A stretch of DNA of 64,000 bases from Leptospira sp. (GCA_034439575.1 JAWXAQ010000027.1:1-64000), one strand, 5' to 3'; positions 1 through 64,000 are shown, counted from the stretch's first letter. Numbers and translations: made by a program. The notes: generated by a model from the sequence alone, not told the origin.

Positions 1-598
1 CCATTTGCGGAAGTCCATCGGGAAGAGCCGGTTCCTTTTTTAATTTTTCAGGGATTCGTTTGGTGATCGGATGACCCACAAACTTAGCATTTACGCCGTA
101 TTCTTTATAAATAGTTTCTTCAAATCGAAAAAGAGTGAGCATAAGTGCGATGTGCTCTTTAATAAAAAAAATTCTTTTGAATTTCCAAGCCCAGATTTGA
201 GGAGAAACATAAAATACAGAAGGTATACCAATTGCTTTTAATTCTTTCGCCAAGCGAAGGTTAAATCCAGGATAATCTATCAATATGGCAAATTTTGTAT
301 CTCTTTGTTTTGCCTCATCTACGATTTGAAATAATAACTTCTTTAGAAAACTGTATTTTTTTATGGCTTCAGAAAAGCCGATCACAGCTAGTTTTTCTAA
401 GTCTTCTAAAGTTTCAAACCCATGCTCTATCATATTTGTCCCACCAACACCGTAGTAGGATAGTTCTGGTCGCAGGTGTTTCATTTCTGCAATCAAATCT
501 CCGCCAAGCAAATCACCAGAATGTTCCCCGGTAAAGATCAGCACTGATTTTGAATCAGGAATTGATTTTGGTTTAGTGGATTTTTTTTTGGCTACCAT
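1..598 (-). CDS. lpxB: Lipid-A-disaccharide synthase (5' part; runs off the window start)
   Basis: Not in the ORF track. Manual translation from ATG at 598 gives MVAKKKSTKPKSIPDSKSVLIFTGEHSGDLLGG...ILIDYPGFNLRLAKELK...YVSPQIWAWK, with the GExSGD, IDxPGFN and SPQxWAW LpxB motifs. Adjacent to lpxI. Confidence 0.93.
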   Translation of the reverse strand, partial: MVAKKKSTKPKSIPDSKSVLIFTGEHSGDLLGGDLIAEMKHLRPELSYYGVGGTNMIEHGFETLEDLEKLAVIGFSEAIKKYSFLKKLLFQIVDEAKQRDTKFAILIDYPGFNLRLAKELKAIGIPSVFYVSPQIWAWKFKRIFFIKEHIALMLTLFRFEETIYKEYGVNAKFVGHPITKRIPEKLKKEPALPDGLPQM

Positions 599-1424
599 TT
601 AAATTCTTTGTACCATTTTGTCCTAAGACTACAAAATTTAACTTATGCTTGGTGGCATATTCTACGACTTCTTTGGGATTAACTACTAGAGTTTCTCCTT
701 CTCTGATACAAAGTGTTTTGCAATGACTTTCTTTCATCACTTGCAATGTATGAATTCCTATAGTTGGCAGGTCAAACCTTTCATCTTGTTTACTTTTGGC
801 AGATTTACAAACGACTGCAGATCCTTTCTTTTTTGTGTAATCGCCACCACGCCGAATCGTAGCGTCAGTCCCTTCGACGGCTTCCACTGCGATGACGCTT
901 TCGTCGCAAACAACCACCATTTGGCCAATATCGAGATCTGCCATTTTTTCAGCATACTCCATACCAAAACTTAGATCTTTGAGTTCTTCTTTACTAAATT
1001 TTTTAGGAGTGTATCTTCCTTCAGCTAACAACAATGATCGCAAATAAATTTTTTGTGAAATCACTTTCACTCCCATACTTTCAAATTCATCTGCGATTGC
1101 CAGGAATATGGGATAATCATTGCGATTGATGGTTTTGGCGAGAATTGATAAAGCCTTTAAATCAAATTTTAATCCCTGAAACAGAAGATCTTTTCTGACC
1201 TTACCAAGCATTAAAATATGAGAGATCTTTTCTTGTTTAATGGTCTTTAATATTTTTCCTATTTGTGTGATATGAACAGGAATGGTGCGAGTGCTGTGTT
1301 CTCTTGGTTCAAAGTCAGATTCTTTGATCGCAAGAAAGAGGGGATCTTCGCCGGCAAGTAGAGCCTCATTCATACCGACATGAGGTAATTCTCCACCACC
1401 AGCGATGATTCCAAGTCTACCCAT
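573..1424 (-). CDS. lpxI: UDP-2,3-diacylglucosamine diphosphatase LpxI
   Basis: LGIIAGGGELP N-terminus; DIGQ, AVEAVEGTDATIRR and QDERFDLPTIG motifs; next to lpxB. Confidence 0.9.
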   Translation of the reverse strand: MGRLGIIAGGGELPHVGMNEALLAGEDPLFLAIKESDFEPREHSTRTIPVHITQIGKILKTIKQEKISHILMLGKVRKDLLFQGLKFDLKALSILAKTINRNDYPIFLAIADEFESMGVKVISQKIYLRSLLLAEGRYTPKKFSKEELKDLSFGMEYAEKMADLDIGQMVVVCDESVIAVEAVEGTDATIRRGGDYTKKKGSAVVCKSAKSKQDERFDLPTIGIHTLQVMKESHCKTLCIREGETLVVNPKEVVEYATKHKLNFVVLGQNGTKNLNGSQKKIH

Positions 1425-1717
1425 TAGGATTCGTTAGATGAGCTTGAAGTATTTGTTTTGCTTTCCGTCGTACTTTGGGTCGGGGCTGGTGTGGCAGCCG
1501 GTGGCAGAGATGAGGATTCGGATTTCGCACCGTCTTTTTTATAATCCGTCACATAAAAACCTGTACCTTTGAATATGATACCAGCGGTTCCGGTAATCAT
1601 TCGTTCTACAGTTCCCTTTTTTCCACATAAACATTCTGTGATCGCGTCATCCTTCATGGATTGGACGTGTTCGAATTGTTTACCACATGTTTTACAAGAA
1701 TAATCGTAAGTTGGCAT
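1424..1717 (-). CDS. FmdB-family zinc-ribbon protein
   Basis: MPTYDYSCKTCG...C-x-CG...FKGTGFYVTDY with a low-complexity tail. Start moved to ATG 1717, which follows an AAGGAGG RBS. Confidence 0.88.
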   Translation of the reverse strand: MPTYDYSCKTCGKQFEHVQSMKDDAITECLCGKKGTVERMITGTAGIIFKGTGFYVTDYKKDGAKSESSSLPPAATPAPTQSTTESKTNTSSSSNES

Positions 1718-1727
1718 TGGTTCCTCC

Positions 1728-3176
1728 TTAATGTACACCTGTTTTCATTTCAAAAAGTAATGCGTATTCTTTTGAAGGTGAAGTTGAAAGAGGCAAACAT
1801 AATTCCCAAGAATATTTTCCAGGGTTGTACATTTGCGATTCTATAGCCTGCGATTTTAGGGATTGGAGAAGACCAGTATTTCGTCTCCATAAACTCCCAA
1901 CAAGCTTATCTCCTTCTCGAGATTCAATGTGTAATGACAAATTTTCTCGTTTACGTTCTTCGTCTAGGATATATCGGTTTCGATTGATGAGTACAGATTC
2001 GTGATCCACTTCTACGGAATAGACCAAATGACTTGTGCCACTATAAACCAAATTTAATTCAAAAAGCGGTATCATTTCCTTTTTTGATGGTGGCAAAAAG
2101 GAAAATTCAAAATAATTTTTTTCACCAGCTAACTTCTTACAAATTTTACGGAATTCTTTTCCTTTGTTTGCATACATTGGAAATCCAACTTCACCTGAAA
2201 TTATCATACGTTCTCTAGGAATATATGTTCCATAGAATGTCGGCGGTATTTTATCACCGAGCCAACCAACAAAATCAATCTTGATTTCGTTTTCGATGGC
2301 CTTAAATCTTCTTTCAAAATTGGAAATAAGGGTTTCATTCGATTTAGTCTTTTCTAAAAAGCCAGAAAATACCCAGGCAGATTTTGTTAGGTGAGGGAAA
2401 AAACATTGCGTGAAAACTCCTTGTTTGCCTGAAACAGTTTCTTCATGAATATCTTTTTCAAAACAAAAAGCGATATCGGGGGAGCTCACCTTTCCCACTT
2501 CTTTGTATTCTTTGCCTGGACCATTTCTTAAGTTAACATTATTTCCATTAATCTCCATTTGATTTTCATAAAATAAAGATAAGTTTGAAGATGATAAAAA
2601 AGATAGAGTCTCCAATAAAAAAGAAGATTCAATTTCCCCGATTCCTTCCATAGGGAATCGAAGAAGGTTCGCCAAAGCTAAGCTATACGACTCTTCCAGT
2701 CCGCGGGGGTCTTCTAATATTAATAATAGAATATAGTAAGAAACTTTATCTTTGGGAATGGGTTTTTGAATTTCTGTGATTTTAGTAACGAGGGATTTTT
2801 TATAATAATTTCCATGTTTTTTAAGTAATGGAAAGTAGGGATCTTCCAAATGAGAATATATTCCAAGACTTGTTTGCCATTCAGAAATTTTGATATTTGG
2901 ATATTTTTTTAAAGTCTTTAAGGTCTGATCTTTGGTTTTTGTATCGTTAAGTTTTTTTTCCAAATGGGAAACGGACCGAGACAACAAAGACAATACAAAT
3001 TCGTTTTCAATCGAAGCTTCGTCTTGATAAAGAGCGAGTACCTTATCAAATTTGTTTTCTTGGAAATAACTATAAGCCTTATCTTCTTTTTCTCGAAAAT
3101 CAACGAAGGAATAAGTAATGGCAACTGTGAGTAAGAGGATGAGTGAAATAAAAACAAAAACTCGGGATCGTATCAA
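1728..3176 (-). CDS. Hypothetical membrane-anchored protein with a probable bacterial SH3-like domain
   Basis: N-terminal hydrophobic helix; NVNLRNGPG...WVFSGFL is SH3b-like. Confidence 0.65.
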   Translation of the reverse strand: MIRSRVFVFISLILLLTVAITYSFVDFREKEDKAYSYFQENKFDKVLALYQDEASIENEFVLSLLSRSVSHLEKKLNDTKTKDQTLKTLKKYPNIKISEWQTSLGIYSHLEDPYFPLLKKHGNYYKKSLVTKITEIQKPIPKDKVSYYILLLILEDPRGLEESYSLALANLLRFPMEGIGEIESSFLLETLSFLSSSNLSLFYENQMEINGNNVNLRNGPGKEYKEVGKVSSPDIAFCFEKDIHEETVSGKQGVFTQCFFPHLTKSAWVFSGFLEKTKSNETLISNFERRFKAIENEIKIDFVGWLGDKIPPTFYGTYIPRERMIISGEVGFPMYANKGKEFRKICKKLAGEKNYFEFSFLPPSKKEMIPLFELNLVYSGTSHLVYSVEVDHESVLINRNRYILDEERKRENLSLHIESREGDKLVGSLWRRNTGLLQSLKSQAIESQMYNPGKYSWELCLPLSTSPSKEYALLFEMKTGVH

Positions 3177-3194
3177 ATTCCAATCCCCTTTAGA

Positions 3195-4739
3195 TTAATT
3201 TTGAAAGTCTTCGGGTAAAAGTTTGTTTCTGTCCACACCATATTCTTCAAAAAGTGCATTTTTGGAAACATAGTAACGATGCAAATTGATGTTATAATCT
3301 ACCTTCGCTCTAACCAATGCTAATTGGTCTTGGACAAGAGTATCCAATGCATTTTTAACAGTGAGAGCATTGAACCTTCCTTGTTGGAAAGAACGAACCA
3401 CACCCGCATAATACTTACGAGCTTCGTCCTCTGTCTTTTTTGCATTGTCTAAAACTTTATAGGATGCTTTCAAAACATCAATGCGTGTGCGAACATCATC
3501 TGCAACGGACTTTGTCAGATCTTCTTCTTCCAAATTGACCTGTCTTCTTTGGATTTCTGCATCCCGAAGTCCCGCCTTAATGCCTTTGTCCCCAATAGGA
3601 TAACTTAAATCTACACTACCTTGCATAACTGGATAACTATAAGAGAAAACTCCGTTTTTGGAATTTGTATAATTCACACTAGGGCCTTCCAAGTTTTGTG
3701 CTTGGTATCCATAAGTGCCTGCCACTTTGAGAGTGGGCATCGCATCACTTTTTGCGTTCTTTAACGCAAGTTCTGCGTTTTCTCTTTTTCTTTGGATGTT
3801 TTTGAAATCGGCTCTGTTTTTGAAAGCGTAATTGATATCACTATCATAATCTAAATTTTTCGGTAATTCTTCCGAAAGGGGACTCGTTTTTGTAAACGTT
3901 GAATCTTCTGGGATATTCAAAGTGCGAATGAGTTTTCTTCGTGCTTCATCCTTTTCTGCTGTGGCCTGAGCCATTTGCCCTTCCACTTGAGCAAGCAGTG
4001 CATTCCATTGGTTCACTTCGAAGGATTCAGATAAACCCAAGCCTTGTTTTCTGATAGTGAGGTCACGAATGGTTTTAGTATTCTTTAACAGTTGTTCGAA
4101 GGTTTGGTAAGAAGAATCCTTAACTGAAAAATTCCAGTAATCAACAAGAGCATTCACAACTTTCTGTGCGACTTGTTCTTCCAATTGGTCTTTTAAAATA
4201 AGAGATTGGTTCTCTAACATTTTTTCTGTATTTCGCTCTTTGGCACCGAAGGAATTTTTCCAAAGGTCTTGGGCGATAGTCACTTGCAATGAATCTGTAT
4301 AGAGAGGAGGAAGGCCGAGTGCGCCAAATCCTGCTGGTGTTTTGGTTTGGTCTTCAAAGGCGTTTGAGTCAAAACGAGTGGACTTCGCATCTAACTTAAA
4401 ATAGGTTCCCGTTGTGAACAAACGATCAATACCCGCATTGTAAGTTGTGGTCGAAGTTTTTGTTCCTGTGAAGAGGTTGTTTTGGTTATAAGGAAATTTG
4501 TTTTGTTGGGTATCTACTTCCGCAAAAGCACGGTAACTGTATTTCCCTTCAAATTTTAAAAGATCAGAATCCGCTTTGACAAGTTCAAGCCTTGCTCGTA
4601 AAACTTCCCGATTGTTTTCAATCGTGTATTTGACGGCATCTTTGAGATTTAGGGAGAACCCTTTGTCAGACTCTGCCGCAAGAAGGGAAAGAGCCGAGAG
4701 AGCCAGAACTGAGACGGAAATGATTGAACGACGTTCCAT
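3195..4739 (-). CDS. TolC-family outer membrane efflux protein
   Basis: Signal peptide, LNLKDAVKYTIENN start, two helical OEP-type repeats. Confidence 0.85.
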   Translation of the reverse strand: MERRSIISVSVLALSALSLLAAESDKGFSLNLKDAVKYTIENNREVLRARLELVKADSDLLKFEGKYSYRAFAEVDTQQNKFPYNQNNLFTGTKTSTTTYNAGIDRLFTTGTYFKLDAKSTRFDSNAFEDQTKTPAGFGALGLPPLYTDSLQVTIAQDLWKNSFGAKERNTEKMLENQSLILKDQLEEQVAQKVVNALVDYWNFSVKDSSYQTFEQLLKNTKTIRDLTIRKQGLGLSESFEVNQWNALLAQVEGQMAQATAEKDEARRKLIRTLNIPEDSTFTKTSPLSEELPKNLDYDSDINYAFKNRADFKNIQRKRENAELALKNAKSDAMPTLKVAGTYGYQAQNLEGPSVNYTNSKNGVFSYSYPVMQGSVDLSYPIGDKGIKAGLRDAEIQRRQVNLEEEDLTKSVADDVRTRIDVLKASYKVLDNAKKTEDEARKYYAGVVRSFQQGRFNALTVKNALDTLVQDQLALVRAKVDYNINLHRYYVSKNALFEEYGVDRNKLLPEDFQN

Positions 4740-4777
4740 ATTTACTTATTCTGACTCCCCTAGATTTTCATCCGCTC

Positions 4778-5668
4778 TTATTTTTTAAGAGCAGCCTTCA
4801 TTTTTTCACCCACTTCGCCAATATGGGCACAAATGCTGATCCCTGCATCTGTCATCGCCGCGATTTTGGATGTCGCAGTTCCCATACCACCAGAAATGAT
4901 CGCACCCGCATGGCCCATACGTTTTCCTGGAGGAGCCGTTTGGCCTGCAATAAAGCCCACCACTGGTTTTTTGCAATGTGCTTTGATGTAAGCGGCTGCT
5001 TCTTCTTCGGAAGTTCCACCGATTTCTCCAATCACAACGATACCTTCGGTGTCAGGATCTTCATTGAGCAAACGAACAGCTTCCGTATGGTTCATTCCAG
5101 GAACAGGATCCCCACCGATACCGATACAAGTGGATTGGCCAAGACCTGCCGCTGTGAGAGATGCCACAGATTCATACGTCAGAGTTCCAGAACGGGAAAC
5201 AATACCGATCTTTCCTGGAGTGTGGATAAATCCTGGCATAATTCCCATTTTCACTTTGTGAAGTGGATTGATCACACCTGGGCAATTTGGGCCAACGAGT
5301 TTTGACTTAGAATTACGAAGCACACTATAAACCTTTAGCATATCGTGTGTGGGAATTCCTTCTGTAATACAAACGATAAGTGGAATCTCGGCAAAAAGAC
5401 CTTCCAAGATGGCATCTGCCGCAAACGGAGGTGGAACAAAGATGATCGCCGCATTGGCACCGTCTTGTTTCATCGCATCTTTAATTGTGTTTCGAACTGG
5501 AGCCGTTTTTCCAGTTTCAGATGTCCAAGTTTGGCCACCTTTTCCTGGAGTCACACCCGCAACAACTTTCGTACCATAATCTAACATTTGTGTGGCGTGG
5601 AAGGATCCTTCCTTGCCGGTAATCCCTTGGACTACGACTTTTGTATTTGCATCTACTAATACTGTCAT
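4778..5668 (-). CDS. sucD: Succinyl-CoA synthetase alpha subunit
   Basis: [23 protein letters not shown] and MGHAGA (phospho-His) motifs. Confidence 0.98.
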
Positions 5669-5683
5669 ATAACTTCCTTTACC

Positions 5684-6853
5684 TTATTTTTTGATGAGCG
5701 AAACAATTTTGTCCGCCGCATCACGAAGTCCTTCCACTCCGACAATATTGAGTCCTGATTCGTTAAGGATCTTCTTTCCTTCTTCTGCGTTGGTTCCTTT
5801 TAAACGAACGACAACCGGAACATGAATGTTTACTTTTTTTGCGGCTTCGATCACACCATTGGCAACTCGGTCACAACGAACGATTCCACCAAAAATATTA
5901 ACAAAAATTCCTTTTACATTCGGATCAGAAAGGATCAAACGAAAACCATTTTCTACAGTGACAGGATTTGCCCCACCCCCAACGTCTAGGAAGTTAGCTG
6001 GCTCTGCACCTGCAAGTTTTACGATATCCATAGTTGCCATAGCAAGTCCTGCACCATTTACCATGCAACCGATGTTACCATCTAGCTTAACATAGTTTAG
6101 GTCAAATTCCTTTGCTTTTACTTCATAAGGATCTTCTTCTGTAACATCACGCAATGTTACATTTTCTGGATGTCTGAAAAGGGCATTTTCGTCTAAGTCA
6201 AGTTTACAGTCACCAGCAACGATTTCGTTTTGTTTGGTGAGGATAAGTGGGTTTATCTCAAGCATCGCCGCATCTTCTTTGATGTAAGCATTGTAAATAG
6301 AATTTACTAAACTTGCAAAAGACTTCTGTGCTTCAGCAGGGATATTCAATGCGAAAGCAAGTTCACGAATTTGTGCTGCTTGCACACCGATGCCTGGATC
6401 GATTTGGATTTTTATGATTTTTTCAGGAGTATTGTGAGCTACTTCTTCAATGTCCATTCCACCTTCTGTGGAAGCCATAAGTATTGTTTTGCGGTAAGCT
6501 CGGTCGAGTAAAATGGACAGGTAATATTCTTTCGCAATTTCAATCCCTTGTTCAAGATAAACTTTTAAAACTTTTTTACCTTCGGGACCTGTTTGTGGTG
6601 TGATTAACTGCATTCCCAAAATCTTATCAATCGCAGCTTTTGCATCTTCTTTGGTTTTTGTGACTTTAACACCGCCACCTTTTCCACGCCCACCGGCATG
6701 AATTTGGGCTTTTACAACAACGACGGGTGATTTTTGTACGACTTCATTATATGCTTTTTCCCAATCAGTCGCTGTTTCGACGATTTTTCCGAAGGGAACG
6801 TTAGCATTGTGTCTACGTAGGATTTCTTTGGCCTGGTATTCGTGGACTTTCAT
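5684..6853 (-). CDS. sucC: Succinyl-CoA synthetase beta subunit
   Basis: [28 protein letters not shown] and [10 protein letters not shown] motifs. Confidence 0.98.
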
Positions 6854-7017
6854 GGATTTCCTTGTTTATTTGGTGGTACCATACGGCAATGCGTAGGGTA
6901 AACTCTGCTCAAGAATCGAATTTTGCTGTGTCTTGTCAAGCCAAGTCCGCTTCAACTCCAAATTGAAAAACCAATGGCGCCCCGCATTCCTTCTTGTTTA
7001 AAAATTTGAATGTGCCC

Positions 7018-7110
7018 CGCGTTCCCGCTCTCCGCTCCAATCCTCCCATTTCTCCGATTTAAAAAAAGCCATCCACCAAGGGAGGGATTTCCACTTCGAT
7101 CGGTGGCGCG
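7018..7110 (-). ncRNA. GC-rich structured intergenic element resembling the Flavo-1 RNA motif or a REP-like repeat
   Basis: Minus strand reads CGCGCCACCGATCGAAGTGGAAATCCCTCCC...GGGAGGATTGGAGCGGAGAGCGGGAACGCG: nested imperfect inverted repeats with purine-rich internal loops. Family resemblance is from memory. Confidence 0.55.
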
Positions 7111-7403
7111 AAGAGATTTTTTCGATTATTTTGGAAATTGGCATGGTTCGTGGAATGTGGGTTAGGTTTGAGAATTATAAGATCATGCATATTCTCATTT
7201 AATCCTAGGATTTTTTAGTTATATGTATTCGTTCCATAAATAAAATTATAATTATATTACATCGTAAAACAATTCCAAAACCTTACACGCATTTATGGCT
7301 ATCAATTGTTAAGATAGAACATTGTTCTTTAGCCTTTAACGAAAGTTTATGCTTAAATTGAAAATAATCTGAATTAATTTTAAGTATCATATCCTAATTT
7401 CAT

Positions 7404-7433
7404 TTGACAGTCCTTAGAAAAATTACTTATTTT
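7404..7433 (+). promoter_or_regulatory. Putative sigma70 promoter for the 7468 lipoprotein gene
   Basis: TTGACA at 7404-7409, 18-nt spacer, TATTTT at 7428-7433. Confidence 0.35.
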
Positions 7434-7467
7434 GGTAAGAATACGGGTGTTATCTTAACCCTGGGAA

Positions 7468-9624
7468 GTGAAAATGAGAAAATTTCTAGTTTTGTTGAAT
7501 GTTTTATTCTATTCGAATTGTATCCTAACAAGTCTCACCGATGATTTTAAAAATCTTGGTAGCAAAAATAATACAAAAAATCTATTGCCATTAATCGCAT
7601 TAGGTGGTGTCTCTCCATCTCCCTCATCACAGAATTCTAATGAAGTGAGTGCGACCATTAACCAAGATGGGGGCACAATTGAATCTGATGATGGACAAAT
7701 TTCCTTGGAAATCCCACGCGGTGCTCTATCCGAATCCATGAAGATCACGATTACAAAAAATGCGATTCCGATTGGAAGTATACCAGACGAATATTTAACA
7801 GCTTCAGAAGTCTTTAAATTCGAACCAGAGGGCTTACATTTTGCTGTGCCAGCCAAACTAACACTTCAATATGATCAAGGCAATATGGAAGAAGGCCAAT
7901 TTGACGAGAATTTTATAAAATTTGTATATATTAATAATGACGGAACCATAGAACAGACAAAACAAATTTCAAAAGATAAAACGAACAACACTGTAGTCGT
8001 AGAAATCCCTCACTTTTCGTATGGAACACTTTTAAAATCACAGATTAAATCTGTTAACGGAGGGAATTCTAATATAACTTTTGTTACCAAGGTAGCGAAC
8101 AGTTTGATTTATGAATTAAGAAATTATGAAGCGAATGGATTTAGCAATGTAGGAGAGTATTTTAGGACACAAGTCGGCATCCTTGGTCCTTTTTTGATGA
8201 GACTTGTGGATGTTTTGGGTACAGATCCAGTCAGTGCGACCTTTCCCGATGAGGATTTTGATGGTGATGGGATTCGAAATATGGAAGATCCATATGCTAT
8301 TTCTCCTGTAAATGTAACTATACATAATCCTGAGATAACTTCTATTAGTGGTACGCCGAGTGACTATGTAATGATTCAATGGAGCTCAAGAGAATTCCCA
8401 TCTACGTATTCGATTCGTTTGAATTCTATATCTTGCGACACTGGAACTATTTTACAATCGGGAACAGTGAGTCAGTGGGAGACTCCTCCCAAGGGGAGTC
8501 AAACATCTGCTATCGAGCTCAATACCAAAAAACCAAGGTTTGACAATGATCTTTTTCGAGCAGGCAAAAATGACATTCGAATTTGCGTTTATAAAAATGG
8601 AATCTATGGGATTGCAACAAAAACGATTATAAAAGATATTACAAAGCCAACTCTTTCAGTCACTCCAGAAGGTGGAACCTATGGTAAAATACAAACTATA
8701 TCAGTTAGCTGTACGGATGACGAAGAAACAGGATGTCTTGGAGTCCTATATACAGATGATGGATCAACACCAAGATTTCATAAACAAGTTGGTAATGTTA
8801 CAATATCACAAATCGGAAGAAAATACGTGAATCCGATCACAACTCCTGATGGTTCGATAACCCGGTATAAATTCCTTGCAAGTGATACAGTAGGGAACAC
8901 ATCTTTATTAAAAATTGAGGACTATCATATTGATTCCATTGCACCTAGCGTACGTATCAATTCCGTCCAGCCATCGACCTTAATCTCATTGGGGGCGTCT
9001 CCTACTTTAGATTGGCAATCCGACAGGGATGGAACTTATGAAATTAAAATTGGTAACAGTTGTAGCGAAGGAATACTTGCATCAGGATTAAATGTTACTG
9101 GTTCGGCAAACAAAGATATTGCGGTCAGAACTGAAATTCAGCCAGCCACCCCCTTCGTTCTTGGAGAAAATAAAATACATATTTGTTTCACAAATTCGAT
9201 GGGAAATATCGGAACAACCATAAAAACATTCACGGTAGTGAGTCATTCCAGTTATGAGAATGTAAGTTATGAATACTATCGATCAGCTTACTATGAGTAT
9301 TTTGTTCCTGTTCGCTATATCCATTTCGATTTTATGCTCACGTACCCAACATACGTGGTAATTCATTCTGGTTCAAATTATGAATTGTATCACAATGAAC
9401 ACGACAGTTGGGTGACTGATCCTTTTACAATAAATTTCCACTATTCGGGTGGTGATATGCTTCAATATCCTTTTTCTACGAGTCATTATTGGGGGCGCCG
9501 TTATATCCAAGCTCAATGGATCAATTCTGGCAATACCGGGACAATCTCTCTTGCCCAGTGGCGTTTATTGGAAGAGGATGTGATCGCCGGAAACAAACGA
9601 AATCTAGTTGGAACTCCCAGATAA
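7468..9624 (+). CDS. Large surface lipoprotein (ZU5-like, Ig-like repeats, chitobiase/hexosaminidase C-terminal Fn3-like domain)
   Basis: Lipobox-like LFYSNC; GGTI...LEIPRGAL...FEPEGLHFAVPAKLTL (ZU5-like); DFDGDG; PEGGTY...YTDDGSTP...DTVGN. Confidence 0.75.
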   Translation: MKMRKFLVLLNVLFYSNCILTSLTDDFKNLGSKNNTKNLLPLIALGGVSPSPSSQNSNEVSATINQDGGTIESDDGQISLEIPRGALSESMKITITKNAIPIGSIPDEYLTASEVFKFEPEGLHFAVPAKLTLQYDQGNMEEGQFDENFIKFVYINNDGTIEQTKQISKDKTNNTVVVEIPHFSYGTLLKSQIKSVNGGNSNITFVTKVANSLIYELRNYEANGFSNVGEYFRTQVGILGPFLMRLVDVLGTDPVSATFPDEDFDGDGIRNMEDPYAISPVNVTIHNPEITSISGTPSDYVMIQWSSREFPSTYSIRLNSISCDTGTILQSGTVSQWETPPKGSQTSAIELNTKKPRFDNDLFRAGKNDIRICVYKNGIYGIATKTIIKDITKPTLSVTPEGGTYGKIQTISVSCTDDEETGCLGVLYTDDGSTPRFHKQVGNVTISQIGRKYVNPITTPDGSITRYKFLASDTVGNTSLLKIEDYHIDSIAPSVRINSVQPSTLISLGASPTLDWQSDRDGTYEIKIGNSCSEGILASGLNVTGSANKDIAVRTEIQPATPFVLGENKIHICFTNSMGNIGTTIKTFTVVSHSSYENVSYEYYRSAYYEYFVPVRYIHFDFMLTYPTYVVIHSGSNYELYHNEHDSWVTDPFTINFHYSGGDMLQYPFSTSHYWGRRYIQAQWINSGNTGTISLAQWRLLEEDVIAGNKRNLVGTPR

Positions 9625-9686
9625 ATTGTCAGCCTATTAGTTTATCTCACTCGTCACTTCTTTACATTTCCTATGGTTGTAAGGAA

Positions 9687-9950
9687 GTGAAACTTAGGTC
9701 AAATATCACTTCAAAATAGCAATTCACGATGCCTAAAAAAATTCTAGATTCGCTTAAACTCACCAAGGAAGACGTTATCGAATGGGCAATTGACGAGAAA
9801 AGTATTCCTATTGAATCAGCTAACAAACCTTTTTTGAAATATAAAGGAATTCTCAATGAAGGATCCTCTGAAATTAAATCGGATGTCAGAAAGGCTTGGG
9901 AATATGTTCTAAGCGATAAAAAATATAAAACTAGCGCTCGTTATAAATAG
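9687..9950 (+). pseudogene. AbrB/MazE/SpoVT-family DNA-binding (antitoxin-like) gene with an in-frame TAG
   Basis: GTG 9687 gives VKLRSNITSK*QFTMPKKILDSLKLTKEDVIEW in one frame, with TAG at 9717-9719 inside the ITSKxQxTxPK signature. Confidence 0.7.
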
Positions 9951-9956
9951 GTATAT

Positions 9957-10655
9957 TCATTCTTTGACTCCCAATATAACATCGATTTGACGACGTTCGA
10001 GTAAAGGATCACCGTTTCTGTCAAAAGTGGGGAAAAAATCTGGTTCACGATTTGTATTATGTAATAGATCTTTCGCCTGTTTGATCTTTTGGTAACAAGC
10101 TTCCATAAAAAGTTGGTGTTGGCATCCGAGGAGGTGGTATCCTTCATGTAATAATGTGGATTTTGGGCTTGTGAAAATGAGTTGTAAGGTAGAAATGTAT
10201 TTTGCTTTGATATAACCCCTTGTATGGGTGTGAGTTTCGACGGCACCTTGTATTTCTAATTTGATTCCAATGCCTGCAAAAATCCCAAGTGTAAAAAATT
10301 CGTATAACATATCACCCCAAGTGCGTCCTTTGAGATAAAGGTAACGATCGCAGTTTTTTGTTAGTGGCAATGTGTATAGATAATTTAAAATATCAGATCC
10401 ATAAAAACCTGGTCTTTCCAGATTGAATTGACTCACATTAGACACTTGTAACTTATAAAGTTGTAACTCTTCATTCCAATAGGAAAATAAGACCTCGATC
10501 TCTTTTTCGGAAATTCCTGGTTCATAAATGGTACATATTTTAATAGTTGCAAGAGTTCCAAAATTCATTTTTTCCCGAATCTGATCTTCGTGAAATCCAA
10601 CTGTCGTACATTGGAAAAACCAAAAACATAATATAACAACTAAATTACGTTCCAT
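9957..10655 (-). CDS. Putative lipoprotein with a metzincin-type zinc-binding motif
   Basis: Signal ending FFQC; HEGYHLLGCQH matches HExxHxxGxxH. Confidence 0.65.
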   Translation of the reverse strand: MERNLVVILCFWFFQCTTVGFHEDQIREKMNFGTLATIKICTIYEPGISEKEIEVLFSYWNEELQLYKLQVSNVSQFNLERPGFYGSDILNYLYTLPLTKNCDRYLYLKGRTWGDMLYEFFTLGIFAGIGIKLEIQGAVETHTHTRGYIKAKYISTLQLIFTSPKSTLLHEGYHLLGCQHQLFMEACYQKIKQAKDLLHNTNREPDFFPTFDRNGDPLLERRQIDVILGVKE

Positions 10656-10666
10656 AGAAATTGAGT

Positions 10667-11401
10667 TTATTCGTTAGAGGTTAATTTTAATAAAACATCC
10701 GCATACCAAGAGCAATTTAGATTGAGACGATCATCTTCGATTTTGTCACGAGTCAAAATATCCATTCTGGATGTATGAATTCCAATCAATTGCCAATTCA
10801 AATCACCTTTTAAATTTTCGTTTTTTTCTCTGCGAATCACAACAGGTGCTCCACTTGTCCCTCGGTGCATTTGTGCATCTGTTAAAAAATAACCGTGACC
10901 TTGAAATCGGATCCCAAATGAAGATGCGATAAGGGCATTTCTTGCTACAGGAAGTTTGTGCAATGTATCGTAAAAACCTAAGGGAAATCCTGCGATCACA
11001 GCCGATGTTCCCACTCCAATTTCAGAAGTCGGATTTACCATATGGTCTATGTTAAATGATCGTAAAAAAACACTTTCACCCAGAGCTTTTCTATCCAATT
11101 CTATGGCACAAACATCTACGAGTCCCTCTGAATCGTAAGATTCTTTCCATAATGGTTTGCCATCTTTGTACAAGGGAATGGAAAAATCTGTCGTCAAAGT
11201 AATGTTTGTCGGATTGATGTGTAAGTTAATGACTAATATATTAGGTTTGTGTCCCGTACTTTCATCTAACACTACATGCCTAGCTGTAATCAAAAAAAGT
11301 GACTTGCCTCTTTCAAAGAAAAATCCTGTAGCTTTTGTCAGCTCTTGTGCATGAAACTTCGTCGAGACGCTAGTTAAAGTTAATAATAATGGTTCAATCA
11401 A
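10667..11401 (-). CDS. Trypsin-like serine protease
   Basis: ITARHVV (His), VDVCAI (Asp), GTSGAPV (Ser), LIGIH. Confidence 0.85.
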   Translation of the reverse strand: MIEPLLLTLTSVSTKFHAQELTKATGFFFERGKSLFLITARHVVLDESTGHKPNILVINLHINPTNITLTTDFSIPLYKDGKPLWKESYDSEGLVDVCAIELDRKALGESVFLRSFNIDHMVNPTSEIGVGTSAVIAGFPLGFYDTLHKLPVARNALIASSFGIRFQGHGYFLTDAQMHRGTSGAPVVIRREKNENLKGDLNWQLIGIHTSRMDILTRDKIEDDRLNLNCSWYADVLLKLTSNE

Positions 11402-11470
11402 AGAATATTATACCTTAAATCCTAATCTAAGATGATCCTCTACTTTGGCAAGAAGAGAGTAGTCTTGATA

Positions 11471-12811
11471 TCACCATGAAGATTCTTGTCCATTCGGTCG
11501 AATGATGGATATGTGATTGCCCGAAGAAAGCCCTATCACTTCTTTCCGTGTTGGATGTGTGTCAAAAATATTTGGATTCACATAGTTTTCTTCTTCATCG
11601 GAAGAAAATAGAAGTTGTCCGGTGCTTACGTCTGCTATAAAAAATTTGGCCGAAGAAAACATTCCACCTAATACAACTATGCTATCAGATGGAGATTTGA
11701 CTTTGCCAGCATCAAAGAAACTAGAACGAAAGATTTCTTTTTTTGTATCTTTATTGAATGCATAAAATTGAATATAACCTCCCTCTGTTCCAGCGGATAC
11801 AAAAATATTTTTTCCGTTAGGTGAAATGGCAAGCCCTCGAACTGATTGCCTATCTTTTATATCTAAATCAGGGGAATCACTTTTGGGAATATAAATAATT
11901 TTTCCACAAGCTTTGTCTTCAATAAGAGGGGTATTGAAATTTTTTGTCATAATGGATTCGTCTATTTCATGGATACGTCCATGCGAAGTACCAAATAACA
12001 CTGATTTGTTTGAGGATGAGTATGCGTAAGGAAATTGGAAATGACCTATCTCAAATCCTCCAGGTTGATCAAAGTTAGCTGTTTCTGGATCTGCCACCAA
12101 TTGAAAATCTTGTAATTTTTTCCCGCTGGAAGTGTCATAAATAATGAGTCGCCTATCATAAAAATGTGGGCCGTCCATATTGTGTTTATATGTAGCTAGA
12201 ATCTTTTTACCACCCTCAATAAACATGGCACTATCTATTGTCATAATCCAATTGAAACCTATGCCATCTTCTTCTCTTCGTTTTTCTTCCTCGGTTCCAG
12301 GATAGCGGTAATCCACAGCGGCTCTTTCACTATAAAATAAGGATTGTAAGACGGGGAATTTTTTTAGGATATTTCCATTGTTTGCGGACCGCAAAACCAA
12401 AAATCTTTCAGAAGCCTGGACTTCTGGATTTGACATTCCAAAACTTAGAAAATGTTTCCCATCATAAGATACATCAAAAATTTCTGGTCCATCAAATTCT
12501 TTTTGGTACATCATTTTAGCTGGAGCTTTCCAAAGTTTTTTACCACTTTCTAAATCAATTCGAAATAGATTAAAATTTGTCGTACCTATGATCACCGATT
12601 TCCCATCGGCATGGTAGCGGAGACTGAAAATACTTTCACCGTCCAAGTCGGGCTCTATTTGGCGAATTACCTTCCAAGCCGAATTTACAGGGGCTATATT
12701 TGTGCCTTCTCTTTTGATTTTTGGGAAACGAAGAGCCTGGGCGAAAAGGAGAATAGGTAAGATAAAAAGTAAGATAATGATATGTATTTTTTTCACGATC
12801 TTTGGTAACAA
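11471..12811 (-). CDS. Exported WD40/PQQ-like beta-propeller protein
   Basis: Signal peptide; blade-like motifs ADGKSV, SGKKLWK, SYDGKHF, SPNGKNIF. Confidence 0.65.
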   Translation of the reverse strand: MLPKIVKKIHIIILLFILPILLFAQALRFPKIKREGTNIAPVNSAWKVIRQIEPDLDGESIFSLRYHADGKSVIIGTTNFNLFRIDLESGKKLWKAPAKMMYQKEFDGPEIFDVSYDGKHFLSFGMSNPEVQASERFLVLRSANNGNILKKFPVLQSLFYSERAAVDYRYPGTEEEKRREEDGIGFNWIMTIDSAMFIEGGKKILATYKHNMDGPHFYDRRLIIYDTSSGKKLQDFQLVADPETANFDQPGGFEIGHFQFPYAYSSSNKSVLFGTSHGRIHEIDESIMTKNFNTPLIEDKACGKIIYIPKSDSPDLDIKDRQSVRGLAISPNGKNIFVSAGTEGGYIQFYAFNKDTKKEIFRSSFFDAGKVKSPSDSIVVLGGMFSSAKFFIADVSTGQLLFSSDEEENYVNPNIFDTHPTRKEVIGLSSGNHISIIRPNGQESSW

Positions 12812-12869
12812 ATTTTTTAAGTCTCGTCAAGTGATTCATGATAGAAAAATTTTTTTCGGACTTGATTGA

Positions 12870-13868
12870 TTGGAAAGTATAGGTACAGAATGCTCGGAAT
12901 TCGTACTAATGCACATGGATCCTGAAAATAAAATCAAAGACCTGGAGGACAAATTAGCAGTACTCACACTTGCTTATCATAAACTGCAAAGCGCAGATAT
13001 GAAATACCGCCAATTCATAGAAAATTCAAATGATATCATATTTTCTTTGGATAGTGACCTAAATGTCTTAATGGTAAACAAAAGGATCAAGGATCATTTG
13101 GGAATCAGTCCCCTTGATGTGATTGGAAAATCATTTTTTGATCTAATTTATATTTCTCCATTCCAAACAGAAAGTTTAGAGAAATTATTCATTTTAGAAA
13201 AAGTAGAACAAATGTTAGGTAGCCTAACACGATCAACACTTCGTATCACTTTTTCAACACATATTGGTGAACCAAAAGAGATGGATCTCTACTTAGAACA
13301 AATTCAAACGGATGTCGACTTTGGAATTCTTGGTCGAGCTACTCCAGTTTTGGATGATACCACTTTGTTATATTGTGAATCCGAAAGAAAGAAATATATC
13401 ATAGGAAATTTTATCAATGTGGCTGATGAAGTTTGCAATCGTATAACAATGAATTTAGGAAAGTATGTATTACCAGACATTGCCCTCGGAATCAAAATTT
13501 GTTTGCGAGAAATGATTATTAATGCGATCGAACATGGAAACTTAAATATTTCTTATGATGAGAAAACGAAAATGAAAGAATCCGGCAAATACCTGCAATT
13601 TTTAAGAAATAGACAAATTGATTCAGATTTCCATGAGAAAAAAGTGATTATAGATTATACTTTAACACCGGAAGCTGTTACGTATCTAATCACAGATGAA
13701 GGGAAGGGCTTTGACCATATCAATATGATCAAACTGGCAGGTGAATCCATAGAAAAAAATATTTCTCATGGCCGTGGTATATTTATGACACTGAATACTT
13801 TTGATATTGTAAGATACAATCAAACAGGAAATGAAGTTTTTTTGAGTAAGTCATTCAAACAGACATAA
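12870..13868 (+). CDS. PAS domain plus RsbW-like HATPase (anti-sigma/Ser kinase type) protein; start may be ATG 12909 or 12915
   Basis: YRQFIENSNDIIFSLD...VIGKSF (PAS); LREMIINAIEHGN, DEGKGFD and GRGIF (N, G1, G2 boxes); no HisKA H-box seen. Confidence 0.82.
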   Translation: MESIGTECSEFVLMHMDPENKIKDLEDKLAVLTLAYHKLQSADMKYRQFIENSNDIIFSLDSDLNVLMVNKRIKDHLGISPLDVIGKSFFDLIYISPFQTESLEKLFILEKVEQMLGSLTRSTLRITFSTHIGEPKEMDLYLEQIQTDVDFGILGRATPVLDDTTLLYCESERKKYIIGNFINVADEVCNRITMNLGKYVLPDIALGIKICLREMIINAIEHGNLNISYDEKTKMKESGKYLQFLRNRQIDSDFHEKKVIIDYTLTPEAVTYLITDEGKGFDHINMIKLAGESIEKNISHGRGIFMTLNTFDIVRYNQTGNEVFLSKSFKQT

Positions 13869-14636
13869 ACCAAAAATTCCTATATCATATGTGCAAGTTG
13901 ATGAAGCAAATTCTGAAGTAGAAAAGACCCAAGAATAATTATTACTCATTTGGTTGCCCGCTAAATCTTTGATTCCATTCCTAACGATAGCGATATAAGC
14001 ATTACTTGCTATTAAATTTGATGCTGGTTTAAACGATAAGCTTTGATTTTGAATGCTAAGGGAACCTGGGGGATTTCCTTGTAGAGCAAAATTGTTTCCA
14101 GTAATTGATGTAGGGTCAATGACTTCATTAAAATTAACGACGATATTTGCATTAATAGGGAAATTAATTTCACCACTCTCTGGAGATGTTGACAATATCG
14201 TGGGAGGCACATTGTCTATTTCTGATCCGGTCGAAAATTGAAATTCATAAGCCTTATTCAATCCATTCTCTGCTAATATAGAAATTAGATATGTAGTATT
14301 CGCCAAAAAATTGGTATTAGGTGTAAAAACGACATATTTACCATTATTAATAAATACACCCTCTATAAGCTCTTGATTCGAAAAGGAAGTAATTTTTATT
14401 TGTTCTTTGGAAAATGAATATACGTTTTTATTAAATCCTATGAATACATTTGTATTTCTGAAATTTTTCGTAGATTGATTCTTTGGTACTACACTTGTCA
14501 CTTCTAAAATACTCTCATCTCTAAATAATAAGGAAATCATTTTCAATAGGAATGTTTTATCTCTATCATTCTCATCTTTCCAAAGAGTGCATGATGAAAA
14601 AATAATCAAAAAAATTAAAATTAATAATTTTTTCAT
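13851..14636 (-). CDS. Lipoprotein with two bacterial Ig-like (Big_5-type) domains
   Basis: Lipobox IFSSC; repeats containing FTPNTNFLANTTY...FST and DNVPPTILSTSP...FNEVID...IKDLAGN...FST. Confidence 0.8.
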   Translation of the reverse strand: MKKLLILIFLIIFSSCTLWKDENDRDKTFLLKMISLLFRDESILEVTSVVPKNQSTKNFRNTNVFIGFNKNVYSFSKEQIKITSFSNQELIEGVFINNGKYVVFTPNTNFLANTTYLISILAENGLNKAYEFQFSTGSEIDNVPPTILSTSPESGEINFPINANIVVNFNEVIDPTSITGNNFALQGNPPGSLSIQNQSLSFKPASNLIASNAYIAIVRNGIKDLAGNQMSNNYSWVFSTSEFASSTCTYDIGIFGLCLFE

Positions 14637-14638
14637 TT

Positions 14639-15883
14639 CTAAAACCTTAATCCATATTCTACATTAAATATATTTTCTTTTTGATAACTATAAAGTGAAT
14701 GTGACCTTAGATGTGTATCCAATTTTAAAAAATATAAATTAGTCTCAGATTTTGAATTTGAAGGCAAAAAATATGCATCAGCTAAATTTATTATATAAAA
14801 TATTGCTAATAAAGAAAGCGCAGATTGAGACTCTTTTTTTGATTCTACTAATTCTTTATAACGATAGTTTTCATTGTATAGGGTGATTAAATCAATCGGA
14901 GTATTCCATGAAACTAAAAATAAATTTTGACTTTGTTTGTAATTTTCTTGTTCTTCCAAATAAGATTGGTAAGAAATAATATTTTGTAATATTAGTCCAA
15001 TGAAAATTCCATTGAATAAATAGGATTTATATTTTTGTGAATTTTGTTTTCGATCTACAGAATATAAATATTGTCCATAACCTGGGAAAAGAGCCGAATT
15101 CTTTATATAAGAAAAATTTTTAATTGAAAATTTAGATTTATATTCTACGTCAAAGTATTCTAATATTCCACCGGCTACTTTTTTGGCAAATTTTTCACTC
15201 GCAGATGGAATCATATTGGCATTGAATGCAATTTCTGATTCAGCAAAATCAATTTTGTTTTGTACCGGATCTATAATAGAACCATTAATAAAATACCTAG
15301 ATTCAATTTTTGTTACTTTCCCGGTTAAGATACGATTTGCATTTAACAATTCGCCGAGTTTGTTTGAACAATCTTTTAATCCTTTTTTACAGTCTTCATT
15401 ATATTTTTCCTGTTCTAATTTTGTGCGAGCTAATGTCTGTTTATCGATAATTTCGAATAAATTTGTTTTTACTAAATTTGTGATAATTATTTCTATAATC
15501 GTTTCTAATTCTCCATTTTGGACTCCGCTACCTGCTTGAAAATTTATAATGGCAAGACGTGGTTTTGATCCAATTTCTGTTTCCCAGTCAAATTGATTTT
15601 GAAGAGATTCAGCAATTCGAATGCGCTCATTCGTTAATTCTGAATCAATATTTTTTGTTTCTAATTTTAAATTTTCCGTTTTAGAAAGTATTGGTTTTAA
15701 TTTAACAGAGGCAACTGCTGATTTTGGGAAAATCTTTTGAACACCATTATCAGTAATGATTACGGATTCACTTTGAATTTCGGTTTTTACATTTTCGAAT
15801 ATTTTTCCGTTTTTGAGTTTTATGGTATCTGCAACAATATTGCATGCTGAAATTGTAACAAGGAATAGAATTTTCAACCACAT
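14639..15883 (-). CDS. Exported/membrane protein with a CsgG/TolB-N-like central domain
   Basis: Signal peptide; DTIKLKNGK N-terminal domain; RLAIINF...FEIIDK...LGELLNANRILTGKV; SALFPGYGQ followed by TM segments. Confidence 0.6.
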   Translation of the reverse strand: MWLKILFLVTISACNIVADTIKLKNGKIFENVKTEIQSESVIITDNGVQKIFPKSAVASVKLKPILSKTENLKLETKNIDSELTNERIRIAESLQNQFDWETEIGSKPRLAIINFQAGSGVQNGELETIIEIIITNLVKTNLFEIIDKQTLARTKLEQEKYNEDCKKGLKDCSNKLGELLNANRILTGKVTKIESRYFINGSIIDPVQNKIDFAESEIAFNANMIPSASEKFAKKVAGGILEYFDVEYKSKFSIKNFSYIKNSALFPGYGQYLYSVDRKQNSQKYKSYLFNGIFIGLILQNIISYQSYLEEQENYKQSQNLFLVSWNTPIDLITLYNENYRYKELVESKKESQSALSLLAIFYIINLADAYFLPSNSKSETNLYFLKLDTHLRSHSLYSYQKENIFNVEYGLRF

Positions 15884-16118
15884 GAATGATTATTATCGTA
15901 TATAAATATCTAAGTTGAGTCAAGTCTTTCCAAGTTATTTTACGCCATTGCTATATAGTTTTCTAATGGATTTGAAATATGTCGTTAGAAAATATACTTG
16001 AAAAAATTTTGAAAATAAATGAAATGATTGAGTTAACATCTTATAACTTTAGTGAATTTTTTAAAAATAAACCTTTGTTAGGAATACTGAAAATTTATAT
16101 ATTGATTAGGAAAATTGT

Positions 16119-16793
16119 ATGGAAAAATCTTTAATATCATTTTTGTCTGTTTTCTTTAAAGGATTTATTTTGGGTCTTGGTATTGTATTAGGTATTACAA
16201 GTATGACATTATTTGCAGTAACAGTATCTGGCTCTATAAATTCTTTTTTTAGTGGCCAAGTGGTAAAAGCATCTGATATTAATACTAACTTTACAAGTTT
16301 AAAGACTGCCATCGAGTCTATACCTGATTGGACAAAGAGTGGTGTGAATGCTGTTTTTTCATCAGGCTCTGTTTTTATTAACACATCCTCACAGGCAAAT
16401 TCAGCGACACTAACAATAAATGGAAGGATTTCTTCGAGCACCTTAGGTGTGTATTGCGGTACGACTTCTGCGACTTATACTGGAAATATCGGTGGTTATG
16501 CCACAGCAAAATCATTATGCGAGGCTGCATCAGTATGTAATAATGTCAATGCACATATGTGTTCTGCGCATGAATTAACAATATCAAGGCAATTGGGTAT
16601 TAGTATCTCTGGAAATACTTGGTTCTCTTCACACGCCTATTGGGTCGGCGCTGATCCTGTCATTTTTGTGACTGATTGTGAAGGATGGACTTCAAACTCA
16701 GCCTCTATCGGTGGTTCATTTAATAATCCTTCAAGCACCTACGGCTCTTGGAATTATTGCAGTAATTCATATCGAATTGCTTGTTGTTTATAA
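16119..16793 (+). CDS. Exported Cys-rich protein with a C-type-lectin/endostatin-like (DUF1554-like) C-terminal domain
   Basis: Hydrophobic N-terminus; GNIGGYATAKSLC, AHMC, CEGWTS, terminal IACCL. Confidence 0.55.
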   Translation: MEKSLISFLSVFFKGFILGLGIVLGITSMTLFAVTVSGSINSFFSGQVVKASDINTNFTSLKTAIESIPDWTKSGVNAVFSSGSVFINTSSQANSATLTINGRISSSTLGVYCGTTSATYTGNIGGYATAKSLCEAASVCNNVNAHMCSAHELTISRQLGISISGNTWFSSHAYWVGADPVIFVTDCEGWTSNSASIGGSFNNPSSTYGSWNYCSNSYRIACCL

Positions 16794-16828
16794 ATTCTTT
16801 ATATTGCAAAAAGCAAAGCATTCTTTGA

Positions 16829-18853
<2,025 letters not shown>

Positions 18854-18866
18854 ATTTTTTTCAGAA

Positions 18867-18895
18867 CGCTACTTGTCAACTAACGACAAGTAGCG
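18867..18895. terminator. Perfect 11-bp hairpin at the convergence of fadH and the small lipoprotein gene
   Basis: CGCTACTTGTC-aactaac-GACAAGTAGCG; no strong U-tract on either strand. Confidence 0.5.
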
Positions 18896-19059
18896 ATAGT
18901 TCCGTCTGGATTGTATTTTACACTGGCACCAGAAGTGAACTGAATGTATTTGACTCCGTCGATACATACTTCGTCCGATCCGAAGTATTTAGCACAACCT
19001 CTAGATAAAGTTCCACATCCTACAAATAACAGAGACAATACGATGATTATTTTTTTCAT
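18880..19059 (-). CDS. Small 59-aa putative lipoprotein (shorter than any ORF in the track)
   Basis: Manual translation: MKKIIIVLSLLFVGCGTLSRGCAKYFGSDEVCIDGVKYIQFTSGASVKYNPDGTIATCR*; lipobox FVGC. Confidence 0.8.
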   Translation of the reverse strand: MKKIIIVLSLLFVGCGTLSRGCAKYFGSDEVCIDGVKYIQFTSGASVKYNPDGTIATCR

Positions 19060-19247
19060 TCTAAACCAAAATTAAATCTTTTAAATAATTACAGCTACTG
19101 ATTTTTTTTGATTCAGTAAATTTGATAGGAAAATTAAAAATTTTTAGAGAGTTTTTTAACAGTGTTTATTCTATAAAAAATCCCTTTACAGTAAATCGCA
19201 GAATGTTATCAATTTCCTTCTAAGAACTAAATCTAGAAGGATTAAAC

Positions 19248-20951
19248 GTGAATCTCTTAAACCCCAAAAAAGAAAAGTATGCTCATCTTGATGAAAAATC
19301 TCGTAATTTGATGTTAAAGACCATTGAATTTTTTGAAACCAAAGGCAAACAAAAAGTATTGAAAGATGATCATGATAAGGTTTGGTATGCTGACTTTTTA
19401 GAATTTGTGAAAAAAGAAAAAGCCTTTGCGATTCTAATGACGCCAAGTGGTTATGGGGCTAGTGATTCCAGATGGGATAGCAATCGTATCATGGCCTTCA
19501 ATGAAATATTAGGGTTTTATGGATTATGTTATTGGTATACTTGGCAAGTATCCATGTTAGGTGTTGGGCCGATATGGATCAGTAAAAATGAAACGATTAA
19601 GAAAAAAACTGCCAAATTATTAGAAGATGGTGAGATATTTGCTTTTGGTTTATCAGAAAAAGAACACGGTGCTGATTTAATCGGCAGTGACATGATGCTC
19701 ATTCCCAATGGTGATGGAACATACAAAGCGAGTGGAGATAAGTTTTATATAGGTAACGGTAATAAGGCGGCGATCGTTTCTACATTCGGAAAAATGTCTG
19801 ATACTGGGGAATTTGTATTTTTTGGAGTGAATTCGCAACATCCAAAATATGAACTAAAACCAAATATTGTTACATCACAAAACTACGTTGCCGAATTCGA
19901 ATTGCACGATTATCCGATCACAGAAGACGATATTATCTCCAAAGGAAGGGCCGCTTGGGACACTTCACTTGCCACCATCGCGTTTTGTAAATTTAATTTA
20001 GGTTGGGGAAGTGTTGGAATTTGTACTCATGCTTTTTATGAAGCCTTAAATCATGCTTCGCATAGAAAATTATTCAATCAGTATGTCACAGACTTTACTC
20101 ATATCAAACAAATATTCATGGATTGTTTTTCTCGTTTAACAGCTATGAAGTTGTTTTCCATGAGAGCCACTGATTATATGAGAACAGGCTCAGCCACAGA
20201 CAAACGTTATTTGTTATTTAATCCTATGGAAAAAATGAAAGTCACAACGCAAGGTGAAGAAGTTGTGATTGGGCTTTGGGATGTGATCGCAGCCAAGGGA
20301 GTAAACAAAGATACTTATTTTGAAATGGCAATTCGTGATATTCAAATGTTGCCAAGACTTGAGGGAACAGTACATGTAAATATGATTCTGATTATGCGGT
20401 TCATGCAGAATTATTTTTTCAAATCGGATGCTTCTTTGCCAAATATTCCCCGCGTTTATGACATAAAAGATGATACTTATTTATTCAATCAAGGTGCGAC
20501 GACGAAAGGATTTGATAAGATAGTTTTTCACGATTATAAAATTGCTTATGATAGTTACAACCTACCAAATATTTCTGTATTCAAAGAACAAATCCAAATG
20601 TTCAAAGAATACTTAGAAAAAGCGGCACCAAGTAAAGAACAATCAGCTGATTTAGGTTATATGTTGACAGTTGGGGAAATTTTTACACTAGTTGCCTATG
20701 GCCAATTGGTACTCGAAAGTGCTAAATTAGAAAACACGAATGAAGACTTAATTGATCAAATTTTTGATTTTTTGATACGCGATTTTTCCAAATTTGCAAC
20801 GCAATTGTTTTCAAAACCAACAAGTACGAGTGCACAACAGGAAATTTGTTTGAAGATGTTGAAAAAGCCTGTCGCAAACGAAGAAAGATTTCAGCGCATT
20901 TACAAGGAACAGTTGTTAACTTTGGCCGACACATATGAAATGAATCCTTAA
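19248..20951 (+). CDS. Acyl-CoA dehydrogenase family protein
   Basis: AFGLSEKEHGADL, GDKFYIGNG, PRLEGT. Confidence 0.92.
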   Translation: MNLLNPKKEKYAHLDEKSRNLMLKTIEFFETKGKQKVLKDDHDKVWYADFLEFVKKEKAFAILMTPSGYGASDSRWDSNRIMAFNEILGFYGLCYWYTWQVSMLGVGPIWISKNETIKKKTAKLLEDGEIFAFGLSEKEHGADLIGSDMMLIPNGDGTYKASGDKFYIGNGNKAAIVSTFGKMSDTGEFVFFGVNSQHPKYELKPNIVTSQNYVAEFELHDYPITEDDIISKGRAAWDTSLATIAFCKFNLGWGSVGICTHAFYEALNHASHRKLFNQYVTDFTHIKQIFMDCFSRLTAMKLFSMRATDYMRTGSATDKRYLLFNPMEKMKVTTQGEEVVIGLWDVIAAKGVNKDTYFEMAIRDIQMLPRLEGTVHVNMILIMRFMQNYFFKSDASLPNIPRVYDIKDDTYLFNQGATTKGFDKIVFHDYKIAYDSYNLPNISVFKEQIQMFKEYLEKAAPSKEQSADLGYMLTVGEIFTLVAYGQLVLESAKLENTNEDLIDQIFDFLIRDFSKFATQLFSKPTSTSAQQEICLKMLKKPVANEERFQRIYKEQLLTLADTYEMNP

Positions 20952-20954
20952 TTC

Positions 20955-21380
20955 ATGAAATTAAAATTCCAAAATCCGGAAGTAGCCGAGGTATTTTTTA
21001 AATACCAAGGCACTGTCCGAGAAAAATTATTAGAGTTAAGAGCATTGATTTTCCAGATTGCAGAAAAACATAAGGAAATTGGCCCCCTGGAAGAAACCTT
21101 GAAATGGGGGGAGCCAAGTTATTTAACAACTCAGTCTAAGTCTGGTTCTACGATTCGAATTCATCATGTTAAAAATAACCCAAATGAATACGCAATTTTT
21201 TTTAATTGTAAAACAACACTTGTTGATTCCTTTAAAGAGAAATATGAATATAAATTTAAGTTTGGTGGCAACCGAGCCATTTATTTTGATATAAACAAAT
21301 CTCTGCCAAATAAAGAGCTAATGGATTGTATCTATTTGGCATTGACTTACAATTTAAAAAACAAAAAGGCTAAAAATTGA
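20955..21380 (+). CDS. DUF1801 (YdhG-like) protein
   Basis: LLELRALI...LEETLKWGEPSY...GNRAI. Confidence 0.85.
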   Translation: MKLKFQNPEVAEVFFKYQGTVREKLLELRALIFQIAEKHKEIGPLEETLKWGEPSYLTTQSKSGSTIRIHHVKNNPNEYAIFFNCKTTLVDSFKEKYEYKFKFGGNRAIYFDINKSLPNKELMDCIYLALTYNLKNKKAKN

Positions 21381-21382
21381 AA

Positions 21383-22492
21383 TTAGTTCGTCGTTTGTAG
21401 ATTATGTTCAAATATACCATCTAATTTATGTAAGTGTTTTGTGAGTTGGTTTTTATGATAAAGTACCAAGTTGTGTTTTTTTAATTGATTGAGGGATTTT
21501 GGGATAGCTTTCAATGTTCCGAGGATTTTGATTTTCCCTTCGGAAATATCAATGTATTTTAAGGATTTTAGTTTTTCTAAAGCATTTTCTAAAGTTTTAA
21601 GTTCTCTGAGTTTCAGTAGTTCTGATCCGAGTTTCAATTCGGAATGTTTTTCTATGATTTGATCTTTGAATCCTATCAGATGTTTCAAAAAGTTTTCTAG
21701 AGAGATACTTGATGATTCTTCCAATTTCAATAAATAATATGACATTAAATTTCCAAGAGTGATCACATAACTCCCACCCAATTTTTGTTCAATGATTTTT
21801 GTAACTGTATCAGAGGTATCATCTTTATTTAAATAGAATGGCTCCCCGTAAGTGATATGCAATTTTGATTTTTTATAGGATATCGAATCATAAGTTAAAT
21901 TAAAATAATTAAAGTGAATGTCATCGACTTTAGATTTTAAATAAAACACACCTTTTTTAATTTGATTTAAGAAACCGTCTTGGTTATATGTGCCTTCAGG
22001 AAACATAAATAAATTTCTACCTAGATCAATATTTTGAACGAGTGTGTTCCATTCGGCATCCACAGTTTCTCGAAGTTCTCCTTTTTTTAGTAGGTCCCTA
22101 GAATTATCACGGAACGGACGTTTGATCGGCATACAGCCAATATAACCTAACAACAATGGTATCATATTTGATTTATCTATGAGTTTTAAAACAAGTTTTA
22201 ATAATCCTTTGGATCTAAATTCTTTGCTTAAAAAATCTCGACGCATGATGTCTTCTCTCGCAGGAATCGTCATTTTGATTTGCGGAGATAACCTTTTGTA
22301 TACAATAGCAAGTGCCGCAATGTCTATTTCAGAAACGTGATTTCCGATGATGGCAGTCGGGTAAGGTGTAATGAGTTTTTCCGATTTATGAAGGAAGTGT
22401 TCTTCGACTTCAGAAAAAAATAAGTTTCCTGTTTTTTCAACAAGGCTAATCAATAGATTGTAGCTGAGAGTGGCATGTTTGATGTCAGACAT
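21383..22492 (-). CDS. Lysophospholipid/glycerol acyltransferase (PlsC family)
   Basis: NHVSEID (HxxxxD) and FPEGT motifs. Confidence 0.85.
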   Translation of the reverse strand: MSDIKHATLSYNLLISLVEKTGNLFFSEVEEHFLHKSEKLITPYPTAIIGNHVSEIDIAALAIVYKRLSPQIKMTIPAREDIMRRDFLSKEFRSKGLLKLVLKLIDKSNMIPLLLGYIGCMPIKRPFRDNSRDLLKKGELRETVDAEWNTLVQNIDLGRNLFMFPEGTYNQDGFLNQIKKGVFYLKSKVDDIHFNYFNLTYDSISYKKSKLHITYGEPFYLNKDDTSDTVTKIIEQKLGGSYVITLGNLMSYYLLKLEESSSISLENFLKHLIGFKDQIIEKHSELKLGSELLKLRELKTLENALEKLKSLKYIDISEGKIKILGTLKAIPKSLNQLKKHNLVLYHKNQLTKHLHKLDGIFEHNLQTTN

Positions 22493-22598
22493 AGAGGTTA
22501 AAAAAAGGGAATGATTTCAAAAAACCAGAGTCAAGACATTCTAGTGGAAGACTAAAAAAAAATCTAAATTATTTTCCTTCGGTTCAATTTTTATTCCA

Positions 22599-23444
22599 TT
22601 ATTTAAAAATGACAGTTTTATTATTCCAAACCAATACTCTATGTTCAAAAACAAACCGAAGTGCACGGGCCAGCACAACTTTTTCAATATCTCTACCATT
22701 TAACACTAGTTTATCTTTTGTATAACTATGATCAACAGAGATAACATCTTGTGCAATGATTGGCCCTTCATCAAGTGATGAAGTTACAAAATGCGCCGTC
22801 GCTCCAATCAACTTTACGCCCCGATCATAAGCTTGTTGATAGGGACTTGCGCCAACAAAAGCAGGCAAAAAGGAATGATGAATATTAACTATACGTTCTG
22901 GAAATCTTGAAACAAATTCAGGTGAAAGGATTCGCATATATTTAGCAAGAACCAAAAAATCAAACGTGTGTTTTGCTAAAAAATCTAAAATCTTGATTTC
23001 ATGTTCTTCACGTGAAATTCCATCATTTGAGATGCAGTGAAAGGGAAGATGAAAATCTTCCACAAGTGATTGTAAGGTGGAATGATTGGCCAAAACACAT
23101 TCGATATCCACATCCAATTCCCGAGCCCTGTGACGTAAAAGAATATCACCGAGACAATGGCTTTCTTTGGTCGCAAATAAAATGATTTTTTGTTTTTTGA
23201 CTTTATGGATTTGAATTTCTGCGTTTTCGGGCAAAATTTGGACCAAACGATTCTTAAGATCAACTTCTGCCAATTGACCGCTGAACTCTGTTCGCATAAA
23301 GAAAATGGATTCCAAAGGCTCCACAAATTCGTGGTTGGAAAGTATATTACAGGCCTTTTCAAGGAGTAGGCCTGTTATGGAATGGATCAGACCTACCTGG
23401 TCTTTGCATTTGACTAAAAGTATTCTTTTGGCAGAATCTGACAT
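22599..23444 (-). CDS. purU: Formyltetrahydrofolate deformylase
   Basis: ACT domain (CKDQVGLI), HCLGDIL, LAKYMRILS, NIHHSFLPAF, GATAHFV, LDEGPII. Start taken at ATG 23444 (the track extends to 23492). Confidence 0.95.
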   Translation of the reverse strand: MSDSAKRILLVKCKDQVGLIHSITGLLLEKACNILSNHEFVEPLESIFFMRTEFSGQLAEVDLKNRLVQILPENAEIQIHKVKKQKIILFATKESHCLGDILLRHRARELDVDIECVLANHSTLQSLVEDFHLPFHCISNDGISREEHEIKILDFLAKHTFDFLVLAKYMRILSPEFVSRFPERIVNIHHSFLPAFVGASPYQQAYDRGVKLIGATAHFVTSSLDEGPIIAQDVISVDHSYTKDKLVLNGRDIEKVVLARALRFVFEHRVLVWNNKTVIFK

Positions 23445-23667
23445 TTTCTTAATTTTTCTCAGTCTTTCTCTCTCGCCAATTCGTACAAGCATATTTTATA
23501 AGACATAATATTACTCAAATTTACGTTCATTTCGTGAACGGAATACTTGACGTAGTTTCTGAGTATTGGAAATTTGAATCCGAATGGGACTCATGGGGCG
23601 AAGCTATGCCAAATACAGTCCCCACTTTTACAAAAAATCCGCTTATTACCGAATTTAGGATCTCCCT

Positions 23668-24561
23668 ATGAAAGGAATTATATTAGCCGGTGGCTCCGGA
23701 ACTCGCCTTTACCCCATCACTCGAGGTGTCGTGAAACAATTGCTACCTGTTTATGACAAACCTATGATTTATTATCCACTATCCGTTTTGATGCTTGCGG
23801 GGATTCGCGAAATTTTAATCATCTCCACTCCTGCAGACACACATAGATTCCAAGAGATTTTTGGGGATGGAAGTGATTTAGGTCTAAAGATCTTTTATAA
23901 AATCCAACCTTCTCCAGATGGTTTGGCGCAAGCATTTTTGTTAGGTGAAGAATTTTTGGATGGCCAAGACGCCTGTCTCGTGCTCGGTGACAATATTTTT
24001 TATGGACATGGATTTAGTGACTTACTTCGAAATTCTGTCAAAAAAGTTAAAGAAGAAAGGCGTTCTGTTGTTTTTGGATATTATGTAAATGATCCAGAAA
24101 GATACGGAGTTGTAGAGTTTGATGCAAACGGAAAAGCACTTTCTATCGAAGAGAAACCGTTACAACCTAAGAGTAATTATGCGGTGATTGGCCTTTACTT
24201 TTATACTTCAGATGTAGTAAACGTTGCAAAAAGTATCAAACCATCGGATCGCGGAGAACTTGAAATCACAACTGTGAACCAAGTTTATTTAGAGAATGGT
24301 AGACTGGATGTAAATTTGATGGGAAGAGGTTATGCCTGGCTTGATACAGGGACTCATGAAAGTCTATTAGAAGCATCTAACTTTATAGAGGTGATTGAAA
24401 GACGTCAGGGATTAAAAATCGCTTGTTTAGAAGAAATTGCATTTGAGATGGGTTACATCAATCAAGAAAAATTGCTAAAACTTGCTGAACCATTAAAGAA
24501 AAATCAATATGGGCAATATCTCTTAGAAATCGTAAAAAGAAAAGTCATCGCGAACAAATAG
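23668..24561 (+). CDS. rfbA: Glucose-1-phosphate thymidylyltransferase (RmlA)
   Basis: [41 protein letters not shown]. Confidence 0.97.
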
Positions 24562-24571
24562 ATTATTCATT

Positions 24572-25138
24572 ATGCAAATTATAGAATCTGAATTGAAAGA
24601 TGTTTACATTCTCGAACCGAAAGTTTGGGGAGATGATAGGGGATATTTTTTTGAAAGTTATCGCGATGATTTAATCATAAATAAAATTCGAAAGTTCCAT
24701 TGGGTGCAAGACAATGAGTCTATGTCCAAAAAAGGTGTTTTACGCGGCCTTCATTACCAATTGCCACCTTTTGCCCAGTCCAAACTTGTGAGGGTGATCA
24801 AAGGTAGTGTTTTGGATGTGGCCGTTGATATCCGAAAGGGTTCACCTAATTTTGGAAAACACATCACAGTGGAACTAACAGAGGATAACAAAAGGCAACT
24901 TCTGATTCCCCGTGGCTTTGCTCATGGATTTTTAGTGTTGAGTACAGAGGCAATATTTTCATATAAAGTTGACAATTATTATTCCAAAGATCAGGATCGA
25001 TCCTTGTTATGGAATGATCCACTAATAGGCATTAATTGGCAAATGTCTGAAAAAGATCTTTTACTTTCTGACAAAGACAAAATGGCAAAATCATTATCAG
25101 AAATAGATACCTTTACGTTTCAGGACCTATATGTTTAA
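24572..25138 (+). CDS. rfbC: dTDP-4-dehydrorhamnose 3,5-epimerase (RmlC)
   Basis: DDRGYFFES, GVLRGLHYQ, GFAHGF. Confidence 0.97.
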   Translation: MQIIESELKDVYILEPKVWGDDRGYFFESYRDDLIINKIRKFHWVQDNESMSKKGVLRGLHYQLPPFAQSKLVRVIKGSVLDVAVDIRKGSPNFGKHITVELTEDNKRQLLIPRGFAHGFLVLSTEAIFSYKVDNYYSKDQDRSLLWNDPLIGINWQMSEKDLLLSDKDKMAKSLSEIDTFTFQDLYV

Positions 25139-25997
25139 GGTTTTAGTCACAGGTGCGAATGGCCAATTAGGTTCTGAGCTTAAACTCATTGCACCAAAAC
25201 ATGCGAATCATTTTTCGTTTCAATTTGTACATCGTGAAGATTTGGATTTATTGGATAGAAATTTGGTCGAAGACTATATTTTCAGAAACAAATGCAACGG
25301 CATTATCAATGCGGCCGCATACACTGCGGTCGATTTAGCTGAAAAAGAAATAGAGAAAGCTAATCTAGGAAATATAGAAATACCCAAAATTTTATCAATA
25401 GTTGCATCAAAACATAATATACGTTTGGTGCATTTCTCCACTGATTTTGTATTCGATGGGAAAAACTCTGTGCCTTATAAGGAAGACGATATCACAAATC
25501 CGATTTCTGTTTATGGAAGTTCAAAAGAGTTAGGCGAAAGAGCTGTCCTTGGCAATAATCCAAATGCAGTTATTGTTCGAACTTCTTGGGTCTATTCAAA
25601 ATTTGGGAATAATTTTGTAAAAACAATGCGTAGATTGGGAAAAGAAAGGCCTGAATTAAAAGTTATCTATGATCAAATTGGATCTCCTACTTGGGCCCGT
25701 GATTTGGCTGAAGTTTCATTAAAGATATTAAACTCAGACTTAAAAGGAATATATAATTTTTCTAATGAGGGAGTTGCCAGTTGGTATGACTTTGCGAAAA
25801 CCATATTGATGTTAAGTGGTCTAAATACAAAAATTTATCCGATTGAAACTAAAGATTATCCGACACCTGCAACTCGTCCTCATTATTCCCTGTTAAACAA
25901 AGCCAAAATTAAATCAGCATTAAATTTAAATATTCCACATTGGACGGATAGTTTGAAAGACTGCCTTTCCGAAATGGAAAGTGAAACTTCAAATTAG
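25131..25997 (+). CDS. rfbD: dTDP-4-dehydrorhamnose reductase (RmlD)
   Basis: GANGQLG, AAYTAVD, STDFVFDG, YGSSK, DQIGSPT. Confidence 0.96.
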   Translation: MFKVLVTGANGQLGSELKLIAPKHANHFSFQFVHREDLDLLDRNLVEDYIFRNKCNGIINAAAYTAVDLAEKEIEKANLGNIEIPKILSIVASKHNIRLVHFSTDFVFDGKNSVPYKEDDITNPISVYGSSKELGERAVLGNNPNAVIVRTSWVYSKFGNNFVKTMRRLGKERPELKVIYDQIGSPTWARDLAEVSLKILNSDLKGIYNFSNEGVASWYDFAKTILMLSGLNTKIYPIETKDYPTPATRPHYSLLNKAKIKSALNLNIPHWTDSLKDCLSEMESETSN

Positions 25998-27006
25998 GAA
26001 TTTACCTTTGGCAACTCACTACATACTTAAAAAAAGAAAAAATCCTTCATTATTATCTCTCATTATTCCATGTTATAATGAAGAGAAAGTCATTCCTTTT
26101 CTTAAAAAATCTTTATCTAAGATTCTACAACAAATTCCTACCAAAGTAGAAGTGATTTTGGTCAATGATGGAAGTTCCGATTTAACAATCGAAAAATTAT
26201 ATGAATGGTCTATCGAAGACAAACGAATCAAAGTAATAAGTTTTGCGAGAAACTTCGGTCATCAAATTGCTGTCACTGCGGGAATGGATTATGCGATAGG
26301 TGATGCTATAGTGATAATGGATGCAGATTTGCAAGATCCACCAGAAGTGATCATTGAGATGTTAGAAAAATACCGAGAAGGGTATGATGTAGTCTATGGA
26401 AAACGAGAAGAGCGTGTTGGTGAATCAGTTTTCAAGTTAGCTACCGCTTGGTTATTTTACCGATTGATGAAGGTATTAGTACATAAAGATCTTCCTCTAG
26501 ATTCTGGCGACTTCAGATTAATTTCAAGGCAATGTCTAGAATCTCTGAATGGCATGAGGGAGAGGCATAGATTCCTTCGGGGTATGGGTGCCTGGGTTGG
26601 ATTTCCACAAACACCCGTTATTTACAAAAGAGCCGCAAGAGCTGCAGGGGAAACGAAATATCCACTTCGTAAGATGCTAACACTTGCGATGAATGCGGCT
26701 ATATCCTTTTCTCCCTTACCTTTGAGACTAAGTTTGTCATTAGGTATTGTGATCGCTTTTGTCGGATTTGTTGTGGGCTTAAGTGCCGTAATCAAAGCAT
26801 GGATGCATTATTCAGGTTTGTATCCAAATTTGGTTTATGAACCAGGTTGGGCAACAATCGTCGCCTTACTTTGTATCATCGGTGGATCGATACTCATTTC
26901 TATTGGCATTCTTGGTGAATATATTGCCCGGATATTCGAAGAAGTGAAAGGGCGTCCACTTTATGTGATTGAATCTACTATCAATTTAAATAAGAGAAAG
27001 AGTTAA
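25981..27006 (+). CDS. GT2 polyprenol-phosphate glycosyltransferase (GtrB/ArnC-like)
   Basis: IPCYNEE, NDGSSD, RNFGHQ, MDADLQDPP, GDFRL, two C-terminal TM helices, RPLY. Confidence 0.9.
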   Translation: MKLQIRNLPLATHYILKKRKNPSLLSLIIPCYNEEKVIPFLKKSLSKILQQIPTKVEVILVNDGSSDLTIEKLYEWSIEDKRIKVISFARNFGHQIAVTAGMDYAIGDAIVIMDADLQDPPEVIIEMLEKYREGYDVVYGKREERVGESVFKLATAWLFYRLMKVLVHKDLPLDSGDFRLISRQCLESLNGMRERHRFLRGMGAWVGFPQTPVIYKRAARAAGETKYPLRKMLTLAMNAAISFSPLPLRLSLSLGIVIAFVGFVVGLSAVIKAWMHYSGLYPNLVYEPGWATIVALLCIIGGSILISIGILGEYIARIFEEVKGRPLYVIESTINLNKRKS

Positions 27007-28019
27007 TGTTAAAATCAATTTTAGTTACTGGTGGAGCCGGTTTTATTGGCTCAAATTTTGTTCCTTATTTTGTTTCAAAATATCCGAATTATCGCATCAT
27101 AAACTTGGATTTGTTAACGTATGCAGGAAATCTTGAAAATTTGAAAGAAACCAAAGAATCTGAAAATTATACTTTTGTAAAAGGTGATATTAAAGATCAA
27201 ACTCTTGTTAATGAACTCTTTAAAAAGTATGACATTCAAAGTGTGATTCACTTCGCCGCTGAAAGCCATGTGGATAATTCCATTGCAAATCCTGAAATAT
27301 TTTTGCAAACTAATGTGATTGGAACTTTCGTATTGATTCATGCGGCTTATAAACATTGGATGGAAAAACCTTTTGTTTACAAAGAAGGATACGCGGGTTC
27401 AAGATTTCATCATGTTTCAACGGACGAAGTGTATGGCACTTTGGGAGTAGAGGGATTATTTCACGAATCGACTCCTTACTCACCTAATTCACCTTATAGT
27501 GCAAGTAAAGCAGGAAGTGATTTTGTAGTAAGAAGTTATCATCATACATATGGTATGGATACGGTAACTACAAATTGCTCAAATAATTATGGCCCCAAAC
27601 AACATTCAGAAAAATTAATCCCGACAATTATCAGAAAATGTTTAGCTAATGAAAGTATACCGATATATGGTCAAGGAACAAACGTTAGAGATTGGCTTTA
27701 TGTTTTGGATCATGCCAAGGGTATAGATCTCGCCTATCATAAAGGAAAAAGCGGCGAAACATATAACATTGGTGGCCGAAACGAACGAAATAACAATTAT
27801 ATTGCGAATAAAATCTGTGAAATCTTGGATTTTAAGAAGCCGATGTCGAATGGTAAAAGTTACAAATCTCTAATAAATTACGTAGCAGATCGCCCAGGAC
27901 ATGATATGCGTTATGCGATTGACGCTACAAAAATTGAAACTGAACTCGGCTGGAAAGCAGAAGAGAATTTTGAAACAGGGATTTTGAAAACTGTCGATTG
28001 GTATTTGGGAAAAAATTAG
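27006..28019 (+). CDS. rfbB: dTDP-glucose 4,6-dehydratase (RmlB)
   Basis: GGAGFIG, AAESHVDNS, STDEVYG, YSASK, DRPGHDMRYAID. Confidence 0.97.
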   Translation: MLKSILVTGGAGFIGSNFVPYFVSKYPNYRIINLDLLTYAGNLENLKETKESENYTFVKGDIKDQTLVNELFKKYDIQSVIHFAAESHVDNSIANPEIFLQTNVIGTFVLIHAAYKHWMEKPFVYKEGYAGSRFHHVSTDEVYGTLGVEGLFHESTPYSPNSPYSASKAGSDFVVRSYHHTYGMDTVTTNCSNNYGPKQHSEKLIPTIIRKCLANESIPIYGQGTNVRDWLYVLDHAKGIDLAYHKGKSGETYNIGGRNERNNNYIANKICEILDFKKPMSNGKSYKSLINYVADRPGHDMRYAIDATKIETELGWKAEENFETGILKTVDWYLGKN

Positions 28020-28045
28020 AAATTAATTTTTATTGGTAACACCTA

Positions 28046-29125
28046 GTGTTTGTTGTCGTCGGCTCAGGAATCATTGGTACTTGGATCGCTCTTTCTCTAG
28101 CAAAAAAAGGGGAAGAGGTCTATGTGATAGAAAAATCAGAACAAGCGGGTGATGGCATCAGTGGACGAAATTCTGGAGTTTTACATTCGGGAATTTATTA
28201 TGATGTGAATTCCTTAAAATCTGAAATGTGCTTTCGGGGATACGATTTATCTTTAAGTTTTTTCGAAACAAATAAAATTCCATTCAAGTTATGCGGTAAA
28301 GTTATTACAATAGGTTTATCGGACAATGTGGAAGAAGAAAAATCCAAATTGGAAGAGTTAGAAAAACTTTATCAAAATGGCGTAACTCTTGGCATTAAAG
28401 GTATGGAATTGTTTGAGAAACCATCATCAAGGTGGCAACATCTTCTTGGCAACAAAGCTCTTTGGATTCCAAAAACGGGAATTGTGGATGTTCCGAATTA
28501 CTTAAAAATTTTGTGGAATCTTGCATCTAATTTAGGTGTACAATTTTTAAAACGTAAAAAAATGAAATTTATCAATAATTCGCCTGTGTTAGTTGATTCT
28601 TTGACCGGTGAAAAAGAAGATATAGTTGCAGATCACTTTATAAACGCTGCGGGTTTATATTCCGATGAACTAGCCTTAGACGCTGGTCTTGAGGGTTATG
28701 AAATTCGACCAAATAAGGGTGAATACTTTCGCTTAAAACGAAATTTACCTTACGAAACTTTAGTTTATCCTCTCCCCATGAAAACATCAACAGCCCTCGG
28801 AGTCCATTATACATTTAATTTAGGTGGGGATGCGTATGCAGGACCCAATTCCAATTGGGCAGAATCTAAAGAGGATTACAAATTTGTGACTAACAAATCA
28901 GAATATTATAAATCTATAATGAAAATATTGGACTTTTATTCTGAAGATGATTTAGTTGAAGGCTATGTGGGATTAAGGCCTCGTTTATTTTATAATAATA
29001 ATCCGATTAAAGATTTTCAAATCATTTCAAAAGGTAATTGGACACATTTGTTAGGCATTGAAAGTCCAGGTCTTACTTCATCACCCGCTATAGCCGAAAA
29101 AGTCCTTTTGCAATTGGGAATTTAA
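28046..29125 (+). CDS. FAD-dependent oxidoreductase, L-2-hydroxyglutarate oxidase-like
   Basis: GSGIIG, SGRNSGVLHSGIYY, KGEYF, LGVH, GIESPGLTSS. Confidence 0.85.
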   Translation: MFVVVGSGIIGTWIALSLAKKGEEVYVIEKSEQAGDGISGRNSGVLHSGIYYDVNSLKSEMCFRGYDLSLSFFETNKIPFKLCGKVITIGLSDNVEEEKSKLEELEKLYQNGVTLGIKGMELFEKPSSRWQHLLGNKALWIPKTGIVDVPNYLKILWNLASNLGVQFLKRKKMKFINNSPVLVDSLTGEKEDIVADHFINAAGLYSDELALDAGLEGYEIRPNKGEYFRLKRNLPYETLVYPLPMKTSTALGVHYTFNLGGDAYAGPNSNWAESKEDYKFVTNKSEYYKSIMKILDFYSEDDLVEGYVGLRPRLFYNNNPIKDFQIISKGNWTHLLGIESPGLTSSPAIAEKVLLQLGI

Positions 29126-29129
29126 AATA

Positions 29130-29483
29130 ATGATAGAAGATCACAATTACAAAGTATTGCGGTTGTTACAAGATAATCCATATTTATCGCAAAGGGAAGC
29201 CTCTGACAAATTGGGTTTAAGTCTCGGAAAAACTAATTATGTGATCAATGCTCTGATTGAAAAAGGATTATTGAAAATAAAAAACTTTAAAAACAATAAA
29301 AATAAATCGACCTATGCATATTTATTAACTCCCCAAGGATTAGAAGAAAAAGCTCGTTTAACATTACAATTCTTTGAAGTCAAAAAAAGAGAATACGAAG
29401 AGTTAAAGAGAGAAGTAGAAAAATTGAACGAGGAAGAAAAAATCAATTTGGAAGAGACCAGGATATTAAATTCTGATGTTTAG
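29130..29483 (+). CDS. MarR-family EPS-associated transcriptional regulator
   Basis: SQRE...LGLSLGKTNY...LIEKG...YAYLLTPQGLEEKARLT. Confidence 0.92.
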   Translation: MIEDHNYKVLRLLQDNPYLSQREASDKLGLSLGKTNYVINALIEKGLLKIKNFKNNKNKSTYAYLLTPQGLEEKARLTLQFFEVKKREYEELKREVEKLNEEEKINLEETRILNSDV

Positions 29484-30285
29484 CTTAGACTCATATACTT
29501 CGTTTATATCAGATGTAGCTAAAAATAGACGTCTGTTATATGAACTTGCCAAGCAAGATTTTCGACAGAGATTTGTGGGTAATTTTTTAGGAGTTACTTG
29601 GGCATTTGTAAATCCTATCATTCAAGTTTCCATTCTATGGTTTGTTTTTAGTGTTGGTTTTCGAGCAAAGCCGGTAGGTGAGACACCTTATATTTATTGG
29701 TTACTCGCAGGATTTTTTCCATGGCTACATCTTAGTGAAAGTATAATTGCGGGGACTAATTGTATTATTGAAAAACCTTATCTTGTGAAAAAGGTAGTAT
29801 TCCGAGTCAGTACATTACCAATTGTTAAACTAGCTTCAGTATCAGTGATTCATACTTTCTTTTTTATGATGATGCTATTCGTTTATTTGATTAATGGCAT
29901 TGGAGATTGGAAATACAAACTTCAGCTTTTATATTATCTTTTTTGTTTATTTAGTCTTACGCTAACGGTTACATGGATAACTTCAGCAATAGTAGTATTT
30001 ATTCGTGACATTGGACAAATTGTTTCCATTTCTATACAATTCGGTTTTTGGTTAACTCCTGTATTTTGGAATGCTGATATGATTCCACCAAAATACAGTT
30101 ATCTAATGAATTTTAATCCAGCAAATTATATAGTCAGTGGGTATAGGGATTCATTGTTAGGTGGCAGATGGTTTTACGAAAAAGAATTGGAAACTTTAAT
30201 TTTTTGGTCTACGACTTTTGTATTTCTATTGATAGGGATGTACGTATTTAAGCGATTGCGTATGCACTTCGCTGATGTAATTTGA
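29476..30285 (+). CDS. wzm: O-antigen ABC transporter permease
   Basis: DFRQRFVG..LGVTWAFVNP, VKKVVF, RDIGQ, FWLTPVFW, FADVI. Confidence 0.92.
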   Translation: MFSLDSYTSFISDVAKNRRLLYELAKQDFRQRFVGNFLGVTWAFVNPIIQVSILWFVFSVGFRAKPVGETPYIYWLLAGFFPWLHLSESIIAGTNCIIEKPYLVKKVVFRVSTLPIVKLASVSVIHTFFFMMMLFVYLINGIGDWKYKLQLLYYLFCLFSLTLTVTWITSAIVVFIRDIGQIVSISIQFGFWLTPVFWNADMIPPKYSYLMNFNPANYIVSGYRDSLLGGRWFYEKELETLIFWSTTFVFLLIGMYVFKRLRMHFADVI

Positions 30286-30286
30286 A

Positions 30287-31537
30287 ATGCAAACAGTAAT
30301 CGAATTAAAAAATATTTCTAAAATTTTCAAATTATATGAGAATAACTTTGATCGCTTTAAAGAATCTCTAAATCCATTTGGAAAGAAATTCCATAAAGAT
30401 TTTTATGCCCTTAAAGATGTTAATTTTAAAATTTCGAGAGGAGAATGCATTGCTATCATTGGCCAGAATGGAAGCGGAAAATCTACTTTGTTAAAAGTAA
30501 TAACAAGTATCCTTGCTCCATCAATGGGATCCATATCAGTCAATGGTAGGATATCTTCCCTCCTAGAATTAGGCACTGGATTTAATCCAGATTTGACTGG
30601 TCGTGAAAATATATATTTTTATGGAACTATAAATGGCATCACGCGGGCCGAAATGAGTAAAAGCGTTGAGGAAATCATAGAATTTGCTGATATAGGAGCA
30701 TTTTTAGATCAGCCTGTCAGATCTTATTCGAGTGGAATGTTTGTTAGGTTGGCATTTGCATGCGCAATCCAAATTGATCCTGAAATTCTAATCGTTGATG
30801 AAGCTCTCGCTGTAGGCGATATGCGATTTGTACAAAAATGTTTTCGAAAGATGCAGAGTTTTAAAGAAAGAGAAAAAACTCTCATCCTTGTAACGCATGA
30901 TATGCCATCTGTTATCGCTTTCGCTTCTAGAGTCCTTTGGATGGAGAACGGACAGCTAGTTGGCGATGGAGAACCAAGTGTGGTTGTGCGAGATTACATT
31001 TCGAAGATGACATATTCTCAAAAATCTACAACAGAAAACTCATTACTAAATTCACAAGGTGATATTGAATTAAAGGCTTGTGAATCATTTGGAGAACGGG
31101 GTGCAGAGTTCAGTGCGATCCATGTTGAATTTTTAGATAGGAAATTTGATGGCCTAACGAAGGGCGGAGAAATTATAAAATTCCGATTTAGAATCAAAGC
31201 AAAAGTTCAAATTGAAAAACCTGGAATAGGGCTATTGTTAAAAGACGAAAAAGGTTATCCCGTATTAGGTGTGAATAACTATGTTTATTCAATCAATATT
31301 CCGACAATAAAAGAAGGGAAAGAGATTCAGATTACTTATGAATTAAAACTTCCTTTCTTAAGAGTTGGTAAATACGCGCTAACTGTAGCTCTATCCGATG
31401 GAGATCAAATAGATCATATCCAACACCATTACATTCATGATATTATAGATATAAATTTTCTCAATGATGAGGATAAGTTTAAAATAGGGAGTTTAGTTGT
31501 TATACCAAACGAAGATTTGAGTATAACTTTTGAATAA
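30287..31537 (+). CDS. wzt: O-antigen ABC transporter ATPase with a C-terminal Wzt_C-like domain
   Basis: GQNGSGKST, YSSGMFVRLAF, DEALAVGD; C-terminal extension beyond the ATPase domain. Confidence 0.93.
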   Translation: MQTVIELKNISKIFKLYENNFDRFKESLNPFGKKFHKDFYALKDVNFKISRGECIAIIGQNGSGKSTLLKVITSILAPSMGSISVNGRISSLLELGTGFNPDLTGRENIYFYGTINGITRAEMSKSVEEIIEFADIGAFLDQPVRSYSSGMFVRLAFACAIQIDPEILIVDEALAVGDMRFVQKCFRKMQSFKEREKTLILVTHDMPSVIAFASRVLWMENGQLVGDGEPSVVVRDYISKMTYSQKSTTENSLLNSQGDIELKACESFGERGAEFSAIHVEFLDRKFDGLTKGGEIIKFRFRIKAKVQIEKPGIGLLLKDEKGYPVLGVNNYVYSINIPTIKEGKEIQITYELKLPFLRVGKYALTVALSDGDQIDHIQHHYIHDIIDINFLNDEDKFKIGSLVVIPNEDLSITFE

Positions 31538-31540
31538 AAT

Positions 31541-32449
31541 ATGAAAATTGATCTAAGAGCATTACAAATCACTCCCAAAAGACTCGTTGCACCTGAATCC
31601 TGGCTTAAACATTTACCTTTTGCATTTTTTATTATGCAATACTTTAAGCCTTCCATCTGCGTAGAATTAGGGGTTCATACTGGTAACTCTTTTTGTGCTT
31701 TCGCGGAAGCATCAAATATTTTTAACACAAATTCAAAGTTATATGGTGTGGATACATTTGAAGGCGAAGTTCATGCAGGAATTTACGATGAATCAGTTTA
31801 TACTGAATTATCTCACTATGTAAAAATGAATTTTAATGAAAATGTTTCTTTGATGAAAATGAGATTCGAAGAAGCGGTCACATATTTTTCAGATGGTTCC
31901 ATTAATTTATTGCATATAGACGGATTACATACTTATGAAGCTGTAAAAAATGATTATGACACTTGGCTTCCTAAAATGCAAAAGAATGGAATTATTTTGT
32001 TTCATGATACGCTTGTTCGTCGAGATGAATTTGGCGTTTGGAAATTTTGGGAAGAAATTAAAGATAAGCACAATTACGCATATGAATTTAAATTTGGACA
32101 TGGATTAGGTGTTTTAGCACTCGGCCCTTCAGATTTTGTTTCCATGCTTTCTACTCTTGAAAAAGAAATCGGTCTCGATGAATTATTTTTACCAGCCGGT
32201 GAGAGAAATGAGTGGTTATATAATTATAGAATCATGAAAAATGATTTGGAAATGGAAAAGGAAAGTCATAGGCAAACACAGGCTATTTTTTCTCAATTTC
32301 GCGATATAGATATGGTCGCGATTGCAAAGGAAAGAAACGATTTACAATTTGTGCTAAATGACCTCAAAAAACGAAGATCATTCCAAATATACTCTTTGCC
32401 ATTTGCAATATGGTCTAAAATTAAAAAATTCACAGGTCTTAATACATAA
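31541..32449 (+). CDS. Class I SAM-dependent methyltransferase (Methyltransf_24-like) with a helical C-terminal tail
   Basis: VELGVHTGNS, GVDTF, LLHIDGLHTYEAV..D, ILFHD. Confidence 0.88.
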   Translation: MKIDLRALQITPKRLVAPESWLKHLPFAFFIMQYFKPSICVELGVHTGNSFCAFAEASNIFNTNSKLYGVDTFEGEVHAGIYDESVYTELSHYVKMNFNENVSLMKMRFEEAVTYFSDGSINLLHIDGLHTYEAVKNDYDTWLPKMQKNGIILFHDTLVRRDEFGVWKFWEEIKDKHNYAYEFKFGHGLGVLALGPSDFVSMLSTLEKEIGLDELFLPAGERNEWLYNYRIMKNDLEMEKESHRQTQAIFSQFRDIDMVAIAKERNDLQFVLNDLKKRRSFQIYSLPFAIWSKIKKFTGLNT

Positions 32450-32493
32450 TTAGTTGCAAACTTGCATTTAATTATAAAATACTTTTATCTCTT

Positions 32494-34008
32494 ATGTCAA
32501 AAATGTTAGTAAAACTTTTAAAATTGATTTTTGATCATCGAATATTTCTTGCTATTAAGTTTCGTTTTTTCGAAAGTTTGGTGGAGAGATTGAGTGATCA
32601 TAGTCTGCGCCATGTTCATTTGAGTGCCGCAATTTTTCAATCTTATGATATATTTGAAAATTTGATGAATCGAATTATTCCTCCTGAAAATTCGCATATA
32701 AAATTTTTTCTCAAACCATACTTTGTTAATTTAATATCAGTATATGCTAGGGAAAAAAAGACTCCCCTAAATTTACATCAAGATATTGCAAATCTTTTGA
32801 TCAGCAAAGATTATCCAAGTTTGGCGACAAAAAAAAATCTTGTCAGACTTGAGGAGCAAGTAGAAATTCTAGGAAGAAAAAAGATTTTATTTATCACTAA
32901 TATGTATCCGTCGGTCCTTCACGGAGGTGGTTTACGTATATTTGATATCATAAATGCTCTATCTGCAAACTATGATATTTATTTATTTTCAACATTCGTT
33001 CCTACAATTGATCAAACCTCACATGATTTTTTAGGACCAAAAATAAAAGAATTTTATTTTATGGATGTCGATGATTTTTCATCGGATTTATTTATCAACT
33101 GGATGAATTTCTTGAATCTTCCGGCTAACTTTTTTGATGCGACACATTTGGAGTATCATAAATCAATTGAACTTCTCGACGCTGCGAAAGTATATTCTAA
33201 AAAAATAATATTTACATACATGGAGTGTTTATCGCTTTCATATTTTATTAAATTTATTTCATTTCCTGATTTAACTCTAATTTACTTTGCTGATTATTTA
33301 AATAAATTTATTGAATTGGCATTAGTCGAAAAGTATGCATTAGAAAATTGCGATGAAGCAATCGCAGTCACAGATTTTGATGCTGAATTTATATCAAAAT
33401 TTAGCAGTCATGCACCTAGAGTTATCAATCACTGTGTTTCTGATTATTCCATTTGGAGTCGACTCGAATCAGCAAAATATGAATCTATAGAAAATTCCGT
33501 ATGTTTTGTGGCAAATTTTCAACATCCACCTAATATTGATGCTATGCTTTGGTATTTAAAAGAAGTTCATCCTTTAGTATTAAATGTTATCCCTGATTAC
33601 AAAGTAATTATAGTTGGATCTGGTGATACTATGGAATTAAAAAAGCTTTCCAAAGATAATCCGAATATAATTTATACTGGTTATGTGGAAGATATTGTTC
33701 CTTTTATTCTATCTTCAACAATTTGTATTTCACCGTTAATTTCAGGTGCCGGATTACGTGGCAAAGTAAACCAGTATGCTGCCTGTAAAAAAGCATCAGT
33801 AAATACCACCATTAGTTTGCGGGGTCTGCCATTCACACATATGAAAGATACTTTGTTAGCCGATGAGCCTCAAGATTTTGCTAATGCAGTCATTAAATTG
33901 TTAACAGAAAAAGATTTTCGTCAATTCATTGAAGAAAAGGCTTATCAAATTGTAAAAACTCACTTCTCGTGGGATAGTAAAATTAAAGAATTGGAAAGTT
34001 TGTATTAA
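32494..34008 (+). CDS. Glycosyltransferase family 4
   Basis: HGGGLRIF, NFQHPPNIDA, TGYVED, GAGLRGKV, FSWD. Confidence 0.85.
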   Translation: MSKMLVKLLKLIFDHRIFLAIKFRFFESLVERLSDHSLRHVHLSAAIFQSYDIFENLMNRIIPPENSHIKFFLKPYFVNLISVYAREKKTPLNLHQDIANLLISKDYPSLATKKNLVRLEEQVEILGRKKILFITNMYPSVLHGGGLRIFDIINALSANYDIYLFSTFVPTIDQTSHDFLGPKIKEFYFMDVDDFSSDLFINWMNFLNLPANFFDATHLEYHKSIELLDAAKVYSKKIIFTYMECLSLSYFIKFISFPDLTLIYFADYLNKFIELALVEKYALENCDEAIAVTDFDAEFISKFSSHAPRVINHCVSDYSIWSRLESAKYESIENSVCFVANFQHPPNIDAMLWYLKEVHPLVLNVIPDYKVIIVGSGDTMELKKLSKDNPNIIYTGYVEDIVPFILSSTICISPLISGAGLRGKVNQYAACKKASVNTTISLRGLPFTHMKDTLLADEPQDFANAVIKLLTEKDFRQFIEEKAYQIVKTHFSWDSKIKELESLY

Positions 34009-34014
34009 AATTAA

Positions 34015-34773
34015 ATGTATTTTGGAATTTATCTTCAATTTAGCAATGGAAATAAATACAATGGCGAAGATCAATTTAGAGATATACTCAAGAAAATTAC
34101 GGGTCAAGTTGTTCCTGTCATAATTGTCGAAAACAATCACCAAAATAAAAATTTAGATGAAAGAGCAATCTTAGGAAATAATTCTGAGAGAGAATTTTCC
34201 GGATACCAAACTGGTCTTGAATATCTAAAATCAGAATTTAATCTTGATGAAAATACAGTTCTTTTTTTTGCAAATGATACATTTAATGTGAACTATGCGG
34301 GAGATCAATACTTAGAATTATTTTTATTACCAGAAGTAATTTCAAATATACACAAAGGTAATTTTGTAGGTTATGTTGATAGATTAGCAGAAGATGTTTC
34401 GCTACTTGGACGAAAGGGGAATCAGTGGATTCGGACAAGTTTTTTTTCCATAAGTTATGGTTATTTAAATCGCATATTACCGTTTGGAAAAGGCTTTGCA
34501 TCTGATCATTTATTTTCCAATAAAGACAAAGAATTTTTTTCCGATTCAAATGAAATCAGTGAAAATTATAAAGAATTTTTGCGATCTTGGCTTTTTGGAG
34601 AAAAAAATAAGTTTCCTTCTGAAGTGAAGTGGCATTCTGCAAAGAACTTAACGAAAGCAAATTTTTCTGGGTTCAAAATCAAAGCACAATGCATTTTTTC
34701 AGAATTTTTATTATCACAGGATGCATTACTTTCTGACGTAAAATTCGTAGATGTAAGAAATATTAAATTATAA
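34015..34773 (+). CDS. Hypothetical polysaccharide-biosynthesis protein (possibly RgpF-like or a divergent GT-A)
   Basis: Located in the operon; IVEN, NSEREFSGYQTG, FFANDT. Confidence 0.5.
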   Translation: MYFGIYLQFSNGNKYNGEDQFRDILKKITGQVVPVIIVENNHQNKNLDERAILGNNSEREFSGYQTGLEYLKSEFNLDENTVLFFANDTFNVNYAGDQYLELFLLPEVISNIHKGNFVGYVDRLAEDVSLLGRKGNQWIRTSFFSISYGYLNRILPFGKGFASDHLFSNKDKEFFSDSNEISENYKEFLRSWLFGEKNKFPSEVKWHSAKNLTKANFSGFKIKAQCIFSEFLLSQDALLSDVKFVDVRNIKL

Positions 34774-36179
34774 TGTTATTTAGTTCAATATTGTTTTTAT
34801 TCTTATTTTTCCCTTTAGTATTAGGTGGGTATTATCTAATTCGAAAAGAATTCAAAAATCATTTTTTGCTTTTTGTAAGTTTGATTTTTTATGCATGGGG
34901 GGAACCAAAATATATTCTCATCATGTTCTTATCCATCTTTTTGAATTATTATTTAGCAATTCTCATTGAAAAATCAAAAAGTATTTATATTCTTATTTTC
35001 ACTGTTATAATTAATTTACTGATTCTTGGTTTTTTTAAATATTTAAATTTTCTATTTGGGATTATCAATCAAGTATTTGAAATTCCTAGACTCTATTCAT
35101 TTTCTGAACGTATAGTCTTACCGATTGGGATCTCCTTTTTTACATTTCAAGCTATGTCATATTGTATTGATGTGTATTATGGAAGAGTTAGTGCCCAAAA
35201 AAATCTGTCGAAAGTCGCACTATATATTTCTTTCTTTCCACAATTGATCGCTGGACCAATCGTTCGTTATATTGATATTAGCCGCGAAATAGATAATAGA
35301 AATGAATCATTTGATGAATTTGTTTTGGGATTACGAAGGTTTATAATTGGTTTATCAAAAAAGGTTCTGATTGCAAATGTGTTAGCTGTCGGGGCAGATA
35401 GAGCTTTCCAAACAGAACCGAGCGAATTGAATATTTCTTTTGCTTTGATCGGCGCTTTGTTTTATACCTTTCAAATATTTTTTGATTTTTCAGGATATTC
35501 CGATATGGCTATAGGCCTTGGGAGAATGTTTGGTTTTCGCTTTTTAGAAAATTTCAATTCACCTTATTCCGCGCTTTCGCTTCGTGATTTTTGGCGTAGA
35601 TGGCATATTTCTTTATCCTCCTGGTTTCGTGATTATTTGTATTTACCATTAGGTGGAAATAGAAATGGAAATTATCGAACCTGGTTCAATTTAGTTATCG
35701 TATTTTTGTTATGTGGTCTATGGCATGGTGCGAATTGGACATTTATCGTTTGGGGACTTTGGCATGGTGTATTTCTTGTTTTAGAGAGAACGCAATTTGG
35801 AAAGTGGTTAGATATGACCCCACAAATCTTACAGAGAACTTATGCTTTAGTTGTCATTATGGTTGGTTGGGTATTTTTTAGATCAAATTCATTGGAACAT
35901 GCTGTATCCTATTTGTCTGCAATCTTAGTGATAGATTCTGAATTCACAAGAGATCACATTCTCAATTATATCAATAATGAAGTGATCGTATGCATCATCT
36001 TTGCGATTATTTTATCCTCTGAAGAAATGAAAGGTTATTTAAAAAGAGTATTTGATAGATTACAAAATAAAGTCATTAGTGAAGGAATCATTAATTTTGC
36101 ATTATTGCTTTTGTTCTTTTTTTCTTGTACTAAATTAGCACTAGGTACTTATAACCCTTTTATCTATTTCCGATTTTGA
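34773..36179 (+). CDS. MBOAT O-acyltransferase (AlgI/PatA-like)
   Basis: LPIGISFFTFQ, FFPQLIAGPI, DFSGYSDMA, FWRRWHISLS, GLWHGA. Confidence 0.95.
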   Translation: MLFSSILFLFLFFPLVLGGYYLIRKEFKNHFLLFVSLIFYAWGEPKYILIMFLSIFLNYYLAILIEKSKSIYILIFTVIINLLILGFFKYLNFLFGIINQVFEIPRLYSFSERIVLPIGISFFTFQAMSYCIDVYYGRVSAQKNLSKVALYISFFPQLIAGPIVRYIDISREIDNRNESFDEFVLGLRRFIIGLSKKVLIANVLAVGADRAFQTEPSELNISFALIGALFYTFQIFFDFSGYSDMAIGLGRMFGFRFLENFNSPYSALSLRDFWRRWHISLSSWFRDYLYLPLGGNRNGNYRTWFNLVIVFLLCGLWHGANWTFIVWGLWHGVFLVLERTQFGKWLDMTPQILQRTYALVVIMVGWVFFRSNSLEHAVSYLSAILVIDSEFTRDHILNYINNEVIVCIIFAIILSSEEMKGYLKRVFDRLQNKVISEGIINFALLLLFFFSCTKLALGTYNPFIYFRF

Positions 36180-37309
36180 TTATGAAGTACTACACTAATT
36201 TAATATTTGTTATCCTATTCTGTTTTCTAGTCTCATTGCATTATATAAATTTATTCATTCCTTTCGAACCAAAAATAAATTTAACTGAAAATAGAATCTC
36301 AAAACAAATGCCCACATTTGAAGGAAGTTATTCGAAGTTCATTCGAGAATATGAAGCGTATTTCAATGACCATTTTGGATTTAGGAATTTTTTTGTTTAT
36401 TCAGGTAATTATTTATTAATAAAAATATTTAATCAATCGTCTTCAGATAAGGTAATTCTAGGTAAAAACAAATGGTTGTTTTTTGCAGGTGAGGATGGTG
36501 CTTTTCATTTTAAAGAAAAGGATTATGATAAGGAAAAATTTGAATTACTTTATCAAAAACTTGATAATTGGGTAAAATATTTCAATGAATCAAAAATACC
36601 CTTTCTATTTTTTATAGCTCCCGATAAACAATCAGTTTACGGTGAGTATTTAAAAGAGCCACAAAGTGAATGGGCAAAAAACAAAAACCTGCCAATCATA
36701 TCACGCGAATTGGAAATCAGAATACCAGGTAACTTTATCAATTCATTAACTTTGTTAAATGAATTTAAAAATTCCAATAAAAAATTATATTTCAAAGCAG
36801 ACTCTCATTGGAATGATACTGGAGCACATTTTGTATACTCTAATGCGATAGACAAACTCAAAACATATCCTTCACTCAAAAATTTACCACAGCTTACTTT
36901 TGATCATATCAGGGTTGTTAAACAGAGATACACGGGAGATTTAATTCGCATTTTTTGGGGTATTGCCGATTTATATGATGAAGATGAATACTTTTTCATC
37001 GGTCCATCAAAGCTATCAATTAAAATTGAATCTATTGCCAATGATTACAAAGGTATTCCCATAATGAATGAATTCCTAACAGCAACAAACCCTAATTTAA
37101 AAACGCAAGGAAAAACACTCGTTGCCATTCGAGATTCTCAATTTATACCGATGATTTATTTTTTTGCAGAGTCTTTCCATAGAGTTATTTTAATCAATGT
37201 TTGGGAAGACAAAGAAACAATTCGAAAGATCATTGAGATGGAAAAGCCGGATGCTGTGATTTTTGAGTCCGTTGAACGTGGGTTAGTGAAATTTTTGGAT
37301 AAAATGTAG
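36176..37309 (+). CDS. AlgJ/AlgX-like SGNH O-acetyltransferase
   Basis: N-terminal TM helix, DHFGFR, GKNKWLF, APDK, DSHWNDTG, RDS, VER; overlaps the MBOAT stop codon. Confidence 0.8.
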   Translation: MIMKYYTNLIFVILFCFLVSLHYINLFIPFEPKINLTENRISKQMPTFEGSYSKFIREYEAYFNDHFGFRNFFVYSGNYLLIKIFNQSSSDKVILGKNKWLFFAGEDGAFHFKEKDYDKEKFELLYQKLDNWVKYFNESKIPFLFFIAPDKQSVYGEYLKEPQSEWAKNKNLPIISRELEIRIPGNFINSLTLLNEFKNSNKKLYFKADSHWNDTGAHFVYSNAIDKLKTYPSLKNLPQLTFDHIRVVKQRYTGDLIRIFWGIADLYDEDEYFFIGPSKLSIKIESIANDYKGIPIMNEFLTATNPNLKTQGKTLVAIRDSQFIPMIYFFAESFHRVILINVWEDKETIRKIIEMEKPDAVIFESVERGLVKFLDKM

Positions 37310-37313
37310 AAAA

Positions 37314-38441
37314 ATGAAAATTCCATTCGTAGATCTCAATAAACAATATATCACATTAAAGACAGAAGTAGATTTCGCTATAAATTCTGTAATAGAAAAA
37401 CAGGCTTTTATTGGCGGGGAATTTAATCAGATTTTTGAAGAATCGTTTGCTAATAAAAACAAATCAAAATTTTGTATTGGAGTCGGAAATGGAACTGATG
37501 CAATATTTATCGCACTTCGATCATTAGGAATCGGAAAAGGGGATTATGTTATAACGGCCGCAAATTCTTTTATTGCGAGTTCAGAAGCGATAACTCTTGC
37601 AGGCGCTCAGCCATTGTTTGTTGATTGTAATGAACATGATTTTTTAATAAATATAGATCAGATCGAAAATATATTATTAAATCACATTGATAAAGAAAAA
37701 ATTAAAGCAATAATTCCAGTTCATTTATATGGACAATTAGTTGATATGAATAAACTTATGACTCTCGCAAAAAAGTATTCTCTTCATGTGATAGAAGATT
37801 GTGCCCAAGCACACTTTTCGACAGATAATAAAAAATATGCGGGGACATTCGGAACTGCTGGAACTTTCAGCTTTTATCCAGGAAAAAATTTAGGTGCATA
37901 TGGTGACGCTGGTGCTGTCATTACAGACGATGAATTGCTTGCAAAACGAATTCGAATGTATGCTAATCATGGCCGAATTGCAAAATATGATCACGAAATT
38001 GAAGGAACAAATAGTCGCTTGGATGGATTGCAAGCGGCAGTATTAAGTGTTAAGTTAAAGTATATTGACTCATGGAATAAGGCAAGGTATAACGCCGCTA
38101 AGAAATATAACGAATATTTAACGGGTGAAGATAATATTATATTGCCAAATATTCCATTAGAAGGTTCGCATGTGTTTCATTTATATACGATTCGAACAAA
38201 AGTTCGAACGGAATTACAAAAATATTTGGCTAACAAAGGAATCTCTACAGGTGTACATTATCCGATCGCATTGCCAAATCTTAAAGCTTACCAATATTTG
38301 AATCATGCACCTTCTGATTTTCCGAATGCTAGTTTACTCCAAAATGAAATTTTGAGCCTTCCTATATTTCCTGAAATTACGGAAGAACAATTGGCATACG
38401 TATCAGATTCAATTCGAGATTTTTATAGAAATTATCAATAA
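37314..38441 (+). CDS. DegT/DnrJ/EryC1/StrS PLP sugar aminotransferase (WbpE/FdtB-like)
   Basis: GNGTDA, PVHLYGQ, EDCAQAH, SFYPGKNLGAYGDAG, NSRLD. Confidence 0.92.
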   Translation: MKIPFVDLNKQYITLKTEVDFAINSVIEKQAFIGGEFNQIFEESFANKNKSKFCIGVGNGTDAIFIALRSLGIGKGDYVITAANSFIASSEAITLAGAQPLFVDCNEHDFLINIDQIENILLNHIDKEKIKAIIPVHLYGQLVDMNKLMTLAKKYSLHVIEDCAQAHFSTDNKKYAGTFGTAGTFSFYPGKNLGAYGDAGAVITDDELLAKRIRMYANHGRIAKYDHEIEGTNSRLDGLQAAVLSVKLKYIDSWNKARYNAAKKYNEYLTGEDNIILPNIPLEGSHVFHLYTIRTKVRTELQKYLANKGISTGVHYPIALPNLKAYQYLNHAPSDFPNASLLQNEILSLPIFPEITEEQLAYVSDSIRDFYRNYQ

Positions 38442-38455
38442 CTTAAGGCGATAAA

Positions 38456-39412
38456 ATGTACAGAAAAAAAACAATAGCAATTGTTATTCCAGCATATAAT
38501 GAAGCTAAATTAATTAAACCTACTTTAGAGAACGTTCCTAAAATAGTCGATATGGTATTTGTTGTAGATGATTGTAGTCCTGATAATCAAAATGAAGTTA
38601 TATTAGAAATAGCTAAAAAAGATAAACGCATTCAATTAATAAAACATATAACTAATCAAGGTCCTGGAGGTTCAATAATATCGGGCTATCTTGCATCTAG
38701 CAAGGCGGGCATTGATATAACGGTAGTAGTCGGTGGGGATAATCAAATGGATTTAAGTGAAGTTACGAACTTTCTTGATCCAATCATTGATGGTAAAGCT
38801 GATTATGCGAAAGGAAACAGATTTCTTTTAAATCGTTTGGAGGATACACTTCAAAAAATGCCTAGGTTGCGTCTAATCGGAAATATTCTAATTACCGCAT
38901 TAACTAAGATAGCTTCCGGCTATTATAAAACCATGGACGTAGTAGATGGTTACACCGCAATTAGTCGACGTGCCATTGATACAATTAATTGGGATCGCGC
39001 TTGGAAAAAGTATGGCTATCCAATGGATTTTCTAATTAGACTAAATGCATATGGATTTAAAATTATAGATATTCCAAGGACTGCTATCTATTTAGCGGGT
39101 GAAAGACAATCACAGATTAAAGGATTTAGCTATTTTATTAAAGTGTCTCCTATGTTGTTACGTGGTTTTTTTTGGAGATTAAGATTTAAATATATATTTA
39201 TCGATTTTCATCCTTTAGTGTTCTTTTATTATCTTTCATTTTTACTTTTACCAATCGGCATGCTAATATCATTTACATTAATTTTAAATCATTTGTTTTT
39301 TAGTGGAAGTTTTGTGAATGCTACGCGAGCTATTCTCGCTTCTTCTCTACTTATTGCTGGATTTCAATTTCTTCTTTTCGCTATGTTATTTGATATGGAA
39401 GAAGGTAAATGA
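38456..39412 (+). CDS. GT2 glycosyltransferase with C-terminal TM helices (polyprenol-P-sugar synthase-like)
   Basis: IPAYNE, VDDCSPD, GGDNQM, KGNRF, two terminal hydrophobic helices. Confidence 0.85.
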   Translation: MYRKKTIAIVIPAYNEAKLIKPTLENVPKIVDMVFVVDDCSPDNQNEVILEIAKKDKRIQLIKHITNQGPGGSIISGYLASSKAGIDITVVVGGDNQMDLSEVTNFLDPIIDGKADYAKGNRFLLNRLEDTLQKMPRLRLIGNILITALTKIASGYYKTMDVVDGYTAISRRAIDTINWDRAWKKYGYPMDFLIRLNAYGFKIIDIPRTAIYLAGERQSQIKGFSYFIKVSPMLLRGFFWRLRFKYIFIDFHPLVFFYYLSFLLLPIGMLISFTLILNHLFFSGSFVNATRAILASSLLIAGFQFLLFAMLFDMEEGK

Positions 39413-40482
39413 GTTTAAGGGCCTTAAATTTTGCTATAGTCGGTTGTGGTCGCATTGCTATTCGGCATTCTGAATTACTCGGTGGTTCCCAAATTCAAAA
39501 TGCTAAGTTAATTGCCGTTTGTGACATTTCAATAGATCGTGCAAAGTTGTTAGGTGAAAAATTCAATGTACCATATTTTGAAATTATGGAAGATATGTTG
39601 GAGAAGCATCCGGAAATTGATGTAGTATCAATTTTAACTCCGAGTGGCCTCCACGCAGAACATGCATTAAGGATAGCTAAGTATAAAAAGCATATCGTTG
39701 TTGAAAAACCCATGGCATTAACTTTGGATGATGCAGATAATATGATTCGCTCAAGTGATGAGAATGGAACAAAATTGTTCGTTGTAAAACAAAATAGATT
39801 CAATGTTCCTGTTCAAAAATTAAAACAAACAATAGAAAATGGTCGTTTCGGTAAGTTAGTACTTGGCACTATTCGAGTGAGATGGTGCCGGACACAAGAA
39901 TACTATGATCAAGATTCATGGAGAGGAACTTGGGAATTTGATGGAGGCGTCATCACTAATCAAGCGAGTCATCATATTGATTTATTGGAATGGTTAATGG
40001 GTGATGTTGAAAGTGTATTTGCAAAAGGAAGAACGGCACTTGTGAATATTGAAACTGAAGATACTGTCGTTGCAACAGTAAAATTCAAGGATGGCTCTTT
40101 GGGAATTATTGAAGCTACAACCGCAGCAAGACCAAAAGATTTAGAAGGTTCAGTATCAATTCTTGGCGAGAACGGTTCGGTTATTATTGGTGGATTTGCT
40201 GTAAATGAATTACAAGTTTGGAATTTTAAAGATGAATTAGAAGAGGATAAAACTATTTATGAAAAATTTTCAGTTAATCCTCCGAATGTTTATGGTTTCG
40301 GACATAAAGCATATTACGAACATGTAATAGATTGTATTCTTAACAATACATCAGCTTTAGTAGATGGGCTTGAAGGTAGAAAAAGTTTGGAATTAATCAC
40401 CGCTCTTTATGAATCGATAGAAACTGGAAAAGAAGTTTATTTAAGATTCAAACCAGAAAAATGTAAACTAGGGCAACGTTAA
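39409..40482 (+). CDS. Gfo/Idh/MocA oxidoreductase, WbpB/WlbA-like nucleotide-sugar 3-dehydrogenase
   Basis: GCGRIA, TPSGLH, EKPMAL, VVKQNRFN, WRGTW, NQASH, VYGFGH. Confidence 0.85.
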   Translation: MSLRALNFAIVGCGRIAIRHSELLGGSQIQNAKLIAVCDISIDRAKLLGEKFNVPYFEIMEDMLEKHPEIDVVSILTPSGLHAEHALRIAKYKKHIVVEKPMALTLDDADNMIRSSDENGTKLFVVKQNRFNVPVQKLKQTIENGRFGKLVLGTIRVRWCRTQEYYDQDSWRGTWEFDGGVITNQASHHIDLLEWLMGDVESVFAKGRTALVNIETEDTVVATVKFKDGSLGIIEATTAARPKDLEGSVSILGENGSVIIGGFAVNELQVWNFKDELEEDKTIYEKFSVNPPNVYGFGHKAYYEHVIDCILNNTSALVDGLEGRKSLELITALYESIETGKEVYLRFKPEKCKLGQR

Positions 40483-40501
40483 AACAATATTATTTGATTG
40501 T

Positions 40502-41671
40502 ATGAATATATCCGAATTACAAAAAAAATATGAGACTTTGCGAAAAGTCAAACACAGTTGTCAGCGATGTTTATGTGATAATACAATCTCTTCGATATCA
40601 TATGATGAAAATGGAATTTGTAATTATTGCAAGAGACATGATCTTTTAACTAAAGAATTTAATGATGATAGTGAAAATTCTAAAAATTTAAAAAAATTAG
40701 TTCAAAAAATAAAACAAGATGGTCAAAAAAAAGAATATGATTGCATTGTAGGTGTTAGTGGTGGCACTGATAGTAGTTATACTTTACATTTGGCTTTGCA
40801 ACTTGGATTAAGACCTTTAGCTGTACACTTTGATAATGGATGGAATACAATACAATCTGTAAGTAATGTTAAAGCTATCACAGATAAGTTGCAAGTGGAT
40901 TTGGAGACATACGTTGTAGAATGGGAAGAATTCAAAGATATTCAACTATCTTTTCTCAAAGCTTCAGTTCCATGCATAGAAGTTCCAACAGATGTTGGTA
41001 TATTTGCTGTACTTTATAAAATAGCTAATCAAGAAAACATTAAATATATATTAGGTGGTCAATCCTTTAAAACAGAAGGTACAGTTCCAAAGGAATGGAG
41101 TTATATCGATGGAACTTATGTTTCTACGATTCAAAAAAAATTCGGTTCTAAGAAAATAAAATCTTACCCTAATTTATCGCTTGTTAAGTTATTTTATTAT
41201 ATTTTTCTAAAGAAAATACAAATTATACCTATTTTAAATTATGTTGATTATGAAAAAACTAAAGCAAAAGATCTATTAAGAGAAATTTATAAATGGCAGG
41301 ACTATGATGGTCACCATTATGAAAATATATATTCTAAATTTGCATTTGGTTGGTATCAATTTTATAAATTTGGAATCGATAAGCGTAAAATATCATATTC
41401 AGGACCCATAAGATCAGGTATTATGAATCGCAGCGAAGGAATTAAAAAAATTTCCGAAGCTCCACATGTAGGACAAGAAACTGTCGACTATGTTATAAAT
41501 AAATTAGGAATTTCCGAAGCGGAATTTATTGGTTTTTATGATAATAAGAATAAGACTTATAAAGATTTTTTTACAAGCGAATCTATATTGATTTATTTTA
41601 AACCAATCATTTATCTTTTAATGAAATTGAATATGATAAACCAAGTTTTATATAGAAAGTATTTCAGTTAG
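40502..41671 (+). CDS. N-acetyl sugar amidotransferase (WbpG-like)
   Basis: CQRC...CNYC, YDCIVGVSGGTDSS PP-loop, HFDNGWN, HYEN, DKRK. Confidence 0.9.
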   Translation: MNISELQKKYETLRKVKHSCQRCLCDNTISSISYDENGICNYCKRHDLLTKEFNDDSENSKNLKKLVQKIKQDGQKKEYDCIVGVSGGTDSSYTLHLALQLGLRPLAVHFDNGWNTIQSVSNVKAITDKLQVDLETYVVEWEEFKDIQLSFLKASVPCIEVPTDVGIFAVLYKIANQENIKYILGGQSFKTEGTVPKEWSYIDGTYVSTIQKKFGSKKIKSYPNLSLVKLFYYIFLKKIQIIPILNYVDYEKTKAKDLLREIYKWQDYDGHHYENIYSKFAFGWYQFYKFGIDKRKISYSGPIRSGIMNRSEGIKKISEAPHVGQETVDYVINKLGISEAEFIGFYDNKNKTYKDFFTSESILIYFKPIIYLLMKLNMINQVLYRKYFS

Positions 41672-41685
41672 TCTAATATAATAAA

Positions 41686-42300
41686 ATGATTTTGATTCTC
41701 GATTATGGGATGGGAAACCTGCGATCCGTACAGATGAAAATTCAAATGTTGAATTTTCAAGCAAGCATTAGTCGGGACATAAATTCTATTCTTGCCGCCG
41801 ACAAATTGATTCTACCAGGTGTGGGTCATTTTGCTGAAGGAATGAAAAATATAAAAGAATTTGGAATATTGGATGCTTTACATGAAGCAGTTATATATAA
41901 AAAAATTCCAATTTTAGGAATATGCTTGGGAATGCAACTCCTCACCAGTTTCAGTGAGGAGGGAAGTGTTTCAGGTTTGGGGTGGATTGACGCATCTACA
42001 AATAAAATTATTTCAAAAAGTACGGAAGATTTAAGAATTCCGCATGTCGGATGGAATAAAGTTAGTCAAGTAAACAAATCAATTCTATTTGATAATATAG
42101 AAAATGATACCCGATTTTATTTTACCCACACATATGCTGTTCAATGTCACAATAAAGAAGATTCTATAGGTGAAACACTCTATGGAGATAAATTTACTTC
42201 CGTAATTCAAAAAGATAATATATATGGAACTCAATTTCATCCTGAAAAAAGTCATATGACTGGTTTAAAACTCATTCAAAATTTTTTAGAGAAATCTTGA
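41686..42300 (+). CDS. HisH-like glutaminase subunit (LPS-associated paralogue)
   Basis: DYGMGN, LPGVG, GICLGMQ, QFHPEKS; no his operon context. Confidence 0.9.
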   Translation: MILILDYGMGNLRSVQMKIQMLNFQASISRDINSILAADKLILPGVGHFAEGMKNIKEFGILDALHEAVIYKKIPILGICLGMQLLTSFSEEGSVSGLGWIDASTNKIISKSTEDLRIPHVGWNKVSQVNKSILFDNIENDTRFYFTHTYAVQCHNKEDSIGETLYGDKFTSVIQKDNIYGTQFHPEKSHMTGLKLIQNFLEKS

Positions 42301-43064
42301 TGTTACTTCCTCGTATTATACCTGTTTTGTTGCTAAAAAATAGGGGACTTGTAAAGGGAGTTAGGTTTAAAGATCATCGGTATGTTGGCGATCCCATCAA
42401 TGCTGTACAAATTTTTAATACAAAAAAAGTTGATGAATTATTTATTTTAGATATTACTGCAACTGAAGAAAATAGAATTCCGGATTTAGAGTTAGTGCAG
42501 AGTATCTCTGATCAGTGTTTAATGCCATTTGCATTAGGTGGTGGTATTAAAACTTTAGACGATGCAAAGCGAGTATTAAATTCTGGGGCTGAAAAAGTAT
42601 CCCTCAATACGTATGCCCTTGAATCTAAAACGCTAATTGAAGAAATCGCTAAAGTTTTTGGAAGTCAAAGTGTAGTTGTATCCTTAGATATTAAAAAGAA
42701 TATTTTTGGAAATTATTGTGTATATTCAAGATGCGGTACTTCTTTAATATCGAAAGATTTAAATTTAATTCTTCGACAAATTGAAGACCAAGGGGCAGGA
42801 GAAGTTTTAATAAATAATATCGATACTGATGGAATGTGCGATGGGTATGATTTAAATTTACTTTCTAAAGTGACTAATTTAACCAAAATTCCAGTCATTG
42901 CATCCGGTGGAGCTTGGTTAGTCGATCATTTAAAAGTTGCATTGGAACAAACTAAAATATCTGCAGTAGCCGCAGGCAGTATGTTTGTATTTCATGGCCG
43001 AAGAAAAGCAGTCTTAATTAGCTATCCTTCAGATTCAGAACTAATATCGATACGTGGTGAATAA
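42297..43064 (+). CDS. HisF-like (HisF2/AglZ-type) acetamidino-modification protein
   Basis: RIIPVLLL, YVGDP, GGGI, GAEKV, GAGE, IASGG, AAGSMFVF. Confidence 0.88.
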   Translation: MMLLPRIIPVLLLKNRGLVKGVRFKDHRYVGDPINAVQIFNTKKVDELFILDITATEENRIPDLELVQSISDQCLMPFALGGGIKTLDDAKRVLNSGAEKVSLNTYALESKTLIEEIAKVFGSQSVVVSLDIKKNIFGNYCVYSRCGTSLISKDLNLILRQIEDQGAGEVLINNIDTDGMCDGYDLNLLSKVTNLTKIPVIASGGAWLVDHLKVALEQTKISAVAAGSMFVFHGRRKAVLISYPSDSELISIRGE

Positions 43065-45540
43065 AAATTATTTTATGAAAAAGTATTCTGATCTTGTTAT
43101 CATATTAATATTCTTTTTCATACATGTTTTGATTAAATACAATCTCTTGATATCATTTGATGGTCCAATTATCATTTATGATGAAATTTTTTATAAAGAG
43201 AATGCATATTATATTTTTAATCATTTAAAATACTATGATGTAATTTATCCTCCGTTATACTCAATATCTCTATTACCAGCTTTCATTCTTAAATCAGATT
43301 TTTATATAGGAATGAAATTTCTAAATATAGTTTATTCATCTTCAGTAATATTGTTAACATGGTTAATTTCCAAAAGATATTTATCTAGATTAAATAGTTT
43401 AATTGTTGCTATATTGGTAGGTCTTTTGCCATTTCAATATATTTTTCCGAAATTTATAATGAGCGAAAATGTATTTTATCCTCTTTTTTTGCTTTTAGGT
43501 TATTTAACTGTTACATCAAGAGATTCAAATAATTTATGGAATATAGCTTTTGCAGGAATCGTAATGGGTCTTTTGCTTTTAACTCGCTATTATGCAATTA
43601 TTCTATTACTTCCTACATGTTGTTTTTATTTTTTTGAGAATTTTAAATTAGATAAAAAAATAATTTTTCAAAATTTAACACGAACTTCCTTTTACTTATT
43701 CTTCGTACTTTTAATCAGTCTACCTTTCTATATTGGATTTGGTGCTTTTAGTTTACCTTTTGCGGAGAAAAAAATAAATCAAAATGAAATTTCACAAAGC
43801 GAAATTATATCTTTTAAAGAATCAATAATAAACGATTTTAATTTAGATAAAAATAAAGACTCCGAATTTGAAGAATTAATAGAAACAATTGGAAAAGACT
43901 TAAATTTTGAAAAGAAAGTTTTAAAAATAGCTTCAGAAATATCTTACAAAAAAATAAAAACTGATCTTGATGCGAATCAAATACTTTTGGAAGGAAATGA
44001 AGTCCTATCGCATAACCAAGAAATTCAAATATTCAATACTCGAATGAAAATAATTAGGTCATTGTATTTAGGGAAATTTTTTACCGAGACAAAGATTCAG
44101 CCATCAAATAATTTTCAATTTATTTTAGGTATCTTGGATGCTTACAAACGAATAAGTTTCATAACACTGCTTGTGAATATATTATATTATTTCTTATTAT
44201 CTATAAGTTTTCTTTCTATATATCTCATATCTCTTTTTGTTTTAATGCGTTATGAAAATAAAAGAAAATTTTACGAGTTAATCTTTATAAAATTTCTCAT
44301 AATTTCAATGATGATTCTTTCCCTGCTTTATTATACTAAAGAATCGATTTCAGAAACATATTTTATGGGTCGGTATGTTTTTTATATTTCACCATTTTTA
44401 TTACTCTTTTCCTTTCTTACCTTAGAGAAGTATAATAAACTCAGAGTAATTACTTTCATTTTTATAGGTTTATTTTCAACCCTCATCATCGCATTAATTT
44501 ACGGAGTATTTATCGCAAAGGAAGTCGTGCCGGTAGGAAAACATTTTATTGGTTATATGAATGCTCCAGATGCATATACATTGTTAAGTGGAGGAAGAAC
44601 AATATTTTTTGTATTTTTATTTGGAAATTTAATTTTATTAATGTCGTTAATTTCCAAGAGAAAATATGTAAGAAGTGTAGTAGCACTTTCGTTAATAGGT
44701 AGTATGAACATATATGGCTATGTTCAAGTTAAAGATTTTACTTATTTTTCCCCAGATTCTAGAATTTTACTTAGCAATTATCTAAAAGAAAATCAAAATA
44801 AAAAAATTCATATTTATAATGATTCCTATTATTCGAATGCCTTAATTTTGCATTTTTTGAAATTTAGAAATTTTAATAACTTCGTTTTCCATGAAAAATA
44901 TTCATCTCAAGAATTAAGTGTTAATGAAGGGGTTATTCTCAGTGACTCTAAACTTTTTTTAAATGATACGAATTTAATATCAACAGACAAATCTAATTAT
45001 TTGTATAGAACTCCTTTAACACCAATTAAAGTTATTTATTCGTTAGTTGATGAATTTAAGGAAGAAAATACAGATGGATATAATGATTTTTCTTCTCCTT
45101 GGGGGAAAACAATTATACCGATAGATAAAAAAAGTATATTTGCAAGCCCTGGGACGGCAATGAGATTTAAAGTAACCATACCAATTAATATGAATCCATA
45201 TCTTTTGATGCGGATTGGATTTCATCCTATCGCAAAGAATTGGAAAATTTCTGACGGGGCAGTCTTTTCAATTAATCTATATAGAGAAAAAATAAAATTG
45301 AATGTATTAGATATGGAAATGCTTCCTGATTTCGAAAATCAATCAGTGATTATGAATTTACAAAATTGTAAAGGAAAACAAATCACTTTAGAATTTGAAG
45401 CAAAGAATCGGCAAAACAAAAATTTGAATGGAGATTGGTTAGTATGGGAACAACCCCAAATTATTAATATTGATCATCAACCATTGATCAACAATGATTC
45501 GAAATTCATTGATATAAAAAATATTTGTAATATTCAATAA
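43054..45540 (+). CDS. Polytopic membrane protein, GT-C/PMT-like glycosyltransferase with a C-terminal soluble beta domain
   Basis: DE motif after TM1 (YDEIFY), YPPLYS, MSENVF, many TM helices, GRY. Confidence 0.65.
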   Translation: MVNKNYFMKKYSDLVIILIFFFIHVLIKYNLLISFDGPIIIYDEIFYKENAYYIFNHLKYYDVIYPPLYSISLLPAFILKSDFYIGMKFLNIVYSSSVILLTWLISKRYLSRLNSLIVAILVGLLPFQYIFPKFIMSENVFYPLFLLLGYLTVTSRDSNNLWNIAFAGIVMGLLLLTRYYAIILLLPTCCFYFFENFKLDKKIIFQNLTRTSFYLFFVLLISLPFYIGFGAFSLPFAEKKINQNEISQSEIISFKESIINDFNLDKNKDSEFEELIETIGKDLNFEKKVLKIASEISYKKIKTDLDANQILLEGNEVLSHNQEIQIFNTRMKIIRSLYLGKFFTETKIQPSNNFQFILGILDAYKRISFITLLVNILYYFLLSISFLSIYLISLFVLMRYENKRKFYELIFIKFLIISMMILSLLYYTKESISETYFMGRYVFYISPFLLLFSFLTLEKYNKLRVITFIFIGLFSTLIIALIYGVFIAKEVVPVGKHFIGYMNAPDAYTLLSGGRTIFFVFLFGNLILLMSLISKRKYVRSVVALSLIGSMNIYGYVQVKDFTYFSPDSRILLSNYLKENQNKKIHIYNDSYYSNALILHFLKFRNFNNFVFHEKYSSQELSVNEGVILSDSKLFLNDTNLISTDKSNYLYRTPLTPIKVIYSLVDEFKEENTDGYNDFSSPWGKTIIPIDKKSIFASPGTAMRFKVTIPINMNPYLLMRIGFHPIAKNWKISDGAVFSINLYREKIKLNVLDMEMLPDFENQSVIMNLQNCKGKQITLEFEAKNRQNKNLNGDWLVWEQPQIINIDHQPLINNDSKFIDIKNICNIQ

Positions 45541-45550
45541 GTTTAATATT

Positions 45551-47014
45551 ATGTATCCACATGAATATATTCCAATATTAAATGAAATTGAAAAAAAATA
45601 TAAGGTGTCAGAATGGAAATCACATGGTTTTCAAATATGGCCTGTGATACGTGTCGGTCTTGGATTTTCTTTAGATTCAATTTCTAAAAGTGTAATTAAA
45701 GATTCGATGTTTCAACATATCACTAATTTAATTAGAGATACAATTAATTTTATTTGGTGGAATGTTTTTGATTTTTCCAAAAACGCTAAACCTCAAAGTA
45801 GCAACTTTGTTTTTTTTACGTTAACTGAGGAAAGAAGTACATTATACAAAAATAAATGGTTCAATAATTATTGTGATCCTATTAATGATGCTATGTCTAA
45901 GATAGGTAAGAATAGTTTTTATTTAGAATATTCATCGCGTGGAATCTATAAGACACCCAGATACTCAAAATCTTTCTTTATACAACTATTCTTAAATTTT
46001 AGATCCATATATACTGTATTGTTTGGAGAAAAAATAAATTATGATAGTTTCCCTGATTTTAATAAAGTAGAAGATTTGCTTTTGAAAAAAACAGATATCG
46101 AGCCTAAATCATTAAGAAAAATATTTAGTAGAATCTCTGTTATACGATCTTGGGCAAATTTTCACAAACAGATATTAAAGACCATAAATCCACAAATTGG
46201 ATTTGTCGTCAGTTTTTATGGGCCTTATAGTATGTCCTTTTTATTGGCTTGTCATGAGCTAGGAATACCTACAGTAGACTTACAACATGGAGTGCAAGGT
46301 AATTCCAATGTTGCTTATTCGGAATGGTTCAATATTCCTAAATCTGGTTATGAAACTCTTCCAAACGTTTTTTGGGTATGGAATAAAGAAGATTTTGACG
46401 AAAAACAAAAATGGATTAGATCCAATAAAAAACATTTAGCATTTCTTGGTGGAAACTTATTGTTGGAAGAATTTCTGAATTCTGATAGTGAAATTTCCAA
46501 ATTCTACGCATCAAAGATTCTAAATATAACCAATCAAAATAAAAAAATTGCACTTATCACTTTACAGCCATCCAACGGTTTAAAGAATTTCAGAGAGTTA
46601 ATTAAAGAGTCACCAAAAGAAATTTACTATTTTATCCGACTTCATCCAATGATGCATTCTCAATATTCAACAATTGAGCGAGAGTTAAATGAATTAAAAA
46701 CTGATAATTGGAATGTTTATGATGCAACAAATCTTCCCTTATATGCTATTTTACAAGCTATTGATGTTCACATAACAGAAGCTTCTGCAGTAGTTATGGA
46801 AGCAGAAGTTTTCGGTGTTCAATCAATTTTAATTCAAAAAGAATCCGAATTTTTCTTTTTATCCCAGATAAAATCTCGATTCGCTGTTGTGAGAGAAAAA
46901 ACTTCGGAAATTATAACTGAAATTCTTCACTCAAAAAGAAGATCTAAGAAATTACAAAAACCAATGCCGATAGCAGATAAGATTCGTTTGTTGTCAGATG
47001 AAATAAAAGTTTAG
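45551..47014 (+). CDS. Hypothetical GT-B-like protein, candidate nonulosonate transferase
   Basis: GIPTVDLQHG, IRLHP, SAVVMEA; immediately upstream of legB. Confidence 0.55.
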   Translation: MYPHEYIPILNEIEKKYKVSEWKSHGFQIWPVIRVGLGFSLDSISKSVIKDSMFQHITNLIRDTINFIWWNVFDFSKNAKPQSSNFVFFTLTEERSTLYKNKWFNNYCDPINDAMSKIGKNSFYLEYSSRGIYKTPRYSKSFFIQLFLNFRSIYTVLFGEKINYDSFPDFNKVEDLLLKKTDIEPKSLRKIFSRISVIRSWANFHKQILKTINPQIGFVVSFYGPYSMSFLLACHELGIPTVDLQHGVQGNSNVAYSEWFNIPKSGYETLPNVFWVWNKEDFDEKQKWIRSNKKHLAFLGGNLLLEEFLNSDSEISKFYASKILNITNQNKKIALITLQPSNGLKNFRELIKESPKEIYYFIRLHPMMHSQYSTIERELNELKTDNWNVYDATNLPLYAILQAIDVHITEASAVVMEAEVFGVQSILIQKESEFFFLSQIKSRFAVVREKTSEIITEILHSKRRSKKLQKPMPIADKIRLLSDEIKV

Positions 47015-47096
47015 AATAGTATTTACTTCTATTTAAAATTTCCAAGTCACCAATTATAATGAGTATAAAATCAAATTTCCTTAAGGAATTAAATAA

Positions 47097-48092
47097 ATGA
47101 AAGTATTAGTTACTGGAGCTGATGGATTTATTGGCTCACATTTGGTAGAAACGTTGGTAAAGGAAGGATACGAAGTTAAAGCTTTTGTGCTTTATAATTC
47201 TTTAAATTCTTGGGGTTGGCTTGATCAATCGCCAAAAGAAATTATAGATAATGTAGAAATATTTACTGGAGACATTCGTGATCCATATGGCGTAAAGGAA
47301 GCGATGAAAGGATGTGATGCAGTTTTACATTTGGCTGCCTTAATTGCTATACCTTATTCTTATCATTCACCTGAGACCTACGTTGATACAAATATAAAAG
47401 GTACTCTCAATGTGATGCAGGCCGCCAGAGAACTAGGGGTTAAAAAAGTTATACATACCTCTACCAGCGAAGTTTACGGTACTGCAAAATTTGTTCCTAT
47501 TTCTGAAGATCACCCATTACAAGGTCAATCTCCTTATTCAGCAACCAAGATTGGGGCAGATCAACTAGCAATGTCATTTTATTTATCGTTTCAGACTCCA
47601 GTAGCAATCGTTAGACCATTTAACACCTATGGACCTCGGCAATCAGCGCGAGCTGTTATCCCTACGATTATTACTCAGCTGGCATCAAATAAAAAGAAAT
47701 TAAAGTTAGGTGCTATTCATCCTACTAGAGATTTTAATTTTGTGAAAGATACCGTTTCCGGTTTCATAGCTGCATTAAAGTCTGATTTATCTATTGGCGA
47801 AATTATAAATATTGGAAGCGGATTTGAAATCACAATTAAAGATTTAGCAGAATTGATTTCAAATATAATGGGTAAAAACTTTGAATTTGAGACAGATAGT
47901 ATTCGAATGCGCCCAGAAAAAAGCGAAGTAGAGCGATTATTGGCTGATAATTCAAAAGCAAAAAAGATACTAAATTGGAATCCTGAATATGGATCATTGG
48001 AAGGTCTAAGAATAGGATTATCCGAAACAATTGAGTGGTTTACTAATTCTGAAAATTTAAAAAAATATAAAGTAGATATTTATAATATATGA
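47097..48092 (+). CDS. legB: NAD-dependent NDP-GlcNAc 4,6-dehydratase
   Basis: GADGFIGSHL, YNSLNSWGWLD, LAALIAIPYSY, QSPYSATK, RPFNTYGPRQSARA. Confidence 0.88.
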   Translation: MKVLVTGADGFIGSHLVETLVKEGYEVKAFVLYNSLNSWGWLDQSPKEIIDNVEIFTGDIRDPYGVKEAMKGCDAVLHLAALIAIPYSYHSPETYVDTNIKGTLNVMQAARELGVKKVIHTSTSEVYGTAKFVPISEDHPLQGQSPYSATKIGADQLAMSFYLSFQTPVAIVRPFNTYGPRQSARAVIPTIITQLASNKKKLKLGAIHPTRDFNFVKDTVSGFIAALKSDLSIGEIINIGSGFEITIKDLAELISNIMGKNFEFETDSIRMRPEKSEVERLLADNSKAKKILNWNPEYGSLEGLRIGLSETIEWFTNSENLKKYKVDIYNI

Positions 48093-49258
48093 ATTTAGAT
48101 TCAATCAGACTTGCCATAAAGTCATCATGGGACATTCAAAGTGAAAAATTTGTTTCTCTTCATGAGCCTCAATTTCAAGGGAATGATTGGAATTATGTAA
48201 AAGATTGTCTCGATAGTGGTTGGGTTTCGTCTGTCGGTAAGTATGTCGATTTATTTGAAGAAAAGATTAAGGAATTCACTGGGTCGAAATATGCTATTGC
48301 CACTGTGAATGGAACGGCCGCCCTTCACATAACGTTAAGATTAAGCGACGTTAAGCAAGATGATGAAGTCCTGTTACCTGCGCTTACTTTTGTAGCAACT
48401 GCCAACGCCGTATCTTATTGTCATGCCACGCCTCATTTTATAGATGTGGAAAAGGAAACCTTAGGCATCGATCCCAGCAAATTAGAATTATATTTGCGTG
48501 AAATAGTAATAAAGAAAAATGAATATTCATATAATAAGAATACAAATAAAAGAATTAGTGCATTAATTGGTATGCATACTTTTGGTCATTCTTTTGATAT
48601 TGATCGAGTAAAGGATATTTGTGATTATTATAATATAGCATTTATAGAGGATGCTGCAGAATCATTAGGATCCTTTTATAAAGGAAAACATACAGGCACT
48701 TATTCAAAGCTTGCGGCTATTAGCTTTAATGGAAATAAGATAGTAACAACTGGAGGCGGAGGTGCAATATTAACCCAAGATGAAAATATCGCAAAATTGG
48801 CAAAGCATATAACAACAACGGCCAAAGTCCCTCACAAATGGGAATTTTTTCATGATATGATCGGATACAATTATAGAATGCCAAATTTAAATGCTGCACT
48901 TGGTTGTGCACAATTGGAAGTATTACCAAAATATTTGAAATTTAAACGTAAATTGGCAAATAATTATATAATAAATTTTAAAAATGTTGAAGGTGTTAAA
49001 ATATTCTCGGAACCTAAGTTTTCTATTTCTAATTATTGGTTAAATGTTATGTTGGTGGAAAATTCCACTTTCGAGAAACGTGATATGGTTCTGGAAAATC
49101 TAAACCATAACAATATTATGGCAAGGCCAGCATGGAATTTGCTAAATAATTTACCTATGTTTTCCCATTCCCCTAAGATGGATCTATCTGAATCAATCGA
49201 AATAGAAAAATCACTTATAAATATTCCTAGCAGTTCCAATTTAATCATTAACGAATGA
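48089..49258 (+). CDS. legC: LegC-family PLP aminotransferase
   Basis: LHEP, WVSSVG, EDAAESLG, SFNGNKIVTTGGGG, NYRMPNLNAALG. Confidence 0.88.
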   Translation: MNLDSIRLAIKSSWDIQSEKFVSLHEPQFQGNDWNYVKDCLDSGWVSSVGKYVDLFEEKIKEFTGSKYAIATVNGTAALHITLRLSDVKQDDEVLLPALTFVATANAVSYCHATPHFIDVEKETLGIDPSKLELYLREIVIKKNEYSYNKNTNKRISALIGMHTFGHSFDIDRVKDICDYYNIAFIEDAAESLGSFYKGKHTGTYSKLAAISFNGNKIVTTGGGGAILTQDENIAKLAKHITTTAKVPHKWEFFHDMIGYNYRMPNLNAALGCAQLEVLPKYLKFKRKLANNYIINFKNVEGVKIFSEPKFSISNYWLNVMLVENSTFEKRDMVLENLNHNNIMARPAWNLLNNLPMFSHSPKMDLSESIEIEKSLINIPSSSNLIINE

Positions 49259-49902
49259 ATGAAATTTTTTTAATTGGATCTGGTGGTCATGCAAAAGTTG
49301 TTTTGGATGCGATGATTGCTGCAAATTGTAAACCTCACGGTATCATAGACAATGATCCAGATAAATTAGAAAGTTTACTTTTAGGAGTTACGGTAATAGG
49401 GGATGATAACATTTTTTTTAATCGTTTTTCGCCTAATGATGCAAAGGTCGTTGTTGGAATCGGTTCAGTAAGGTCTACCAAAATTAGAAACCAGGTGTAT
49501 CAACTATATAACCAAAGAGGTTACAAATTTTTAAACGTAATTCATCCTTATGCTAAAATATCGCAATATTGCCAGTTACAAAATTCCATTCAAATATTGG
49601 CTAATGTTACAGTTAATGCGGGTTCGGTGATAGGCAATAATTCTATTTTAAATACTGGTTCTACAATTGATCATGATTGTGTGATTGGAAATTCAGTTCA
49701 TATTGCTCCAGGAGTTACTTTGAGCGGAAATGTTAGAATCGGAGATGACACACATATTGGTACTGGTGCCATAGTGATTCAAAATATTTCAATTGGAAAA
49801 AACTGTTTAATTGGTGCAGGTTCTGTTGTTTTAAACAACGTTCCTGATAATTCTGTAGTCGTCGGTTGTCCAGCAAGAGTAATAAAGAAAAATGAAATTT
49901 GA
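49255..49902 (+). CDS. NeuD/PglD-family sugar acetyltransferase
   Basis: GSGGHAKVV, IHP, hexapeptide repeats with DHDC, GCPAR. Confidence 0.9.
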   Translation: MNEIFLIGSGGHAKVVLDAMIAANCKPHGIIDNDPDKLESLLLGVTVIGDDNIFFNRFSPNDAKVVVGIGSVRSTKIRNQVYQLYNQRGYKFLNVIHPYAKISQYCQLQNSIQILANVTVNAGSVIGNNSILNTGSTIDHDCVIGNSVHIAPGVTLSGNVRIGDDTHIGTGAIVIQNISIGKNCLIGAGSVVLNNVPDNSVVVGCPARVIKKNEI

Positions 49903-50902
49903 TAAAGTATTAATTATTGCCGAAGCAGGCGTAAATCATAATGGAGATTTAAATTTAGCAAAATCTATGATAGATATTGCCGCTGAAGCTGGTGCTGATG
50001 TCGTAAAATTTCAAACCTTTAAGGCAGAAAATATAGTAACAAAATCTGCGTTAAAGGCAGAATATCAAATTAAGAATACTGGTTCAGATGACTCCCAATT
50101 TGCAATGCTTAAAAACTTAGAGATTTCATTTGAAGATCATAAAGTTTTAATTGAACATTGTAAACTTAGAAATATAAAATTTTTATCCACAGGTTTTGAT
50201 TTAGAAAGTTTGAATTTTTTAAATACTTTAAACTTTCCTTTCTTTAAGATTCCATCGGGTGAAATTACAAATTATCCGTATCTTGAAAAAATTTCTGAAT
50301 TCAACAAACCGGTTATTCTTTCTACAGGAATGTCGAATATGGAAGAAATTCATTCCGCCATAGAAGTGCTTATATCAAAGGGACTTAAAAAAGCAGACCT
50401 AGTTGTTCTTCATTGCAACACCGATTATCCTACTCCTTTTTCCGATGTAAACTTGCGAGCTATGAAAACGATTGCAGAAAAGTTTTCAGTCAAAATTGGA
50501 TATTCAGATCATACTCCAGGTATAGAAATATCATTAGCTGCTGTGGCGCTTGGAGCCGTTGTCATCGAAAAACATTTTACATTAGATAAGGAAATGACTG
50601 GTCCAGATCATAAAGCTTCCTTAGATCCAAATGAATTGAAGTCATTGGTAAAAGGCATACGGAATATTGAATCTGCCTTAGGTAGCTCGATAAAACAGGC
50701 TTCTCAATCAGAAATGAAAAATATTCCTATTGTTCGTAAAAGTATAGTGGCAGCTAAAAATATAAAAAAGGGTGAAAAGTTTACCGAAACCAACCTAACA
50801 ACAAAGAGACCTGCATCCGGAATTAATCCTATGATGTGGCCTGAAGTGATCGGACAGATCTCACTTCGGGATTATGAAGTTGATGATTTTATCGAATTAT
50901 AA
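49892..50902 (+). CDS. neuB: Nonulosonic acid synthase (NeuB/LegI-type)
   Basis: IIAEAGVNHNG, VKFQTF, KIPSGE, GYSDHT, IEKHFTLD, C-terminal SAF domain. Confidence 0.93.
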   Translation: MKFDKVLIIAEAGVNHNGDLNLAKSMIDIAAEAGADVVKFQTFKAENIVTKSALKAEYQIKNTGSDDSQFAMLKNLEISFEDHKVLIEHCKLRNIKFLSTGFDLESLNFLNTLNFPFFKIPSGEITNYPYLEKISEFNKPVILSTGMSNMEEIHSAIEVLISKGLKKADLVVLHCNTDYPTPFSDVNLRAMKTIAEKFSVKIGYSDHTPGIEISLAAVALGAVVIEKHFTLDKEMTGPDHKASLDPNELKSLVKGIRNIESALGSSIKQASQSEMKNIPIVRKSIVAAKNIKKGEKFTETNLTTKRPASGINPMMWPEVIGQISLRDYEVDDFIEL

Positions 50903-50922
50903 TAGTTAAGAAATATTAAACA

Positions 50923-51996
50923 ATGAATCAAAAAGATATCCTTCGTTCCATCATAAGTCCTTCGGATACAATCAAGCAAGCAATCAAGCAGCTTAATGAA
51001 AATAGTTTGCAAATTCTGTTAGTTGCAGATTCAGATCATAGACTTCTTGGAACTGTCACTGATGGTGATATTCGAAGAGAATTGGAAAAAAATTGGGATC
51101 TAAATCAATCAGTAGAATTGATAATGAATCAATCACCGAGATTTTTATATGAGTCTGAACGTGAAAGTGCTCATGATATAATGATCAAAGAAGGAATTCG
51201 ACATATTCCCATTTTGAATTTTTATAAAAAAATTCTAGATTTAGTTTTGTTTGTAAATCTTGAAAATGTCAAGAAACAAGAGTTATTCTCACAGAAGAAG
51301 GAAAAAGTCTTTATACTTGCTGGTGGTAAAGGTACAAGACTCAAACCATTTACAAATATCATTCCAAAACCATTGATACCCTTAGGTGAAACTCCCATCG
51401 TTGAAATAATTATGGATCGATTTCAATACTTTGGATTCAATCAGTTTATATTATCAATCAATTTCAAAGCGGAAATGATTCGATCATATTTTGTCGATAA
51501 TCCGAAAAACTTCCAAATTGATTATGTAAAAGAAGAGGAATTTTTAGGAACAGCAGGCTCTCTTTATTTTTTAAAAAATAATATAAAGGAAACTTTGATT
51601 ATATCAAATTGTGATGTTATATTAGATATCAATTTTGATAACTTTTTTAAATACCACCAAGAATGTGAAAATGATATAACAGTTGTTGGGGTGATTCGTC
51701 ATGTTAAAATTCCATACGGTGTTATGGAAATTAGTGATCGGATACTCCAATCCATTAAAGAAAAACCTGAGTACGATATTATAGTTAATGCAGGTATTTA
51801 TGCTGTCGAGTATGGCATTCTTGATCTTATAGAAGATAAAAAATATTTAGATATGCCTGATTTATTGCAAATGGCAAAAGCTAAAGGCAAAAAAGTCGGA
51901 GTATATCTCGTATCTGCAGAAATGATTGATGTTGGCCATTGGGATGAATACAAACTTGCTGAAGAAAAGGCAAGGCAGTTAGGTTTTATTCTATGA
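50923..51996 (+). CDS. CBS-domain nucleotidyltransferase (PtmE/LegX-like)
   Basis: GTVTDGDIRR CBS pair; LAGGKGTRL, PKPL, LGTAGSL. Confidence 0.88.
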   Translation: MNQKDILRSIISPSDTIKQAIKQLNENSLQILLVADSDHRLLGTVTDGDIRRELEKNWDLNQSVELIMNQSPRFLYESERESAHDIMIKEGIRHIPILNFYKKILDLVLFVNLENVKKQELFSQKKEKVFILAGGKGTRLKPFTNIIPKPLIPLGETPIVEIIMDRFQYFGFNQFILSINFKAEMIRSYFVDNPKNFQIDYVKEEEFLGTAGSLYFLKNNIKETLIISNCDVILDINFDNFFKYHQECENDITVVGVIRHVKIPYGVMEISDRILQSIKEKPEYDIIVNAGIYAVEYGILDLIEDKKYLDMPDLLQMAKAKGKKVGVYLVSAEMIDVGHWDEYKLAEEKARQLGFIL

Positions 51997-52967
51997 GTAA
52001 AGTGTTGTTAGTCGGTTCTGGTGGAATGGCGGTCGAGTATTTAAAAGTACTAAAAAGTCTAAATCAGGAAGTCGTTGTCATTGGAAAAAGCATTGAATCC
52101 ATAAAAAAGTTAGGTGAACAATTTGATTATCCTGCTTTTTCAGGTGGCCTGGAAAATTTTAATTTTAATTCTATTGATAATATAGACTACGCAATCAATG
52201 CCGTTTCCGTTGAAGCCCTTTTTTCAACGACTCAGGTTTTGATTGATCAAGGCATCAAAAATATATTAATAGAAAAACCAGGTGCGATGGCAAAATCCGA
52301 AATTGAGATTATGTTAGAGCGTTCTCTTCAAAAGGGCATAAATGTAAGCATAGGTTATAATCGTAGATTTTATCAATCAGTGCAGAAAGCAAAAGAAATG
52401 ATCCAAGAGAATGGTGAGAAAATAAAATCATTTCACTTTGAATTTACAGAATGGGCTCATGTGATTAAAAGTTATAATTTTAGCCAAGATTTATTACAAA
52501 ATTGGTTTATAGCAAATTCAAGTCACTTAATCGACTTAGCTTTTTATCTAGGTGGCAAACCCAAAATAATTCATTCCTTAGTAGGTGGTGGTTTAGATTG
52601 GCATACATCAGGTTCAATATATGTAGGATCTGGAATTTCTGAAATAGGTGCTTTTTTTTCTTACCATTCAAATTGGACTGCGCCAGGAAGATGGTCTCTG
52701 GATGTTCTAACAGATAGTACTCGTTATATCTTCAAACCATTAGAAAAGTTACAAATTCAAAAGAATGGATCAGTGCAAATCGAAGAAGTAAACCAAGATA
52801 ATAATGTTGATATTGATTTTAAGCCAGGAATAAGGGATCAAGTTATTGCTTTCCTTGGTCAAGATAATTCTGTGTTATGCAGACTTGTAGAACAAGCGAG
52901 GCTTTGGGAAATTTATGATAAAATTAAATATGGATCTATCAAAATAGAAAACAGTGAAAACAAATGA
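51993..52967 (+). CDS. Gfo/Idh/MocA-family oxidoreductase
   Basis: GSGGMA, IEKPG, GYNRRF, SHLIDL. Confidence 0.8.
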   Translation: MSKVLLVGSGGMAVEYLKVLKSLNQEVVVIGKSIESIKKLGEQFDYPAFSGGLENFNFNSIDNIDYAINAVSVEALFSTTQVLIDQGIKNILIEKPGAMAKSEIEIMLERSLQKGINVSIGYNRRFYQSVQKAKEMIQENGEKIKSFHFEFTEWAHVIKSYNFSQDLLQNWFIANSSHLIDLAFYLGGKPKIIHSLVGGGLDWHTSGSIYVGSGISEIGAFFSYHSNWTAPGRWSLDVLTDSTRYIFKPLEKLQIQKNGSVQIEEVNQDNNVDIDFKPGIRDQVIAFLGQDNSVLCRLVEQARLWEIYDKIKYGSIKIENSENK

Positions 52968-54196
52968 GTAAAATGATTACAAACTGTAGAATTTGTAAGA
53001 GCAATGAGTTAACACCCATTGCCAATCTAGGTGTCCAAGCCTTCACGGGAATATTCCCTAAATCAAAAGAAGAAGAAGTTCCGAGTGGTAGCCTCGAACT
53101 CGTAAAATGTATGCATTGTGGACTTGTGCAATTGAGACATTCTTTTGATCTGAATTTGTTATATGGTCAGAATTATGGATATAGATCTGGATTGAACCAA
53201 TCAATGATTGCTCATTTACAAGCCACTGTAGAAAAAATTACTGAAATCGTGAACTTATCTAACGGTGATTTGGTTATCGATATAGGAAGTAATGACAGTA
53301 CACTTTTGCAAGCCTACCCCAAAAATCTTGATCTTGTAGGTATCGATCCCACTGGAGTTAAATTTAAAAGTTATTATCCAGACTATATTAGATTGGTTCC
53401 TGACTTTTTCTCGGCAGCTAACGCAAAGTTAGCGATCGGAAATAAAAAAGCAAAGATCATTACTTCTATTGCTATGTTTTACGATTTAGAAGATCCAACA
53501 CAGTTTATGGAAGATATTAGGGATGTTTTGGCAGATGATGGAATTTGGTACTTTGAACAAAGTTATATTCTTTCTATGTTAGATACAAATTCTTACGATA
53601 CCATATGCCATGAACATTTGGAATACTATGCATTAAAGCAGATCAAATGGATGACTGATAAAGTCGGTCTCCGAATTATTTCTGTTACATTAAATAAGGT
53701 AAATGGTGGGAGTTTTTCTATCATGGTTTGCAAAAAAGATGCAAATTATCCGGATAATTCTTCAGTTGTAAACAAAATGTTAGAACAAGAAGAAAAGCGG
53801 GGATTGGATAACCTCCAGATATATTTTGAATTCAACAATAGAATACAAGAATATAGAGATAAGCTAATCCAGTTCTTTAAAACCCAAAAAGATGCAGGAA
53901 AATTAGTAATCGGGTATGGAGCCTCCACAAAAGGAAATGTTATATTGCAATATTGTAATATAACAAGTGATTTGATGCCATACATAGCAGAAGTGAATCA
54001 GGAAAAATTTGGTCGTTTTACGCCTGGAACCAAAATCCCGATCATTTCAGAAGCAGAAGCAAAAAAACTTAATCCGGACTTTCTTTTTGTTTTACCATGG
54101 CATTTTAAAGAAAGTATAATCATCAGGGAACGCGAATACGTGAAAGCAGGCGGGCACCTGGCATTCCCGCTTCCTTATCTAGAGGTTATTTATTAG
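52964..54196 (+). CDS. NDP-hexose C-methyltransferase-like protein
   Basis: CRIC...CMHC zinc motif, DIGSNDS, YDTICHEH, GYGASTKGN, PGTKIPI, LPWHF. Confidence 0.87.
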   Translation: MSKMITNCRICKSNELTPIANLGVQAFTGIFPKSKEEEVPSGSLELVKCMHCGLVQLRHSFDLNLLYGQNYGYRSGLNQSMIAHLQATVEKITEIVNLSNGDLVIDIGSNDSTLLQAYPKNLDLVGIDPTGVKFKSYYPDYIRLVPDFFSAANAKLAIGNKKAKIITSIAMFYDLEDPTQFMEDIRDVLADDGIWYFEQSYILSMLDTNSYDTICHEHLEYYALKQIKWMTDKVGLRIISVTLNKVNGGSFSIMVCKKDANYPDNSSVVNKMLEQEEKRGLDNLQIYFEFNNRIQEYRDKLIQFFKTQKDAGKLVIGYGASTKGNVILQYCNITSDLMPYIAEVNQEKFGRFTPGTKIPIISEAEAKKLNPDFLFVLPWHFKESIIIREREYVKAGGHLAFPLPYLEVIY

Positions 54197-54201
54197 ATCT
54201 T

Positions 54202-55188
54202 ATGAAAGATAAGTATCAAACTATTTTTAGAGAATATTATTCCAAACAAGATTTTGTAGATCGTTTTAAGAAAAATAAATCTAATGCTATAGATGTATGT
54301 ATTCCAATTGTTCATACGAATGAACTTTGGGAAGCTAATCTAATTTCGATTTACCGCGAAATCCCAGTCAATAGGCTTTTGATAAGCGATGGTGGTTGTA
54401 TCGATGATTCAGTTTCAATAGTTAAAAAATTTCCTAGAGTAACCATCCTCGATCATAAGGAGTATAAGACTTTAGGTTATTGTATTAGAAAACTGATTGA
54501 AAACGTAGAGACAGAGTGGTTTGCATATCTTCATTCAGATGTATATTTACCGCCTAATTGGTTTGATACTATGATTGCTCACAAAGGAGAATTTGAATGG
54601 TTTGGTTGTCCTATGCGCCATACCGTCCTTGCAGATTATCCTGGCGAAAATGAAATTCGCCCCTATGCTGGAACGCAAATTGGTAAAAAAGAAGCTTTTT
54701 TACCAAACCTACATACGATTGATGATGATTATGTTTATAGGCAAGAAGATTTTGTTTTTGAAAATGTCGTTTCAAAATCAGGTTTCCGAAATGGCAAAAT
54801 AGAAGATACATTCCATTACCATCAAACAATGTTTAGGCCAAGCAAATGGTTTGATCTAAAAATTAAGAGTGTAAGTTTTGATTTAGTTAAAAAACCCGAA
54901 GAAATAGTTCGAGCCGCAGATATGCAAGTTAGGGGAACGATAAAATACTTAGCACCAAATAAATTTTTAGCATTTTGGATCATACCGAGTTTTGTGGATT
55001 TGATTGAAATGAAACAATTGAATTGGAAAGAATTTCGCCTTTGGGTAAAGGAAACAAATCCTGCATGGTTGCCCTATCTAAGTTATTGGAAAATACGATT
55101 GGTTCATCTCTGGCTCAGTCCGAGTTTAAGAACTAGGTTAAAAAATAGTTTAGCCAAGATATTTTTTAGACAAAAAGTTGTGAATTAG
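54202..55188 (+). CDS. GT2/GT-A-like glycosyltransferase
   Basis: IDVCIP, DGGCIDDS, WFAYLHSDV. Confidence 0.7.
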   Translation: MKDKYQTIFREYYSKQDFVDRFKKNKSNAIDVCIPIVHTNELWEANLISIYREIPVNRLLISDGGCIDDSVSIVKKFPRVTILDHKEYKTLGYCIRKLIENVETEWFAYLHSDVYLPPNWFDTMIAHKGEFEWFGCPMRHTVLADYPGENEIRPYAGTQIGKKEAFLPNLHTIDDDYVYRQEDFVFENVVSKSGFRNGKIEDTFHYHQTMFRPSKWFDLKIKSVSFDLVKKPEEIVRAADMQVRGTIKYLAPNKFLAFWIIPSFVDLIEMKQLNWKEFRLWVKETNPAWLPYLSYWKIRLVHLWLSPSLRTRLKNSLAKIFFRQKVVN

Positions 55189-55219
55189 TATTGGTAATTT
55201 TTGTAAGGACTGAATTGAA

Positions 55220-56632
55220 ATGAGATTGCATGCGACTATGATCCTCCCGTTTTTAAATGCAATTTTAACTTTGTATTTTATAAAAAGCGAAGATTTTGAA
55301 AGTATTGAATTTCTTTATTATATTATAATAATTTTATTTGTTTATTCAATTTTTTCAGTCATTTTCAATTTTTTCAGAAATAAACTCGAAATTTTTTCGA
55401 ATATTGATCTGAGTTTATTTACGAGTTTATTAATATTCTCTTTTTTTGAAATATTATTCATTTTAACTCCGTCTTTATTTCCTTCATCTATTCGAAATTA
55501 TGCTGGAGAATCAATTGCATCCAAAAACAATCAAGGTGTTATAGAATATTTCGATCATACTCCCTACGCCAAGTTTAAACCAAATTCAGTGATTCAATCT
55601 GCAGGTGATTATGGTCCGCCTGAAAAATTTGCATACAGTTGGATGACCGATAGATTTGGATTTAAAAATTTGGAGACAATTGCGAATCAAGAAAATATTT
55701 CCGTTCTTGCAGTAGGCGATAGTTTTACCGAAGGAATGGGGGTCAAAGTAGAAAATACATATCCGAGTATCCTAACAGAGCTTGGAATCCCAACATACAA
55801 TTTGGGTGTACAAGGTAGTGCTCCTATACAATGGATGGGATATCTTGAAATGATTGGTAAAAACTTTAAACCAAAATTGGTCATAGTCGGATATTTACCA
55901 ACTGTATATGAAAGGGAAGGGGTTTTTTTAAATCGGGATGATAAAAACCGAGCTCTTCCTTCTGCCTTAGGTAGAATTTCAAAATTAAATCGAAAACATG
56001 AAATTAGAAATCAAAAGAAATTTTTAATTTCTGGATTAACATTATTTGCAGTATTTAACTTAATTCCCGAAATAAAAGAATTCCTACAACCCATCATCAA
56101 TAAATTTGACACAGATTTATCGGAAGACCCTAGATACATCGATACGAGTAAACTTGTAAAGTCCGATAAAATCAAAATTTCTAAAATGGCTAGGTACATT
56201 AAGGAATTTAAACGAGTGGAACAAAAAGGACTAACGAAAGAAGAGATCGAAGTTAGTCCCGAATGGAAAAGTTTTGAAAAACAAATATTAGAAATTCAAA
56301 AAAAGACAAAAGCAATAGGATCGAATTTTTTACTTCTGACTTTACCACATAGAGATTTAGTATATTATGAAATAGCAACTGGCCTTAATCCTCCCAGTTA
56401 TAATTTTTCAAGTATCGAGATCGAATTGATAAAAGAATTTTCAAAAAGAAATAATATTCTAACATTTGATGTGACTCCTATCTTCGTAAAATACTCCAAT
56501 GGTCTCAGAGAAGATACACCATTAGATGAATATCCTTATTTGGAAATTGATGGTCATTTAAATGCTAGAGGGAATCGGTTGCTTGCCGAATCAATAAAAA
56601 CATTTATTGTTAATTCGAAACTATTGAGATAA
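55220..56632 (+). CDS. Membrane-anchored SGNH/GDSL protein (acetyltransferase or esterase)
   Basis: N-terminal TM helices, GDSFTEG, NLGV, DGHLNARGN. Confidence 0.8.
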   Translation: MRLHATMILPFLNAILTLYFIKSEDFESIEFLYYIIIILFVYSIFSVIFNFFRNKLEIFSNIDLSLFTSLLIFSFFEILFILTPSLFPSSIRNYAGESIASKNNQGVIEYFDHTPYAKFKPNSVIQSAGDYGPPEKFAYSWMTDRFGFKNLETIANQENISVLAVGDSFTEGMGVKVENTYPSILTELGIPTYNLGVQGSAPIQWMGYLEMIGKNFKPKLVIVGYLPTVYEREGVFLNRDDKNRALPSALGRISKLNRKHEIRNQKKFLISGLTLFAVFNLIPEIKEFLQPIINKFDTDLSEDPRYIDTSKLVKSDKIKISKMARYIKEFKRVEQKGLTKEEIEVSPEWKSFEKQILEIQKKTKAIGSNFLLLTLPHRDLVYYEIATGLNPPSYNFSSIEIELIKEFSKRNNILTFDVTPIFVKYSNGLREDTPLDEYPYLEIDGHLNARGNRLLAESIKTFIVNSKLLR

Positions 56633-56665
56633 TTTTTCTTCGAATCAAAAATCAAATTCCTAAAA

Positions 56666-57931
56666 ATGAAATATGCTGATATTGTATTAAATTCCTGGAG
56701 AAGTTTTGACCAATTTCTTGCAAAAATAAAAAATTCAGAGAAAGAATTTCTATACTTTGTAAGAAATTTGTATGTAGCTAACATTGAGTTAGAAAGTAGG
56801 TCAAAATGGATAGATGGACCCCTCCATTTTTTGCATATTTGTTTTTCTATTTTTAATTTATTTCTTAGGGAGCCATCATTATCGGAACATCATAATATAC
56901 TTATACTTGAAATTAATCATAACCAGGATAAATATTTAAGTGAAAGAACTGGAATTCCATTAGGGAAAATTAATTGGAAATTAAAGAGAAATTTTACCAT
57001 TATAGGTGATCTTAAAATATTTTATGAATGGATCAAATATTGTTATCAATTAGTATTTAAATCTGGTTTACAGTTTTTTCCATGTTATAAAACTTTTGGC
57101 TTTCTTTTAAATGGTTTAATCGTATATTCTAAAATAAATTTAGAAGGTATAGAAAAGATTATTACACAAAGAGATCGTTATCCAGAAGAAATCGGAATTT
57201 TAAAAAAAGCTAAAGAAGCAAAGATAACTACTGCTAAGTTTGATAATTTTCTATCCTTAGGTTCGGTTAATCATAACAGCATATACTGTGACTATTATTT
57301 GTATCCGAATCAAATCAATGCCAATCATTTCCGAAAGTATCCCCAAAATGAAACTGTCAAATTTATTGAGGTAGGATTTCCTTTTTGGGATGATATGGCA
57401 AAGTACCATTGGAATCCGAAAAAAGATGTAAAGATCATTACTTTTTTTAGTCAATACGGTTTTGATTTAGGCATATTTGGAGAGAAGGGACCTTTATACT
57501 ATATTGAAGAATTAATAAGTGTTATGGATGATAGTTTTATTCTTTTTATCAAAAAACATCCATTAGAGAAGGAATCCTCCTTCAAAAATCTTATTTCTGA
57601 ACGTATTAAAATTTTAAAACCAGGTGAATTTGAGAATGGAGAACTGTTTTCGATGTCTACATTTGTTTTTTCACTCGCTTCCCAAGCTTTGATCGAATCC
57701 AAACATATCAACCCACAATCCGCATATATAAATTATTTTCCTGAAGAAAGTTTGGATTGGGACTATCGTCTGTTAAATGATAAATTGGATTTGCTTCAAA
57801 GCAGAAAAGAATTGGAATATTTTCTATATGAAAAGAAAGATTTTGTCACTAGTCAAGATTTCATTTCCTCATTTAACCCGACTTATCCACATTCAATGGA
57901 AAAAATCAGTAAAGTGATTCGAGAAATTTAA
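56666..57931 (+). CDS. Hypothetical GT-B-like protein, candidate nonulosonate transferase
   Basis: VGFP, FFSQ, IKKHPLE, SQALIES; immediately upstream of neuC. Confidence 0.5.
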   Translation: MKYADIVLNSWRSFDQFLAKIKNSEKEFLYFVRNLYVANIELESRSKWIDGPLHFLHICFSIFNLFLREPSLSEHHNILILEINHNQDKYLSERTGIPLGKINWKLKRNFTIIGDLKIFYEWIKYCYQLVFKSGLQFFPCYKTFGFLLNGLIVYSKINLEGIEKIITQRDRYPEEIGILKKAKEAKITTAKFDNFLSLGSVNHNSIYCDYYLYPNQINANHFRKYPQNETVKFIEVGFPFWDDMAKYHWNPKKDVKIITFFSQYGFDLGIFGEKGPLYYIEELISVMDDSFILFIKKHPLEKESSFKNLISERIKILKPGEFENGELFSMSTFVFSLASQALIESKHINPQSAYINYFPEESLDWDYRLLNDKLDLLQSRKELEYFLYEKKDFVTSQDFISSFNPTYPHSMEKISKVIREI

Positions 57932-57950
57932 ATATGGTAAAAAAGTTTAA

Positions 57951-59099
57951 ATGAGAATTTGTGTTATCACTGGAAGTCGGGCAGAATATGGACTTTTATT
58001 CCCATTGATGAAAGCTCTGAGCGTGGATTCATTTTTTGAGTTACAAATTATTGTGACAGGAATGCATTTATCTCATGAATTTGGAAATACATACAAAGAA
58101 ATTGAAAAAGACGGATTTTATATTAATAAAAAAATAGAAATATTACTCTCTTCTGATACTTCAGTCGGAATCGCAAAAACAATGGGCCTTGCAATGATTA
58201 GTGCGGCCGAATGTCTCGATGATTTAAAACCAGATTTAGTTGTTATCTTAGGTGATCGCTATGAAAGCTTTGCCATAGCAAGTGTTTGTGTAGTTTCACG
58301 AATTCCCATAGCTCATCTCCATGGTGGTGAGGCGACAGAAGGTTTAATTGATGATCCTTTTCGTCATTCAATCACAAAGATGTCTCATTTGCATTTTTGT
58401 GCTTTGGATGAATATCGAAATCGCATCATACAGTTAGGTGAGAACCCAGAGACCGTTTTTACTGTGGGCGCATTGGGATTGGACAATATTTTAAATTTCA
58501 AATTGTTATCCAAGGAAGAAATTGAAAAAAAATATGATTTCAAATTTCTTGAAAAAAATCTATTAGTTACGTTTCATCCAGTTACTCTCGAAAATTCGAC
58601 AGCCAGTTTTCAATTCACTCAGCTTTTAAATGCGATTGATAAGTTACAAGATACCTTCGTAATTTTTACAAAACCAAATTCAGATACAGACGGCAGAGTC
58701 ATCATATCTCTAATAGATGATTATGTAAAAGAAAACCCAAGGAAATCTATCGGTTTTCAATCAATGGGCCAATTAAATTATTTAAGTACTTTGCAATTCG
58801 TTGATATGGCAGTTGGAAATTCATCTAGCGGTTTATTGGAAGTTCCATCTTTTAGAAAAGGTACTGTTAATATTGGGGATAGACAAAATGGTAGATTTAA
58901 ACCAAAAACTGTTTTGGATTGTGCACCATCAGAAGAAGAAATTTTTAATTCCATCCAAAAAGTGTATTCGAATGAATTTCAAACTATGTTATCTACCTTC
59001 GTAAGTCCATTAGGTGATGGCAAAGCTGCAGCGAAAATTGTAAATTTCATTAAGAATTCAAAAATTAATTTAAAGAAAAAATTTCACAATATTTTATGA
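57951..59099 (+). CDS. neuC: Hydrolysing NDP-sugar 2-epimerase (NeuC/LegG-type)
   Basis: TGSRAEYG, TGMHLS, LGDRYE, HLHGGE, FHPVT, GNSSSG, IGDRQ. Confidence 0.93.
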   Translation: MRICVITGSRAEYGLLFPLMKALSVDSFFELQIIVTGMHLSHEFGNTYKEIEKDGFYINKKIEILLSSDTSVGIAKTMGLAMISAAECLDDLKPDLVVILGDRYESFAIASVCVVSRIPIAHLHGGEATEGLIDDPFRHSITKMSHLHFCALDEYRNRIIQLGENPETVFTVGALGLDNILNFKLLSKEEIEKKYDFKFLEKNLLVTFHPVTLENSTASFQFTQLLNAIDKLQDTFVIFTKPNSDTDGRVIISLIDDYVKENPRKSIGFQSMGQLNYLSTLQFVDMAVGNSSSGLLEVPSFRKGTVNIGDRQNGRFKPKTVLDCAPSEEEIFNSIQKVYSNEFQTMLSTFVSPLGDGKAAAKIVNFIKNSKINLKKKFHNIL

Positions 59100-59974
59100 G
59101 AATACTATTTATTGGATCAGTCCAATTCTCCGAATCTGCTTTACTCAAATTGATACAATTAAAGGCAGAAATAGTCGGAATCATTTCTAAAGAAAAGGCA
59201 GGTATCAATAGCGATTATGTCGATTTATCTAAGTTAGCTGGCGAAATTCCATTTATGTATACAGAAAATATAAATGATGAGAGGACAGTTTCTTGGGTGA
59301 AAGGTATCAAACCAGATATAATTTTTTGTTTTGGTTGGTCATCACTGATTAAAAATGAAATATTGAAAATACCTCGTATGGGAATAGTAGGGTTTCATCC
59401 AGCCGAATTACCTTTCAATAGAGGAAGACATCCCATCATTTGGGCATTGGCTCTCGGATTAGAAAATACAGCTTCTACTTTTTTCTTCATGGACGAAGGT
59501 GCTGATAGTGGTGATATTCTAAGTCAAAAGAAGATACTTATTGATTATAAAGACGATGCGGAATCGCTTTATAAAAAAATTACAGAGACTGCTTTAAATC
59601 AAATCAATGACTTTTTACCAAAATTACAAACAAACACATATAATAAAATATCACAAGATCATCGTTTAGCAAATACTTGGCGGAAAAGAGGTAAAATAGA
59701 TGGAAAAATTGATTTTCGGATGTCATCCTATTCAATTTATAATTTAGTAAGAGCACTCACCAAACCGTACGTTGGTGCTCACATAGAATATTTAGGAAAA
59801 GAATTTAAAATTTGGAAAGTTTCTGAAATTTCATTCCATCAAAAGAATGTGGAACCTGGTAAAATCATCGAAATTTTGGATGGAAAAGTGATTGTTAAAA
59901 CTGGGGACACAGCAATTCAAATTGAAGACCATCAAATTCTTGAAACTTTAGAAATAGGTAATTATTTATTATGA
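59096..59974 (+). CDS. Fmt-like sugar N-formyltransferase
   Basis: FGWS, GFHPAELPFNRGRHP, DEGADSGDI, LVRALTKPYVGA C-terminal domain. Confidence 0.85.
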   Translation: MRILFIGSVQFSESALLKLIQLKAEIVGIISKEKAGINSDYVDLSKLAGEIPFMYTENINDERTVSWVKGIKPDIIFCFGWSSLIKNEILKIPRMGIVGFHPAELPFNRGRHPIIWALALGLENTASTFFFMDEGADSGDILSQKKILIDYKDDAESLYKKITETALNQINDFLPKLQTNTYNKISQDHRLANTWRKRGKIDGKIDFRMSSYSIYNLVRALTKPYVGAHIEYLGKEFKIWKVSEISFHQKNVEPGKIIEILDGKVIVKTGDTAIQIEDHQILETLEIGNYLL

Positions 59975-60648
59975 CTTCACTTCTCGTTGTATCTCCCCAC
60001 CCAGATGATGAAACTTTAGGTGCTGGTGGTCTTATTTTAAAAACGAAACAGATGGGGTTTCCAACTTACTGGCTAAACATTACAAACATGAGTCTTAGTT
60101 ATGGTTGGGAGCAAGATAGAATCGATCAAAGAAAGACCGAAATTGAAAAAGTAATATCTAGTTACCAAGTAGATAAGTATCTAAGTTTAGATCTAGAACC
60201 TGTCGGTCTTGATAAATATCCTCGATCCGAAATAGTTTTAAAAATTTCCACTGTGTTTAATCAACTTAAACCTGAAATGATTGTCATTCCTTGGAAGTCA
60301 GATCCGCATTCGGATCATAATGTTGTCTATGAGTCTGTCATCTCAGCATCTAAGAGTTTTCGTTATCCTTTTATTAAAAAAATTCTCGCAATGGAGATTC
60401 TTTCCGAGACAAATTTTAGTGACTTTGACGATTTTTCACCTAACTACTTTGTGGACATAACAGGTTTCTTAGATAAAAAAATTCAAATCATGAATATATA
60501 TAAATCTGAAATGGGAAATCATCCATTTCCAAGAAGCGATGAAGCTCTCAGGTCATTGGCTGTGCTTCGGGGTAGCCAAGCGGGTGTTGTACATGCTGAA
60601 GCCTTTAGAGTCATAAAGATTATAGATAAACAAAATCAAAAAATATGA
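59971..60648 (+). CDS. PIG-L/LmbE-family de-N-acetylase
   Basis: SPHPDDETLG, DPHSDH, VDIT, AEAF. Confidence 0.9.
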   Translation: MTSLLVVSPHPDDETLGAGGLILKTKQMGFPTYWLNITNMSLSYGWEQDRIDQRKTEIEKVISSYQVDKYLSLDLEPVGLDKYPRSEIVLKISTVFNQLKPEMIVIPWKSDPHSDHNVVYESVISASKSFRYPFIKKILAMEILSETNFSDFDDFSPNYFVDITGFLDKKIQIMNIYKSEMGNHPFPRSDEALRSLAVLRGSQAGVVHAEAFRVIKIIDKQNQKI

Positions 60649-60664
60649 ATAGAACAATAAATAG

Positions 60665-61522
60665 ATGATACATAGAGTTATTGCAAGACTTGATATTAAA
60701 GGACCAAATTTAGTTAAGGGCATACATTTAGAAGGGCTAAGAGTATTAGGAAGTCCTGAACAATTTGCAAAGTATTATTATGATTCTGGAGCCGATGAGC
60801 TCTTGTATATGGATGTAGTAGCCAGTCTCTACAACAGAAATAGTTTACGTGAAATCATTACGCGAACTGCCAAAGAGATATTTATTCCGCTTACAGTTGG
60901 TGGCGGTCTTCGGAGTCTCGAAGATATAAATGATGTTTTGCGAGCAGGTGCGGATAAAATTTGTATTAACACAGCTGCTATCAAAAATCCAGAAATAATC
61001 AAACAAGCATCAAGAAAATTTGGGTCTTCGACTATTGTCGTTGCGATAGAAGCCATTCAACAACCTGACGGGAGTTATTTGGCTTACACTGATAATGGAA
61101 GAGAGCATACAGGTGTCGATGTATTTGAATGGGCCAGGAAAGTAGAAGCTCTTGGCGCTGGAGAAATTTTAATTACTTCGGTCGACAAGGAAGGAACAGG
61201 AAGTGGATTTGAAATCAACTTAATAAATGAAGTTTGTAATCAAGTTTCTATTCCTGTCATTGCTCATGGTGGTTGTGGAAAAAAAGAGCATTTATTAAAT
61301 TTGTTTCAAGAAACAAAGGCTTCTGCAGCATCTATATCCAGTATATTGCATTATTCTTATATAGATAAACATAGCAATACATTTGTAGGTGGAGAGGAAG
61401 GGAACATCGATTTTTTGAAAAGCGGAAGATTATTTAAAAATATCGATAAAACCTACATCAGCGAAATAAAACAATATTTGAACCAAAATAATATCGAATG
61501 TCGGATTGATTATGATGAGTAA
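60665..61522 (+). CDS. HisF-like protein (WbuZ-type, LPS-associated)
   Basis: [38 protein letters not shown]. Confidence 0.88.
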
Positions 61523-62192
61523 TAATACTTCTAATGTAGTCATTGTTGATTACGATATGGGAAATTTATTTAGTGTGCAGCACGCATGTAAGAAAGTCGG
61601 GCTTGAACATACCGTATCTTCAGACCCGGAAAAAATTTCCAATGCCGAGGCGATTATATTACCGGGTGTAGGTGCATTTGGTGACGCTATGGTTCATCTT
61701 AAAAAATTGGACTTGATATCACCTATCCTTGATTTTGTGGCAACAGGTCGACCATTGATGGGAATTTGTCTTGGTATGCAGCTACTTTTTAGTGAGAGTG
61801 AAGAATTTGGTTCCACCAAAGGTTTGGATATTATTTCAGGAAATGTATTAAAATTTCCCAAAATATCACCTACAGGAAAAACATTAGCAATTCCTCAAAT
61901 TAATTGGAATTCCATACAAAAACCTAAATCAAGAAAAGACTCATGGAATGATTCTCCTTTAAGAGAGAATTCCGAGAAAGACTTTATGTATTTTATACAT
62001 TCATTCTATGTGAGTCCGCAAAATGTTAGTGATGTGATCGCTTTTACCGACTACGAAGGATTTGAATATTGTTCAGCGATACAAAGGAATAATGTATTCG
62101 CAGTTCAATTTCATCCAGAAAAGAGCGGAGAAAAAGGTATACGAATTTATAGTTCATTTAGAGATATGATTCTTAAAAGGAAGAAGGCATAA
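61506..62192 (+). CDS. HisH-like glutaminase subunit (WbuY-type); start probably ATG 61512 or 61515
   Basis: DYDMGN, LPGVGAF, GICLGMQ, QFHPEKSG. Confidence 0.9.
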   Translation: MIMMSNNTSNVVIVDYDMGNLFSVQHACKKVGLEHTVSSDPEKISNAEAIILPGVGAFGDAMVHLKKLDLISPILDFVATGRPLMGICLGMQLLFSESEEFGSTKGLDIISGNVLKFPKISPTGKTLAIPQINWNSIQKPKSRKDSWNDSPLRENSEKDFMYFIHSFYVSPQNVSDVIAFTDYEGFEYCSAIQRNNVFAVQFHPEKSGEKGIRIYSSFRDMILKRKKA

Positions 62193-62194
62193 AT

Positions 62195-63358
62195 ATGGAG
62201 ATAGTACAAAAAAACACTCAGGAATTGTATAAATTACCAAGTGAAGTTAAATACTGTAAAAGATGCACGATTTCAAACCAAAGACCCAGGATCACATTTG
62301 ATGCTGAAGGTGTTTGTTCCGCTTGCAATTATGCAGATTACAAAAATACACAAGTTGATTGGGCAAAAAGAGAAGCTGAATTAAAGATTTTGTTAGATAA
62401 ATACAGACGCGACGACGGAAGTTATGACGTTGTTGTTCCTTCTAGCGGAGGCAAAGACAGCGCCCACTTAGCACATGAGTTGAAACACAAATATGGAATG
62501 AATCCCCTGACCGTCACTTGGTCGCCCCATTTGTATACTGACATAGGGTTCAAAAATCACCAGAATATGATTCATGTTGGTGATTTAGCGAATGTTAATG
62601 GTGCACCAGCAGGAGCTGCTCATAGAAAACTTACCAAGTTATCATTTGAAATATTAGGTGATCCTTTCCAACCATTTATTTTTGGTCAGGCGAACTTCCC
62701 TTTGCAGATAGCTGTTAGGTATAAGATTCCACTCATAATGTATGGAGAAAATGGTGAAGTTGAGTATGGTGGAGACATGAAGAATGCCTTTGTCCCAACA
62801 CGTGACTATAAATCAGATCACAAAAAACATTATTTTTCAAATTTGGGACCAGAGGATTATATTAACTACGGAATTTCAGCTAAAGAAATCGTTCCATATA
62901 TGGCACCGTCTAACGACGAACTTGATGCGATCGGAACATCAATTCATTTTTATGGATATTATAAGAAATGGATTCCCCAAGAAAATTACTACTATTGTGT
63001 AGAGAATACTGGTTTTTCTGCAAATCCAGTTCGCAGTGAGGGAACTTATTCCAAATATGCTTCATTAGATGATAGACTCGATGGATTCCATTACTATTTG
63101 AGTTTCATTAAATTTGGAATCGGAAGAGCAACTTCAGATTCCGCGCATGAAATTCGTGATAAACATTTAACAAGGGAAGAGGGCGTAACTCTTGTTAGAA
63201 AGTATGATGGAGAGTTCCCAGTAAAGTATTTCAAAGAATTTTTAGAATACTGCGATATCACTGAAGAATACTTCTGGAAGGTGATCGATAGTTGGCGTTC
63301 TCCTCACCTTTGGTCCAAGGTCAATGGTGAGTGGAAACTGGTTAAGCAGGTAGAATAA
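62195..63358 (+). CDS. N-acetyl sugar amidotransferase (WbuX/PseA-like)
   Basis: CKRC...RPRI...CSAC, SGGKDS PP-loop, YGEN, KFGIGRAT. Confidence 0.9.
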   Translation: MEIVQKNTQELYKLPSEVKYCKRCTISNQRPRITFDAEGVCSACNYADYKNTQVDWAKREAELKILLDKYRRDDGSYDVVVPSSGGKDSAHLAHELKHKYGMNPLTVTWSPHLYTDIGFKNHQNMIHVGDLANVNGAPAGAAHRKLTKLSFEILGDPFQPFIFGQANFPLQIAVRYKIPLIMYGENGEVEYGGDMKNAFVPTRDYKSDHKKHYFSNLGPEDYINYGISAKEIVPYMAPSNDELDAIGTSIHFYGYYKKWIPQENYYYCVENTGFSANPVRSEGTYSKYASLDDRLDGFHYYLSFIKFGIGRATSDSAHEIRDKHLTREEGVTLVRKYDGEFPVKYFKEFLEYCDITEEYFWKVIDSWRSPHLWSKVNGEWKLVKQVE

Positions 63359-63361
63359 ACT

Positions 63362-64000
63362 TTGAAAGTTTTAGTCGTAGGATTTGGATCCATTGGCTCG
63401 CGACACACACAATCTCTTTTAGGTTCTAATCTTGTTAAAAATATAACAGTTTTTGATCCATCAGATGAAAGTTATTCGCAAGGATTGAAACGGATAGCAG
63501 CGACTGAACTGCAGGTGGAAAGAATTTCCACTTTGGATGCAGTTAAAGAGCATTGTCCTGATATTGTTATACTATCTTCGACTGCCAAGGATAGGTTTTC
63601 ACAATTTGAATTTTTTGCTCAAATGGGTGTTAAACGATTTTTAGTTGAGAAAATTGTATTTCAGTCAATGGAACAATTTCATAATGCAATTTCCTTAATT
63701 CAGAAACATGAAATTGAATCATTTTGTAATTTTGCGAACAGGTACTATCCAAATTACATCTTGCTAAAGGATTTAATTCGCAATCAAAGATTGGATATGC
63801 GCATTACTTGCGGTGATATAGGACTTGCCACAAGTGCCATTCATTATATGGATTTATTTGAATATCTCTCTGATAGTCCTATTCATGATAGTATTGGGGA
63901 TCTCAAAAGTTCATTAAAAGAGAACAAACGTGGAAAAGAGTATAAAGAATACAATGGTTTGATTTTATTCCTTACAGAAAAAGGAGATAAACTCTCTCTT
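63362..64000 (+). CDS. Gfo/Idh/MocA-family oxidoreductase (runs off the window end)
   Basis: Not in the track. TTG 63362 gives MKVLVVGFGSIGSRHTQSLL...LVEKIVFQS...IHYMDLF. Confidence 0.8.
   Translation, partial: MKVLVVGFGSIGSRHTQSLLGSNLVKNITVFDPSDESYSQGLKRIAATELQVERISTLDAVKEHCPDIVILSSTAKDRFSQFEFFAQMGVKRFLVEKIVFQSMEQFHNAISLIQKHEIESFCNFANRYYPNYILLKDLIRNQRLDMRITCGDIGLATSAIHYMDLFEYLSDSPIHDSIGDLKSSLKENKRGKEYKEYNGLILFLTEKGDKLSL

Follow-up and report, generated by a model that had tools for sequence, protein, structure and literature searches.

The window, the whole stretch of 64,000 nucleotides analyzed here, comes from Leptospira sp. (GCA_034439575.1, JAWXAQ010000027.1:1-64000), an organism known solely from metagenome assemblies. 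Near its 3' end lie six plus-strand genes (57951..63358), whose boundaries and names, proposed in an earlier note, are confirmed here as ORFs with profile matches far above chance. They are overlapping or closely spaced, with gaps from neuC to wbuX of -4, -4, +16, -17, and +2 bases. The first, neuC/legG, encodes a hydrolyzing 2-epimerase (57951..59099; TIGR03568, 472.7 bits, cut-off 235.9). It is followed by genes for an Fmt-fold acyl (probably formyl) transferase (59096..59974; PF00551, 74.6 bits; PF02911, 70 bits), a PIG-L/LmbE-type de-N-acetylase (59971..60648; PF02585, 74.8 bits, cut-off 28.2), the HisF-like ammonia-channel subunit WbuZ (60665..61522; PF00977, 211 bits; equivalog TIGR03572, 269.4 bits, under its cut-off of 299.7), the HisH-like glutaminase WbuY (61506..62192; TIGR01855, 195.4 bits, cut-off 105.4), and WbuX, an N-acetyl sugar amidotransferase of the PtmG/LpNASAT type (62195..63358; TIGR03573, 343.6 bits, cut-off 203.2).

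Upstream on the same strand is a set of legionaminic acid (Leg) genes, likewise as the note had proposed: legB, encoding an NAD-dependent 4,6-dehydratase (47097..48092; TIGR04180, 527.9 bits, cut-off 475); the aminotransferase gene legC (48089..49258; TIGR04181, 527.1 bits, cut-off 420); a neuD/legH-type acetyltransferase gene (49255..49902; TIGR03570, 223.2 bits, cut-off 160.8), whose product has a PglD_N domain and hexapeptide repeats and probably acetylates the 4-N, the future N7; the nonulosonate synthase gene neuB/legI (49892..50902; TIGR03569, 508 bits, cut-off 399.65); and a gene for a PtmE-like protein with CBS and sugar-1-phosphate nucleotidyltransferase domains (50923..51996; PF00483, PF00571). 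LegB, LegC, NeuD, NeuC, and NeuB thus all score above their curated cut-offs.

Two genes for GFO/IDH/MocA-type oxidoreductases, both plus-strand and both matching PF01408, also belong to the region: gfo1 (51993..52967) and, 3' of wbuX, gfo2 (63362..64000, continuing to contig position 64303). Oxidoreductases of the gfo1 type are frequent partners of Leg clusters; their homologs lie 3' of wbuX in many Leg loci, as does a gfo2-gfo1 pair. Between ptmE/gfo1 and neuC, four plus-strand genes are inserted (52964..57931), encoding in order a Methyltransf_13/14 methyltransferase, a GT2-like protein, a 470-aa protein with three N-terminal hydrophobic segments, and a 421-aa GT-B/KpsS/TagF-like protein. 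The same four are found in identical order in another genome of the genus (G024, locus L088). The CMP-nonulosonate synthetase gene neuA lies about 3.2 kb past the end of the window (contig 67202-67927; PF02348, 89.7 bits); its product reaches only 139.3 bits against the PseF equivalog (cut-off 205.7). The locus context is of the ABC-transporter type (wzm/wzt). With middling confidence, shared with the explanation developed below, we read the region as the middle of one large Leg module, extending from legB (47097) to neuA, within an ABC-transporter-type surface-polysaccharide locus.

The NeuC/Fmt-like/PIG-L unit

The Fmt-like protein and PIG-L make up a conserved unit together with NeuC. The pigL gene is immediately downstream of the fmt-like gene in 73 of 75 Fmt-anchored loci, neuC directly adjoins the pair in 57 of 65, and loci with the pair occur in 18 named phyla. 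Gene content was counted in the 52 Fmt-anchored loci that have 5 kb or more of sequence on each side: 49 contain neuC, 48 neuB, 45 legC, and 41 neuD. The unit is also joined by fusion, with NeuC::PIG-L fusions in four clusters (P0245-P0248) and Fmt/PIG-L fusions in two (P0244, P0249). NeuC proteins from clusters with the pair have a median identity of 54.5% to the one in the window, versus 35.6% for those from clusters without it, and the identities of NeuB, NeuD, PtmE, and NeuA are nearly unchanged, in a comparison of loci gathered by different queries from different collections. The window's NeuC is therefore a subtype that travels with the Fmt-like/PIG-L pair, a pattern that could reflect block transfer of neighboring genes rather than substrate adaptation and to that extent weakens the explanation that we prefer.

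The PIG-L protein contains the motifs H10-P-D-D13 and H113-S-D-H116, both of which are kept in 80 of 83 homologs; H-P-D-D and H-x-D-H are, from work on MshB and BshB, the metal-binding and catalytic motifs of PIG-L/LmbE enzymes. The Fmt-like protein has both the Formyl_trans_N and the Formyl_trans_C domain, and with them the whole Fmt fold, but it departs from the Asn-His-Asp rule that holds for formyltransferases. Glycine (Gly99) stands where the catalytic asparagine is expected, two residues before the histidine, while His101 and Asp137 are kept and align with the catalytic residues H104 and D140 of ArnA. The motif G-[YF]-H-[PS] occurs in 120 of the 120 family members listed, and the asparagine in none. 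The protein also scores below the cut-offs of every curated formyltransferase equivalog, and PseJ is a weak PDB match (E about 7e-9). The housekeeping fmt of the genome, a separate gene, keeps the asparagine (I-N-L-H). In addition, a second Fmt type that keeps it (I-N-C-H-A-G-K-L-P) occupies the neuD slot in three other loci (L030, L066, and L124), the first two of which also have the Gly-type pair. Since the asparagine of every characterized N10-formyl-tetrahydrofolate transferase is missing from the Gly-type family, formyl transfer by the window's protein is not assured, and this counts against our preferred explanation.

The WbuZ/WbuY/WbuX triad

WbuX matches the Legionella pneumophila enzyme (LpNASAT; 8WEX) across its full length with 352.9 bits, compared with only 36.3 bits for the other WbuX in the window. 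The NASAT family has been defined by a PP-loop SGGxDS and a CxxC...[GN]xCxxC zinc motif (PMC10607449). Both are present in WbuX (S84-G-G-K-D-S89; Cys21/24/41/44), in addition to the above-cut-off TIGR03573 score and that of its HisH-like glutaminase partner. Among the WbuX-anchored loci flanked by 5 kb or more in both directions, 19 of 20 lie in nonulosonate (Leg) clusters, and 17 of 20 have neuA, neuB, and neuC together. Orthology and gene context thus support a predicted role for WbuZYX in forming an amidine on an N-acyl amide of a CMP-nonulosonate.

Only 1 of these 19 Leg loci contains Fmt/PIG-L; as an independent module, WbuZYX is mostly found where the pair is absent. The gene-neighborhood survey suggested in the earlier note upheld the pair and its link to neuC but separated the triad from them. 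The six genes are therefore not the single cassette or pathway that had been proposed. They are three layers: a core NeuC, the NeuC/Fmt-like/PIG-L unit to which it also belongs, and a separate WbuZ/WbuY/WbuX add-on. The two modules are combined in 14 loci (the window, L088, nine Fmt-anchored, and three WbuX-anchored). The WbuX tree mixes proteins from pair-containing clusters with those from clusters lacking the pair (10 changes), and no column of the WbuX alignment splits the two groups, the best one reaching 4/8 versus 24/25; hence there is no sign that WbuX has adapted to a formamide.

A second, distant triad is encoded in the window (40502-43064), next to genes for a UDP-GlcNAc 3-dehydrogenase-like protein and an aminotransferase. 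It would be better suited to a hexosamine than the triad discussed here, and although hexosamines are the substrates of WbuX (Escherichia coli O145) and WbpG, the founding members of the family, and the locus has other amino-sugar genes, the close relatives of this WbuX are so consistently found in nonulosonate clusters that we consider it highly improbable that WbuZYX merely adjoins the Leg genes and serves another sugar of the polysaccharide, such as a FucNAm- or ManNAc3NAmA-type hexosamine.

Predicted edits of the Leg residue

From the gene identities, linkage, fusions, active-site motifs, and modular distribution shown above we infer the following chemistry in its every step, including its donor, stage, and regiochemistry. 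PIG-L would take off the GlcNAc-derived 2-N-acetyl group (later N5 of Leg) at or beside the NeuC step, ahead of the synthase NeuB. The Asn-less Fmt-fold enzyme would re-acylate the amine so freed, the most likely group being formyl and its donor N10-formyl-tetrahydrofolate, and NeuB and then NeuA would yield CMP-Leg5Fo7Ac. The glutaminase WbuY, the ammonia channel WbuZ, and the ATP-dependent PP-loop enzyme WbuX would convert the N5 amide of the CMP-sugar to an amidine, as orthology with the L. pneumophila and Campylobacter jejuni PtmG suggests. Our leading reading, held about as readily as it is doubted, is a Leg module with two independent add-ons that both act at N5. Because both aim at N5, one of two outputs would be expected: 5-formamido Leg mixed with 5-acetamidino Leg or, if WbuX takes the formamide, 5-formimidoyl Leg. 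The general idea of the earlier note, that the N-acyl groups of a Leg-type sugar are edited, holds up as a prediction from the genes.

Precedents and gene context together point to N5 as the shared target. L. pneumophila ORF28/PtmG converts CMP-Leg5Ac7Ac to CMP-Leg5Am7Ac, and the O-antigen of that species is a 5-acetamidino-7-acetamido Leg (PMC3766260). In Halorubrum sp. PV6, 5-N-formyl-Leg is reported alongside a cluster with legG, a formyltransferase gene, and neuD (PMC6137143). A 2026 preprint on Ca. Kuenenia stuttgartiensis describes a deacetylase and a formyltransferase in a Leg-type cluster together with formylated and free-amine CMP-nonulosonates, and concludes that editing takes place at the nucleotide-sugar level (bioRxiv 10.64898/2026.04.20.719630); as the CMP-sugars are themselves formylated or free-amine, editing would precede transfer. 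Two features of these precedents weigh against our reading: a Kuenenia sugar with one free amine and one formyl group also fits an Fmt acting on N7 and a PIG-L acting on N5, and the Halorubrum and Kuenenia formyltransferases are likened to ours by description and may not belong to the Gly-type family. Gene context adds the three loci with an Asn-type Fmt in place of neuD, among them L124, where the sole acetamide left for WbuX would be N5.

The earlier note had the modules acting on different nitrogens of one Leg residue, one of them receiving formyl and the other acetamidino; the residue would then be Leg5Fo7Am or Leg5Am7Fo. The modules do share an operon, with just the 16-base gap between pigL and wbuZ; their combination recurs in the 14 loci; and a WbuX without adaptation is what one would expect if an untouched N-acetyl were always its substrate. 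In C. jejuni, moreover, PseA makes pseudaminic acid 7-acetamidino, so that homologs can differ in their regiospecificity. Even so, this arrangement is possible rather than favored, and we rate it unlikely, because the published precedents put both add-ons on N5: the formyl group of Halorubrum sits there, as does the amidino group of L. pneumophila, of whose enzyme WbuX is a full-length homolog. The Asn-type Fmt in the neuD slot of L124 also argues against it, and we found no Leg with a 7-amidino or formyl-plus-amidino pattern in the literature. A mixture of glycoforms or a 5-formimidoyl sugar fits better.

The steps at N5 might instead be strictly sequential, that is, deacetylation, formylation, and then conversion of the formamide to a formamidine by WbuXYZ, giving 5-formimidoylamino-7-acetamido Leg; no nonulosonic acid has been reported to carry such an N-substituent. 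That the pair acts before NeuB is suggested by the NeuC::PIG-L fusions and by the NeuC subtype, and PtmG-type enzymes are described as working on the CMP-sugar, so WbuX would encounter an N5-formyl group. Being smaller than an acetamide, a formamide would need no new pocket, consistent with the lack of adaptation in WbuX. In L030, an Asn-type Fmt in the neuD slot is combined with the Gly-type pair and WbuZYX, so that all amides there would be formamides; L030, however, is one 15.5-kb fragment of a metagenome-assembled genome and may have a neuD beyond its ends. Conversion by Fmt-like/PIG-L may also be incomplete, and the sequence of steps is pure inference toward a sugar of which no example is known; we give it a small chance. 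It is equally tentatively that we extend it to a pan-bacterial Leg branch, in which NeuC, the Asn-less Fmt, and PIG-L would swap the N5 acyl group before the synthase and, in the minority of loci with a PtmG-type triad, here included, a 5-formamide would become 5-formimidoyl (formamidine).

Finally, the Asn-less protein could move another group or only aid PIG-L, leaving a free-amine or otherwise acylated Leg. The invariant glycine, the scores under all formyltransferase cut-offs, and the free-amine nonulosonates of Kuenenia are consistent with this. Against it stand the retained His101, Asp137, and Fmt fold, and the sole defined sugars from clusters with a formyltransferase gene, those of Halorubrum and Kuenenia, which are formylated. 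Nor is another acyl-tetrahydrofolate donor known, and we regard such a role as quite improbable.

The amidotransferase step to Leg5Am7Ac is textbook biochemistry. A deacetylase and a formyltransferase in Leg clusters are already in print (2018; 2026 preprint), and the label of undescribed pathway given by the earlier note is too strong; it fits how the pair works biochemically, the active site without the asparagine, and the product where both modules are present. We did not find the combination of Fmt-like/PIG-L with an amidino triad in the literature, and the product of the locus may be a new variant, with a probable acetyl-to-formyl swap and an amidine on a Leg-type sugar. NeuC/Fmt-like/PIG-L, with its predicted functions, is found in Leg clusters from 18 or more phyla, and in the window and the syntenic locus of the same genus it stands directly in front of a Legionella-type amidotransferase, a juxtaposition that bears on whether such amidotransferases accept formamides and on the stage of each edit. 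In bacterial surface glycans, nonulosonic acids occupy the tips, where their N-acyl groups set charge, antigenicity, and recognition by phages and antibodies.

Comparison with known systems

The C. jejuni Leg5Am7Ac pathway (LegB/C/H/G/I/F, PtmE, PtmG) shares LegB, LegC, NeuD, NeuC, NeuB, and the PtmE-like protein with the window. The window's WbuX has the same PP-loop and tetracysteine motif as the NASAT structure 8WEX of L. pneumophila, whose LPS locus includes ORF28, and HisH/HisF-like partners are present; that LPS locus, too, has an ABC-transporter (wzm/wzt) context. Unlike the window, neither system has the PIG-L/Fmt-like pair, which would strip the very N5-acetyl group that their PtmG-type enzymes amidate.

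Halorubrum sp. PV6 resembles the window in having a formyltransferase gene beside legG and neuD in a Leg cluster; it is an archaeon with the sugar on an N-glycan, its formyltransferase is a predicted one, and the available text mentions neither a deacetylase nor an amidotransferase (PMC6137143). In Kuenenia, as in the window, a deacetylase and a formyltransferase are embedded among leg genes; the likeness is one of description, the available text listing no acetyltransferase or amidotransferase and the product having one free amine.

ArnA (N-terminal domain), WlaRD, and PseJ have the same two-domain Fmt fold as the window's protein, whose family differs from them in its glycine for asparagine and in always being paired with a deacetylase. 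The known sugar N-formyltransferases use amines that a transaminase has introduced, and PseJ formylates a nonulosonate precursor. WbuXYZ of E. coli O145 and WbpG of Pseudomonas aeruginosa O5 belong to the same NASAT family as the window's amidotransferase and have the same glutaminase and channel partners, but they act on hexosamines, whereas the ortholog group of the window's WbuX is tied to nonulosonate clusters.

Composition of the legionaminic acid locus

Six open reading frames on the forward strand of the window (57951-63358), each overlapping its neighbor or separated from it by no more than 16 bases, lie where the earlier note had placed them, and profile searches bore out its gene family names. 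They encode a NeuC-type hydrolysing 2-epimerase (TIGR03568, 472.7 bits), an Fmt-like protein of 292 amino acids with both formyltransferase domains, a PIG-L deacetylase of 225 amino acids, a HisF-like protein nearest to WbuZ (269.4 bits, below the model cut-off of 299.7), a HisH glutaminase (WbuY), and a WbuX amidotransferase (343.6 bits). The legB, legC, neuD, neuB, and PtmE-like genes described upstream are likewise present, with scores above the curated cut-offs wherever these are available. The six genes are part of a long same-strand polysaccharide locus that includes rmlACDB, a MarR-type EPS regulator, wzm/wzt, and an MBOAT and AlgX-like pair, in a 4.1 Mb assembly derived from microbial-mat metagenomes; window and contig numbering coincide, from 1 to 64000. 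The legionaminic acid (Leg) module extends beyond the window, with the remainder of a GFO-type oxidoreductase gene, a Maf/MptE-like gene, a B12-radical-SAM gene, and neuA (contig positions 67202-67927); GNAT-like, polysaccharide deacetylase, and Wzx-like flippase genes are also found there. The nearest named homologs are leptospiral: those of L. ryugenii, in which WbuX (89% identity) and Fmt (57%) are four locus tags apart (LPTSP4_03130 to LPTSP4_03170), spaced like the window's genes, and those of Leptospira sp. FAT2.

Several other genes of the locus could encode ancillary functions. A PurU formyl-tetrahydrofolate deformylase (22599-23492, reverse strand) is encoded immediately ahead of the start of the polysaccharide locus, which may be coincidental or may connect the locus with the supply of formyl donor. 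A second, distant set of WbuX, HisH, and HisF genes (40502-43064, in the region 37314-43064), the HisF of which exceeds the AglZ/HisF2 cut-off, has as neighbors a UDP-GlcNAc 3-dehydrogenase-like oxidoreductase, a DegT-type aminotransferase, and a GT2 protein; a diamino hexose of the polysaccharide probably bears a second amidino group. The Leg module includes two methyltransferase-type genes, one encoding Methyltransf_13/14/23 domains (52964-54196), the other being the B12-binding radical SAM gene (contig 65616-67205; positions 2617-4206 of L081, the DNA of the contig past the window end). They could serve in N-methylation of the amidine, by analogy with PtmH/ORF8 in Campylobacter/Legionella, or in carbon methylation.

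Candidate CMP-nonulosonate transferases are a 421-residue protein (56666-57931) with no Pfam match, whose Atlas neighbors are the KpsS/LipB, TagF-like, and Leptospira O-antigen families (GT-B fold), and a 487-residue protein (45551-47014) with a weakly Epimerase_2-like C-terminal half. The MptE/Maf-like protein (296 residues; contig 64537-65427, L081 1538-2428), encoded just 3' of the WbuZ, WbuY, and WbuX genes in this LPS-like locus, belongs to the family of flagellin nonulosonate transferases. An 828-residue protein (43054-45540) matches PMT_2 (GT-C) weakly, has about eight hydrophobic segments, and is possibly a polymerase, ligase, or membrane glycosyltransferase.

A conserved unit of NeuC, Fmt-like protein, and PIG-L

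NeuC, the Fmt-like protein, and PIG-L form a conserved unit. Using the Fmt-like protein as query, we collected 79 loci from species-representative genomes and mapped the proteins of the window onto each. The loci represent 18 named phyla, apart from three for which no phylum is named. Where 900 bases or more of sequence follow fmt (75 loci), pigL lies immediately 3' of it in 73, elsewhere in one, and is absent in one; neuC touches this pair in 57 of 65 judgeable loci, upstream in 52 and after pigL in five. Among the 52 loci flanked by 5 kb or more on each side, neuC is present in 49, neuB in 48, legC and ptmE in 45 each, neuA in 42, neuD in 41, and legB in 38. The usual order is legB-legC-neuD-neuB-neuC-fmt-pigL-ptmE, from which the window differs in that ptmE, gfo1, and four other genes have moved ahead of neuC, an arrangement shared with one genome of the same genus (locus L088). 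Four protein clusters (P0245-P0248; 606-624 residues, one named from Helicobacter pametensis) are NeuC::PIG-L fusions, and two more (P0244 and P0249) fuse Fmt and PIG-L, in both domain orders and with a G-F-H-P motif; P0244, represented by one sequence, could have arisen from read-through as an artefact. All fusions found involve the Gly-type family, named for the Gly that its Fmt-like proteins have in place of the catalytic Asn. No PIG-L::FolD fusion was seen among 15 longer PIG-L homologs, which is weak evidence.

Of the core enzymes, only NeuC differs in its identity to the window's counterpart according to whether the pair is present. Its median identity is 54.5% where the pair occurs (66 clusters) and 35.6% where it does not (20 clusters), while the corresponding values are 57.1% and 54.7% for NeuB, 33.2% and 34.4% for NeuD, 33.4% and 31.9% for PtmE, and 34.8% and 35.9% for NeuA. 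On the NeuC tree the with-pair label requires 8 changes (shuffle mean 18.5; 0 of 500 shuffles as low), a pattern that may reflect block transfer as well as adaptation, since labels are shared by related loci and the with- and without-pair sets were collected using different queries.

Between L088 and the window, identity ranges from 92% (B12-radical-SAM protein) and 89% (WbuX) to 61% (NeuC), 57% (Fmt), and 42% (a 470-residue protein), making the locus a mosaic and suggesting internal recombination.

The amidino triad and the predicted sugar

The window's WbuX aligns from end to end with 8WEX, the N-acetyl sugar amidotransferase of L. pneumophila (352.9 bits), as against just 36.3 bits over 80 residues for the other WbuX of the window (40502-41671). 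The former contains both the PP-loop and the tetracysteine motif defined in the 8WEX paper, the available part of which reports no activity assay (PMC10607449). According to the portion available of Petzold et al. (PMC3766260), the L. pneumophila O-antigen is 5-acetamidino-7-acetamido Leg, and ORF28 is a homolog of C. jejuni ptmG, which converts CMP-Leg5Ac7Ac to CMP-Leg5Am7Ac (Ac, acetyl; Am, acetamidino). We retrieved 80 metagenome loci with WbuX as query, dropping one (L094) that is the window's own DNA. Among the 20 with at least 5 kb on each side, 19 contain nonulosonate genes and 17 contain neuA, neuB, and neuC together, typically in the order legB-legC-neuD-neuB-neuC-ptmE-neuA-wbuZ-wbuY-wbuX-gfo-gfo; just one (L108) also has the Gly-type Fmt and PIG-L. 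These counts indicate that the triad of WbuZ, WbuY, and WbuX is a module dedicated to Leg that in most cases functions in the absence of the pair, and by analogy with PtmG we predict that this separate module is aimed at N5, the Leg amine derived from the GlcNAc 2-N.

The pair's probable target is suggested by a second Fmt type, which keeps the Asn (I-N-C-H-A-G-K-L-P) and is encoded between legC and neuB, the neuD slot, in three loci (L030 1713-2240; L066 7122-7847; L124 3805-4638). No neuD was seen in the sequence fetched for these loci; L030 and L066 additionally contain the Gly-type pair. This placement suggests a division of labour in which the Asn type acylates the LegC-made amine (the future N7), and the Gly type and PIG-L swap the GlcNAc-derived acetyl (the future N5). 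To our knowledge, every known PIG-L enzyme removes the 2-N-acetyl group of a GlcNAc derivative, in keeping with this assignment. The Asn type in the neuD slot would also predict 7-N-formyl Leg variants.

We therefore favor a model in which both modules address N5, and judge its chances as a whole to be evenly balanced. The fusions and the NeuC subtype suggest that the pair would act before NeuB, and WbuX, like PtmG, would act on the CMP-sugar, so that WbuX would meet a 5-formamide. The window and L088 have both add-ons, as do nine of the loci retrieved with Fmt and three of those retrieved with WbuX. A search of 24 other species of the window's genus gave a Gly-type Fmt in six (51-57% identity); each of the six has a WbuX homolog in the 20 kb fetched, a distant one (30-34% identity) in five. 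For such loci the likeliest outcome, to which we assign most of what the two readings below leave, is incomplete exchange yielding a glycoform mixture of Leg5Fo7Ac and Leg5Am7Ac (Fo, formyl). Amidation of the 5-formamide by WbuX to a 5-formimidoyl sugar is unlikely. WbuX sequences with and without the pair are interspersed on their tree (10 changes; shuffle mean 19), and no alignment column separates the 8 with-pair from the 25 without-pair rows (the best holds in 4 of 8 versus 24 of 25); WbuX is thus not visibly adapted, which fits a mixture or a tolerated smaller substrate alike. We similarly doubt that WbuX acts here on N7, which would give the sugar proposed in the earlier note, with formyl on one nitrogen and acetamidino on the other; the PtmG precedent places the amidino group on N5.

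In an alignment with the ArnA formyltransferase domain, the Fmt-like protein keeps the His and Asp and has Gly99 at ArnA's catalytic Asn, and G-[YF]-H-[PS] occupies the active site in 120 of 120 family members among the matches listed. The housekeeping Met-tRNA formyltransferase of the same genome reads I-N-L-H; its gene is a separate fmt (243.4 bits) on another contig, which rules out that role for the Fmt-like gene. The Asn-to-Gly replacement departs from one catalytic feature of the strict family definition, and we accordingly call the protein Fmt-fold and formyltransferase-like rather than a proven member of the family. That it is no formyltransferase at all, as the missing Asn might imply, is distinctly improbable; an Atlas search returned its own family and ArnA-like folds only.

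Comparison with known systems

Both modules belong to known kinds. The triad was already known, and two publications have noted the pair, neither with biochemistry. In the literature searched we did not find the compact unit of NeuC, Fmt-like protein, and PIG-L, the Asn-to-Gly hallmark of the Fmt-like family, the Asn-type Fmt in the neuD slot, or a sugar or cluster joining the pair with the amidino triad; a search for Leg carrying formyl together with amidino groups, or for names of the Leg5Fo type, gave the Halorubrum work and general lists only. The formyltransferases of both precedents are likened to the window's Fmt-like protein by their published descriptions. In Halorubrum sp. PV6, the S-layer glycoprotein bears 5-N-formyl-Leg, and the cluster contains a predicted formyltransferase between legG and neuD, with a deacetylase unmentioned in the available part of the paper (PMC6137143). 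In Ca. Kuenenia, the available part of a 2026 preprint describes CMP-nonulosonates with one free and one formylated amine, implicates deacetylase and formyltransferase genes within a Leg-type cluster, and concludes that editing occurs at the nucleotide-sugar level (bioRxiv 10.64898/2026.04.20.719630).
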